Source: Azolla caroliniana (lineage: Eukaryota > Plantae > Polypodiophyta). From it: a DNA stretch of 64,000 bases. Location of the stretch: assembly GCA_043228905.1 (NCBI GenBank), contig JBHGNT010000014.1:19716001-19780000 (forward strand), read 5' to 3'. A program made the translations under genes and the position numbers. Positions 1 through 64,000 of the stretch are shown piece by piece. The notes beneath the pieces are model-generated. The model was not told the DNA's origin and searched no databases. It saw only the letters and a program-made list of their open reading frames with translations. How positions within the stretch are numbered: position 1 is the first letter of the stretch; the number at the start of each line of letters is the position of its first letter.

Positions 1-91
1 TTCACAAAAACAACAAACAAACAAACAAGGAGAGAACATAAAAACAATTTGTAATGAAGAGTTTCTTATAATTAGTTAGTAATGAACACAC

Positions 92-548
92 CTGGTGACA
101 TATTTCACAAATTGTATCTCCTTTCTCGTTACACCATCGTTGGATGCACTTTCGATGAGCATACTGCATCATGCACACGGAAGGATTGGTGAATTAGTAG
201 AACATTTTAACCTTAAAAATAGAAGAGCATTCCATTTGTTGCACCATACACTTTAAACAAGGTTTTAATTCTAAAATGTAAGTTACTACATGTTTTACCA
301 TAATTGGCTGAAACCCAAAGTCATTGGATATAAAAACTATGTGTTATGAAATTTATTATGTTATGTGCAAATCATATAGCATGTTTAGGATTCAGAAGAT
401 GGCCTTATCACCATCATCCCCATCACAATGTCATGGAAAACAATGGCAAGTTTGTGATTCCATCAGCATCACCATTATCACCATAGGTCCATATAATTAT
501 GATATGTATATCTATCTATCTCTGTATATATATATATATATGTATATA

Positions 549-593
<45 letters not shown>

Positions 594-880
594 TGATGAA
601 AGGAGGAGGAGCTTCAAGAGACTGATGATTAGCTCACCTTGAGAGTGCCAGAGCATGCACATGGAGCCTCCAAGTTTGAGATCTCTTCCTCTTCTTGGCA
701 AATCCTACATTCGAATAATACCCCTTCATCGATTTCCAAGACGGAACAATCGGAAGACAAAGAATGTCGTTCAATTTTGGATCTAGGCTTACATTCTCTG
801 AACCCATCTATTAAACACTCATGAACCTCCAAAGAGAGGTACTCAGGTTGCAAATCCATTAAACTGGTTGATATTTCCAT
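92..880 (-). CDS. RING-CH (RINGv/MARCH-type) E3 ubiquitin ligase, 5' exons only (880-638, 163-92); gene continues beyond the left edge
   Basis: Exon 880-638 ends ECRICQEEEEISNLEAPCACSGTLK at AAG|GTGAG. Exon 163-92 follows atgcAG and reads YAHRKCIQRWCNEKGDTICEICHQ, ending CAG|GTGTG. Together they give a complete C4HC3 RING-CH finger. Confidence 0.93.
505..592. repeat. Compound (TA)n/(TG)n microsatellite in the RING-CH intron
   Basis: Seen directly in the sequence. Confidence 0.95.
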
Positions 881-2725
881 CTGGGCTCTTCAAAGTTCAG
901 ATTCTTTGATTGCCTAATTGATTGATGAATGACTGATTGATTGATTAAATTTTTTATGAATGAATTATTGATGAAGAGGCAGGGTACCCTGTTTCTTGTT
1001 AGAGGAGAAGAAAAGTGACAACAAAGGGCATTGAAAGGCACCTCTCTTATATGGTGATAACAACTATATTAACTAAAATAATCATTAAATAAGGGGTGAT
1101 ACCACTACACTATAGCCATGGCATGGCCCTTGACCATTTTCAACCTTTTGTCCCAACCATACCATAACACTATGGTTTCCATATCATACATAATACTATG
1201 CTAATGGAATGGATAAGGACCATCTCATCTTTTGTGTGTGTGAGAGACATAGAGAGGGGGGGTTGTTTTACAATTTCTTCACAATTGTGGACTATGTGGG
1301 GTCTTCACATGTTCAATTCCCACTTGGCCACCCAAGCATTGATGACAATCTAATATTTTCAAACTCATTGAAAGTAGACATCTGGCACTTGAATGGAGCC
1401 TAATTGTTTGCCTCTTAGCCAGCTCCATTTTTGGTTAGGTTACATCATGGAATGAGACATGGTACTTTAAAAAAGTCTTTGGTTCAATGGAAACAACAAG
1501 CTAGACAATGTGGAAATTTTGGGCCCTCCTCTAGGAACGACTTTTTCCTCTCATGATGTTTACTTGGGGTACTACCCTTGGATCTATTGCTACAAAAACG
1601 AGAAATTGTGTATACCACACAGAAGGCGAATTCTTCCAATATTTACAATATAATTGAGTTTGACACTTGCTACAACAACGCAAAATTGTGTATCCACTTG
1701 TATACAATATACTTCTTCCATTATGTTGCCTATTGTCTACAATTACAATTTCTATTTTTCGGTTTTGGATGTTCCTTTAGCACTTTGGCATCCTACCAAG
1801 GGGCGTCAAAACATTTGTTGTCCATTTCTCATTTGGGCTCTTTCGGGGATATGGTCCATTAACAAACATTATATATACTTGCAACATCTCCCACATGTAA
1901 TATGAGGTAGTACTGAAAACTTTGTGCATGTACACACATGTATCTGTTGCCAGTGATTCCTTCATGGGGAATGATCTACCAAGCATATTATGTGTCAAAA
2001 CGTTCGAATGATGCCGCATTGTGTTCGTCTTTTACCATATCAAGTTCTTATAACATGAGCTTCAATTGCACCACTACATTCATTCTTATTTTATTTTTTC
2101 ATGCAAGTCGTTCATTGGAATCTCATAGAAAAGTTGGTGCCCTCTAGAAGGAAAAAAGGAATTCCGAACATTATTCATCTAAGAGAATTGCTCAAAAGAA
2201 TTTGAAGATAAATCTCAAAATCAAATTATAAAACTTCCATCAAACTTATTTGTATCCCAATAACCATGTGGTCCCCTCCACGTAATTTCCGTATCATATC
2301 TTGTGTGATTGTTGTCTTTTCGAAGACATATCAACAATTTTGTTTCCCAACTTCCCTTCTGTATCATCTATGATGCTAAATATTGAGAGCTTTAACATTT
2401 ATGCATGAGGTAAGAACTTAGAAGGGTTATAATATGCTAGTGATGTATTGTGAGCAAGCACTTCACCAATAAAAAAACTAAAGTATTGACTTAGATGTGA
2501 GTGATTGCTTACTACTAACCCACCCAAAACACTTGAATAACTAGATAAAGAATGAGAATATAAATCATTTGCATGGATACGAATCCTCAAAATGTTAGAT
2601 CCACCAATGGAAAATGGATAAGGTTGAAATTCTAAAGAGTTTGGCGGTTGTGTGGTGCAACTTTCCTATACATAAGTAATTACGCTCCAAAAAGTGAGCC
2701 AAATATAAATGAGTTGAGTCAAGCC

Positions 2726-2760
<35 letters not shown>

Positions 2761-3983
2761 TGAGAGAGAGAGAGAACATGTATGTCCTATGGATAAGTTC
2801 AATAAAGTGTTCTCCCATCAATATAACTATTAACACTTTGTTACTAGGGCATATGTGATAAGATACTTCAAGATTTCCACAAGGTCAAGATGTTTGAAAC
2901 TTGTCTTGTAGGGCCTTCATTTGCTTTTTGATATGTCTATTGCGATTCCTTGTTGGACTTCTTTAATATTTTATAACCTTTAAGAGAAAAAGCTCCAAAT
3001 AGAATATGACCTAACATGTTTGAAAAGAATATTACCTTTAAAAGGAGGAAATGCTTAACAATAGACAACCTTTTAAGAGATATTTATCTTCCTCAAAAAA
3101 ATATCTTTGAAAAATATTACCCTCCAAAGTCGGGGTTGATCATTTGTAAAATATGGCCATACATGAGAAAACGTAGGCTATCATAAGGTCAAAAAGTTCA
3201 TTACTGTGAGTACTCCCGCATGCACACCAAACTTAACATCCTTGCTCTTTGAGTTCTTCTGTTGGGCGAAATCCCAAGGATCGGTTTCTCTAGAGATATA
3301 CAAAGATGTCCCGTTTTTTAAGTAGCAAGTCATGGTTTGAGATGCAAGACAATGTTGCAAACAATAATAGTTTTTTTTAACCATCAGCTTGCAAGGTTTT
3401 CATTATTCACTATTGCAAATGGCAAGATTTGATGTGCAGAGTTATTGAGCTACTTACTTGATGAATCAAACATGCTCGAGGACTTCAGATAATGCAAGCT
3501 ATTAGTATTGTTGAAATGTCAATTGAACATGTCCGCAAACGATTACCAAAATGATTTAAATATTTCTATCAAGACAAAAAAGTCATGGAATGGTTTATCT
3601 CTTTCCCCAAAATGCGGGTTGTGCCGTTTTGTTTTTGCCCTTTCCTTTTCCAGTATATTTCTTCACTTTAACTTAAAAGGAAGTCGTATAATAGTTCAAT
3701 GAATATGTTTAATATCCCATTACTACAAAAGAAGAATGAAAAATCAATCAATATTTTTTTGGAAAAAAAAATAACAAATAAAAACCAATCAATATGTATT
3801 GTTTCTTTTCTGTGACTTTGACCAAGTATTTTCATGCATTTGTTAACATAGCTCACGGGGGGAAATGATGTTATTACACGCTTAAATAAGTGAATGTATG
3901 GCATTATGAAGTAGTTTACATATTTTAAAACGATCATAAATTATGGGTTTCCCTTACTTTACTAAAGCCCATTATCCGCCCTT

Positions 3984-4044
3984 ATAAGTATGGTATTTTG
4001 GGTATATACATAATGAATGTATATACCCAAAATACCATACTTAT
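3984..4044. repeat. Perfect 28-bp inverted repeat with a 5-nt loop
   Basis: ataagtatggtattttgggtatatacat (3984-4011), loop aatga, exact reverse complement at 4017-4044. Confidence 0.95.
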
Positions 4045-6289
4045 GGTATTTATTATGTACGTACGTATGTGTGTGTGTGTGTGTGTGTGTATGTGAACTA
4101 TATAGAAGCTAAATAACATGTAACTAGTTCTACTTTAACTCAAACTTAAATTTGGAATTCTTTCCACAAGAAAATCATAGCAATTGTTTTCTACCATTAA
4201 GCAAATGATGACAAGAGGGATTTGCCTTCCCATTTTTTCAAAAGCCACTCCATGAATTTGGATTCAACATGTGTAGACATTTAAATCATTCATTGTAATG
4301 GAATAGCAAAAAAACATATTAGACATGTTTCCTTAAACTCGTACTTTTATTACAAGACATAATTTCAACATATAAATTTTTATAGTAATCTTGCAACTAA
4401 GATTCATGTAGCATTACTTTTATTCTATTAACATGTAGTCTTCCTTGAGGTTCTCAATGGCACATGTGGGTTGAACGATGAACTTATCTATTGTTGTTGC
4501 AATGGGTGTTTGCGAGATAGGCCTCGATTTTCAAGGTAGACAAAATGAGTATTATTTTAGGAGTAGACATATGTGCACATGTATATTCAATATGCATATG
4601 CCATGCTTGCCTTAACCTTGAAGCATTTTACACTTTCTAGTCTAACAAACAATTCCGCACATGTATTATTTATACTCAAAACCTGGATTGTGCATCATTA
4701 ATCTTCGCGGACTAGTCTCCTCTTGCCTCGAATGAAGAATACAATTCTTTAACATTGAGAATTAAAGGGCAACAACTATAAAGTCTAATAACAAATAATA
4801 TATTTGACAATTCATATTTCAAAATCTTCACCATACTAGTTGAAGATTTACGTTCCACAAAAGAGACTAAATGTTGTCCATTATTCTTTCAACTTTTCCC
4901 ATCAATAAGAACCCATAGCTTTCCAAAAAAGTGTGTGATTCTCACCCACCATTCTTTCAACTTTACCAAGAGGATGCAATGATAGTTCAACATAATACAA
5001 CAAAGATTGATTTTGTGGAGAAAATATGATCATGCTCTAAGATTCATGGCTTTTAAACGTGACTTAAAACAAGATTCAATGGATAAGTGTAAACACATAC
5101 TTAGGTTAAAGCACAAAATATGCATCATAACATGACATTACAAATATTCATAGTGGTTTTTGTTTTCTCATACATCGTTGGTTAAAATACAAAGATAAAC
5201 AAAAAAACCAAAGTTAATCTTCACACAATTATCAAGAAACCACTCCCTTGTATTGAGCCATCTCACTATGGGTTTGAGAACCAAAAAGCTGATTGCCTAG
5301 TGATGCAATCTGAAAAAATAATGAGTGATTTCAGACTAATCATTCCATCCCCAAAATCAAAGGATCAGTTGAAGTTTTGTATTAAAGAGACAAGCATCCA
5401 CCTCCATTCCCTGCCACCTATTGTCTAACCTACCTACTCTTTTGGAGGCTGTTCATGCCTTAACCACATGCATACTAAAGATTGACTATCCATTCTCTAG
5501 CTTATGCCGGATATCATTTAACAGACACATGAAAGCACAGAACCAAAACCAAATTAAGGTACAAATACTTACAAATCTTGTAGCAAATTCCTCGCATTTT
5601 ATTGACATGGTATCAATATGCTTGAAGGGAAGCCTTCTAAATATGTGAGGTTTATGCAGACTAAATTTGATAAAATCCTACAATGCCAATTGTCAACATC
5701 CTTACTTTGTGGGTTTCAGTCATGACATCTTTGACAGTATTTATGGCAACATCCACATTCTCAACACTAAATTTTCAAATTCCACCATTTCATTCATACC
5801 AGAATGGCAAGATATTAGAAGAATCAGATAATCAACATTAGACCATGCAGGTTAAATCCCATTATCAGCATATAAAACAACTATGCTTTATGCAAACTCA
5901 AATCGATCTGTATTTTAGTTACTCGTGTACATAAAATAAATGCTCATTTAAGACTCGTTTTATTCTTCAAAATATCAGTCCCACTGGATTACTCCACTGA
6001 ATGAAAGGTTTAAGATCTAGCTTCTCTCCCTCCAATTATAGAGAACTGAATGATGGACCATCAAACAATGGCCATTACAATCATGGGAAGCAAGGGAAGA
6101 GGAAAGCAAATGCAAAATCTCCTTTCCTCTTGACAAAAATAAAAGTAAATGATACACAACCCTCCATGCTTGTCGAAAATTCGCATGCTGTTAACAAAGT
6201 ACACAGCAGACAAAAGAAACTTGTGATTGTATTCTATACAAATAATCAGTCAAAAAACCCTTCTTACAAAACTGAAAGATGTCAGTTAC

Positions 6290-9200
6290 TCAGTTAGCCA
6301 AAGGTCCAAAAATGTTTCCTCCTTCCAATAGTAGAGAACTATGATGATGAACCATGAACCAATGGTCACAATGGTATTCAAACACATTTGTAGTCAACAA
6401 TGGTTCTGTAGATGAATTAATAAATTCTTTTACTGTTATCCAGGCCATGTTTCCAACGACCCGAACTCGCTCATCCTGAAGTTCAAACTCAAATCTTTGA
6501 TTCAAGCTAAATATAGTGCGCCATTGTTGCATGACAGCATCATACCTAAATTTAACATCACCAAATAAAATTAGATATGATTAAAATGAGGGATCACACC
6601 AAATTACCCCTAACTCTGGCAACTTTGGGTAATTTAAGGGTATACTGGGAAAAAACCAAAAAAGTTCTGAAAATGTAGTGTTTCACACTAAATTAGATTG
6701 GTGATAATCTTCTCTATAATAATTATTTTGTTATCTTTTCTACCCGCATAGAAGTTCCCCATTTGGATGTATACATTTGATGTAGTCTGAATTCAACCAA
6801 AGTCGATTCATTCCCTTTATGGACTTCATTTGAAAATACTTGTAGAAATTTCTATCAGCTTCTAGCACAGCTTTGGTGACAGCATAGTGAGCTTTCCAGC
6901 CATCTGGTGTCAGTACACAGCTCTGTTCTACAGTGAAGTCCTGCATAAGAACATATACAGAAAAACAAGTGTTGGAAGTGTCTTTTTCTTCTCACCTGAC
7001 GAACAAGTATGACTAAAACCAATTGATTTCCTTGGGACTCAAGTCAACAGTACATAAATATAAAATATATCCTATCAATAATTAACCATTATAATATATG
7101 TATAAAGTCAAATTGCCCCAGTCGGTTTCCAGGTGGAAAAAATTAAAGCTTATTTTTATAACTTTCTCCAGGTTCTCCATTTAGGCATTGTTGTATATCT
7201 TACTATGGTTGGTTCAATTCTTCATGTTTTGTCTTTGCTTCTAGCAATAGTTACTAGATAAGCAATGGAATATGAAGAGAACAATCTAGGAATCTGACTC
7301 AGTGTATAGTATGTGATGTATCAAACAAATATACATATACCACATATATATGTATGTGTTTGGTAGGATGTTTTAACTATTTTGATATAAGTAAATATGA
7401 GTGCATCATATATATATTAGATAACTCACGAATGCTTGTGAATTTAAAATAGACTATTGTTTATGTTTTCTCATTGTTTCCAACCAAGGTGTCGGTAATG
7501 ATGCCTCACCCTCCTGTGTTCAATGGAGAGACTCACAATCCCTCTAAACCCTTAATTATTTCCTTTAGGAGTCTAGGAATGCCCTAATTGCTATTCCTAA
7601 ATAACCATGCATCACAAAAATAGTAAATCTTGTGTGTGAACCATTCTTTCTATATCATCTTATTACTATTTTTAATTGATACTCTTTTCGAGGATAATTC
7701 TCATGCTAGATCTTTTTTTCTCTTGTACAAGATTACATAAGTCAAGGTCACAGCCATCGCCAAAGATAATGGATATTCAGAAGAGAAGTAGCAACCACAC
7801 ATTCCTCTATACATGTTGGTCAACTTCATCCTTCCATTTCATATTAGTGGGGTTAGCTGATCAGATCATTTTTATAACTTACACAAATTTGTCTAACTGA
7901 TGCCCCACCAAGGTTGAATTGGTGCCTGTTTCCCAGAAGTAACATAAAAAGTCCGTAAAATTCTCCGACATAAGGCGCGATTCTTCTGTTGCACGATGGT
8001 TCAAACCTCAAGAAATTGAAAAGATAGGACACATTCAATACCCTCTATACATCCTTCTATACTTTGTTTTGAGCTTTAAAACACCCCTTTATTAAAAAAA
8101 TGGTGGTGTTACTTTGTTCTTTTACGACATTATTTAATAATCATTTTATTCTTAATTCCTCCCCCAGAACTCTTGAAATCAAGCCAGACAACATTGCATG
8201 GCCATTGAGAAACGGTTAGAGGGCTAGTAGTAAATAAGCAAGAGGAGCACACACCAATCCCAGGGTGTGTGCATCTATACATAATACTGTGACATATAGA
8301 GTCACAATATTACAATAATAAAAAGTCACAGTATTGAGACATAAAATCACAATATTAGGTCGGGAGCTAAATAACATCACTTAAACACTAAACTGAGGTA
8401 TAAATGGGCAGGCAAAGAGTGCCATCCGTTTTAATGATAAACCCTCTCTGAATAACCTTGCCATCCAGTGAGTGTTCTAAGGATGCACTCCCTTTCAATG
8501 ATAAACCCTCTCTGGATATTCTTACCATCCAGTGAGCAGGCTACGAGTCCACTCCCTTTTAATGATAATCCCTCTCTGAACATCCTTACCATACAGTGAG
8601 CATGACACCGAATGCCACCAGCAAAGATCCTCTCTTGGGGGAACCTCCTTCCACAGTTTAGGGTTTAGTTTTGGTCATTCGTTGTATACTCGTTATAAAT
8701 TCACCGTTCAGCACATGCAGCCCTCAAAGGCCGATATTCCTAGAGATATTCTTGCATGTCCTTTATTGCTTCTTCAAACTCAAGGAATTGGAATATCTTC
8801 CTGAACTCAATCTGCCCTTTAAGATTTGGGTTGGATGCAATGAGCTCCGACATGCTTGCTCAAGGTTTCCAATCATCATGCTTGTACAGGAAAACCAACC
8901 GCATTCACTCTTTTTCAAGAGCTTCTATCTCATCTAAGCTCAACCATGCATGTCATATATGTTCCATTGTAAATTCCTTTGCTTCGTGACCTGTGCACAT
9001 GAACGGGTTGGGTTCCCAACTCTTCATTCCTTGTAGTCATCCTATTTCATTTGCAAGGATGATGGTATTTTGAGTGGCCTTTCTTCTGTTTTTCTGCTAT
9101 TGTTTCCTACACACAAAGTAGGCATTTCACTTTTCCTCTAGCTGAGCATAGCAGCATATTTTAGTTCTGGAAGCTCAAGCCTGTGTTGAGTACCCATGGG

Positions 9201-9579
9201 GCAATTCCTCGTTTTACTCCTCGCAATAAATTTGCCACTCTTGGAGGGAAAAGAACATAATCAGAACCCCTCATTTAATCTTGAAGGTTCCATTGATTTT
9301 ATTGGCTTGGCAAGGAGAGGATCTCCTAGTTACTGTATGTGTTCCAAAGACTATGAGGTCCTCGGATGTAGGTCTTTGATCACTTGTTAGATAGCACAGT
9401 AAAATGGAGAAAGAACATCACAATATATCAGAAACCCCAAAATCCTAGATTATCTAAAACAAAGAGGAACAATAAAAAAATCATGTCTAGGAAATAAATC
9501 TACAGAAAAAGAACAAAAAGTACAGCCTAAGCCACGAAAAACAAAGAGATCATGTTCAAATGAGGGAAAAAATATCAAT

Positions 9580-9630
<51 letters not shown>

Positions 9631-11666
9631 TTTTAAGGTCATCAAGAGGAAGAAATGACCTATAGCAGAGAGTGTTACAAGATACATCTCCCTTGCTGGA
9701 AAGGAGGGTGTAGCCACATATTGTTCACGTAATTTCTTAAGACTTAAGGACACTCCTGTGCTTAAGAAGACAGATGGGACTAGCAACCATTACAAAGAAT
9801 TTTTCCTAACCATGTATGCGAGGGCTTTTAGAATGGTATAAGGAAAAGAAAATGTATAAGCTGAAATAAAGAACCACCAAGCTAGATATCAAATTTCGAT
9901 GTTCTGATCTTTTATTAATTTTTTCCTGGTCAAGTAATGCAAACATCACTGGTGATAGTTTACTTTCTAGTTAGAAGTTCTTGAAAGCTAAGTACAACTT
10001 TGTATGAGACTCTAAAAATCATGCCTAACAGCATCATAAGGGAGGCATTCCAATTTCCAAAACACATATTCCTCTGTTGTTAAAAACGTTGAGGCAGCTA
10101 TCTTTCATTGGCACCTCTGCCTCTCACGCAACACATTACATACACCCATGCATTCAAGTGGGCAGAGAATCACATTCACAGCAATGGAGACCAAGAGTAC
10201 AAAGCTACATGGTCCATGTACCCTTCAACCATCTCTGAGTTTCCCATAGTTACCTAAACACAGATAAATGCTCCATCATTTCATCTCCATTAAAACCAAT
10301 CTGAAGTTTGAACAATGTGTCCCCTTATCATTACTCTTCACATACATACTCGTTATGCAATTCATGCTTGTAATACTACCCCAAGAATCACTGTGAATGG
10401 CAAACCCATCTTATACAATGAGTTCATTGTCATTAATTTTTAGGAGACCTGGTATCGTTTATTTTCCAGCATGGACAATCAGATCAGAAGCTACTTGTAT
10501 TTGTCTCTTTGGGTAGCCTCCAATGGATTTTAACCTCTCTCATACATACACAAAGCAAAATGTACCTTGTGAAATAACGCCTTCCATATGCTATCGTCAT
10601 TAGCTACTTGACTCATGCAAGAATTTGTCATGGAAACATTGCAAAGACTTCGATAATCTAGGTAACTAAGCATGTGTTGTGTTATCTCTGGTACAAGCTG
10701 CTCCATAATGGAAGCTCCAGACTGCAAAGAAGGAAGAAAGTGAAAATGAAAATGAAGAATAATGAACATAATTATGGAAAAGAAGTTCTAGGCAGGAAAA
10801 AGGACAAGATGAAGAAGATGGTGATGATGATAATGAAAACGATCTTGATAATTAAAAAAAATGCCTCTCTGAATCTCAGGACTGTAAAAAGTAAGAAGAA
10901 CGAGAACAATATACCTCTTTCTGAAGCTCTAGACAGTGAAAAAGAAACTTGTCAACACGAGGAAAAAAGGAAGAAGAAGGAGAAATAGAAATAAATCAGA
11001 CGGAGATGAGGATGAGGATGATGAAGAAAACAGAAATAATATACTTCTTTCCAAAGCTCTTGACAGAGAAAACTGAAGAACACGAAGATACTCGGTTTGA
11101 ACCTGAACAAGGACGAAGTAAAATAGAAAGACATCTAAGAGGATGAAGACGAATACAAACAGAATAAATATCCCCTAAACAAAATCTTTGAACTGCGAAG
11201 TGTAAGTTATAGACCGAGAAGGAGGAAGAAGAAAGGGAACGAAATAATGTCTGTTTCGAGGAGTTCTAAACTGTCAAAAGATACATCCATACAAAAAAAA
11301 AAAAGGAAATACATGCATGTTTCTGAAGCTGAAAGAATGAGAAAGAAGAAGCGGGGGAGAAAAAAAGATATAATCTGATCGATGAAGAAGAAACTTCCTG
11401 TTTCTGTAGGCGTAGCAAGGAGAAAGTGTAAAAGAAAAAGGGAAACAAAATGATTATGATGATGATGATGAAGAAGAAGAAGAAGAGAAGGAAAATACCT
11501 GTTTCTGAAGCTGAAAATCGTCCGCTTCTTCTGAGATCTTTACTTCAGGGGAGTGTGGAATATCGGGCTTCAAGAATAAGTTCCTTCGGTTTCTCACGAG
11601 GAGGTAGACGAGGAAGAAGACGGGGACAGATATGGCAGAGGGGGCCAGAACAGAGAAAGCTCCCAT
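6290..11666 (-). CDS. SKIP8: F-box protein SKIP8-like (N-terminal hydrophobic segment, F-box, SnoaL/NTF2-like domain); exons 11666-11499, 10721-10566, 6940-6744, 6545-6290
   Basis: MEQLVPEITQHMLSYLDYRSLCNVSMTNS..ANDDSIWKALFHK|DFTVEQ..GWKAHYAVTKAV..WLNSDYIKCIHPNGE..G|YDAVMQQW..TNVFEYH..WFMVHHHSS matches the plant SKIP8 architecture. All junctions are GT-AG and phase-compatible (0,0,2). Exon 1 (MGAFSVLAPSAISVPVFFLVYLLVRNRR) is the least certain. Confidence 0.9.
8417..8610. repeat. Three diverged 64-bp tandem repeats in SKIP8 intron 2
   Basis: Core aatgataa(a/t)ccctctctg...ccat(c/a)cagtgag at 8433, 8497 and 8561. Confidence 0.85.
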
Positions 11667-11818
11667 CGCAGGGAGGGAACCCTAATTTCCCGACTGAGTT
11701 TCTGTGCAGCGACCATGGAAGCTTCTTCTGCTCGTCCCGTGGGAGCACCACACGGTCGTCTTCTCAGACATCCCTCAGCGAAGGAAAATCGAAAGGAACT
11801 CTCGTGCATCGATCGCAT

Positions 11819-12060
11819 GGTCGCGTTTCTTGTTTTCGGTTCGGTTCTTCCTCTTTAGGTTCGGTTTCAGGCTCGGCCTCGCGACACAGTTCGGCTTTCA
11901 ATAACATACATACCCACACTTCTGTGTAATTCAGGCTCGGGCTCGCGACACAGTTCTGTGCGTCGCCTGGGTCGCGTTTCTTGTTTTCGGTTCGGTTCTT
12001 CTTCTTTAGGTTCGGATTCAGGCTCGGGCTCGCGATACAGTTCGGGATTCAATAACATAC
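11819..12060. repeat. ~90-bp direct duplication (150-bp spacing) just upstream of the SKIP8-like start
   Basis: ggtcgcgtttcttgttttcggttcggttcttc..tttaggttcgg..caggctcgg..ttcaataacatac at 11819 and 11969, with a partial third copy between them. Confidence 0.85.
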
Positions 12061-12529
12061 AAATAATACAAATACACAGACTTATAGAATAGAAGTGTCG
12101 CCTTCGCCTTGCCTTTGCTTCGGTCCGCGTCTTAGGTTCGGGCTCGGTTAGGTTCGGGGAATTTATGAGACTCTCAAATTTCTGCTTCCCTTTTTGGTTC
12201 GGTATTCTCCCTTAGGTTCGGACTCCCGGCCACTCGGTGACATGGTCACGAGAAAATGGCACCCAACGGTGTCGTGATTCTTCTTGCCGTGAAACCCGTC
12301 CCGTGCCTTGTGCTTTTGTCGGCCTCCTGTCAGGAGCTCTTCATTTCTCCAAGAGATGGCTCAGACTTATATATGATCATGCCCCTGTCTGGACACTGTC
12401 TTTTTCAGCCACGATGAATCTGAAACCCCACCCTTTTTGTAGGCTCGGCGGTGGCTCGTGAATCTCCGGAAAATCAAATTTAAAAACGTGCCATTAGTGT
12501 TCTTCTTGCATTCAGATTTGGGTTTTGAG

Positions 12530-13330
12530 TAGGAATCGGCAACGGCTCGGCTCAAGCCTAAACCGTTTAGATAAACCGGTTTAGACCGGTTTGGCGGTTT
12601 GGCGGCTCGGCTCGACTCGGCTTAGGTTTGAGTCGGGTTAAACGGTTTGAGCTCGGCTCGGCTCGGCTCAAGTTGTGCTAAACCGGCTCAAACCGGCTAA
12701 GCCGATTATTAAAATTAGGTCACAGTAAAAGTTAAAACACTTAAAAAGTTAAAACACTTAAAAAGGTTAAAGTCTACAGTCTTAAGACTTAAGTCTTACA
12801 CTACGACTCACAATCTACAGTCTACAGAGATCAGAGAGAGAGAGCTCGGAGAGGGGCTCGAGAGGGAGACTGAGGGAGAGCGACTGAGTGAGAGAGGATC
12901 TCCTGCAGGCTGCAACCTTCACCCTTTACCCTTCTACAATCGTCCTTAAATTTTGATCCTTGCAAACTGTTTCAATCGTCCTTAAATTCACTAATTGTTC
13001 AGTGTTTTACTTGTTTTTATCGGTCTTCATCAAGTCTTTAGTGTTTTACTTGTTCACTAATTGTTCAGTGTTTTACTTGTTTAGGGTTAGGAGGATTTAA
13101 CATATATTTCAATTTGTCAAGTTACAATAATCCAAACCGCTTCCCAAACCGCTTTCCAAACCGTTTCCTAAACCAGTTTAGACTAAACCGGTTTAGCCTA
13201 AACCAGTTTAGGGACTGGTTCGGTTCGGTTTGGTTCAAGTTTGAGAACCATTAAACGGTTTAGGCTTAGCCGGTTTGGCTTGGATAAGGCCAAACCGGCT
13301 AAGCCTAAACCGAGCCGTTGCCGATTCCTA
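12530..13330. mobile_element. Non-autonomous hAT-family DNA transposon (MITE), 801 bp, intact ends
   Basis: 21-bp perfect TIRs TAGGAATCGGCAACGGCTCGG / CCGAGCCGTTGCCGATTCCTA. 8-bp TSD GTTTTGAG at 12522-12529 and 13331-13338. Dense subterminal AAACCG/CGGTTT motifs, no ORF. Confidence 0.93.
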
Positions 13331-15008
13331 GTTTTGAGCCATGAACTTTTTCCTTGTTTTAGATAATGATGCACGACTGGTGCCTAGCTGAAAATATTAT
13401 GTTCATGTAGCACCACTTGTTGCGGTAAATAAAGTTATGGCTTCAACGATTCTCTGACGAAATATATCCAATTTCTTTCACCTGTCTATTAGTTTTTCTT
13501 TATAGAAAACTCTAGGGTATAGAACGAGGCGTCAAACTTGTCGTGAAGCCCCCATGGGAATCTTTGTATGCACATAACATAAAATCATCGACCATAAGAG
13601 AGATGGGAACACGTGTTCCTTGCTTTCTTATTCCTCAAAAGTTTCGATATTTGTTGTTGTAGGTATGTCTGTCTACCTATCCTTTTCCACTTAAAAACAC
13701 ACTCACACCTTAACTAGGTTTGTATCACACAACCGTAGCCTACTCACAATTGTAGCCCTACTCCTCCACGATGATTGTGTCTATATAGCTTACTACCTCA
13801 TTTGAAAATCCTCATAGAAATTTCATTGTGTGATCATGCCTTCCAATTAAATATGAATGTTTTCATTTCACTTTGTACAAAATATTGCTCAAGGATATGT
13901 ACCTGTGAAGTACGGCCTTGACATTGAAAACTATTTACTTTACTATAATTGTGTTTGCAAAAAAATAGGGAAACATCTCACATGTGAGAGTGTGTGACTC
14001 GAGTAACTTGCCATTCATAAAAGTCATGGAGTCAAGGTTTGTGCATCATTGTCCATCACATCTAGACTCCTTAGGTTTGATTCAAGGCATTGATTGGGCC
14101 ACATAAAAGGTGTGTTACTATTGGCTTCCTCAAGTTTGTGATGATCTTTTAGCCAATCCCATCTTGAAGTTTTTCATCCCTTACATGTCAATGACGAATC
14201 CTGCTAGTGGTATATTAACTATGTTGTCTATCATATTAAAGATAAAAAATTAAACAAGTTTGGAATTTGAGCATTAGAATTCAATTAAGTGTAAATGGGA
14301 TCACACATGGGTTTGGGGAGAGATAATAATCCATGGAAAACGTTAAGCACCGATATGCTTGCAATTATGGGCATGAAAGGCACATATCCACAACTCGTTG
14401 ACAAGAAAATGGTTTCAATTCGGAGGTGACCAATTAAATAATCAACCTCTACACAAATATGAGCATCAACTGGTTGTGGAATTCTGAAGATAGTTCCCAC
14501 TTTGTATGTAACAATGTTTGTGTCTTGTAGTTCTGTCAAGATGGACTCAATTATTTTTCAAGCTTCCTTTGTAGAGTCACAAACTACCAATGTACAACAT
14601 AGTAGTTATAATATTCTCACTTATTGCAATACCTTGTCTTTTAATTCACAGGTGGTGTTTAATCTTTTCACATCTATTTGTTTTGTATGGGTGTGACACA
14701 AGGCAACAGAGAACATATCGACTGAATCAATTGCATTAAATTAGTGCATTAAGAGTGTAACATTCCACTAGGATTTAATGCCATTATGGAATTAAAGGCC
14801 TTCTTCGCACCAAGAAATCGGAGTTTGTATCACTTTTTTGTAGTACTTCTAAAGCATAAGACAACCATTCGGTGCCCTAACTTTCACAGTAAGCGAGGAA
14901 CAAGCACCAAACATGAAAATTGGCATCACCTCTACCAACCCCATTCCACTTTGGAGATGATATTAATGACAACTAGTATTGCTACATTATTAATTAAGTA
15001 ATTAACAA

Positions 15009-15121
15009 ATATTGATCAAAGGGAGATTCCTTGATTTGTGTATAAGCCTCCTTGTGTAGTCTCTTTGTAATAATCCTTCATAAGTAATGGGAAAGTAGCT
15101 TCATTTTGAAAAAAGAAGAAG
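15009..15121 (+). mobile_element. Extremely 5'-truncated L1 insertion (3' UTR plus A-rich tail)
   Basis: Closely matches the 3' end of the L1 at 26183-26284 (gggagattcc..gtataagcctccttgt..tctctttgtaataatccttc..taatgggaaagtagcttcattttg + A tail). 13-bp TSD aagtaattaacaa at 14996-15008 and 15122-15134. Confidence 0.85.
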
Positions 15122-16217
15122 AAGTAATTAACAATAATTTATTTTTGAACTGATTAAAGGTGAAGCAAGCCATTAAATGCAATGATGAAGGACCTCAACA
15201 TAAACAAATGGGGCCAACGGCAATATAAGCAATTTTCAACCTATGTGAGGCATTTATTTTCATCCACCCTCTAATCATGGTTTATTTTCCTCTTTTGGAG
15301 GTCTTGAATCTTAACCTCCTATATCAATTGACAAACAATGTTATGAGCCGCTTTGTAAATTCAACAATAAAGCTATTAAAATGCAGTAGGATGCATGCGT
15401 CATTGGAAACCAATACTTCAATGGATTTCACAAAGGCTTCAAGCTTGTAAGAAAGAGGTGCACATTTCTAGACCTGGGTTTTTGTGAAAGGCATGTGCAT
15501 ATAACTAGGTTATGGGGTTTTGACAAGCTAGAAAAGGAGTCGGTCAAAAGTAGAAGAAAGCAAGCTGAAGGCAATAAGATTTCAAAGATAATTTTTTTAT
15601 GTGCTTCCATTGAAAGAAGTATGAGCAAGGCAATATAGTAATAGCCTTCTGGTGTTTTGTTCTTAATAATGTTTGAAGAAAATCGTTTATAAAAAAAGAA
15701 AGTAATAGTCAATAAAATGTTATGTGCTTGGATTCAGTGAAATATAAACAAGGCAATAACACTCAGAAACATGTTATAACTTATGAGCTTCAATTCAACG
15801 AAGTATGAACGAGGAATTGATCAGTTTTTGACTATCTCCACGACATATAAGAACCAAGCGAACAATGACAAAACATCTTAATTATTGGGGGGGGGGAGGG
15901 GTGTCCTAGGCTATAATCGAGGATCCCCCAATACTTGATTCCGTGATGAATGTCCATGCATTGGCCGGGGGTGTCCGCCAGCCAACAAAGGCTGATCTCG
16001 TGGACGAGACGGGACGATCTAAAACAAGCTCTCTAGAAATCCGGACATTGTGTGTGTGTGTCTCTCTCTCATTGTCTCATGGGCCAAATTTGGTCTTAGA
16101 AGACCTTCGTTAATATATCTTTCTCTCCCCATCAGGTCCTTTTTTGCAATCAACCAATCCGTCCGTCCGTCCGTCCGTCCATCCAATTCAGGCCATTTCT
16201 TTGAATTCGGTCCGCCC

Positions 16218-16329
16218 GCCACGTGGCATTCCGTGCCATGGCCGCCACGCGGCAGGCGGGCGTACATCCCCAGGCTGGCGGGAAGGCCGCCACGTGGACG
16301 GGTGGGCCGATAAGATCGTGACACGTCAC
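16218..16329 (+). promoter_or_regulatory. G-box/ABRE/I-box cluster in a GC-rich patch upstream of the CRF-like gene
   Basis: GCCACGTGGC 16218-16227, GCCACGTGG 16289-16297, GATAAG 16309-16314, GACACGT 16320-16326 (ACGTGTC on -). Followed by a CT-rich, 5'UTR-like stretch. Confidence 0.6.
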
Positions 16330-16494
16330 CATCGTCTTTTCCATTCTGTCATTCTCCCAGACACACTCACAGTCTCTGTTTGTCTGTTGGTTCCACAGAG
16401 CGACTCGCAGAGCACGAGAATAAACAGAACCCTAACTAAAGACCGCCATAGCCAGATAGCTCTAGCTTCCTTGTAATCATACCTACCCACGCCT

Positions 16495-16531
<37 letters not shown>

Positions 16532-17099
16532 CTCTGCACAGACCGAGACACTGAGAAAAAACAAACCCTAGTAAAGAAAACAGCCGCCATAGAGCCAACC
16601 AGCCAGCTTCAACAAACTTCAAAGTAACATCGCCATCGCCATCGCCATCGCCATCGCCGTCCCCAAATAAAGAATAGGCCTTTCTCTTCCCTTCTCTTCT
16701 CTTCTTCACTCTAGCCAATGGTAATGCGGCTCTAAGTTCTCTCCCTCCTAGACCTCTCGCAGAAGAAGAAGAAACAATCTATTCGCTAGAGCTTCTTCTT
16801 TCTTCTCCGTCTCTGTAGAAATAAAGAAAAGAAAACTCTGCTCTCTTTAGGCACAGAGAATAGGAGTCGTCCTAAGATAGCCATAGCCAAATAGGCCCGT
16901 TCGACTTCCTCTCCGTCTCTGTAGAAATAGAGAAAAGAAACTCTACAATCTCCATAGCCAAATAGCTTCTTTTACCTGTTTCTTCTTCTTCATCTTCTTC
17001 TTCTTGTCGATCCCTCTCTGGTTTCTGTTAATCTCGATTTCCTAATCTCTACTCGTTTTCAAGTTCTATCTCTCTATCTATTTCCTTCTCTGAGTATTA

Positions 17100-18797
17100 A
17101 TGCATTATGACAATATGATGGCGAGTCTTGGTCAAGACAGAATGAATAAGGCCTCCATTGAACCTGCCGAATCTCATCCTCATCCTCGTCAATATGATGA
17201 AACCCTAACTATACATAACCCTCTGCTAAAGATTCGCCTCATCTGTACAGATCCTGATGCCACAGATTCTTCCAGCGATGAAGACGAAGACGAAGACGAA
17301 GTGTCTAGAAGAAGGGGAAGATTTCCATTGAAACGCATTATAAGGGAGATATATATTCCTGCGGATGAAAGTAACTCTGATTGTTTCAACTCATCAGCAG
17401 AAGCAACGATTTCGCCGCTGCCTCCTTATAACGTGGTTGAAGCTTCCACTGAGCCTTGCCTAAGATTTTCCCAGGCATTTCCGTGGTATGGATCATTAAA
17501 GAATGCAGATACTTCGAAGCAGGAGGAAATAGAGAAGAAGGTTGCAGGAAAGGGTAATGGAAAGGAGAAGAAGGATAGGCTTGATGGCGATGGCGATGGC
17601 CGAGTAACGAGCAAAACGAAGAAGTCTAGATCCAATGAACCAATACCGAGGGAGGGATCATCAAATGGAATTACAGTGAAGAGTGAAGGATCACCAAATG
17701 GATTTGCAGTGAAGAGTGAAGGATCACCAAGTGGATTTGCAGTGAAGAGTGAAGGATCACCAAGTGGATTTGCAGTGAAGAGTGAAGGATCACCAAATGG
17801 ATTTGCAGTGGGAAGAGAAAGATCATCAAATGGATTTGCAGCGAAAAGAGAAGGATCATCAAATGGATTTGCAGTGAAAAGAGAGGGATCATCAAATGGA
17901 TTCACGATGAAGAGAGGAAGAGGATCATCAGAAGGATTCATGGTGAGGAGGAAAGCATCATCAGATGGATCAAACATGAAGGAGCATCAGCATCAGAGAT
18001 CTCCTCCTCATTGTAGCGCGGAATCTCCATCGTCCGTCTTCGAGATCTCGGCCTTCATCGAGGATCCACTCGATCCTCTGCCCACATCACATGGATCAGG
18101 TACTACTTATCACCATCACCATCACCATCACCATCACCATCACCATCACCATCACCATCACCATCACCATCACCATCACCATCACCATCACCATCACCAT
18201 CAACATCACCACCACCACCATCATCATCCTATGCATTCATGCCTGTTGTGGATTGGGATCCCATTTTTGGAATTGCCTTCTTTCATGTCAAGCTAATCCA
18301 TCCCTTGTGTTCCAGTCTCATGGGGAGGTTGTTCCGGCGGGAGCTTCGCAGCTTCGCAAGACTACTACTACAATGCCTGCCCGCGTAGTAGTTTCGAAGA
18401 CTACGATGGGTTCAGATCAAAGACAAAGCTCCTCGACACAATGAATGTGGAGAATGTGTCGGATCTCGGATCAAAGACGAAGCTCCTCGACACAATGAAT
18501 GTGGAGAATGTGTCGGACCTCGATCTTATGGTGCCTCCTCCTCCTCCTCCTCCTCCTCCTCCGCTCCTCCCCTTCCCCCTCCCCTTCCCCGAAGACAACC
18601 TTTTTTGTAATCGAACGTTCCGCCTGATCGATGCCGACATGCCCCAAGGCCTCGGAACCTTTGGTCTGGTGGATTTGGACTTGGACGAGTTTGCGATGTT
18701 CCGTGATGACGGGGAAAACATTATGAATTGTTTCAACTTTGATCTTGATATGGAAGAGCTCTCATGGGTAAGTGTTCCACATGGATGCCCAGTATGA
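17100..18797 (+). CDS. CRF: Cytokinin Response Factor (CRF)-domain protein lacking the AP2/ERF domain; predicted exons 17100-18099 and 18316-18797 (493 aa)
   Basis: CRF signature KIRLICTDPDATDSSSDEDE..KRIIREIYI (17229-17357), SPSSVF motif (18024-18041), acidic/aromatic C-terminus FNFDLDMEELSWV. ORFs 17100-18296 and 18441-18797 are in the same frame. A CAG|GTACT...CTAAT...TTCCAG| intron (18100-18315) removes the only stop between them. Confidence 0.8.
17649..17981 (+). repeat. Coding minisatellite, about 10 x 33 bp (11-aa units of type SEGSPNGFAVK)
   Basis: Units such as agtgaaggatcaccaa(a/g)tggatttgcagtgaag, most homogeneous in the middle and degenerate at the ends. Confidence 0.95.
18111..18227 (+). 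repeat. (CACCAT)n microsatellite within the predicted CRF intron
   Basis: 15 perfect CACCAT units (18111-18200), then CAA and 8 further CAY triplets. Confidence 0.95.
18415..18522 (+). repeat. 54-bp in-frame tandem duplication (SKTKLLDTMNVENVSDL x2)
   Basis: gatcaaagac(a/g)aagctcctcgacacaatgaatgtggagaatgtgtcgga(t/c)ctcg occurs twice. Confidence 0.9.
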
Positions 18798-19609
18798 ATG
18801 GGATGTCTCCTTCAGGCGGAATTATATAAATTAAGATGGCATTGAATTATATTAAGTAATCTTATGTTGTAGGTTTTGCACATTAAGTCCTAAATATCAA
18901 TCCTAAACCTTAAAACCCCAATAGAAGAAAAATACCCCAATATCACATCATGTGGAGACCTTTGTACGCTGACTCATCAACACTACTATACCCTAAACCT
19001 TAGGAGTGAGCACATTCCAAGATTATATATTGAAGAGATTTTTATTTACTAAACCATGAGGAAGTCCCAAGGTTACATAGTTATATGAGTTCTTTGTCTC
19101 GAGAACTCTTTTTGTCCTTATTCCTATGTGTAATCAATCCGTGGGGGCAACTTGTAATTTTGTAAGATGTTTTGAATGTGAGCTATTAGACATTTGAGAT
19201 GAGTTCTTGAGCAATATAAATATTAAAACCATCTTACTCTGACAACCACCATTGTGGCGAATGAGTTCCTTCGGTGAACAAAGAAATTCAATGTGGCTTC
19301 GTCGTTCTAGTCGAATTGGAAGTTGATTGCTTTACTATTTCTTTGTTTCTCATGAGCATTCGTTCATAGTAGCATGTAACCCTTATGTTGGTTATAAGTA
19401 GGTGTGACATGTTGTAACCATCAATCCCCATATGTTTTAACTCTCTCTTGTAGATTCAATGATCAATGAACACATCTACATAAAAGTTATTAAACATGAA
19501 AATAAGTCAAGATGTGTATGGAAATCCTTACAAATAAATTGGACTTGGGTCAGATCCTTTAAGGTAAGAAAAGGTTTTATTTGATCTTTCCAATGTTGTG
19601 TGTCAACAT

Positions 19610-20005
19610 TAGCAATGGGCCCGGTTTTCGCTCAAACCGAACTGAACTGTTAAACCGTGGCTGAATGGTTTATTGGTTCGAAGATAAATAAACAGTTTGG
19701 TTTGGTTTCAAATGTTATTATTCGGTTCGGTTTGGTTTTGAATTTCATGGTTTAGCGGTTTATCACTGTCTGTTTATAGGTTAAAAAATATGTACTTCTA
19801 AATTTTCCCTATAACTTTGAACTTTCAATTTTAAACTTATTAAATTTGATATGCATTACATGTAAAATTTCCTTTTCATTTATGATGATCAAATTTATGA
19901 TAAGTACATATGATGAACAAATTTATGATGATTTTCTCACACAAATTTTAATAAGTATGATGATCAATATCCGTCAAAAAAGGTTTGGTTTGGTTTGGTT
20001 TGAAT
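19610..20005. mobile_element. Degenerate hAT-type MITE remnant
   Basis: Begins TAG and carries aaaccg/cggtt/ggtttggtt arrays like the 12530 element. No right TIR or TSD found. Confidence 0.35.
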
Positions 20006-20817
20006 TTATGATAAACTTGAATTCCCATTGTTTGTTAATCCAATCTACCATCCATGTGTTACTAATAAGACATTGACACACGTAATTTGTTGTGACTTTG
20101 GCTGGCAAGTTTTTATGACCCTCCAAATGACCAATCTAACTCATACATAACCTAAAGCAAATATGGAATTGGGGTTTGCAAGTTATAAAGTAGTCGTAAC
20201 TAAGACCATGAATCTTGATGATCGATAGGGATACAAAACCTTGATCTAGCTATTCTAAATTCTAGAATTCTTCTTTGGGATTCTTATACACCATCCCCTA
20301 TAGTAACTCAACCAAATCACCCACACAATCACATTGTCCTCTAAGAGTTTGTGTACACTCCCATCCCAACACTCAAGATAAATACTGACACCTCAAGTTG
20401 CAAGGAAATTGAGTTTTCTCTTTTCGGTGGAAGGGGACCACCCCAAATACTTCAATATACTTTGCCATGACCTCACTAGACGGTGAAGGATCACTAACCC
20501 AATACATTTGTCTTGCCTATAACTGTTAATAACATGCCACAAAGAACTTGTAATCTTTGTGTTAACATGTTGAATACCATCTTTCTCTATGAAAGAATCC
20601 AACAATTTTGGCCCATTGTTGTTGGGCCTCAAACATGGCTTTGTAATGTTATATCGTGAGGCTCTTAAAAAACAAAATTTGATAATTTGTTAATGGTTGT
20701 GCAATGCTAGATTTGCCATATGATATTGAAAGTCCTATCGCCTCTTTGTCTCATGACCATACTGTCCAATTATCACTATTGGATATGTGACAATAGAAAA
20801 GGGCATCCTTGTTTGAC

Positions 20818-21065
20818 ATTAAGATTGGCATGATATATAAAACCCTCTCCCAATGTGCATATCAACCTTGACATACATTCACCAAATCCGAGGTGAGACA
20901 TCAACGCTTTCACAAATGGCCAATTCACATTACCGTATGCACAATTAAGATTGACATGCTATATAGAACCCTCTCCCAATGTGCATATCAACCTCGATAT
21001 ACATTCACCAAACCTAAGGTGAGACATCAACGCTTTCACAAATGGCCAATTCACATTACCGTATG
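20818..21065. repeat. ~122-bp tandem duplication (126-bp period)
   Basis: attaagattg..aaccctctcccaatgtgcatatcaacc..gtgagacatcaacgctttcacaaatggccaattcacattaccgtatg at 20818 and 20944. Confidence 0.9.
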
Positions 21066-24034
21066 TGTTTTCAAGATCTAACTCACCATATTCTTTTCTC
21101 TTGGTTTTTCTCCTTGCCATAGTCCCTAGTACCTACCCATGTATACATCAAGAATATTGAGTAGGATCTTCCTTCTACATACAAATCCATCTTGGGATTT
21201 GTCAATAATTATAGGGATAAAATCTTGCAACCTATTAGCAAAAATGACATTGGCATATATATCTTATATACTTTGCCAATTATTAAATTGGTTGCCAATG
21301 AGTAAACGATGATGGAGAGGGACTTTTGACATCAACTTTATTAATACATTCATTCATGATCTGGGTGTGATGTTCAGCAATAAAAGCCTCCTTTCCTATG
21401 AACTTTTTCTCAAGGTGATGTGTTAATTATGGCATATGTGGAATGCTTTTGTTATTTATGCCGGATATGGAGTTCAAAGTTACATTCAATGTTTAAAAGG
21501 TAATGTCCTATGTATATTTGAATTAAAACACCTTGAATAAAGCAATCAACTATGTTCGTGGAGGACACCAAAATTGGGACCACACTCCATTTCCTAGTTA
21601 GCGATGATTTTCAACATCTTAGTGTATTGTCATTAGTGGGGAACATGCCGAATTAAGCTTTCCAAATTGTAGAAATGCTCGAAAGGATGTTAAAAATACT
21701 TGCACTGCACTTTGCATTGGTGTCTTCGAAAGGTTATTTTTAATAATTGCAAACACCTGAGGATTATTGGACAAAACTCACATATACAAAGATAAAAACG
21801 TGCATAATCCCATTAATAAGGATTTGTGGTACCTATCATAAGTGCAAGAAAGAAGTATATGAACCGAGTTCATAAAATCAACGATATTGTTGGGAGGGTG
21901 TCAATTGATATGGGAATGGTGGCATTTGTATATTTAAGCTAATCCATTGATGAACCCAAACATATAGTATTCAAAAGATGACATTCTAAAAACTTCTCCA
22001 ATGCACATTCATGAATTTTAGTTAGTGAACGCATTGACCTAAATGTTTCGTGTAGGAATCCTAGCCTTTTTTTTTTTTTGAAAGTTTGATCTCACACATC
22101 ATGAAGCATGGCAAGCTAGTGGCATTTGTAGTTTGCATAGAAATGATTTTGTTGGGGAATCACAAAAGGGCAAATTGCTATAATGCAAAGATAAGTGAAA
22201 AAAATCCTATTCTCTAAGAGGAAGATCACGATAAATTAAACCTCATCATTATTCATGTTTAACTAATATTAGTATTTATAATGCTCCAAACAGTAAGCAC
22301 TTAGTAACATAATCATCTTGTTTAATTCAATTCAAATTCATGAACTTTACCCAATTCCAACACATTGTTCATGCCCAATTACGCATCGGGTGAAACGGAA
22401 CTCTCATACAATATACTTGATTAAAGGGAAAATAAATTATTGAACTCTTATGGATTGGTTGGGGGCCGGGGGATTGATATTTTGAGAATTACAAGGGCCA
22501 TAATCAAGGTTATCATTTGCATGAGGGGTGTTTTTTTACATTGCCGCACAATATTTACCTTGGCTAAGATATTTGAGGTTTTAAATGCTAACGTCCAATT
22601 GGTACACTTTCAAACAATTGTCAGTACCCATCGATCTCCCTGTTTTGAAAGAGTCATGTTTATGTACTACATTATTACATACATTGTCATATTTAATTTA
22701 ATTGGGAAGAATGGAAAATGATATTCTACTTTGTGATCTTAACAATCTCGACTCACACACTTTATACATGACCTATGGGACCAAAGTGACATGTGGGAGA
22801 TTTTTATTGATGAATGTTGTGATTGAGACAAAAATTTGTGTAGGGATAGATTAGGGTTGAAAAAGTAGGGAAAGCAATGTTGGATAGTGGAACATTATAA
22901 TGCGTTGGGGATTATGAATGGTGAAAATTTCTATCTAGTAATGGATCGTATGTGGTAAATTGATAATCAAGTTCCTATTCAATCTTCAAACATTGACGTT
23001 ATCAAGAAAAGGAAAGAGGACATTTCCTCTAAATTTGAATTAGATAGGACATATCTCATTATGAATCACGTTAACATCCTCATACATTGACGTTTGCCAT
23101 TATAATGGAAAAAACAACAAAACATTGATCTTGTGATGGATGCAAGGGCAATCACTTTTTTTCTAATTATGAATCATAAGAATGTAACCAATAGGTATCA
23201 ATAATCCATAAACATTGTTCCACCATGAATGTAAATATGAACATTAATCTTTTTGTCATTGCATATAGATGCTCAACATGAGTTGCTCTTGTTTTTTGCT
23301 CCATGTCATGTGGCATACTTGTCCTTGCTTGAAAAAATGTTGGCTTAATATCCAATAATAGATGGTTACTAACAAAAGCTAGTTATAATAACAACAAATA
23401 GATGTACATAATCTATATATCAACTAGAATGTCAAGGAAATTTGATAATTAGAAATAGAGAGACATTACACTAGAGTTAATATTTAAATACGTAGTAAAG
23501 TTAGATTTGATAAAGTGATTTATGTGACAAAGTGCTACTTGAAAATAACTAGAAAAAAACAAGGGAAACTTTGATTGGGGAAATACCACGATGTAAATGA
23601 GAGTACTAAGGGTCTATAGGGTCAATATATCATATCATCTCCCACAATGAGGGGCAAATTTGATATTTCCCATTAAACTAGAGGCATTGGAGTCAATGTA
23701 TTGTGTGAATAATTAAGATTTTAAGGTTTAGAACTCATAAATCACATGTGGGAATTTAAAAAGATGCATCTTTGCTATCGCGATTTCCGAAGATTTTTCT
23801 TTTCGTGTTTTTGAAAAGTTGATCCTCTAAGGACTCTCTAGGAGTTTGTTTTCAAAGGACCGTCATTTTCAAAGAAGAAAATGATCTTTGGTCTTCATAC
23901 TTAACACATGGCTAAACAAACAAAAGAACTTGAGAAAACAAAATAATGTAAAATGCGTATGTGAAGAAGACTATTTTGTATCCATAAATATCAAAAGTTC
24001 ACTAGGCCTTACATGTGTAAATCAATATGATATG

Positions 24035-26284
24035 CCTCTGGTTCAGCGAACAAGAGAAGCCAAGGTGGCATCCCCATGCTGATTTTGCATGGGTCCCTGA
24101 TGGGACGACATTCAAGTACCTCAGATTTACGATGGGGAGGGCAATCCCCAAGGGAGCACAATTGTCCAATGTGCAAGCCAAACTAAGCAAGAAGTTGAAC
24201 CTATGGAGCAGGTCTAAACTATCCTTCGTTGGTAGGGTTCTTATTGCGAACCAAGTGATGCTCGCCACCATGTGGCACTCAGTCTCATGCTGGATTATGG
24301 ACCCTTTAGGTTTGCACGCGATTAAGGCTTCCATCAGGGGGTTTATATGGTCAGGTAAGGACAACCCGATGGGTGCCGCCAGAGTGTCATGGCATTGGTT
24401 AACACAACTGCGGGCCAAAGGGGGGCTTGGCCTCATAGACCCCTTAATGCAGAGCCGAGCATTGCTAGCCAAAATGGTGGTTCGATGCCTCCTGCCAGGT
24501 AAGGGGTGTTGGAAGGTTCTACTTCGCAATAGGTTGCAGGTAGGGACTCCCAAGTATGGTAGGCCTTGGCCCGACTCCTTGAATTGGTGTTGCACAAGCG
24601 GAGTCCCACCCAAGATGGCTTGTCTTCTGGAGGAGAGGGTCACGAACTCCATCTTGCGGGCATGGTGTCACGTACGACATCATTTGGTCAAGCACATGTC
24701 GGAGACACTAATCGAGTGGTTTAGACAACCATTATTTTGGAACCCTCAGGTGCGAACAAGTGACGACATGATGATAGGGCAGCTTAAGGGCCTAGCATGG
24801 GGAAAGCTGGCGCAAACAGGACTCCACTCTATAGATGATTGGCGACGCATGGTGGCTTTAGGAGGAGCCCAGGAGGCCCCATTCCCTCCCCTCAAGGGAG
24901 CCATGAAAATGCGGAGATTGATAACTGAGGCAGTTGATAGGGTTTCGATGGGCGAGGTGAGAGAAGATGCTTGGTTCAGTCTCTTTGATGAAGCTGGAAG
25001 GGTTAAGTTGCTAAAGGGCGTGAGCGGATCAGGAAGAGAGACAATTTTTGGGGAGAGTCAGAGTTGGGGCTCTTGGCACCCTATCCGCGTGGTGGTGCAG
25101 GTTGGTAACACCTGGAAGATAGACCCAGATGTTGCTAAGGTGGAACCCCATTGGAAGTTATGGGTATATGGTTGTCAGCCCCTCGTCGAACTAGAATGGG
25201 ATCCAGGGGATTTTAGGTGGAAACATGATGGAAGATTTCACCATTTCTTCGAGTACAACACTAAACTGGGCCAAACTTTTCAACTGCAGCTAGACGGCCC
25301 CTTACGCAATGGCTGGCCTACATTGGGCATCCCTAACGAGGTGCCCATTACCTTTTGGAAGGGTCTTTGGCGTCTCCACATGCCGGAAAAGATAAAGTTT
25401 TTTTGGTGGCAAATCGGTCATAATGTGATTCCCGTTGGCGAATGGCTAGGTAAACGTGGCAGCCCATTAGGCTGCCCACTTTGCCATTCACCTATTGAGA
25501 CTCTGAGGCATTTTTTGTGGGATTGCCCTCAAGCTCAAAAGGTATGGGATAGAGTGACTCGCCTCCATGCGGCATGTGAAGTGGAAGGAACAACATTGTG
25601 GAGTGTTGCGGCATGGCTTGATCACTCCGTTGATAGGTGGACGAGCGCCCTCAATGCGGATAGTCGGTGCTACGTATGCATGAGAGGCAACACCGCCAAG
25701 ATTCGAGTTGAGAGAGGCTTGTAGTCCGCATCCCCTAGGTTCCCAGACATTTGGATGCTGATTGCAGGCTTCACCCTGTGGTATGTATGGAAAACGCGTT
25801 GCCTAAAGGTCTTTCAGGATCTGGTGCAGCCCCCGGAGGAAGTGATAATGGACATATGGTTTACGCTTATCAGCTGCTTACGAGGGCAATTGGACGAGGT
25901 TTGTAGCCATTCCAATGATGTGGTTACTGCCCATTTGCGTTTTTGGCAGAAATGGCGGAACATGCCTATGGTGACCATAGGAAGAAGTGGCCCGAGGTGG
26001 AACTACCAGCGCCCACGCTGGCTGTTTCCGGCTCACTTACCACCCTCCCTTCACCGTCGACCCTAGGAGGTGTCTCGTACTAGCCATCACTGGAGGGCAT
26101 CGTTTGTAGCTATAAGTACTTACATTAAGTAGTCAGTCTGAAAGGCAATGTAACTAGTCTCATTTTCTTGAACCTGATCGGAGGGAGATTCCCTAATCTA
26201 TGTATAAGCCTCCTTGTACAATCTCTTTGTAATAATCCTTCCTAACTAATGGGAAAGTAGCTTCATTTTGGAAAAGAAAAAAAT
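24035..26284 (+). mobile_element. 5'-truncated L1 (LINE-1-like) non-LTR retrotransposon: ORF2 C-terminal half with zf-RVT, 3' UTR and A tail
   Basis: FKYL..WSRSKLSFVGRVLIANQV..FIWSG..VSW..KGGLGL..PEKIKFFWW..CPLC..ETLRHFLWDC..WYVWKTRC are plant L1 ORF2 motifs. One internal stop at 25722. A-rich tail. TSD atatgatatg at 24025-24034 and 26285-26294. Confidence 0.92.
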
Positions 26285-26700
26285 ATATGATATGATGGCC
26301 CTTCTTTGTGCATGCATTGATAAATTATGAGTTAACATAGAGGATGGAGGGTCTAAAGGAGAGAACCAAAACAAAATATATATGTTCTAATACGAAAACT
26401 CAGCCAAAATTTCAAAAACTTCTAGCTATTTATTTAACAAGAAAACAATGTGACAACTTAATAATCCTAAAAAACATGCTAATTTGATTACATTGTTACT
26501 TTAAGAAAAGTCAAAATGCACTAAATCTTGTTTCTCCAACTTAGACAATCTCACGACATAGCATTGAAGAGGTGACATAACATGTTTTGAGACAGTGTAT
26601 TTGGTTCCTACCTATGTTAGGCAAAAGTCTTTGTGCATCAAAGGACCCATGCTTTGAATATTTGAAGTTTACATGTCCAAGGTGTTCCAATTAAATATAT

Positions 26701-27092
26701 TGTAAAGAATCGGGTATGATTCTTGTGTAGCGGAATAGGTGAGAGATGTGCGTTATGTGTGCGTGAGAGAGAGAGAGAGAGATTAGAGGAGAGAAACAAA
26801 AGATAGATTTTTGAGAGACAATAGAATACTCAAGAAGATTTATATTACAAAGGAGATTAATCAACAACATTACAAAGTAGGAGGAGAGTGCTTTATATAG
26901 TCACTCTCTCTCTTCATTAACTACCGAAGCTCATGGGTCATGGGGAATGTTAAACTCATTAGTTATGTGTCTAGAATATGATTCTATGACACATAGTTAA
27001 TGTGTAGATAAGAGTGGTGACTTTTGACCTTTGAGTGCACATTCTCAAGGGTGTGTTCACACACTAGACTAGGTTGAACTTGATTCTCAACA
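26701..27092 (-). repeat. 3' LTR of the Copia element (392 bp)
   Basis: TG...CA termini, directly after the PPT, TATAAA on the - strand near 26895. No second copy in the window. Confidence 0.75.
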
Positions 27093-30000
27093 CGCTCCCT
27101 CAAGCTCAATTTTGGTCGACTAGTTCGGTTGATGTCCGCTTCGGCTCGTATCCGGTTCGGACGGTATCTGACACATCCGACTCGTATTTGGTTCGGATGG
27201 TATCCGGTTTTCTCTTGTACTCCCCCTCAAGCTTGGCAAGTCAAGGACCATCAACCCAAGGTCTGACAGGAATTGTCGAAGCTTGTCGGCTCCTAGGGCT
27301 TTGGTGAAGATGTCAACTGTTTGAAGATTTGTAGACATATGTTGAAGGTCGACATCGCCAACTTGAACATGCTCTCGAATGAAGTGATAGTGCACTTCGA
27401 TATGATTCGTGCGTGCGTGGAACATTGGGTTCTGAGCCAGATAAATACTACTCATGTTGTCGCAGTAAAGGAGAATCGGATCTTTGATGGGAACACCCAG
27501 ATCCTTTAATATCCTCTTGAGCCATGGCTTCACATGCAGCCACCGCTGCGCCCTTGTATTCGGCCTCTGTGCTCGAAAGAGCGACGGTTGGTTGCTTCTT
27601 GCAACTCCAAGAGATGGCTCCACTTCCGAGGGAGAAGACAAAACCAGAGGTTGATTGTGGGTCAGCTTTGTAGCCTGCCCAATCGGCATCTGTGTACCCC
27701 TCGAGTTGAATTGGCGTGGCCGACTTATAGAGAATGCCATAGTCCATCGTTTCGCTCATGTATCGTAGCACTCTCTTAGCACAATCCAAATGGATATCTC
27801 GTGGCGTTTGCATGAACTGGCTAAGAAGGCCGACCGGATAGCTCAGGTCTGGTCGAGTAACCGTGAGGTAGATAAGACTACCGATCAGTTGTCGATATTG
27901 AGTTGGCTCACACTCTGTGGTACCAGAATTGGCATCTAGTTTGAGGTTTCGGTCGAAAGGTGTTGCCACATACTTGCACTCAGTCATCCCGAACTTGTAT
28001 AACAAGTTGAGAATGTAGTGTCGTTGGGAGATCATAAGCCCGACTGGAGTCCAAATTACTTCGATGCCAAGGAAGTAGTGGAGCTCTTTCATGTTCGTCA
28101 TCTCGAATTTGTTGGAAAGGAGGGATTTGACCTTGTTGATGTCGACTAGATGCTCACCTCCAATGACCAGATCATCCACGTACAGGATGATGACGATCAG
28201 ACTTTCGGAATCGCTTCTTACATAGAGAGAATTGTCGGATTTTGACATTCGGAAGCCGATTCGATGAAGATATTGTGTTATCTTTGAGTGCCAAGCACAT
28301 GGTGCTTGCTTAAGGCCGTAGAGAGGCTTCTTGAGTCGGCAGATGGCTTTTAGATGAATGTTGGATTCGAAGCCAGGTGGTTGTACCATGTACACCTCCT
28401 CTTCTAATTCGCCTTGAAGAAAAGTGTTCTTGACATCCATCTGGTGTAGGTGCCACCCTTTCGCTACTGCAAGCGCTATCACGGTTCGCACGGTTGTCAT
28501 CTTTGCCACCGGGGCAAAGGTCTCTTCATAGTCGATGCCTTGTGTTTGTGCGTAGCCCATTACTACGAGTCGAGCTTTGTAGCGGTTGACGGAACCGTCG
28601 GCATTATACTTCACTTTGTATATCCATCTACAACCGATTGCCTTCTTGTGCGGTGCGTGAGGGACGAGATCCCATGTCTCATTCTTGCTGAGAGCTTGCA
28701 TCTCCTTGTTCATCGCTTCGACCCATCGACAATCTTTAGCGGCTTCGGAAAAGCTCTTCGGTTCTCGAACTGTTGCCATTTTCATAATAAAGGCATAGTG
28801 ATATGCCATATAGTCGTTGTAGCCGAATCGGCTAACCAGATTCTTGTCTCGGGTGGAGTGACGGAGTTTCTCATTTGCCGATGTGAGTGCTTTCTCAACT
28901 CGGGGTGACCTCATAAGAGGCACATCAAAGCCATTGAACTCACTATCAAGTGAATGAGTCGATTCGTTGCCATCGAAGTGATCGTCTTCATATTCCGGCA
29001 TTTTGGCTTTCCCTTTGTCCATCTTTGGACTTGGCCGAGATTAGCTTTGGTTGCTCGGAGGCTCTTGTGGTTCGCTCAATCTAGTTGAGATCGGACTTTC
29101 TTCGAGTATTGACCTTAGTTGATCATCGTCTTCTGTGTTGTCGAGGTTGTTCGTAGATGGTTCGAGAGGAGTCGGCTCGGGTTTGTACCATGATGTTGAT
29201 TCGTCAAAGACAAAATCCTGAATTACACGAGTCTTCCGAGTAGAGGGGTTGAAGCACTTGTACCCCTTTTGCTCCTGTGAGTACCCCACGATGATGCACT
29301 TCTCTGATTTTGGGTCAAGCTTCTGCCGCTTCTCATCGGGAATGTGCATGTATGCAATGGAGCCGAATATCCTTACACAGGATAGATCCGACTTCTTTCC
29401 ATAGTATTTCTCGTGGGGGGTGACCTCATGCACTCTGGATGTTGTGCACTGGTTCATGAGGTAGACGACGGTATTTGCAGCTTCTGCCCAATATGACTTG
29501 GGCATATGCTTCTCATTTAGTATGGCCCTTGCTACTTCGAGGATGTGCCAATTCATGCGTTCGGCTACACTATTCTGTTGCGGTGTGTGTCGGTAAGTGA
29601 ATTCTTGCTGAATTCCTTCTTGTCAAAGGTATGCCGTGAACACATCAGAGAAGTATTCCTTTCCTCCGTCTGACCGAAGACATCGTACATGACGCCCAGT
29701 TGTCTTTTCGACTTCGCTTTTGAATTTTTTGAAGTGTGTAAACACTTCGCTCTTCATCCTAATGGGAAAGATCCATGTGTATCTAGAGAAGTCATCGATG
29801 AAGGTAACATAGTACCAACATCCTCCGAACGTAGCCGTCTGTGCCGGTCCCCACACATCCGAGTGGACTACATCCAATAGGCCTTTGCTCACATTCCTCT
29901 CCTTTGGGAACGGGTGTTTATGTTGCTTGCCGAATTGGCATGCTTCACATACTCCTTCAATCTCTTTCTCTTTGAAGGTTGGGAGCCCAATGACGACTCC

Positions 30001-30598
30001 TTTCGATTGCATCACCTTGAGTTTGTTGAGATTGATATGGCTGATTCTTTTATGCCATAGCTCTATGTCAGTGTTGTGTTTGAGGCCCTTTGCAAACATG
30101 GCCGATTTTACCTTGTTCGCTTCGAGGATAAACATTCGGCCTTCCCTTGAACCACAAGCAATTAGTCAGCCTTCCTTCTCGATGAAGCAACCTCCTTGGT
30201 TGAATTGAATTTGCATCCCTTGCTCCACAATTTGGCTGACCGAGACCAAATTCTTCGTTATGGTGGGTACATTTTTTATGCAAGTTTGTTCACCTTCTTT
30301 CCCGAATGGGACATTGCTGACATGCCGAATCGGATGAGTGGTGTCGTCTCCGGTCTCGACATAAACGGGTCAATCCGGCTCTCGAAGGTCTTTGAAACAT
30401 TCTTGATGGGACTTCATATGGTTCGAACCACCGGAGTCAACGAACCATACATCTTCCAGATTGGAGGCATTAGTCGAAGTAGAGGCCGACATAGGATTTG
30501 CTCTATGTCTCATTACAAACATTCCGCCATGATCTCCATGTTAACCGTTCTGCTGGAACACCTTCGATATGCCTACGAGCTATCGGTATCAAGGGAAG
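26701..30598 (-). mobile_element. Ty1/Copia LTR retrotransposon, 3' portion (PR, GAG-pre-integrase, IN, RT, RH, 3' LTR); gag and 5' LTR missing
   Basis: PR WFVDSGGSNHM (~30450), LWHKRISH..CEACQFGK, HSDVWGP, LRSDGGKEY, YKARLV, QMDVKNTFL, YVDDL, YTDADWAG, TNHIEVHYHF. Several stops and frameshifts. PPT agcttgagggagcg abuts TGTTGAG at 27092. Confidence 0.95.
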
Positions 30599-30990
30599 TG
30601 TAATCGTGAAGACTTGTGCACGGGGTGTCGTTAAGGGAAGAACACAGAGAGCATACCCGGAATAGAGTCTGGGTCGTATACGTAGTTGAGACCTTAGAAA
30701 TGATGACACACAGATGAAAACAACAAGAGCTAATAGATATGTATTACTGTAATAGTTAGCGATGTTTACAAAAACCACGACCCATAGTTAGTAGCCTTAC
30801 AAAGCTCCTATATCTATGAAACGACCTCGCCTAGGCTCTGGATATCTCCCCCTACCAAGGTACGCAGACCTCGGTTTATATACTCCTTTTCCTTCATACA
30901 GCGCCGAGCGATCAGCTGACTGTGAGGCTCGAAACTCAGTGTTTTACCTAACTCTCCCTTACCTATTCGCCTTACTTCCGGCGTATTACA
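30599..30990 (-). repeat. Probable 3' LTR of the minus-strand Gypsy (Gypsy A)
   Basis: Inverted termini TGTAAT...ATTACA and a TATATAAA on - near 30878. It lies between the end of the Gypsy A accessory ORF and the broken Copia. Alternative boundaries 30539-31025 (TGTT...AACA) cannot be excluded. Confidence 0.55.
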
Positions 30991-31217
30991 TTTAACTAAT
31001 TTCTATTTTTGGCCTATGGACAACACCTGGCATGCTCGTGGGACAGGACTTTGTCTGTCGGACCCACGGTTCACCATTGATTTAACAAAACCACACGAAT
31101 TACAAAAATTGCCCGTTCCTACGGGGCTTAGAGGTTGGTTTTATTCTTCTTCCAATATGCCGAGGATATCCTCGGGGGCGTGGGGTTGGGCTCGCTGCTC
31201 GGCCAGTGGAGTTGGTG

Positions 31218-31791
31218 ATGGGAGTGGTGCTGCCGGGTTAGGGATGGCGGTGTTGGTGTGTGTGCCCTCCTCTGTTGGGACCAATTCAGGCAGGGTCGGG
31301 GTTATAGTCTGTGGCTCCGGTGGGATGTGGACGTCGGTAGGAGCAGGTTCCTCCGGTCTAGCTGCCGTGGGGAGTGACTCGGTCCCTTGCTCGGTGTTTG
31401 TGGGAGCCTTGTGATTCCCGGTAGCGAGTCGTTCCTCCTCGTACGCTTCGGCTTCTAAACGAAACACCATTAGATCGTCATTGAATTCCTCCAAGAGTTG
31501 CTCAATGGGAGTGGTGCTGCCGGGTTAGGGATGGCGGTGTCGATGTGTGTGCCCTCCTCTGTTGGGACCAATTCAGGCAGGGTCGGGGTTATAATCTGTG
31601 GCTCCGGTGGGATGTGGACGTCGGTAGGAGCAGGTTCCTCCGGTCTAGCTGCCGTGGGGAGTGACTCGGTCCCTTGCTCGGTGTTTGTGGGAGCCTTGTG
31701 ATTCCCGGTAGCGAGTCGTTCCTCCTCGTACGCTTCGGCTTCTAAACGAAACACCATTAGATCGTCATTGAATTCCTCCAAGAGTTGCTCA
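31218..31791. repeat. 287-bp near-perfect tandem duplication inside the Gypsy A accessory ORF (frameshifting)
   Basis: Copies start atgggagtggtgctgccggg at 31218 and 31505. The peptide EEFNDDLMVFRLE..NPAAPLP appears twice in different frames. Confidence 0.92.
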
Positions 31792-32636
31792 ATGGCCGCG
31801 GTGTGGGATGTTGCCAAGCTATGATACTCTTCCGTTAAGTCCTCACGGAGGGTCTGGATGCTGGTGTCATCCATCTTGTAAAACCCTCGGCCCTCCTTTC
31901 GTCAATTCTTGGCATCCGCGCGTAGTATGTGTAGGTCCGCGGCTTGGGCTGACCACTCCTGCCAAACATGGTCAATCATTTCTTTGATCTTCGTGGTGAA
32001 TTGTTGGCAATACTTGTGGATTAGGGTCTTGATTTTGGTATCGTCCATGCCGAAGCTCGCGTAGTGAACTTCCAGTGCCTCCCTTGCGGACTTGACTTCT
32101 GCTTGGCTTTTGCGGGCGAAGAGTGCTAACGTAGCTTGATTATCTTTTGCTTTTTCCATGATGAGCGTGATGGTCTGCTCATAACGGTTGGTGAGCTGAG
32201 CTACAGTTTCGTCCCTTCCCAGTTGCCAAGCGTCCCAGTGTTGTTCTTTGACGATGATGTGCTCGGATTGCAACTGGTGATATGCATCGGAAATTTTTGC
32301 TCGTTGCTCCTCTGAGATCCTCCACTTCTGCATATGTTCGTTGGCCATGTCCTGGAAGGCTCGTTGATGATGGCGTAATTCCTGGTTGTCAACAAAGAGC
32401 TCTTGTTCCCATTGGCTATTCTGCTCGGTTTCTTTGATGAACCATTCCTTAGCCTCAGTGATCGAGACTTGGAGGGTCATCACCTCTCGTTCTCATGCTT
32501 CAAGCGCGACCAACCTTTCAGCAAGCAAGCGCTTGAGGTTCGCTTCGCGGCTTGCGACTTGTTCTCGTTGCTGGCCAAGAATGTTGTTGTGATTCTATTC
32601 GGCCATTTCGGCCAACGTTGTCGTGTGGTTTTTCAC

Positions 32637-35600
32637 ACACGATATGAAAACTAGTAAAATAATTATTTACGATTAACTTAATATATTGATATGGAAAGAT
32701 AGATGTGTTCAAGAGCTTCATAGCATATTTTACTATGCATAAAACGGATAAAGAAGTATTAAGTTATGTGAGTGTGAAGTTTGAAGAAAAGAAAAGAAAA
32801 GACAAAACTGTGAGATATCCCACATAGATAGGACAACATTGGAATCCAGAATATATAAGGGAAACCAAAATATATTCATTCTATCAATGTGTGGAGCATA
32901 GAATGTTCAAGGTGACTTGGGCTACATTGTGTGGTGTGCACGCTTTGGGCATATGCATGTATGCACAATTGTGTTAATGCTTTGGGCGTACGCGGGTGTG
33001 TGCATGGTCGCGTGGATGTTTTTGAATGTACGCGCATGTGTAAGTTTCGAGCGTACGCGTGGACGTTTTGGACGAACGCGTGTGTGCGCACGCGCGCATG
33101 TGTGGATTCTATCAATGTGTGGAGCATAGAATGTTCAAGGTGACTTGGGCTACATTGTGTGGTGTGCACGCTTTGGGCATATGCATGTATGCACAATTGT
33201 GTTAATGCTTTGGGCGTACGCGGGTGTGTGCATGGCCGCGTGGATGTTTTTGAATGTACGCGCATGTGTAAGTTTCGAGCGTACGCGTGGACGTTTTGGA
33301 CGAACGCGTGTGTGCGCACGCGCGCATGTGTGGATTCGTACACTACGGCGCGGTCGAGACTTTTGCGCGCGGATGCGTACACGGTGCGGGTTGGATGCCT
33401 TGGGCGTACGCGCATGTGCATGGCCGCGTGGATGTTTTCGGATGTACGCGTGTGTGCAAGTTTCGGGCGTACGCGTGGACGTTTTGGACGGACGCGTGGA
33501 TGCGTACACTACGACGCGGTCGGGACTTTTGCGCGCGGACGCGTCTACATTTTGGTTGCGACGCACGTACGGATTGCGCATGGGCTAAACTTTATGGATG
33601 ATTGTGTCATTTGGCTGAATTATACAGACAGTCGCATGCAACCAAAAGCCAAGGCGATGCAACTAAAAGTAAAAGGCATGCATCTAAAAATGGAAGCATG
33701 CAACTAAAAGTAGAAGCCATGCAACTAAAAATAGAGGTCATCCAACTAAAAGTGGGCATGCAAAGTAACATTGGGGAGGAGGATCAACAAGGAGCTTGAT
33801 ATATGTCCCATTTTTTCCCTCCTAGTTTTTTTTTCTTCCTTCTTCTTCCCTCTCGGATTCGAGAAACAAATTATCTCACATATTGATATAAACCTCCTAG
33901 CTTTGTTTACTTGAGCTTTCTAGTAAAAAATTATCTCTCGTATTTATATCGGACCACTCCTTGCATGGTTGTTGGCTCCTTTCTTTGAAATATTAATCTC
34001 TCATTTCCATACCCAACCCATTGTAACACGATTCTGAAATTATAAAGAATCAATTTTCTTTTGCAATAAACTAATGATTTGTCTCTTCCACTTGTTTTAT
34101 GCTTAAAACTTGCTTGTGTTGTACATGTTGCACTAAATCCTTCTAGTCCAGAACCCCATCGGTTCCATGTCACGATTCGCACATAGTGACGGATTTTCAC
34201 AACATAATTAAGTGGTGAACCCGACATGAAAGAGGCGGTAGGGAGGATATCAAGTGCAACGATGGCTTCCACAAGCAGAACTCAAGGAGAGGAATTAACG
34301 AAAGGCATGGTGTCCGTAGTGGAATACATGTTGAAGGTGAGAGATCGAGAAGCTTTAATCGACAAAGTTGTTGATCATACGGTCGAGATAGCTGGATGAT
34401 TTGGTGGCAAGAACATCACGGATTTTCTTGCTACCTATCAGAACGAGATGCAACAAAGGGATGTCAATGATCTCAAACAAATTTCTAGCTTCAAATGTGT
34501 GGTGGAACCAAGGATCCGCGAGCGCGTCATGGAGATCCAAAACGAGCATGCAACTTGGGCGGAGTTCGAAAAGGCGCTTCTCGTTGAATACATGCTTGAA
34601 GACGCATCACGGATGACTCGACATACGCTAATGTCTTGGATTGAGAAGAAAGGGAAGAATATGCGTGTGTCTAGAGTATATGTCGAGTTCGACCAAAAGT
34701 ATAACCAACTTCCAAGTGTTGATCAACGAGTTCTCGATGGAGATAAAGTCCTACTATTCCTGAAGGCAGTGGCTGGGAAAGATCGGCGTGAATTGGGTAA
34801 CTTTTTGGAGGATGAAACACAACCAAATGGCTTGGTAGCCGACTGGGCGGCGGTGAAGAAGGCTTGTAGCCGTCTTGATAAGCGTCGAAAATGGCAAGAG
34901 GAAACTAATATGGAGAATCCACAATTGTGGAGGAGGAAGGCGCCTATGATGATCGAGCCTAGCAAGCCGATCAACAATTTCGACAAGAAAGCGATGGAGG
35001 AATCTATAATCGAAGAGCTTTCCAAGAAGTTTGAAGTGGTATCACTGGCCAACTCAGGTCGACGCGGGCCAAAGGGAAAAGAAGCGTATAGGTGTGTGTG
35101 GTGTGACAGCTTCGAGCACTCGTGAAGGGAGTGCACTGACTTGCAAGACGCGATTCGCAAGAATGTCATCTATTTGGACGGCAACATGATTCACTCGAGC
35201 GAGACCCGAAAGCCACTACAAGTGAACTTCGGAAGAGGCGGGCTGAAAAAGATTATGGAAGAGGAAGATGCAAGGCATGTGGAAGCCATGCACTACACCG
35301 CATCGGCGGGAATACGAGTCGGAAGAGAGAATCTAAAGACGATCAAGCCGGGATTTGGGTTTTGGCCAACGGTATTCAAGTGTGAAAAGAAAGGCAAAAT
35401 CAATTTGGAAGACCTCAAACATGCTGATCGGAATGTGCGACGAGTTACCGGATGGTCGGATCAGGTCGACGATAACACAAGCTTTGCGGAGGTTGTGTGT
35501 GACAACTATGAAGCTCTTGTTGAAGAGAAGAGGAAAAGAACCGGTGAAGAAGATGGCACATCAAAGCGTCATAATACGAGGAATGCAGGGAAAGAAGGAC

Positions 35601-38600
35601 AAGCCCAACCTACGCCATGAAAAGAGATAGGAGAAACAAGCATGAAGCCCGGTGGATCGAGCCAACCTTCTCGGATGGAAATCGATGAATCTATGAAGAA
35701 AGGAAAGGAACGAGTGGCGCCGACTTACAAGCTAAGGTCGGACATAGAACAAACAACCAACTTGCGGAAGGTCCTTGAGGAGAAGGTTTTAGACAATCAT
35801 GTCGGCCTTACTTTGAGAGAGCTACTTGGGATCGCTAAGAAGGAGTTCCACGATACTATCGTGGACTTGATTAAGCGGAAGCGGCAACAATCGGATGAAG
35901 AAGAGGTGAAAACAAGTGCCATAACCATGGCAAGATCCGAAGAGGAGAAGGAAGAAGAAGTGATGGCAGACAACCATTACTCTCGGCCTCATTGGGCAAG
36001 AGCGACAACAGAGACGCCAATGAAGATCGGAGAGAAGAAGGAGACCGTGGTAGCCTTGATTGACCATGGTTCGGAGATCAACCTCATGTCGACCGAATTC
36101 TACAAGAAAGGAAGATGGCCGATCAACACAAACCACGGATGGAAGATACGAGCGGCAACGAAGGCCATGGAAGACTTGTACGGAGCTTGCCCCAATGTTA
36201 AAGTCATAATCGGAGATGTGGAGATGGATCAACACTTCTTCGTGCAAGACTCGGCTTCACATCCCGTCATCCTAGGACAACCATATATCACATCGTCCCG
36301 GATGGAGACTAAGGTGTTCGATAATGGAGCGGCCTTCGCGTGAGTCAAGAGCCTTGACAATCAAAGATCTGTTCAATTCCTTACGGTGCGGGCTAATCAC
36401 GAAAGGAACCAAGATAGCCTTGGAGGCGAATCCTTGGATTTTTAGAGCGGACTATTGAAGCGTGGGGCACAAATAGTTCGAGCAATCATAAGACCCCACA
36501 AGGAAGCGAAATAAGTGGATCGCAAGGAGAAGCAACATGTGTGACGCCTAGCGGTGCATGCAAACTAACATTACTCAACAAGAAGGACAAGCGTCAGATA
36601 CAAGACTTCGAGAAGATGCTGAAAGAAGAAAGCATAATCGAAGAAGAAGAATTCGTGTCTCATATTCTAGAGGAAGCCTCATTTAACGACACCATCGGTG
36701 AAATCGAGGGAGTCGTGAACTTGAGCTACCCTCACGATCAAAATGTGATTTCAGTTAACTCCGTCAACATGTATGCTATCATCGATGAATATCATCGAGG
36801 CATCTTGATGGAGGAAGCTGAAGTCAACACAAAATATAAAATGGTGGATAAGAAGATCAAGCCAGTTGCGGTTCCGCTACCGGAAGATAGCTGGCAAAAG
36901 ATGAAAGAAGTTGCCAATGATCCGAGCTTAAGGGATCCAAAGGCAATAGGTCATGTCTTCACCAAAGAGACGAAAGGAAAGCTACAAGTTGGAAGGGAAG
37001 ATTTCCTTCTCCCCGAAGAGGAGAGAATGTTTTGTGTAATGCTTGAGAGACATGGGAAAGCCTTTGCCTTCTCTCCACAAGAGATCGAATGTGCCGACCC
37101 GAAGATGATAGAGCTGATGGTGATTTTTACGGTGCCGCATGTACCTTGGAACCTCAAGCCGATACCGGTTCCAAGAGCTCACATTCCAAAGTTGATTGAG
37201 CTTCTAAAGGAAAAGGTTAGGATGGGAATTCTTGAGCCATCCAATGCTCCCTACTCTAATAGATGGTTTACGGTGCCGAAGAAGAACGGGTCGTTACACT
37301 TTATACAAGATCTCCAACCCGTCAACAAGGTGATGATCCGAAATTCCGGAATTGGTCCAAACGTGGATGAATTTGCCGAAGCCTTCGCGGGAAGATCGAT
37401 TTATTCCATTGGTGATCTCTACTCAGGTTATGATCAATTTCAATTGGTCGTCGATAGTAGAGATATAACGACAATGAGGACGCCGATCGGGTTGGTAAGG
37501 ATGTGCACCTTACCCCAAAGTGCGACAAATTCCGTAGCCCACATGGTGAATGTCATGAACAAAGTGTTGAGGGATTGTATCCTTGATATCACAATGCCCT
37601 TTTTAGACAACATTCCAATCAAAGGATGCTTGGTGGAAGAAAAAGATGAATCGAAAGATGACGATGGTTGCCAAAGATTCATCATCAATCATATAAAGGA
37701 TAGCGAGAAGGTGTTGCAAAAGCTTGAGGATGCGAATCTCACGTTTTTGGGAGAGAAGTCTGCATTCGGTCAACCAGAAATATTGGTAGTAGGACACTTA
37801 TGTGGGTCTTATGGCCGGAAGCCATCTCCATCCAAGGTGAACGCTATTCAAGAGATGAAAGAAGAATGTGTGTCTCAAACGGAGGTGCGAAGATTCTTAG
37901 GAGCATGAGCATTCTATCACATATGGATTCCACATTATGCCCATGTCGCTGAACCATTGTATGGACTATTAAAGAAAAGGAAGAAGTTCGAATGGGAAGA
38001 TGAGCATACGAGCCCAACCGGAATTGGATGGGTGATAAACCAAGAAGACAAAGAAAAGAACCGATATGCAATCTGATTCGGTGCGAAGGTGTTAATCGAA
38101 AGACAAAGGAAGTGTGCTCAAGTAAAGAGAGATCTATGGGGAATAGTATCCGCGGTTAAAACCGACCGTGGCTACCTTATAGGAACAGAGGTCATAATCG
38201 AAACCGATTGTCTACCTATTCTCGGAATGATATCTGGTTGTGCTACACCGGATATTGCTATGCTGCGATGGATTGCCTATATCAAGTCCCTCAACCCCGA
38301 GATTAGGCATATAAATGGAAAACATAATGTGGTGGCCGATATGTTGTCAAGGGCGAGGTATGACGGTGAAGAAGATTTGCACTCCGACGAAGCGGATGTT
38401 GGCCTAAACTTCTTTACGATTTCTTGTGCTTGGGTGCTAGCAGTGTTCAAAGTAGAATATTATGAGGGGGAATTCATCGAAATTGGAAAATACTTAAGCT
38501 CTCTTACAAAAGATGAATCATGGTCAAAGGAAGACTTCTACCGAATTAGGAAGAAGGCCTACAAGTTCTTCCTCAAAGAAGGACATCTATGGAAGTTTCC

Positions 38601-38994
38601 GAAGAAGAAGAATGGAACTCCACTTCGAGTGGTGTGCAAGAAACAGGATCAACAAACACTAATTGCTAAATTTCATGATAGTGTGTGGGCAGGTCATCGT
38701 GGTATATGGGCAACATTTGCAAAGATCAAGGAGAAGTATTGGTGGTCGGATGTTTACAAAGATGTAGCAAGCTATGTTGAAACATATGAGCAATGCCAAT
38801 TATACTCGAATATTCAACATAGGGATGAACTTCATCTGACATATCCATTATCAATGCACTATAAGTGGTTGGTAGACATAGTGGTTATGCCAATGGTATT
38901 GGGGCAAATGAAATATCTCGTGCTAGCAAGAGAGGATCTCACCAACCAAGTAGAAGCACGGGCGCTAAGGAATAAAACAACTTCGGCGGTTTGT
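32637..38994 (+). mobile_element. Ty3/Gypsy internal fragment, Gypsy B (5' UTR, gag with CCHC, PR, RT, RH, partial IN), no LTRs
   Basis: gag FGGKNITDFL..CVWCDSFEHS*REC, PR ALIDHGSEINLM..VILGQPY, RT KYKMVDKKIKPV..IGDLYSGYDQF..FLDNIPIKG, RH ETDCLPILG..RWIAYI..NVVADMLSR, IN FHDSVWAGHRG..REDLTNQVEARAL, cut at 38994. Confidence 0.92.
32878..33590. repeat. 228-bp tandem duplication plus CG-rich degenerate subrepeats in the Gypsy B 5' UTR
   Basis: attctatcaatgtgtggagcatagaatg.. at 32878 and 33106. Recurring gggcgtacgcg, catggccgcgtggatgtttt and gcgtacgcgtggacgttttggacg modules. Confidence 0.9.
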
Positions 38995-40857
38995 AAGTCA
39001 CGACAACTCAATCTGGGCCTGGAGCTCCTCCTAGTAGTCCCTAAGGGGAGGCTCTGTCTGGGTTGCCGCTTGCTAGAGTTGGGCCAAGGACTCCTTGTCT
39101 GTCTGTGTCGCTCGTTCCATGACTTCCGGAGGTGGTGGTGTTTGCGTCGAGGCTTGGCTGGTTTGGCGGTGCGGGCTGATATCTGCCCATGACGATGGCT
39201 CACTTGTCTGTACCGAGTTTGTCATTGTGTTCGCCTCGGCCATGGTTACCGTGGGGTGGGCGGTGTCGTCTTTGTGTGCTACGGTACCTTCAACACTCAG
39301 GCTCGGGTTCGGAAGAGTGGCTGGTGAGACAGCTTCACTCGGCGCAGGGAGGATTAAGGGCGGTTGTTGCTGTGTGAGTGTCACTAGTTTCTCCTCGGCG
39401 GCTTGCCATAGGTCGGTAGCCCATTTGTCTTGTTGATGCGCCGTTTTGATACGTCGGGCCATGTCCTTCGCTACCCGAGTAGTGTGGTGTAGATTGTGAT
39501 ATGCCTCGACTAAGGCCATGTTCAGATCCGGTAGTTCCATGAGAAGCGAAGCATTCTGTACTTGCTTCTTCCGTCCTATCTTTTGTAAGGCTCGATCCTC
39601 GTGAGGTTCGATTTCACCCATTAGCGTGCGTTGGATCATCTTTGTTTCGGCGTGCTCCTCGGCCATACGAGCGGCGTTAGCTACTTGGGTGCGCGCGAGA
39701 AAATCCATTAACTCGTAAGTTGTGCCCAATCGAAGTAGGACACTGAACTGGTATGCCTCTGGGAGGAGATCTTTGTACCCGAGGACTTTCTCCTCTGATA
39801 TTTGCGTGGTTTGGCCATGCTCAATCGTTCCGACTTGGAGCCATGACTCCGTTGGTACTATGTCCGTGGAGGGGGGGCTAGCCTCTTTTGATTTCTTCCG
39901 TTGGTCGCCTTCGGTTTATGTTGTTTCCTCTCGAATGATACGACGTCTTTTTGGCGGTTGGTCCTGCGCGTGCGGGGCCGGTGGTGTTGGCTCCTCGGCC
40001 TGTTTCCTCTTCTGCTGCCGGATGGCCGAGGGCTGCTAGCTGGTGGGCCGTGGGCTTGGTTGAGGAGAGGTCATTGATGTCCTTGGTGGCCTCTGGCGTA
40101 TGGTGACATCCTCGGGGATGGCCTCCTCGGCCTCATCCCATTCGACACGGTTTGTTGTCACCGCCCGTTGTCTTTGTGTTTTTGGTGGGGGTGGGGCCGA
40201 GGCGGAAACGGGGTGTTGAACGCCTACGGGAGGTGGAGAAGACGGGGATTCTTCCCATTCTTCCTGAGTTATCTCCAAAATCTGCCCACGTTGTTTCCGT
40301 GGTGGTAGTGGTGGAGAGATCAGGGTGCGACGAGGGGAAGCCGAAGGAGGTGGGTAGAGGATTATAAGGAAGTGGTTGATCACAAGCAACAAACGCTTAC
40401 CGGTTTGGAAGGATTCGAGCGCCGCCCGGATTCCTTCGCCTGTGATGATTCCCTAGTCGATTTTGTTTCCCTCGTAAGCACTGATGATGATCGCCGCTTT
40501 GCTCTGTAGCATACTGGTAGGGTTGGTATGCACGAACGCGTACTCCATCAGGATGCGAGCGAGTTCCCCGAATGCCTTGTTGGATCCGCCGTAGGTGCGG
40601 TAGGCTTTACCAGATATGGAATACGCACCAAAGTATTCCTTCAGGGTTGTGGAATGGGGAATCTTGACCTCATGGTCACCTCCTCGTTTCAGGTCCAAGG
40701 CAGCACGAATCATATTGTTGGTGACTGTGTCCGGGTGGATTCGTCGTGCAACCGCTTGGGCATCAGGGTGCGCAGGGGGATCGATCACCTTTAAATAACC
40801 ACCCAAGCCTCGTTCCTGAAGCCAGGAGCGGGTTTCCTGTGAAGCTGCAAGAGGCAT
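38995..40857 (-). pseudogene. N-terminal part of the Gypsy A accessory ORF (continues at 32636-31141)
   Basis: MPLAASQETRSWLQERGLGGYL..AIIISAYEGNKID*GII.. followed by a Pro-rich linker and helical segments. Broken into ORFs 40453-41169, 40036-40392 and 39073-39729. Confidence 0.7.
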
Positions 40858-43800
40858 ACTGGACTCGGGGTTCTGTTGTGTGGAAGATTGGGGAAGGAGG
40901 ATTCGACCAGGTTGAGACAGAGTGAGGGAAAGAGATGGTTGTGGTGCGGCAGCAGGGCTACGAGGGCAAGAGAGGGCTTGTGAGCAAGAGCGGTGGGAGC
41001 AATGAGCGCGCTGAGAGCGAGAGGAAGCTTGAGAGCGTGGGAGCGATGAATGTTGGGTGTGCAAGAAAACGTCTGTGTGTGGAGTGGGCTTGGGGTAACT
41101 ATTTTTTACCGAACACCTAGGGTTTTGTGCATGAAGAGGAGCTTGGAGATTCTTGGGCGTGGATGCCATAATAGGATATTATGGCCACGTGTCCTAGGGA
41201 GTTAGTGCTTCGCCTTGGATGTTGTGCATGTGCCTTTAAATACTTAAGTGAATGTGAAAGTGACTAATGTGTGTCTCTAACCTAACGTGATTTGGGTGAG
41301 GTGGTAGGTGGTGTAGGTGGAACTAACTAATTGCTAAAACTATGCCTAATCCTACCTAATGTCTACTTTGGAATGCTGGTGGGTTCTTACCGAGGGGGAC
41401 GTGTGGCCTCCTTCGTGGCTGTGTCCGTGCCGTGAGACTCGGCAAAAGGGTTGGCTGGGGTATTTCCCTGGTACGGTCGTAGTTGGAATCCATTCACCTG
41501 GCTTTTGACTATTTCCTCGGCGAGGGCGCCGAGCTGGAATGTGCCGTTAAACTCGTCAATAATCCAGAAGGGGCTGGTCCATCGAAATCGTAACTTTCTT
41601 GGCATAGCACCGAGTCGCGTCTGGAAAACGAGGACCGGTTTGCCTATGGTCAGTTCTTGTTCCGATCCCTTCCGATGTCGGTCCACAAAGGCTTTCCGTT
41701 GGCGTTGGCGTTGTTCAAGTTGGGCCATGCTCGCTACTCGGTCCTCGCCAAGTTCGAGGAGTTGTTCCAGCCTCAATTGTTCGGATTGGCCCTCGGGTAG
41801 GCGTGCTTTAACTTGCACTCGGAGACTCGGGACTTGGAACTCGATGGGCATAACGGCTTCTCGACCAAAAGCCATCTGAAAGGGGGTGGATTGAATGCTC
41901 GTTTTGAATGTCGTGCGGTAAGCCCACAGTGCACTCTGGAGCTTGTCATCCCAATCGGTGTGGTTATCATTGACGATCTTCTTCAGGATTGTTTGGAGAA
42001 TTTTGTTAGTCGATTATGCCAATCCGTTTGCTACGGGTAGTATGGTGTGCTTTTCTTATGTACCATTGCGTAGTGAGTTGTAAGCTCGCGTATTATATAG
42101 TTTATAAAGTGCCCACTGTGGTCACTAACGAGCTCAATTGGACATCCATAGTGGCACCAGAGATGTTCGTACACGAATTTGGCCATGGACGTTGCCGTGT
42201 TGTCTCGTAAAGCCTTTGCCTCGACCCATTTTGTGCAGTAGTCCGTGGCGACGATGATATACTTATTACCGGTTCGGGCCGCGGCTGGTTTGAAGGGTCC
42301 CACAAAATCTAACCCCCATTTTTGAAATGGTTCCAATGGAAGAATGGGTTGGCGTGGCATTCGAGCTTGTTCCATCGGTTGTCCTAACCATTGGCACAAG
42401 TCGCACTATCGGCAGAACTCGTGGGCATCCTTTTTCGTTGTAGGCCACCATAACCCACTCTGCCATACTTTCCGTGTTGTGAACTCTCCGGCATAGTGTC
42501 CGCCAGCGATTCCGATGTGAGCCTCTTGGAGGATGGCCTTCTTCTCGAATTGTTGAATGGCCCGACACCATATTCCATCTGAGCCTTTGTGATAGAGGAT
42601 GTCAGAAACTAGACAAAAGTTGCGGTAACGTACTGCAAGTCGTTTCCGTACATCAAGGGCCATGTGGTCAGGAGGCAAGCCAGTACTAAGGAAATGGGTC
42701 ATCTCCGTGATCCATTCATCTTCTTTGTTGTCGGTTAGCGTTGCGAGATGAAATAAGCCAGCATCGGGTAGATCGTCATACGTGGGTTCGGCAGGGTCTC
42801 CGGACTCGAGGCGGCTTAGATAATCGGCGACGGCATGTTGAACTCTCGGTCGATGTTGTATATGAAAATCAAACTCTTGTAATAGGAGCATCCATCGAGC
42901 CAGTCGACCTGTCAAGGCTTGTTTATTAACCAGGTACAGGAGGGCCGAGTGATCGACGTGAAAGGTGAATTTTCAGCCTAAGAGGTAATGCCGAAATTTA
43001 CTGATGTTGTAGATCATACCGAGGGCCTCCCGTTCGATGGTTGAACAGTTCTTTTCCGCGGCCGAGAGACGTCAGCTAGCATAATACATTGGCTGATACC
43101 AATTTGGGGGCGTGCATTGCATAAATGCGCTCCCGATGGCAATATCTGATGCGTCCACGAAGACGTGAAAAGGTTCCGACCATCTCGGTGGCTGTACAAC
43201 TGGGGCATGCGAGAGCATTAATTTCAATCCTTGGTAAGCCTCGTCCTCGATTGAAGTCCATTGAAAGGGGAGTCGATGCACCGCCGCGTGTAATGTTGTC
43301 GCGAAATCGGCTAGGTGGCGTATCATTCGGCTGTGCCATCTGATTTGTCCTAGAAATCGGTTGAGGCTTTTTGCGTTCGAGGGTGCCGGGGCTTTTAGGA
43401 TGGCTTGTACTTTATCTGGGTCCATGGCGATACCTTCTTGACTGACGATGTGTCCAAGTAGGTTGTCGCTTGTGACCAAGAACGTGCATTTTGCCAGGTT
43501 TAAACTTAACCGAGCTTGGCGACATCGATCCAGACAGAGTCGTAACTGGGTCATGTGTTCCAATCGCTGACCAGACACAGTGAAGTCGTCGAGAAAGACT
43601 TGCATGAACGTCGGGATGTACTCGTTAAAAATTTCGGTGATGATGCGCTGGAACGTGGCCTGTGCTGTTTTTAAACCGAACATCATGACTTCTGCCACGA
43701 AAACACCCCATTCCATGACAAATGTTGTTTTCTCTTGATCATCCGAGTGCATTCTGATTTGGTTGTACCCACTGAACCCATCTAGAAAGTTGTAGCATTC

Positions 43801-44902
43801 GTGACCTGCCACAGTGTCGAGAACACTATCCGTGAACGGGAGAGGGAATCCGTTTGTGACCGTTGCAGCATTAAGCTTGCAGTAGTCCACACAGACTCGG
43901 ATTTTCCCGTTTTTCTTGGGGACGACTAGGATTGGGCTTAACCATGTGGCGCGTTTTACCAGTCGTATGAACCCGACTCGGAGGAGCTTGTCTATTTCTT
44001 CCTTGACCTTAGCCGCATAATTGGGGTTCATCTTGTATCGTCTTTGTTGAACCGGCCGAGCGTCCGGGAGAAGGTGGATCTGGTGTTGGTAGTATTGTGG
44101 GTCCAAACCCTTCATATCCGTGTAAGACCATGCGAATACATCCTGGTAATCGGTGAGTAAGTGGATGAGGACTGCTCGTTCATCGGCTGGTAAGTTATTA
44201 GCAATCTGTAGGGTCCGAGGGGTCTCGTCCGAACCGAGGTTCAGTGTTTCGAGCGTTGATGCCTTCACTCGTTAGGAGACGGCGAGTTCACGTTCAAAAG
44301 CGTCCCGAGCGTGTCGTAATTAGGCAATGGTGGTGGGATCAGGCTCATCCTGGGGAGGTGTATTCACCGTGACCTCGTCGTCTAGAGGTGTGCCGACGGT
44401 CGACATGGCGTCGATTTCGAAGAGAGGTATGATAGTGGGATGGTCTTCTAAGAAGTTGTTCACCTCGTCATCGGCTAATTCGTCGAGCATGTGCACCCCT
44501 TCTGCATATAACGGCGAGGTGTTGTGGGGCGTGGTTACGCGTTCTTCGGTTATGATCCAGACCTTGGTCTTTCCTCAGCGAAACGAGATCATGTTGCGCT
44601 ACCAATGTTGTTTGATATTTGTTGTGCGCAACCATGGTCTGCCCAGTAACATTGGGTAAGCCCCCTGTGCTTCGAGTCGTAAGACAACGGCCGAGATAGT
44701 GAACATGTGGCCTCCTAGAGTAAAGTCGAGGTAGTGGATTAATCCGATGGTGCGAACCGATCGTGTGTCGGCCATCCGAAGCCAAAAGGGGCAAGGTTCC
44801 CATTGATTCAGGCCGAGTTGATGACAGGTAGCCTCGCTGAGGACATTCACGCCAAAGCCGTCGTCGATTATGCACTCGTCGATTATCCCAAGGGGGTTCG
44901 AG

Positions 44903-45302
44903 TGTGAGAGGAGAGAGGGAGATATGAGATGCATAGAGAGAACAAATGAGAGAGAGAGAGAATCGAGATAGACACAATTTAGAGTAACTTCGATATCATT
45001 TTTTCATGCCCCATGAGTGAGGATTTATATAATAGAAGATCTTTACAAAAAGCCGAATGGACGTAGGTACACCTACTTACCTCACCTAACACTCACACAT
45101 TCACATAATGCACACAAGACACTACAATATTTTAACATTGGAAACCCTCGACGAGGGATAAAAACCATGGGGATAACCAAGTCCATAACAAAGCAGTAGT
45201 ACAATGTCTTACGATTAACCCTAGACAAAAGTGGGGAGTTAGATGAAACAAAAGTGGAGTAGTAATACAATGTCTTACGATAAACTGACTCCAGTAACTA
45301 CA
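44903..45302. repeat. Possible solo or orphan LTR capping the truncated Gypsy A
   Basis: TG...CA-bounded 400-bp segment starting where PR homology stops, with a GA-rich end and TATA-like box resembling the layout of the LTR at 26701. No TSD. Confidence 0.35.
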
Positions 45303-45889
45303 CCCGACTAAAGCAAGAACTCTCTATACACATGGACTAGTGACCAAGGAAGTGATGTCCAAGGTGTCGATAGTGGAAGCCTTTTAAAGAAGAAGGGTGG
45401 GTCGGACTGTGCTCTTAGCACCCATCTCATTCTTCGGGTTTTTTTTCCGTTCTTTCTGGTGCAGGCCTTGATCTCACTACAAAAGAAGAAGAAGAAGAAG
45501 TAACCATTTGGGTGTCCATGGGCCAATTCACACCAGACAGAAAATGAGTGTGTGTGGCCCGGACATATATGTACATAATGATCACATGGTGTGAGGTTCT
45601 GAAAAAGATGGGAAGGAACTCTAGAGTCTACTCTCTTGGGGGGCCTTATTTCCTGATAATGAAAGGGAAGGGTAATTCGGTGGAATTTAAGAAGAAGAAG
45701 AAGACAGACAGACAGTAAGTTACTATGTTTGGCAAAGAGATGCAGACAGAGACAGCTGCGGATCTGGTTTTGCTTTAGCCATCAGTTTTTAGTGAAAACC
45801 AGGGCTGAAAACTTAAAATTGGATATATATATATATATATATATATATAAACGAATCGTTGGTTCAGGTTTTGAAGGAAGAGATAAAGG

Positions 45890-46059
45890 GGGATTTAATC
45901 TTGTTTGATTCAGCTTCTTAATCTTGTTAAATTTCTTATATTTGGCTAGTTAGTTTTGTTACTCTGTAATATTCGGGATTTAATCTTGTTTGATTCAGCT
46001 TCTTAATCTTGTTAAATTTCTTATATTTGGCTAGTTAGTTTTGTTACTCTGTAATATTC
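45890..46059. repeat. 85-bp perfect tandem duplication
   Basis: gggatttaatcttgtttgattcagc...ctctgtaatattc at 45890 and 45975, flanked by (TA)n runs. Confidence 0.92.
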
Positions 46060-47689
46060 ATATATATATATAATCAATCATGTGTCAAGGAGTGTTCCCA
46101 TCAGCTTTCAATTCTTCCTGCTGTGATTGCTCCTACTCTGATTACTCCTCTTCTAATCCGACAACCCATTACCCTAATCCTCACACTAATCACCCTCTTA
46201 ATTACGTCAAGGACCCTCTATCTAAGACTAGTAGTGGCCACCATGCATGCTCCTCTACCCATATAAACAATCAGAAACAGAGTAATATTAGCAATGATTA
46301 TAAGAAGAAGAGTTTCCTCTCTAACTTGAAATGGGCGGACTTTTCTCGAGCCAGGCCAGTGGTTGGCCCCATGAGACCCGCAGAAGTTGCAAAGGAGGCG
46401 GTACCTGTCGCCCCGACAAAAGATAGAGGAGGAGTGAATGAATTGGATGCTATGGTGGCACGCCATCGCCATGGGGAACTTGCAATCGCTAAGAGCGATC
46501 AGACCCCTCATTTCGTCCACGCTTTCTTCTTCGATTCTTCCTGATTCTCCATGAATCTGTGCCTATCTAGTGTCTAAAATCACCTAAATTGAGGTGCCCA
46601 ACAACCCAGATTAAGGTGTGTAAATCACCCACCCTAATCAGGTGTCCTTTATCTTAATATCGTATTTGTGCAAGCGATATATGATATCAATTTAATCCGG
46701 GCCTCCTCGGCCTTGATAGATTATGTTATCATTGGAAGAGAGAGATTAGTGATAATTCAAATTGAATCATGAATTTATGTATTGTCGACTTTAAAAATTT
46801 CTTGTGACCGTATTTTGAATCCATATGAAACTAGTCGGTTCTTGCAATAGTATTAGAAAATATTGGATTTGGATATGATACTAGTTGCTAGTGCCATTTT
46901 GCCCAAGAACAACATCGGATGCAAGTAGTGTCCAAGAAGCATCAATGTGAGAATTATTGTGGTGTGATACAAAGTTTTGAATTCTATTGCTTTTGAGGTT
47001 AATGCATGAAGTGCTATGTTTAGAAGTACTCTTAGTAATATTTTGTGTACTTTGATATGTAAACAAAAGACAACAATCCTTGCACATGTGGTGTGATTAG
47101 AAGGATTTTGAGCATTATTATGAGGTACGATGATCTGTAAACCAAGTATTTTGATGATTATTTGGAGAGTACTATGATATGTAAACAGAAGCCAACAATC
47201 CTCACACATTCAGGTCAATGTTGAGAAAAAGTCTGGGGGTGCGTTGAATATGATTAATGGGTTAGATCAAGATGTTATGTCCCACAACCTATTAATATAC
47301 AAATGAACCTACATTCAAGGTTTACACCTCAACTTACAATTGTTTGCATTTCCTCATTAATTAGGAGCATATGCACTAGAGTTTTGTTATATTAAGCCTT
47401 TTATTAATGCTCTACTAATAATAGACATGAATGGGATGCAAAGCGTTGACTTCATATGACTCACAACTCTAGGTTTGCAAGCTCAAAAGTCTAGAGTTTA
47501 ATTCTTGAGGGTTGGGGTCAAATAACATGGCTTTTATACGTTTAGTTGAAGATTAGAGAGTAGAGTTGGGAACATGCCTTTTTTGTAATGGAAAAGATGC
47601 ATGTGAATGAGCTAGTAAACGTAAACGATTCACCTAGATGAACTATCAAGGAAGTTGAGCTAGGTAGATGAAGTGTAGATGAAGATGTG

Positions 47690-49390
47690 AGACTTGTATG
47701 TTGGACAAACCAATTTGGAAGTTCTTCCTATATGGGTTGACAGAATGTCTCCTTTTGGATAGGTGAACTTTGTGAAGGGACAACGATAGAAGCATTAGGT
47801 GGCTCATGAACCTATTTCTTTCTTATGGAAGTTGTTATGGTAAGATGACATGGGAATATTTCCTGAAAGAGAAGTTGAGGCTCTTGGAATAGTTGGTGCC
47901 ATCAAATAGAGATGAAGCAACTAGACTTGGAAGTGTAATGTCTTAAGCTAAGAAAGGAGAGATTCTTTCACATTATTTGGAGATCACGTATCATCCAAAG
48001 GAATGCAAGGGCAAATGATGGTTTTGTATACACAACAAAATGGAGTGGCGCATTGTTAGAATCAAACCATTGTGGAAATGGCTCAATATGTGCACAAGGG
48101 GGAAAGTTTACATGATTCTGTTTGTGTGAAGGCAATTGACAATGCAATGTAGATACTCGATAAAAGTTTCCCCAAACATCTAATTGCATGTGCCCTACAA
48201 ATGTAGGACAAAGTTGGACACCTTTAGTAAAAGACACATCTTCATCTAATACAACTTAGAGCTTAAGTCCAACCATTTTTATTTCTTCTTAGAAGGTAGA
48301 AAGCATTCATTAGGGCTGTAGATATGATGATTGCACACATAATCAAATAGAAAATCCAAGGCATTAGAAAGAAGATGTACTATTAGAAAATCCATCGGAA
48401 TCCTAGACAAAGGTGCAACATGTGCAAGAGAACCTAGTGTGCCTTGAACAACTCAACTAAGTGCAAGTTGATGGAATGTAATTTCCTTAGGGGGATGGTT
48501 TAGTCTATGACATTGGACTAATTTTGCAACTTGATGATAACATAGTAGATGTGAAAAAGATCCAGGATAATACAGAATGGTTACAATTAAAGTGTGCAAT
48601 GGATCAAATTGTCAATCTAACAATTATGGAAGTGATCCTTGAAAAATCAAGATCTCAAGGACCTAAGCTCTATGGTGGAGGTAATCAAGGATCCAAACTA
48701 GGGAAACGTTATCGAATCTTGACTTCGAAAACATTTTAGATAAACAAAGTTAGAAGTTAGTGGATTGGGATGAAGTGGCTCTTGGAAAAAAAACTATGTA
48801 TAAGATTGATGGGTGATTGGATAAATATAAGGCAAGATTAGTGGCAAAAGAGTATGTACAAAAGACGTGTGCTGATTTTAGGGAATCACATAATTTGACT
48901 TCAAGCTCGAAATTATCAGAGAAATCTTGGTAGTGTTTCTAGCTAGGAACTAATTTCTTGCATACAATATGGGATGTAAAGTTTGCATTTTTGCATGGTA
49001 TCTTAACAAGGAAGTATTTGTGGAGCAATCAACAAGCTTTGAACTACCCGATTCAAAAAGCAAGGCTTGAGGTTGCAAACATCTATATGTGGGTTGAATA
49101 GGCACCAAAGGCCTAATGCAAGTTAATGCGAAAGTTGAAGCCTGAGTTCAAGATGATGGATCTAAGTTTATTGCACTTCTATTTGGGTCTAGAGATATAT
49201 GAAAAGGATAGGGATGTTTGTCACTCAAGTATGCATGTTTAATTTTCAAAACATTGGGGATGGAGGGCTTAAAGTTGGTTTCCACATTTGTGGAGGTAAC
49301 AAAAAGGCTACCCAAGATTGAACCTTCAAATATATATAAGTGGAGCTTGATTTTCCTTTCCTACGAGAGATTTCTCACAAAAGGACATAG
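47690..49390 (+). mobile_element. Heavily degenerated Copia IN/RT remnant
   Basis: caacaaaatggagtggcg (QQNGVA, ~48033), gataaatataaggcaagattagtggcaaaa (DKYKARLVAK, ~48820), gatgtaaagtttgcatttttgcatggt (DVKFAFLHG, ~48973). Boundaries approximate. Confidence 0.7.
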
Positions 49391-51652
49391 TCTTTTTTTT
49401 TTCAAAAACAATTACTACTTCCATTAGTTAAGTCAATGTACATAGGATAATATACAACAACTCATATCTTACAGGCCAACTTGCATGGCTACAAAGAGAC
49501 CAGGATGTACAAAGGAATCAACAAAAAATAAGCAAATAATCACCACATCAAGAGGGGCGAATAGAGGAGGATGAGCAACCTTCCCTTGCGCGATCTGGAT
49601 TAGAACAACATGCATCCGATGAGCACAGTATTACTCGACTGCATACCCTCAACGTGAGCCTCATACAACCCTAATTCAAGATAGAAATCCTCCAATCTCC
49701 TCATGTGGCAGCACCCACCTATTTGCGATGTTTGGTACCCTCGAAGGGAACAACCACCGTGGTGGCTGATAAATCCACTCTTCATTGCCATCCACCATCT
49801 GCAATTTCAGAGGACCTCTCCATTTCAGGAGGAAACGGCCTCTAGCTTCTTCACTCGTGTCTGACGTCCCCTGAATACTTTCAAACTCTCTTTGTAACAT
49901 AGAAATAAGATTAAACTAGATCATCATTAAACTCTCAGCCGATGGGGTTTGCTCCGTGAAAGTCTCCTTGTATCTAGATACCCACACTTGCCAAACTGTA
50001 AGGCCGACCACTAATAACCAAATGTCCAGGTATCGTTCATGTATGTAGAAAGAACCCCCCCCCCCTCCTGTGATGAAGGTTACATAGTTCCATGCACCAC
50101 CATTAAAGGACTATTTCCATTCCACACATGGAACCACATAGCCAATTCAGTAGCACTAGATAGTTGCTACACTCAATACATGAACATTAACCTCACACCG
50201 AGCCAAGATTCTTAAGCTCCTCATCCAAACTTCTTCAGCGTGCGGGCACAAACAATGTGCGATGTCCTCCAAACTCGCTCTGCAAGCCTTGTGATTGCTC
50301 ATGCCACCCTTTTTCACAAGCCTCTCTCCAGTTGGAACAACCCAATGGGTGATTAACCAAAAAATTACTTTGAGCTTGTCGGGGAGGGATGAGTTCCATA
50401 TCTTGCTCCTAGTTCTATCCACGAAGACTGAATTGACAACTACATGGGCCCATTTGTTGGTGCACTTCTCATATTGCAAGCATAACTTTCTCCCCAAGCG
50501 CGTCAAGTACTCGAAGAAACCTATTGATTTATCTTGTTCTCCCCTGCACTTATATTGTGTAGGATCCCATTCTAAACACTCAAGCGGCTTGCCTCCAACC
50601 ATGTACAAGATTCAGTCCTCCTCAACCTCATCAACTGGTGGATTCACCTTCCATTTCTAGTTGTCTCGTGCCACAATTCTAATCGGGGACCAACTTGCAC
50701 TTTCATCAGTTCATCCCAACTGGATGATCTTCCCATTCTTTCCTAGACCCTTGGCGTTGATAATATTTACCTTGTCATCACATTGTCCGGACCTTCACCC
50801 TCTTCCCCATTGCTAATAGGAACAAAGTATATTGTTGTATTGATTGACAAGTTGACAAGCATCTTCTTCTCGTTCCTGAACTTTCCCAAATCTTCATATA
50901 ATTTATCACGATTATTGGCGGACAACCACATCCAATCCGCCACTGAATGAATCCAAGCACAATACAACCTAGCCCACGACATACCCCTCCTCTATCCAAG
51001 CATCTCTCCCTCCATCGATTTAAGGTCTTGTTCCTCAATAGGGTTTCAGGGGCATCCATTCAGCATTAGTACTTGGACCTATCCGACTTAGATGCCCAAG
51101 GAGCATACTCCAGCCTTCATCACTAACATACATTTGCGATCAGCCAACTGTTTAAATTTCCTAAGCTTTAAGTCCATACAAAATGGCCATGATTTGTGTG
51201 GCTTCCAATTCCAACCAAGTCATGGACTCAGAGGATGCTCCTATTATGAATCAACGTTTTCCATAACTCATTTCCGGGCAGCAAGGTCTGTACCAATACC
51301 TTGCATAGCAATGACTGACTCTGCAATCCAGGGTCAATCAATCCTAAACCTCCCTTACTTTTTTGGGAAGAATCAACGTATACCATGATACTTTAGTTGC
51401 TGCGTTGTCTTTCATGTTCCCGACCCATAGGAACCCTCCTGATACACACTTTAACTATACAAATAGCATGTTTGTTAAACATCCACACTGAGACCACATG
51501 CCATAGCGTAGACAAGAGCGCACGGTTAGCTACTATGATCTTGCCAACAAATGATAAATTCACCCCTAACCATATGCGAATTTTGTCACAAATTTTACTT
51601 TGAGTTTGTTTCAGTTGTATTCCTTTGTCGATATCTACATCAATCCACGTTC

Positions 51653-52063
51653 TGATAACTAGTGGCTTCCCCTTTTGCAATCCATCTGAATTCAACATTT
51701 GGTTTTTGTAAACGATTACTTGCGGAAGCGTTAGAAAACAAAGAAAGCAGGGAATACACATAGTACACGGGAGAGACAGAGAGAGCAGAACATAAAAGCT
51801 ATATTCAAAACAATATAGACACTCTGTGTTTACAACTGTGCTCAGTAGCACTATTTATACAAGTCCTCGTGGGAATGACAGAAGTACCGCGTACTTCAAT
51901 GCTCACACGAGCATCTGACACTTACTACGAGACTATAACTAACTAGTAGTCTAAACTAATACTAGGCTTCCGGTTACCGATTGGATCCGGCTAACCGGCT
52001 CCCCAGCTCACCGGCTCTGGCTTATCCAGCCAATCCAGCTCCAATTGAGCTTGCCGCTCAACA
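51653..52063 (-). mobile_element. Probable solo LTR (411 bp) inside the L1 RT region
   Basis: TG...CA ends, TATAAATA on - at ~51855, and it interrupts L1 coding homology. Flanks cgttc and gtttc form only an imperfect TSD. Confidence 0.55.
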
Positions 52064-52603
52064 GTTTCCATACCAGCTCTGCCTCTGAACTAATCCAGAA
52101 GCTTCTAGACATATTCCAGTTGATGGAGACTCCCAATGCTTTGCAAAAGTAATCATTAGCAACCTGTGCCCTCTCAAGATTCGCTTCATTACCTTGGAGG
52201 TACAACATTGTTTCATCCGCGAACTTTGAGTCTAGCAGGGATTTCCTTGAGTTAAGGATCGAATGACCATGTAAATTTGCCACTTGACAATTCAAAAAGG
52301 CAGATATTGCTTCAGTAATAAAGAGGAACAGAAAGGGGGCGAGAGGATAGCCTTGCCTAATGAATCTAGTTAGAGAGATTCTAGCTCCTTTCCTCCTTGC
52401 AATCAACACCTTACTCGAGCCATTTCTATATAAGGCTTGAGCAGCACACATCCATTCCCATGGTAGCTCAATGACTTTCATTACTTCTTCAAGGAACGAC
52501 CATTGCACTCAATCATAGGCTTTGTCGAAGTTGAGCATCAGACAAGCTAAGTTCTGCTTGGTCTCCCTCGCCGTCGCAATAACCTCCTAGAACAATATCA
52601 CGT

Positions 52604-54301
52604 TGTCGCGTTGTTACGCGCGTGAGTGGAGAAAGGCGGGACCACGGGGGTCTTGGACTAGGGAGCGATGGAGCGTAGGAAGTCGTGCTTCACCGTTTCC
52701 GGGGCATCCCAGAAGCACACCGGAAGCAACCGAAGGGAGAGAGAGAGAGAGCGCGCACTTAACACCGACTCACGCACACACACAGGCCAACCCGACTCAC
52801 AACCTTAAGTACAGGAAACGCAGGAAAGGGGAAGCACCCGACACCAACGAAGACGCGAATATACACAAACAAACGCAAATGTATATATATATATATATAT
52901 AAACAGAAGAATACATTCCCGGCGTCGAGCCGTTCCAAGGTAGGTTACATTAGTCGTCAGCTGCCAAGCCGCCGTCGGGGAGCTCACGGGCTCGTCGCAC
53001 CGAGCGGGGTCTTGCACAGGAGAGGAGCTGCAGCAAACCCTAAGCGAACATGAAGAAGAAGAAGAAGAAGAAACTAACTCTAAACCTAACAGTATACCCT
53101 CTAATGCAAAATGGGCAACCCCTTTCACAAAGGGCGTTCCCTTCCTTTTATAGAACAAGGAGAGGGATGCGTTACAATGTGGGATAAATCCCGACTTACA
53201 TGGGATCGTCTGTCCCGACTTGATTACTCTTCGGCGCCATAAAGGCGCCCTCGATATTCACACTAAATGTACACGGGTGCGTACATACGCTGCACCCCGC
53301 TGATGTAGCCAATGTTTCCTGGTTTCCGCCTATGGCCGAAATTCTTCACGACATCCGCCCCCACCTAACTGCACGTCCACCGGTACGTGCCAAATCTGGT
53401 TGAAGGGTGAGAGATTTCGGCCGGTGAAAAAACCGATCTTCCGTGATCCGCATCCCGGCTCGCTGCTGGTTTGATCCGTCGGCTTCGAATCTTCCTTCGC
53501 GCTTACCTCCCCGTAGGCTCGTTCGACCCGTCGATGGGTCCTCTGCCGCGATCTCCGTAGTACGTGTACTTCCGTTGGCCCTTGTTCGGCCGTATGAACG
53601 CCCTGCTTCCCATCGTATGCTCGATGTCCTCCGCTTGAGGCATGCTCGTAGTGGCCCGCTTGGCCTCCGTTGTCCAATGATGATGTCCCGATGGTCGTCC
53701 CATGTTGTTTCGCGTTGCCCTCGTCCTCTCGCCGCCACCGTCCTTCTCCATGGTCTTACATCGCCGCGTCAGCTCGAACCGCCATGGTCTCCGGAACGGT
53801 GTGGAGGATCCCTTTCCGGCCTTCTCCGCGCTACCTCCGAACCGCGCAACCTATCTCCGCGCTCGCCTTTCCGCTCTAGCACCTCCGTGTGCCACATACC
53901 CTCGTCTGCTGCCAAGCCGCCATCGGGGAGCTCACGGGCTCGTCGCGCCGAGCGGGGTCTTGCACAGGAGAGGAGCTGCAGCAAACCCTAAGCGAACATG
54001 AAGAAGAAGAAGAAGAAGAAACTAACTCTAAACCTAACGGTATACCCTCTAATGCAAAATGGGCAACCCCTTTCACAAAGGGCGTTCCCTTCCTTTTATA
54101 AAACAAGGAGAGGGATGCGTTACAATGTGGGATAAATCCCGACTTACATGGGATCGTCTGTCCCGACTTGATTACTCTTCGGCGCCATAAAGGCGCCCTC
54201 GATATTCACACTAAATGTACATGGGTGCGTACACACGCTACACCCCACCGATGTAGCCAATGTTTCCCGGTTTCCGCCTCTAGCCGAAATTCTTCACGAC
54301 A
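52604..54301 (-). mobile_element. Internally deleted LTR element (1698 bp): full LTR 52604-53352, partial LTR 53907-54301, 4-bp TSD
   Basis: Termini TGTCGCG...CACGACA. TSD ACGT at 52600-52603 and 54302-54305; removing the element restores L1 DIMDNVILF. ~393-bp direct repeats at 52960-53352 and 53907-54301. PPT-like ggtgggggcgga on - abuts 53352. Confidence 0.85.
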
Positions 54302-57141
54302 ACGTTGTCCATAATATCTTGTTTAGCCCCGGTACAATCTCTTCCTTCTCTATGGCCTTTGACAACTAAGTTTTGGCTACCTCTCCAATCCTAGTCTTCA
54401 GGCATGCGACTACATCATGCATCAGATTAATCAGTGGGGCTTCTATCAACATTGGAGCTAAAAGGTCTCTGTAATAATTAGTTGCCATTTGTAGGATTTC
54501 ATCTTGATTAGTTGCGGCCATCGAATCATCCTCCCGCTTGAGACTTTGAATATGCATCCCCCTCAGTTTCGGAGCCTTGGTAAGAAAAAACTCCATGATA
54601 ACTTTATCGCCCTTGATAACTCACCATGCTACCGACTTTCTGAAGAGGAATTGCTCACGTTGTTGCCTAATCTCCTATTGCATCACCTTTGTGACCTCTT
54701 GCAGTCTGTCTTTTGCCCAAGAACAATATGGGCCCACCTGCATAAGCTTTTGAGTTGAGATGATTGCCTTCCTCGGGCGTTGCAGCCGGTATTGACACCT
54801 TACCAGCTCCTCCCTAACCGCGTTCTGAAGAACATATGAAGAATTAATAATCTTTTCCTCGAGTACTTGTATTATTATGGAGCACCTCAATGGATGAGGT
54901 TAGAATCAAGGCAAATATCTATCACAAAGAGGAAAAAAAGGAATATATGGTGTACTAACATCCACTTCTATGAAGCAATTCCCTCACTTTGAAAAGGAGC
55001 CTCTCATGCTCTTTCTATCTATGTTAGAGGGATGTTAACCTTCGTTGAAAAAGGTGCTTATATGTTGTGAATTTCTTGCACTTGATGATGAACACACAAA
55101 AGAAATGTCAATTCACACATAATACCTTTAGATTCAACATTAAATTTATGAACCTCTAGTTACTCTTTTCAATTTGACATCATTATTATATCTAGCTTTA
55201 AATCTCTTTCTAAACCAATGTCTTCAGAGTACTAGAATAAATCCCAAGCACTCATCGTCTTTGTAGTGTCTTAATTCTTGACTAGAAATCAACATCTTTA
55301 GAGAAACTTGAATTCAAGAAATAACATCAATAAGTACAACAATCTACGTCAATGGTAGGCTATTTATTTATATACCTACCTTGTAGCATTAACTTTTAGA
55401 GTCAAGAAAAGTTGGTATGTGAGTGGGGTTACTATGGCACTACACCGACCTTTTTATTGACCAATGAAATATGACCATTGTGGGAATGGAATCCTCATGC
55501 CCAACACATCCCTATTGATGGGCATCTTTTAGGGCTTCCCCTACATTTGTATTGACAAGACACTTTTTTCCCTTCTCCCAAACCTAAGAGCTTTGCTTTT
55601 CACTTATATAATCTTAATTCTCTCTAGGTTTTTTATACATATATACTTCTCAAGCATTCCAATTTATTAATGTTTCCAATGGAGAATGTTTTGGGATATA
55701 CAGTTATGTCTTTATGTTTGAATATGATGATGGTGGCAATTGAGCACTTGTAGTTTATGGAGAAAGATCATGGGGGATAGAGTGATTGTTGAACTCTCAA
55801 GCCATGCAACAAATTGATTTCAAGCTCTTCATTTTTCTTTATTGGAACTTCACTAAACTCAAAGTACTCCACGGTATAGCTTCAAAGTTTCAAATTAAGC
55901 CCTATCAACCATGCCACAATAGATGAAGCACGAAGAACATATTGGACTTGCTTAAAAATTGTCATTCTTTAGGATTATATAGCTTTCCCTTCATGTGTTC
56001 TTAGAGATAGTCATACATGAACACCCTAAATCCATCAAATGTGGGGAATCCTCTATTGGGGAGAAAACACATTTGAGTGACGCACCCATAACACATATCT
56101 ACATATTATTGACCATCTTTGTCCGCATTGCTTGTTGAACCTCTAGAATGTGTGAGAGTATCTAGCGTTGTATAAGCTATTTATTTTACTACTATTAACG
56201 TCAAAACATGTACCCTCATGTTCACCCACGTGAGAGTGTCTCTTACATGGGTGAAGATAATTACCCATTCTTAACTATGGCAAGCCTTAATCATTGTCTT
56301 CTTTATGATAAATGTTTGTGTCTATAACAAATGGAATGTCAAAGGTGCATAGTGCAAAGTGAATTTGTAGCTGAGAAAATGTTACCTTATTTTCTACTTT
56401 CTAGAAGGACCACACTTTAAGGAAGAAACAAATGGCACATGCTAGCTACCAATGATCATCATGTACCATATATGTTACACTCTCCCAACTCCACGTGTGA
56501 TAAATTGATAAACCCACATGTAAGTGTGAGTGTCAGGCCAAATGTGGGCTTGCGTCAATCAATCATATGCATGTGGCAGACAATATATATATATATATCA
56601 TGTACTACTTTAAATTGATATCAACACTTACAAATAACCAAGGATAGCACTAGGCTTTATGTGATTGATATAAGTGGAGTGGTGTATTATAATAGACTTT
56701 ATGGAGCCCCCAACAAACTCTATGCATGATTTTGCCTTACCCACTACCTTTGTTTACATTAATGTTATACCGACTACCTTTTTTTACATTAATGCTAGCA
56801 TCCAAAATCATCGGAATTTGGGGTGGGAGGAGGTGACTATATACCAAATACTCACATGTCAAGTGAAGCATATACATATATATGTATTCACAAGACTATG
56901 TCTTCCAATTGTTTACAAACTTTTTGGTTCAATGATAAACATTTGAAGGGGTCCCAAAAGTATTGCAACACAATCCTACTACTAGTGGCAGCCATCCAAT
57001 TCAATAAAGCTACCAATTCAATAAAGCTATACATATCCCCATTTCTTATTAGTTAAGTTCACCTATGATGAGTCCATAATCAGCACCCATCTAGTTAAAT
57101 ATCTAGCTATTAATACGGTATTAGCCCGAGAAGCTTATAAC

Positions 57142-59964
57142 ATGACGAGCAATGTAGTCGAAACATATATCCCTTCTACAAAGCCTACTAAGGTCCATGG
57201 AATCGATGTTATTGCGAATCTAGAACTAGGCAGCCATCGTAACCAATCATTACAATGCAACAAGAATTATCCCGACCAAGAAAACGATTCGGACCAATCA
57301 TTATGCGAGGCGGTCGATTGGAGAGGACGGCCAGCCACGACAAAGCATGGCGGACACAAGACCTCTTTCTTCATTCTCGGTGGGTAAATTTACATTGACG
57401 ATGTCCAAAACTTATATTCTTTCATAATTGGTGATTAGGGCTCACATAACTAAATATTTACTAATTTCACGTAAGTTATCCCATTTTAACTGTTTTTTAT
57501 TGGATTACAATTTACAAGTACTAAGGGAGTTCAGCTAGCCATTAACTCATTAATAGTTGTTTCTTAATTGTTGTTGTTGGGCTCTAGTGAATCAAGGGCT
57601 TTGGAATGTGGCCTTCTTTGCGGTGACCACGAGTTTGGTGTTGTACTTCCGGCGAGCCCTCCAGATGAGCAATGCCGAGGCGGCCAACAATGTCACCAAT
57701 TGGCTCGGCACCACATGGCTCCTTACCTTACTTGGCGGATTTTTGGGCGATTCATACATAGGCCGATTTTGGACTTGCGTCCTCTTTCAAGCAATACATG
57801 CCGTGGTGAGTAATAATCTATGATGATTTGGAAATCGAAGCCTGGTTTCCATTCTAAAGTGCCGACTTACCTAGCTAGGGCTAAGGATGTCATCATCCCA
57901 AATAGAGGGCTCTTTCCCGACAATACACAAGCTCCCACAACTTCCCATCGTGTTTCCCAACGATGTTCGAGGTTATGCATCTCTATTTCCACACCTAGAT
58001 TGCTAGCTATGTGGAGCCATGGGAGGTGAGGAATGAATGCTGCTAGGTTTTGATCATCCTCATGGTGTGCATTGAAGCCCCTTGTGAGACTAAACTACAT
58101 AATATGTCCAAGACCTCTCTCTCTCTCTTTTGATAGCCATGGTATACTAATAGACCACAACTTCCTTGACCTATCATTGTGTTCATATGTAAGGAATGCT
58201 AATCATCCTCATGGTGTGCATTGAAGCCCCTTGTGAGACTAAACTACATAATATGTCCAAGACATCTCTCTCTCTCTCTTTTGATAGCCATGGTATACTA
58301 ATAGACCACAACTTCCTTGACCTATCATTGTGTTTATTGATCGCCATGTCATTGATGCCGATGAAACTAACCGCCCCCTCCCCGATAGGGTCTTATCATG
58401 TTGGGTATCTGCGTGAGCGTGGACGCATTGAATCCTGAAGCGAAACCCGACAGACCTCCGAAGGCTCTCGGGACATCTTTGTTCTTCGTGTCGATTTATG
58501 TGATCGCGTTGGGCACGGGGGGCTACCTTCCGGCATTCCAAGCGCTCGGGGCCGACCAATTCGACACGGAGGCGGAGAAGACGTCGTTCTTCAGTTGGCT
58601 CTTCTTCTTCACGAACATCGGGTCGGTCGTGGCGAACACGGTGCTAGTGTACATCGAGAACGAGGGCGAGTGGGCGCTAGGCTATTGGCTGGCGACGGGG
58701 TCGGGGGTGATGGCATTCCTCGTGTTCGGGCTGGGGGTGGGGACATATAGGCAGTTCCGTCCGGGCGGGAATGCGTTCGTGCGGGTGGGCCAGGTCGTGG
58801 TGGGCATGTGTAGGAGGTGGCATGTACGGGTGCCGGACGATGCGGCGAAGCTACACGAGGCATCGGAGAGGGAGCTAATCCGGCAAGGCAGCCGGAAGAT
58901 GCCGCACACACCGAGGCTAAGGTGGTTTAGCAGCTCTTTTAGGGTTTTCTTGGTAAAACTGGTTAGGGTTTTTGTTTTTATTTATTGGCTAGGGAATTTT
59001 TTTGCAACAAACAAAGTAAGGAAGAAGAAACCAAGCCTAAAAGAGATGAAATTGCAGGTTCTTGGACAAGGCGGCGACGCCAGCGGAGGGGGTGGAGCAA
59101 GAAGAAAAAGAAGAAGAAGCATGGAAGCTTTGTAGCGTGACGCAGGTGGAGGAGGTGAAGTGCTTGGTGCGGATGGTGCCCATCTGGCTGGCGGCCATAC
59201 CTTTCGCCATCGTCTTCTCGCAGGTGAACACCCTGTTCATCGAGCAGGCGGCGGTGATGGACACGGATCTGGGCGGGGGCTTCCACATGCCGCCGGCGTC
59301 GATCAGCCTGGTCAACGTGCTCACCATCTTCGCCTGCACGGTGCTGTACCCGTGGACGGTGGTGCCCATGGCCAGGCTGGCCACGGGGAGGAAGGAAGGC
59401 CTGACCCACCTGCAGAGGCTAGGTCTTGGCATCGCCGCCACGGCCGCCGCCGTGGCTGTGGCGGCGCTGGTGGAGACCAAGCGCCTCTCGGAGGCCGCGT
59501 CCGGCCGCCGGATGGGCGTGATGTGGCTCGTCCCTCAGGAAGTGGTCTTGGGCGCCTCCCAAGTCTTCACCATCGTCGGCGCCATGGACTTCTTCTACCG
59601 CGAGGCCCCCCACTCGATGCGCGGCCTCGTGTCCGCCCTCTCCCTCGCCAACCTCGCCCTCGGTAGCTTCGGCAGCACCCTCCTCGTCTCCACGACCATG
59701 CACTTCTCCACTCGCGGCGGCCGCTCCCCCGGTTGGATCCCGCCCAACCTCGACGACGGCCACGTCGACTACTTCTATTGGCTCCTCTTCTGCATTACCG
59801 TAGCCGACGCCGCCTTCTTCTCCCTCGGTGCCATCTGGTACACGCGCCTCAGTACTCCTTCCCTTGTTCTGTCCGGGCAGCACCCCGAGGTCCTAAATGA
59901 ATCACCAAACGACCATCCGCCTGCCACGGGGGGCGGGGGAGGGGACCACCAAGGTCCTAAATGA
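57142..59964 (+). CDS. NPF7: NRT1/PTR family (NPF) transporter, NPF7 (NRT1.5/1.8-like) subfamily; exons 57142-57379, 57588-57805, 58389-58921, 59058-59964 (631 aa)
   Basis: VDWRGRPA..GG..FIL|VNQGLWNVAFFAV..AANNVTNWLGT..GGFLGDSYIGRF; IALGTGGY.PAFQALGADQFD..SFFSWLFF; R|FLDKAA..WKLCSVTQVEEVK; LTHLQRLGLG; WIPPNLDDGHVDYFYWLL. GT-AG junctions are phase-compatible, 1896 nt in total. NQGL in place of ExxER/K is typical of NPF7. Confidence 0.93.
58055..58335. repeat. ~130-bp tandem duplication in NPF intron 2
   Basis: tcatcctcatggtgtgcattgaagcccc...ccttgacctatcattgtgtt at ~58055 and ~58203. Confidence 0.9.
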
Positions 59965-60159
59965 TGCCAACACCACACACATGTATGAGTGATTGGTGAT
60001 GCAATGCTCTTTTTTCCACATCATTGGTCATATAGATATCAATCACACACCACTTGTTATAGCGCTCACACACACCTTCGAGCCCGCCACCACTAGGTTG
60101 AGTGTGGATTCTCGATGAATCAATAACATGCATTACATAGGTATTGATCACACTACATG

Positions 60160-60191
<32 letters not shown>

Positions 60192-60285
60192 TGTATGTAT
60201 GTATGTATTCGGGGGGAAAGAAGAAGAAGATGATGAGATGACGCAACACACTTACGTCACCGAAGTCTCTATGATGTCTTCGTGT

Positions 60286-60373
60286 AATGTATTCTATTGC
60301 AAGTATGGTCTCCTAATATGGAGACTCCGAATGTATTCTATTGCAAGTATGGTCTCCTAATATGGAGACTCCG
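60286..60373. repeat. 44-bp tandem duplication with an internal hairpin, just after an (ATGT)n microsatellite (60157-60207)
   Basis: aatgtattctattgcaagtatggtctcctaatatggagactccg twice; gtctcc/ggagac are inverted. Confidence 0.85.
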
Positions 60374-62139
60374 AGTTACTCGCTCATGAGTTAGTTGTTT
60401 CTCTAGATCTCGCTATGAAATCCTTTATAAGCTTCTTCGTTAATTTGAAACATGTACTAATAAGTTCCGCTTCCATCATGTTTTTCTTGTATTGAAGCAA
60501 CTCGCGAGTCGCGACCAATCCAAAAACATTAGACATCTTTATGCAAAACTTAGGAACAAATCCAAAGTGCCGCCCAAGTAAAAAGAGATCGACATGCATG
60601 CATCTATCTTGTTGAATCCAATGCCCATACATCCAAGTTGATTTGTGGCAACATTTCGTAATGCAATTGCTCCATCCAAAATAGTTGGTAAGTTCTACAT
60701 TATCTTTTTGTGTTTCTAAAAAAAACATTGGCTTTACGAAAAAGTGCAACGTTCCCAACAACACGAAAATGATGTTTATGAATCAACATTTGGTCAAAGA
60801 ATATTGGCCCACAAATAATGTCCAAGATCATCAATATGTATACAAAATGGATTCCCTCTAATGATGATATGCATTGTGCCATAACAAATTTAAGCTAGCT
60901 TTTAAGTGATTCCACTATGTTTCTTTAATCATTATGTCCTAAAGTTTAACGCATGGCTTACCAATATTCTCATTATGTTTGTTCTATCATTATGTCCTAA
61001 AGTTTAACTCATGGCTTACCAATATTCTCAAACATTACATAATTCCATCATGAGGAACTTTGAGGAATGCAAATTCTATCCACATTAAACCTCTCTTTTG
61101 ACGAGACAAATGAGATTAGTGCCAAGTCACATGGTCATTGACCTAATTGTTAATGTCCACTCGATTGAAAAACGAAACTCATTCTCACTTGTCTGGCCAA
61201 AAATAGAGTAGACAATGGTAGTTCCTGAGACATTGACCTCAAGGTGGTTCTCAAGAACACTTGAGTAAGATTTATCTTTCAACTAGAACACCGAAAGGCA
61301 CTATATGTTTGGCACTATTGTCGGGAACTAAAGACACCACTCAAAACTAATGGTGACCTTTCCAAAGGCTCACATGGCTATCTAATTACAGAAAATCAAG
61401 TGTGCATGTGAAATATTAGAACTACTTGAACTACTTGGCCGTACTTCCTTTAAAGATGCATTCTTTGTGTGTGATAATGTGTTGTAAGAGCAAGTGAATT
61501 GTGCGTGATTCGCAATGTGTAAAGTTAATTGAACTAAATTTGAGTTTGAATGTTTGGTAATATTACAAGGACATGAATGGGTCGATTTATTTGCGCTTGA
61601 ATGTTGATAAAATGTTGAGTGCTCATAAGAACATGTTAGAGATTTGTAATTTAAAAGCTCTGTTGAATGGGGAGTTTGAGAATCGAGATAAAAGATTTGG
61701 GTGTTGTAAAGAAAGGTCTGGGAATGGAAATTCGCAAAGATGAGAAAAGCCAACACACTTCTACTATCATAGAAAATGCACATTGAGAGGGTTCTACAGT
61801 GATTTGTTAGCACTATATTCGTAGCACATTTCAATTTTCAGCAATGTTGTTACACACCTTTGAGAATGATAACCCATACGTACCGATAGTGGAGGTTAGC
61901 AAATGTTTTAGGATCCCTATGCCAGTGTTGTTGAGAGCCTCATGTATGCCCAGGTGTCCCAAACTTGTGAACGTAGATACACAAGAAACCTAGGAAATGT
62001 CCCTTGGCTAGTGGTGAAATGAAATTTTCAATAAATGAAGGATACTAGTGATGTTGGCTGAGTTTATTGGAGATTTATTCCATAGAAAGTTGGTGAACCA
62101 TTACATGTTTAGTCTTCCTTCTCCTTCGATGTACTATCA

Positions 62140-62420
62140 ATAATAAAGCAATGTTGCAATCGAGTGTTGCTTTGTTGATGTAGCCACAAGAGTGAAAGAA
62201 GTTATTTGGTGTCAATGCTTGGTTTGCCAATTGGGAGTAACATTAAATAAGAAATTAGCTTTTTGCAACAATCAAAGTTCCATACATTTGACCAAAATTC
62301 TACCGAGAACAAGCCAAGCACATTGAAATTAGGTTATACTTCACCAAAGATATTTTGGCACACATTTTTATTACAATTGAGAAAATCTCCTTTGCACATA
62401 AACCATAGAGGAATTTTCTT
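62140..62420 (+). mobile_element. Degenerate Copia RNase H remnant
   Basis: aaattctaccgagaacaagccaagcacattgaaattaggttatacttc (KFYREQAKHIEIRLYF) resembles Copia FHxRTKHIEIRYHF, with a QSSVAL-like motif upstream. Confidence 0.5.
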
Positions 62421-62892
62421 ATTGCTCACTAAATGTGGATGTGGGCTTATCGCCAAACCAAATCAAATACTTTTATCCTTATTTTGTCAAAACATTATTT
62501 TATCATCGCCACACCTTTTAATGATGGCTATGTCACAAGCATATTTTTTGTTCCATTGACTATGGATGTTGTTTTCAACCCATCTAGGCCTCCATGACAA
62601 GAGTTTCTTGTTGTTCTTTTTAGTGGGTACTTTATCGATTTAATTCATCAACGTCGTAATGGTTGTGGATACTTAATGCATTCCTTTTGCATACCCACCA
62701 CATGAAATATGTTTTTTTATCATGGTAGTTATCATCTTTAAATCCTTTTTCAACATTTGTCAATTAAAGTGGCAAATGTTTTGTCATGTAGTGCTACAAT
62801 ATATTTATCCTAAGATAGATAGGTGGGAGATTTAAATTGTGCATTTGATGTTATGTGTTTCATGTTTGTAATGTGTGATACAGATCACTTTA

Positions 62893-62932
<40 letters not shown>

Positions 62933-64000
62933 TTGGTACCATGAGTTCTTAAAATTTGATCATTTGCCAAGGAACACCCAATGTGTTGGTGTGTCCATGT
63001 CGACAAACATGCATGGCATTGGCTTTCTGACACTTTAGAGTATACCCAAGAGCACACTACCACATCAAATGATCACCTATTGCAGATGGAACCGTTAATA
63101 TATTGGAGGACAAGTAATGGCCTTTCCATCACCGCAACATACCAATACCTCAACAAAAGTTTCAAATGATCACTTCTTTGCGAGGACATTAATGGCACAG
63201 AAGTTCTAGGTATCAACGAAGAAGATGAAGAATGAAAGACATTAATAGCTATGGTTTCATGAATCTTGAATGAACCTTCTTCATCACGTTTCACAATACC
63301 ACTTTGCTTCCAGAGCAATGCAAAAGGTAAGCAAACAAAAGAGTGTCTTCAGTATTTACCACAATCACTTCCTTTTTGTTTTCTTGGGATGGTGAAATAT
63401 TATGCATTGCTCTAGAGATATTTTCCCTCTCTCCTTCCCATGTGATGCATTGTGTCATGCGTTCTTGGTCGAGGATTTAGTCATTTACTAATGGAGAGAG
63501 GTGTGAGGATATAATAGAATGAACATTTGCTTGTTATCTACATTAAAAGTCTGTCAGCAGTTAGCAATACAACCCTCTGTGCCAATTGCAATGCTAAATT
63601 CTACCCAATTAATCATGTGGCGAGTCCAGCTGTGGAAGTTTGGCTCTTCCATTTGGGTCTAGAAAGATGGTATCAATATGGTGGGAGGGGATATTGCTGA
63701 TAAGAAAGTGTAATATTACATCAAAATGTGCTTTTAGGGTTGAAGACAAGTTGTGTAGGTAATATCATCTTGTACTAGATGCTGGTGATGGTGGAGCCAT
63801 ACTAGAGCTGTAAATTGGTCTCGTACCAGGCTGATCCAGACCATCCATGGTTAGTTGATACACTGCTGGCCATGCATAAAGAGCTTGGAGTATACCTAAT
63901 TTGATGCCTCATCCAAGGACAATTGGTTCACAACCAACAACGCCGATATGATCGATTATCTGAACCTGCCGGCATAGATTGGAGAGCGTTTCAACGATGC

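Follow-up and report, generated by a model that had tools for sequence, protein, structure and literature searches.

Loss of the DNA-binding domain from duplicated genes is a familiar theme in plants, and microProteins are a class of small single-domain proteins that keep an interaction domain and drop the DNA-binding domain. Atypical HLH proteins such as AIF2 also retain the interaction domain and lack the DNA-binding one. Cytokinin response factors (CRFs; ERF groups VI and VI-L) have a CRF core, an SPSSV-type motif and an acidic tail in this order, and according to the published family rule no CRF domain lacks an accompanying AP2 domain (Rashotte and Goertzen 2010, PMC3095348). Contacts among CRFs and with AHPs run through the CRF domain, as the earlier note on this DNA stated; for Arabidopsis, PMC3193008 reports that the domain alone, as the engineered CRF2 fragment CRFD, which lacks both AP2 and the tail, binds CRF1-8 and AHP1-5. 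Most Brassica CRFs have one exon, according to PMC6171139. The same paper and PMC6399210 show that CRF surveys drop AP2-less sequences, and a further survey starts from an AP2 profile (bioRxiv 10.64898/2026.10.13.758753).

We analysed a gene within a 64-kb stretch of DNA, the whole of which we call the window. The gene carries the CRF core, SPSSV and the acidic tail in the canonical order and all in one frame, which upholds the description in the earlier note. It differs from described CRFs in having no AP2 domain, a 33-bp array and a probable intron, and would be a natural counterpart, with a tail, of the artificial CRFD. Its features are given below; X1 to X4 denote the contigs of four runs.

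16220-16528, plus strand: putative promoter-like upstream stretch, from the sequence and a tandem-repeat scan, with CACGTG boxes at 16220-16225 and 16291-16296 and a (CT)n tract at 16498-16528
16718-16735, plus strand: 5-codon upstream ORF, the sole upstream ATG frame within 16401-17099
17100-18099, plus strand: predicted coding exon 1, from the first ATG to the candidate donor; X2 and X3 contigs cover 17072-18097 piecewise
17229-17360, plus strand: CRF domain core, from profile and alignment matches, with a low-confidence model
17648-17970, plus strand: 33-bp tandem array, about ten 11-residue units where AP2 normally sits, also in X2 and X3 contigs
18024-18038, plus strand: SPSSV motif, the putative MAP-kinase site of CRFs (motif described in PMC3095348)
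18100-18315, plus strand: candidate phase-1 GT-AG intron of 216 nt, containing a His-coding microsatellite and an in-frame TAA
18109-18226, plus strand: the His-coding microsatellite, inside the candidate intron
18316-18797, plus strand: predicted coding exon 2, with stop TGA at 18795-18797; X1, X2 and X3 contigs lie on 18475-18523 and 18595-18799
18415-18522, plus strand: 54-bp duplication in exon 2
18534-18582, plus strand: Pro run in exon 2
about 18666-18794, plus strand: acidic tail, in the same frame as the CRF core and SPSSV
18732-18788, plus strand: C-terminal acidic/aromatic CRF motif, from tblastn with P0001, P0010, P0025 and P0029 and a motif table
18798-19196, plus strand: probable 3' untranslated region; an X1 contig is identical over 18950-19196, and X3 contigs show 1-2 nt indels

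By its sequence, the CRF core match exceeds chance: 34 proteins among 1.84 billion matched at E<=0.001, 27 of them with an AP2 match, and ten invariant columns are common to this core and CRF proteins in a 14-row alignment. The SP(T/V)SVL-type motif, which about half of CRF members have, is present as SPSSV followed by F (18024-18041), and the SPSSV form also occurs in fern CRFs. The core and SPSSV are 260 residues apart, and this spacing ranges from 134 to 543 in 66 AP2-bearing CRFs. The C-terminal motif ends like those of fern CRFs in the motif table. The core was predicted with low confidence (pLDDT about 50) as two beta strands flanking an acidic loop; solved structures gave no match to the CRF profile, a complex prediction for two CRF domains without alignments scored 0.02, and three AP2/ERF clusters from the ESM Atlas, at 0.83-0.84, are no more than a lead. 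The probable 5' leader at 16800-16965 contains short duplicated blocks spaced 106 and 71 bases.

The absence of AP2 between the motifs held up in both searches. A Pfam scan with PF00847 at E<=10 found nothing in any of nine frame pieces around the locus, as the earlier note had expected. The AP2 domains of 34 CRFs were also turned into a profile, and its unfiltered run over all six frames of the 64-kb window scored nowhere higher than -2.2 bits. The six-frame scan also ruled out an AP2 exon elsewhere in the window. With no AP2/ERF domain behind the CRF domain in any frame, the gene is a CRF-derived variant and not a CRF by the published definition. The 33-bp array that sits in place of AP2 had escaped the earlier note, along with the His-coding microsatellite, the probable intron and the in-frame TAA. 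All repeats in the coding region have a period divisible by 3 in a tandem-repeat scan. The ESM Atlas gave no usable match to the array, and a profile of the repeat unit found nothing clear among the proteins compared. By eye, one of these proteins, P0037, gives the impression of a loosely 11-periodic stretch behind its AP2 domain. No long terminal inverted repeats of the kind expected for transposon capture were found around the gene.

The earlier note had taken 17100-18797 as a single open frame and had counted this against a pseudogene. The frame from the ATG at 17100 in fact stops at TAA 18294-18296 after 398 codons, with a His run at its end, so that the span is not one ORF; downstream of this stop the same frame encodes the acidic tail and closes at TGA 18795-18797. 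The argument from an open frame fails as it was put, given the in-frame stop and a tail that depends on a putative intron. Excision of the candidate intron, with GT at 18100 and AG at 18314-18315, gives 493 amino acids without an internal stop, and only if it is spliced out does the acidic motif fall in the same polypeptide as the CRF core. The candidate acceptor is the top-scoring CAG site in the gene and has a branch-like CTAAT ahead of it; the candidate donor matches the consensus at 5 of 8 positions, which is modest. One in three such GT-AG pairs would keep the frame by chance, so support for the intron comes from relatives. Two annotated isoforms of the Ceratopteris gene KP509_23G011400 differ by four residues 18 positions past SPSSV, as alternative acceptors would give. 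Family likeness in P0037 and P0137 ends 18 and 20 positions past SPSSV, with the protein end soon after, and from their protein letters we read these atypical ends as intron read-through. The candidate donor of the window gene lies 21 positions past SPSSV. On this comparison we regard the 216-nt intron at 18100-18315 as likely present. No joint across it was listed for the contigs of X1-X4; most of 18098-18440 is uncovered in all runs, which speaks neither for nor against a joint, and the repeat at 18101-18234 was skipped. In one X3 contig the match breaks off at 18097, and its remaining 40 letters are compatible with a spliced or an unspliced form. Position 18768 has a strong donor-like site as well, but an X3 contig continues across it and we left it out of the gene model.

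The four runs, whose RNA nature is presumed, differed in what they covered; X4 had no matching contigs, and 15800-16942 and 19229-19600 are also uncovered in all of them. The placements of X1-X3 contigs given here are from the 23 of 45 pieces listed. Three X1 pieces are identical to the window (18475-18523, 18595-18683 and 18950-19196). X3, from another organism, has contigs at 17072-17270, 17276-17653, 17740-18097 and 18595-18799, in which about 5-13 percent of letters differ, and X2, also from another organism, has contigs at 17443-17774, 17781-17955 and 18595-18749. The AP2-less middle is common to X2 and X3, which makes an assembly error, named in the earlier note as a possible refutation, unlikely.

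Within the coding part, all six indel rows among those listed (three sites) are multiples of 3; two of the three sites fall in repeats of 3 or 6 bases, in which slips that keep the frame are to be expected in any case. Past the stop, all five of the rows listed (four sites) are indels of 1-2 nt. We scored 46 letter differences between X3 and the window, made up of 37 of the 40 rows listed from a set of 114 plus 9 of 9 in a second set; the three rows excluded belong to the paralog's contigs or are absent in X3. They change 41 codons, 13 synonymously and 28 non-synonymously, with no stop. Random changes would give 9.3 synonymous codons (P=0.11), in a model without transition bias, which would weaken the excess, and the chance of finding no stop is P=0.09. 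At the sequence level this is a weak sign of selection on codons and is compatible with neutrality. No stop is visible in the coding part of the X2 and X3 relatives, and the one in-frame stop of the window gene lies inside the probable intron.

The search for AP2-less orthologs and an AP2-bearing paralog that the earlier note proposed was answered in part: the contigs supplied the AP2-less middle and the protein matches an AP2-bearing paralog (P0002/P0037), while the protein collection yielded no ortholog for either residue range. Residues 1-180 matched 4 of 443 candidates of near length, all AP2-bearing, and residues 88-334 matched 0 of 3,334 short proteins. The closest paralog, P0002/P0037, has an AP2 domain (Pfam 39.8 bits), a near-identical CRF core and a probable intron shortly past SPSSV; its middle cannot be aligned with the window protein. 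BLASTP against P0037, the cluster mate of P0002, aligned the CRF region only, so the core is kept and the rest is unalignable. Other X1-X3 contigs match only the CRF core and tail, and, translated by hand, their loose ends agree with the sequence on either side of the P0002 core.

A tree was built from 48 selected rows and 112 motif columns, with AP2 columns masked for five AP2-less rows and the tail for two; in it the window protein is sister to the AP2-bearing P0037 with support 95/94, on 42 shared columns only. The pair joins Adiantum and Ceratopteris proteins in a wider group (91/87), which places the gene within the CRF clade by descent, on few columns, and makes a fern origin likely. Among the fern-type CRFs, R or Q replaces the W of the WG motif in the AP2 domain of P0002 and P0105, and AP2 is degenerate in P0137, half deleted in P0066 and absent in P0025 and P0123. 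Judging from these domains, the clades of P0002, P0037, P0137, P0066 and P0105 may tend towards relaxed DNA binding. Two further proteins, P0005 and P0006, have repeated CRF and AP2 units per chain and are possibly fused gene models.

AP2-less CRF-domain proteins are not unique to the window and are present in other annotated genomes. We searched with a CRF-only profile and considered 120 of its 657 matches; three AP2-less rows were part of the query profile, so the search favours AP2-less proteins. Of 144 CRF-domain proteins compared, 17 have no AP2 by the AP2 profile. Eight of these 17 are short or cut off and nine have a C-terminal tail: two each from Ceratopteris richardii, Tasmannia lanceolata and Tetracentron sinense, one each from Rehmannia glutinosa and Vitis vinifera, and one unnamed. 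For the Vitis and Rehmannia proteins, the gene model may bridge a broken AP2. The Ceratopteris genes KP509_23G011400 (P0123/P0145) and KP509_32G042500 (P0025), annotated as hypothetical proteins, resemble the window gene in having the CRF core and tail and no Pfam AP2 match; unlike it, they lack the repeat array, and each clusters with other AP2-bearing CRFs (support 99/88 and 87/84). P0123 aligns over its own length with its AP2-bearing clade. Because each groups with AP2-bearing CRFs, the fern AP2 losses were probably separate on this tree, although the AU test did not reject trees that force the fern AP2-less rows together (p 0.09 and 0.27).

The AP2-less CRF-domain gene is thus real, common to related organisms and contrary to the stated family rule, and the phenomenon is apparently recurrent. 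In the non-subscription literature searched, including parts of PMC11062136 and PMC3875448, we found no description of a natural AP2-less CRF. A natural one kept across related species breaks the rule that the CRF domain always comes with AP2, and offers a natural tool for asking which roles of the CRF domain are independent of DNA binding and whether a CRF dimer requires a DNA-binding domain in both partners. A wider claim would be that AP2-less CRFs have evolved repeatedly, in ferns and flowering plants, as regulators of cytokinin signalling that do not bind DNA, overlooked by surveys that discard AP2-less proteins, with the window gene as a conserved member in which an 11-residue repeat module replaces AP2; we consider this doubtful.

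What might the protein do? We tentatively favour a non-DNA-binding partner or co-factor of CRFs that arose as an AP2-less, spliced duplicate and kept an activation-type tail, ahead of a decaying duplicate, a pure decoy, a truncated product and an array module, in this order. The CRF duplicate would lack AP2 and have the 33-bp array instead, splicing of 18100-18315 would give the 493-residue protein, its CRF domain would bind AP2-bearing CRFs and phosphotransfer proteins, and the retained acidic tail would make it a co-factor riding on DNA-binding partners and not a pure poison. We infer transcription, the intron, binding to partners and whether the effect is positive or negative. Since the CRF domain alone suffices for CRF and AHP binding in Arabidopsis, partner binding is, by analogy, a likely activity of the window protein; both this binding and the link to cytokinin come from work on Arabidopsis and not on ferns. 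As to the tail, the activity of CRF5 reportedly depends on its C-terminal domain (cited in PMC6171139), and PMC6981732 links acidic/aromatic motifs to activation in ERFs.

The strongest competitor, less probable than the co-factor and still a serious contender, is a slowly decaying duplicate that lost AP2, is transcribed from an inherited promoter and has repeats expanding under little selection. The synonymous excess, which is not significant, the in-frame stop in the genomic frame and the missing ortholog in the protein collection speak for it; several young repeat expansions in the coding region fit relaxed constraint, and P0066, P0137 and P0025 are CRFs whose AP2 is at one stage or another of decay. 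However, the gene is kept in three organisms that differ in up to about 10 percent of letters, and neither a stop nor an indel that shifts the frame is visible in its coding part, whereas the 3' end has four sites with indels of 1-2 nt; the coding repeats all keep a period divisible by 3, and likeness to the paralog persists in the CRF core and tail when the rest has lost it.

Another reading, in line with the earlier note, is a dominant-negative decoy that would titrate CRFs or AHPs into non-activating complexes. The absence of AP2 stands, and partner binding is plausible by analogy; since the acidic tail is kept, a purely dominant-negative role does not suggest itself, and we consider it unlikely. 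The tail would be superfluous in a decoy, yet it is kept here and in nine of the 17 AP2-less proteins compared. The protein is also long. Like microProteins and AIF2, it has the interaction domain without a DNA-binding domain, but it belongs to another family and is not a small single-domain protein (398 residues unspliced, 493, or about 490, with the activation-type tail if spliced). ERF-type AP2 domains are able to bind DNA as single domains, so a heterodimer with an AP2-less partner may still bind. DNA binding that depends on dimers is only speculated in PMC3355611. The kept tail is the one point on which we would choose the co-factor over the decoy.

Were there no intron, the product would be the 398-residue protein with a His-run end and without the acidic tail, a truncated decoy or an unstable protein. 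This form is the plain ORF, the donor is modest and no contig in the mostly uncovered region shows the joint, but the tail past the stop keeps its frame, its X2 and X3 indels all being in-frame, and relatives break at the matching place after SPSSV, which leaves this outcome improbable. Least probable is that the 11-residue array is a new folded, beta-solenoid-like module offering a binding surface in place of AP2: the array recurs in X2 and X3 contigs, and in a single-sequence model each repeat forms one strand, pLDDT being about 70 across residues 190-240, but structure predictors often coil perfect repeats this way, the array folded alone stayed below pLDDT 70 throughout (mean 47.6), a fold search with the low-confidence model gave 0 matches at E<=0.001, and of the array's 13 changed codons 11 alter the amino acid.

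Elsewhere in the window, a purine-rich low-complexity stretch with a 151-bp duplication at 10700-12060 could mark the 5' end of a gene on the minus strand, and a 165-codon frame at 11432-11929 has no Pfam match. A MITE-like element of about 800 bp (12530-13330) has 39-nt inverted repeats at its ends, 82 percent complementary, and internal hairpins. Broken retroelement remains at 24021-25724, 27448-30165, 34400-44271 and 52008-52508 are LINE-like (zf-RVT, RVT_1), copia-like (RVT_2) and, on opposite strands, two gypsy-like. A gene for a transporter of the POT/NPF family (PF00854), with at least two exons, lies on the plus strand at 58389-59964.
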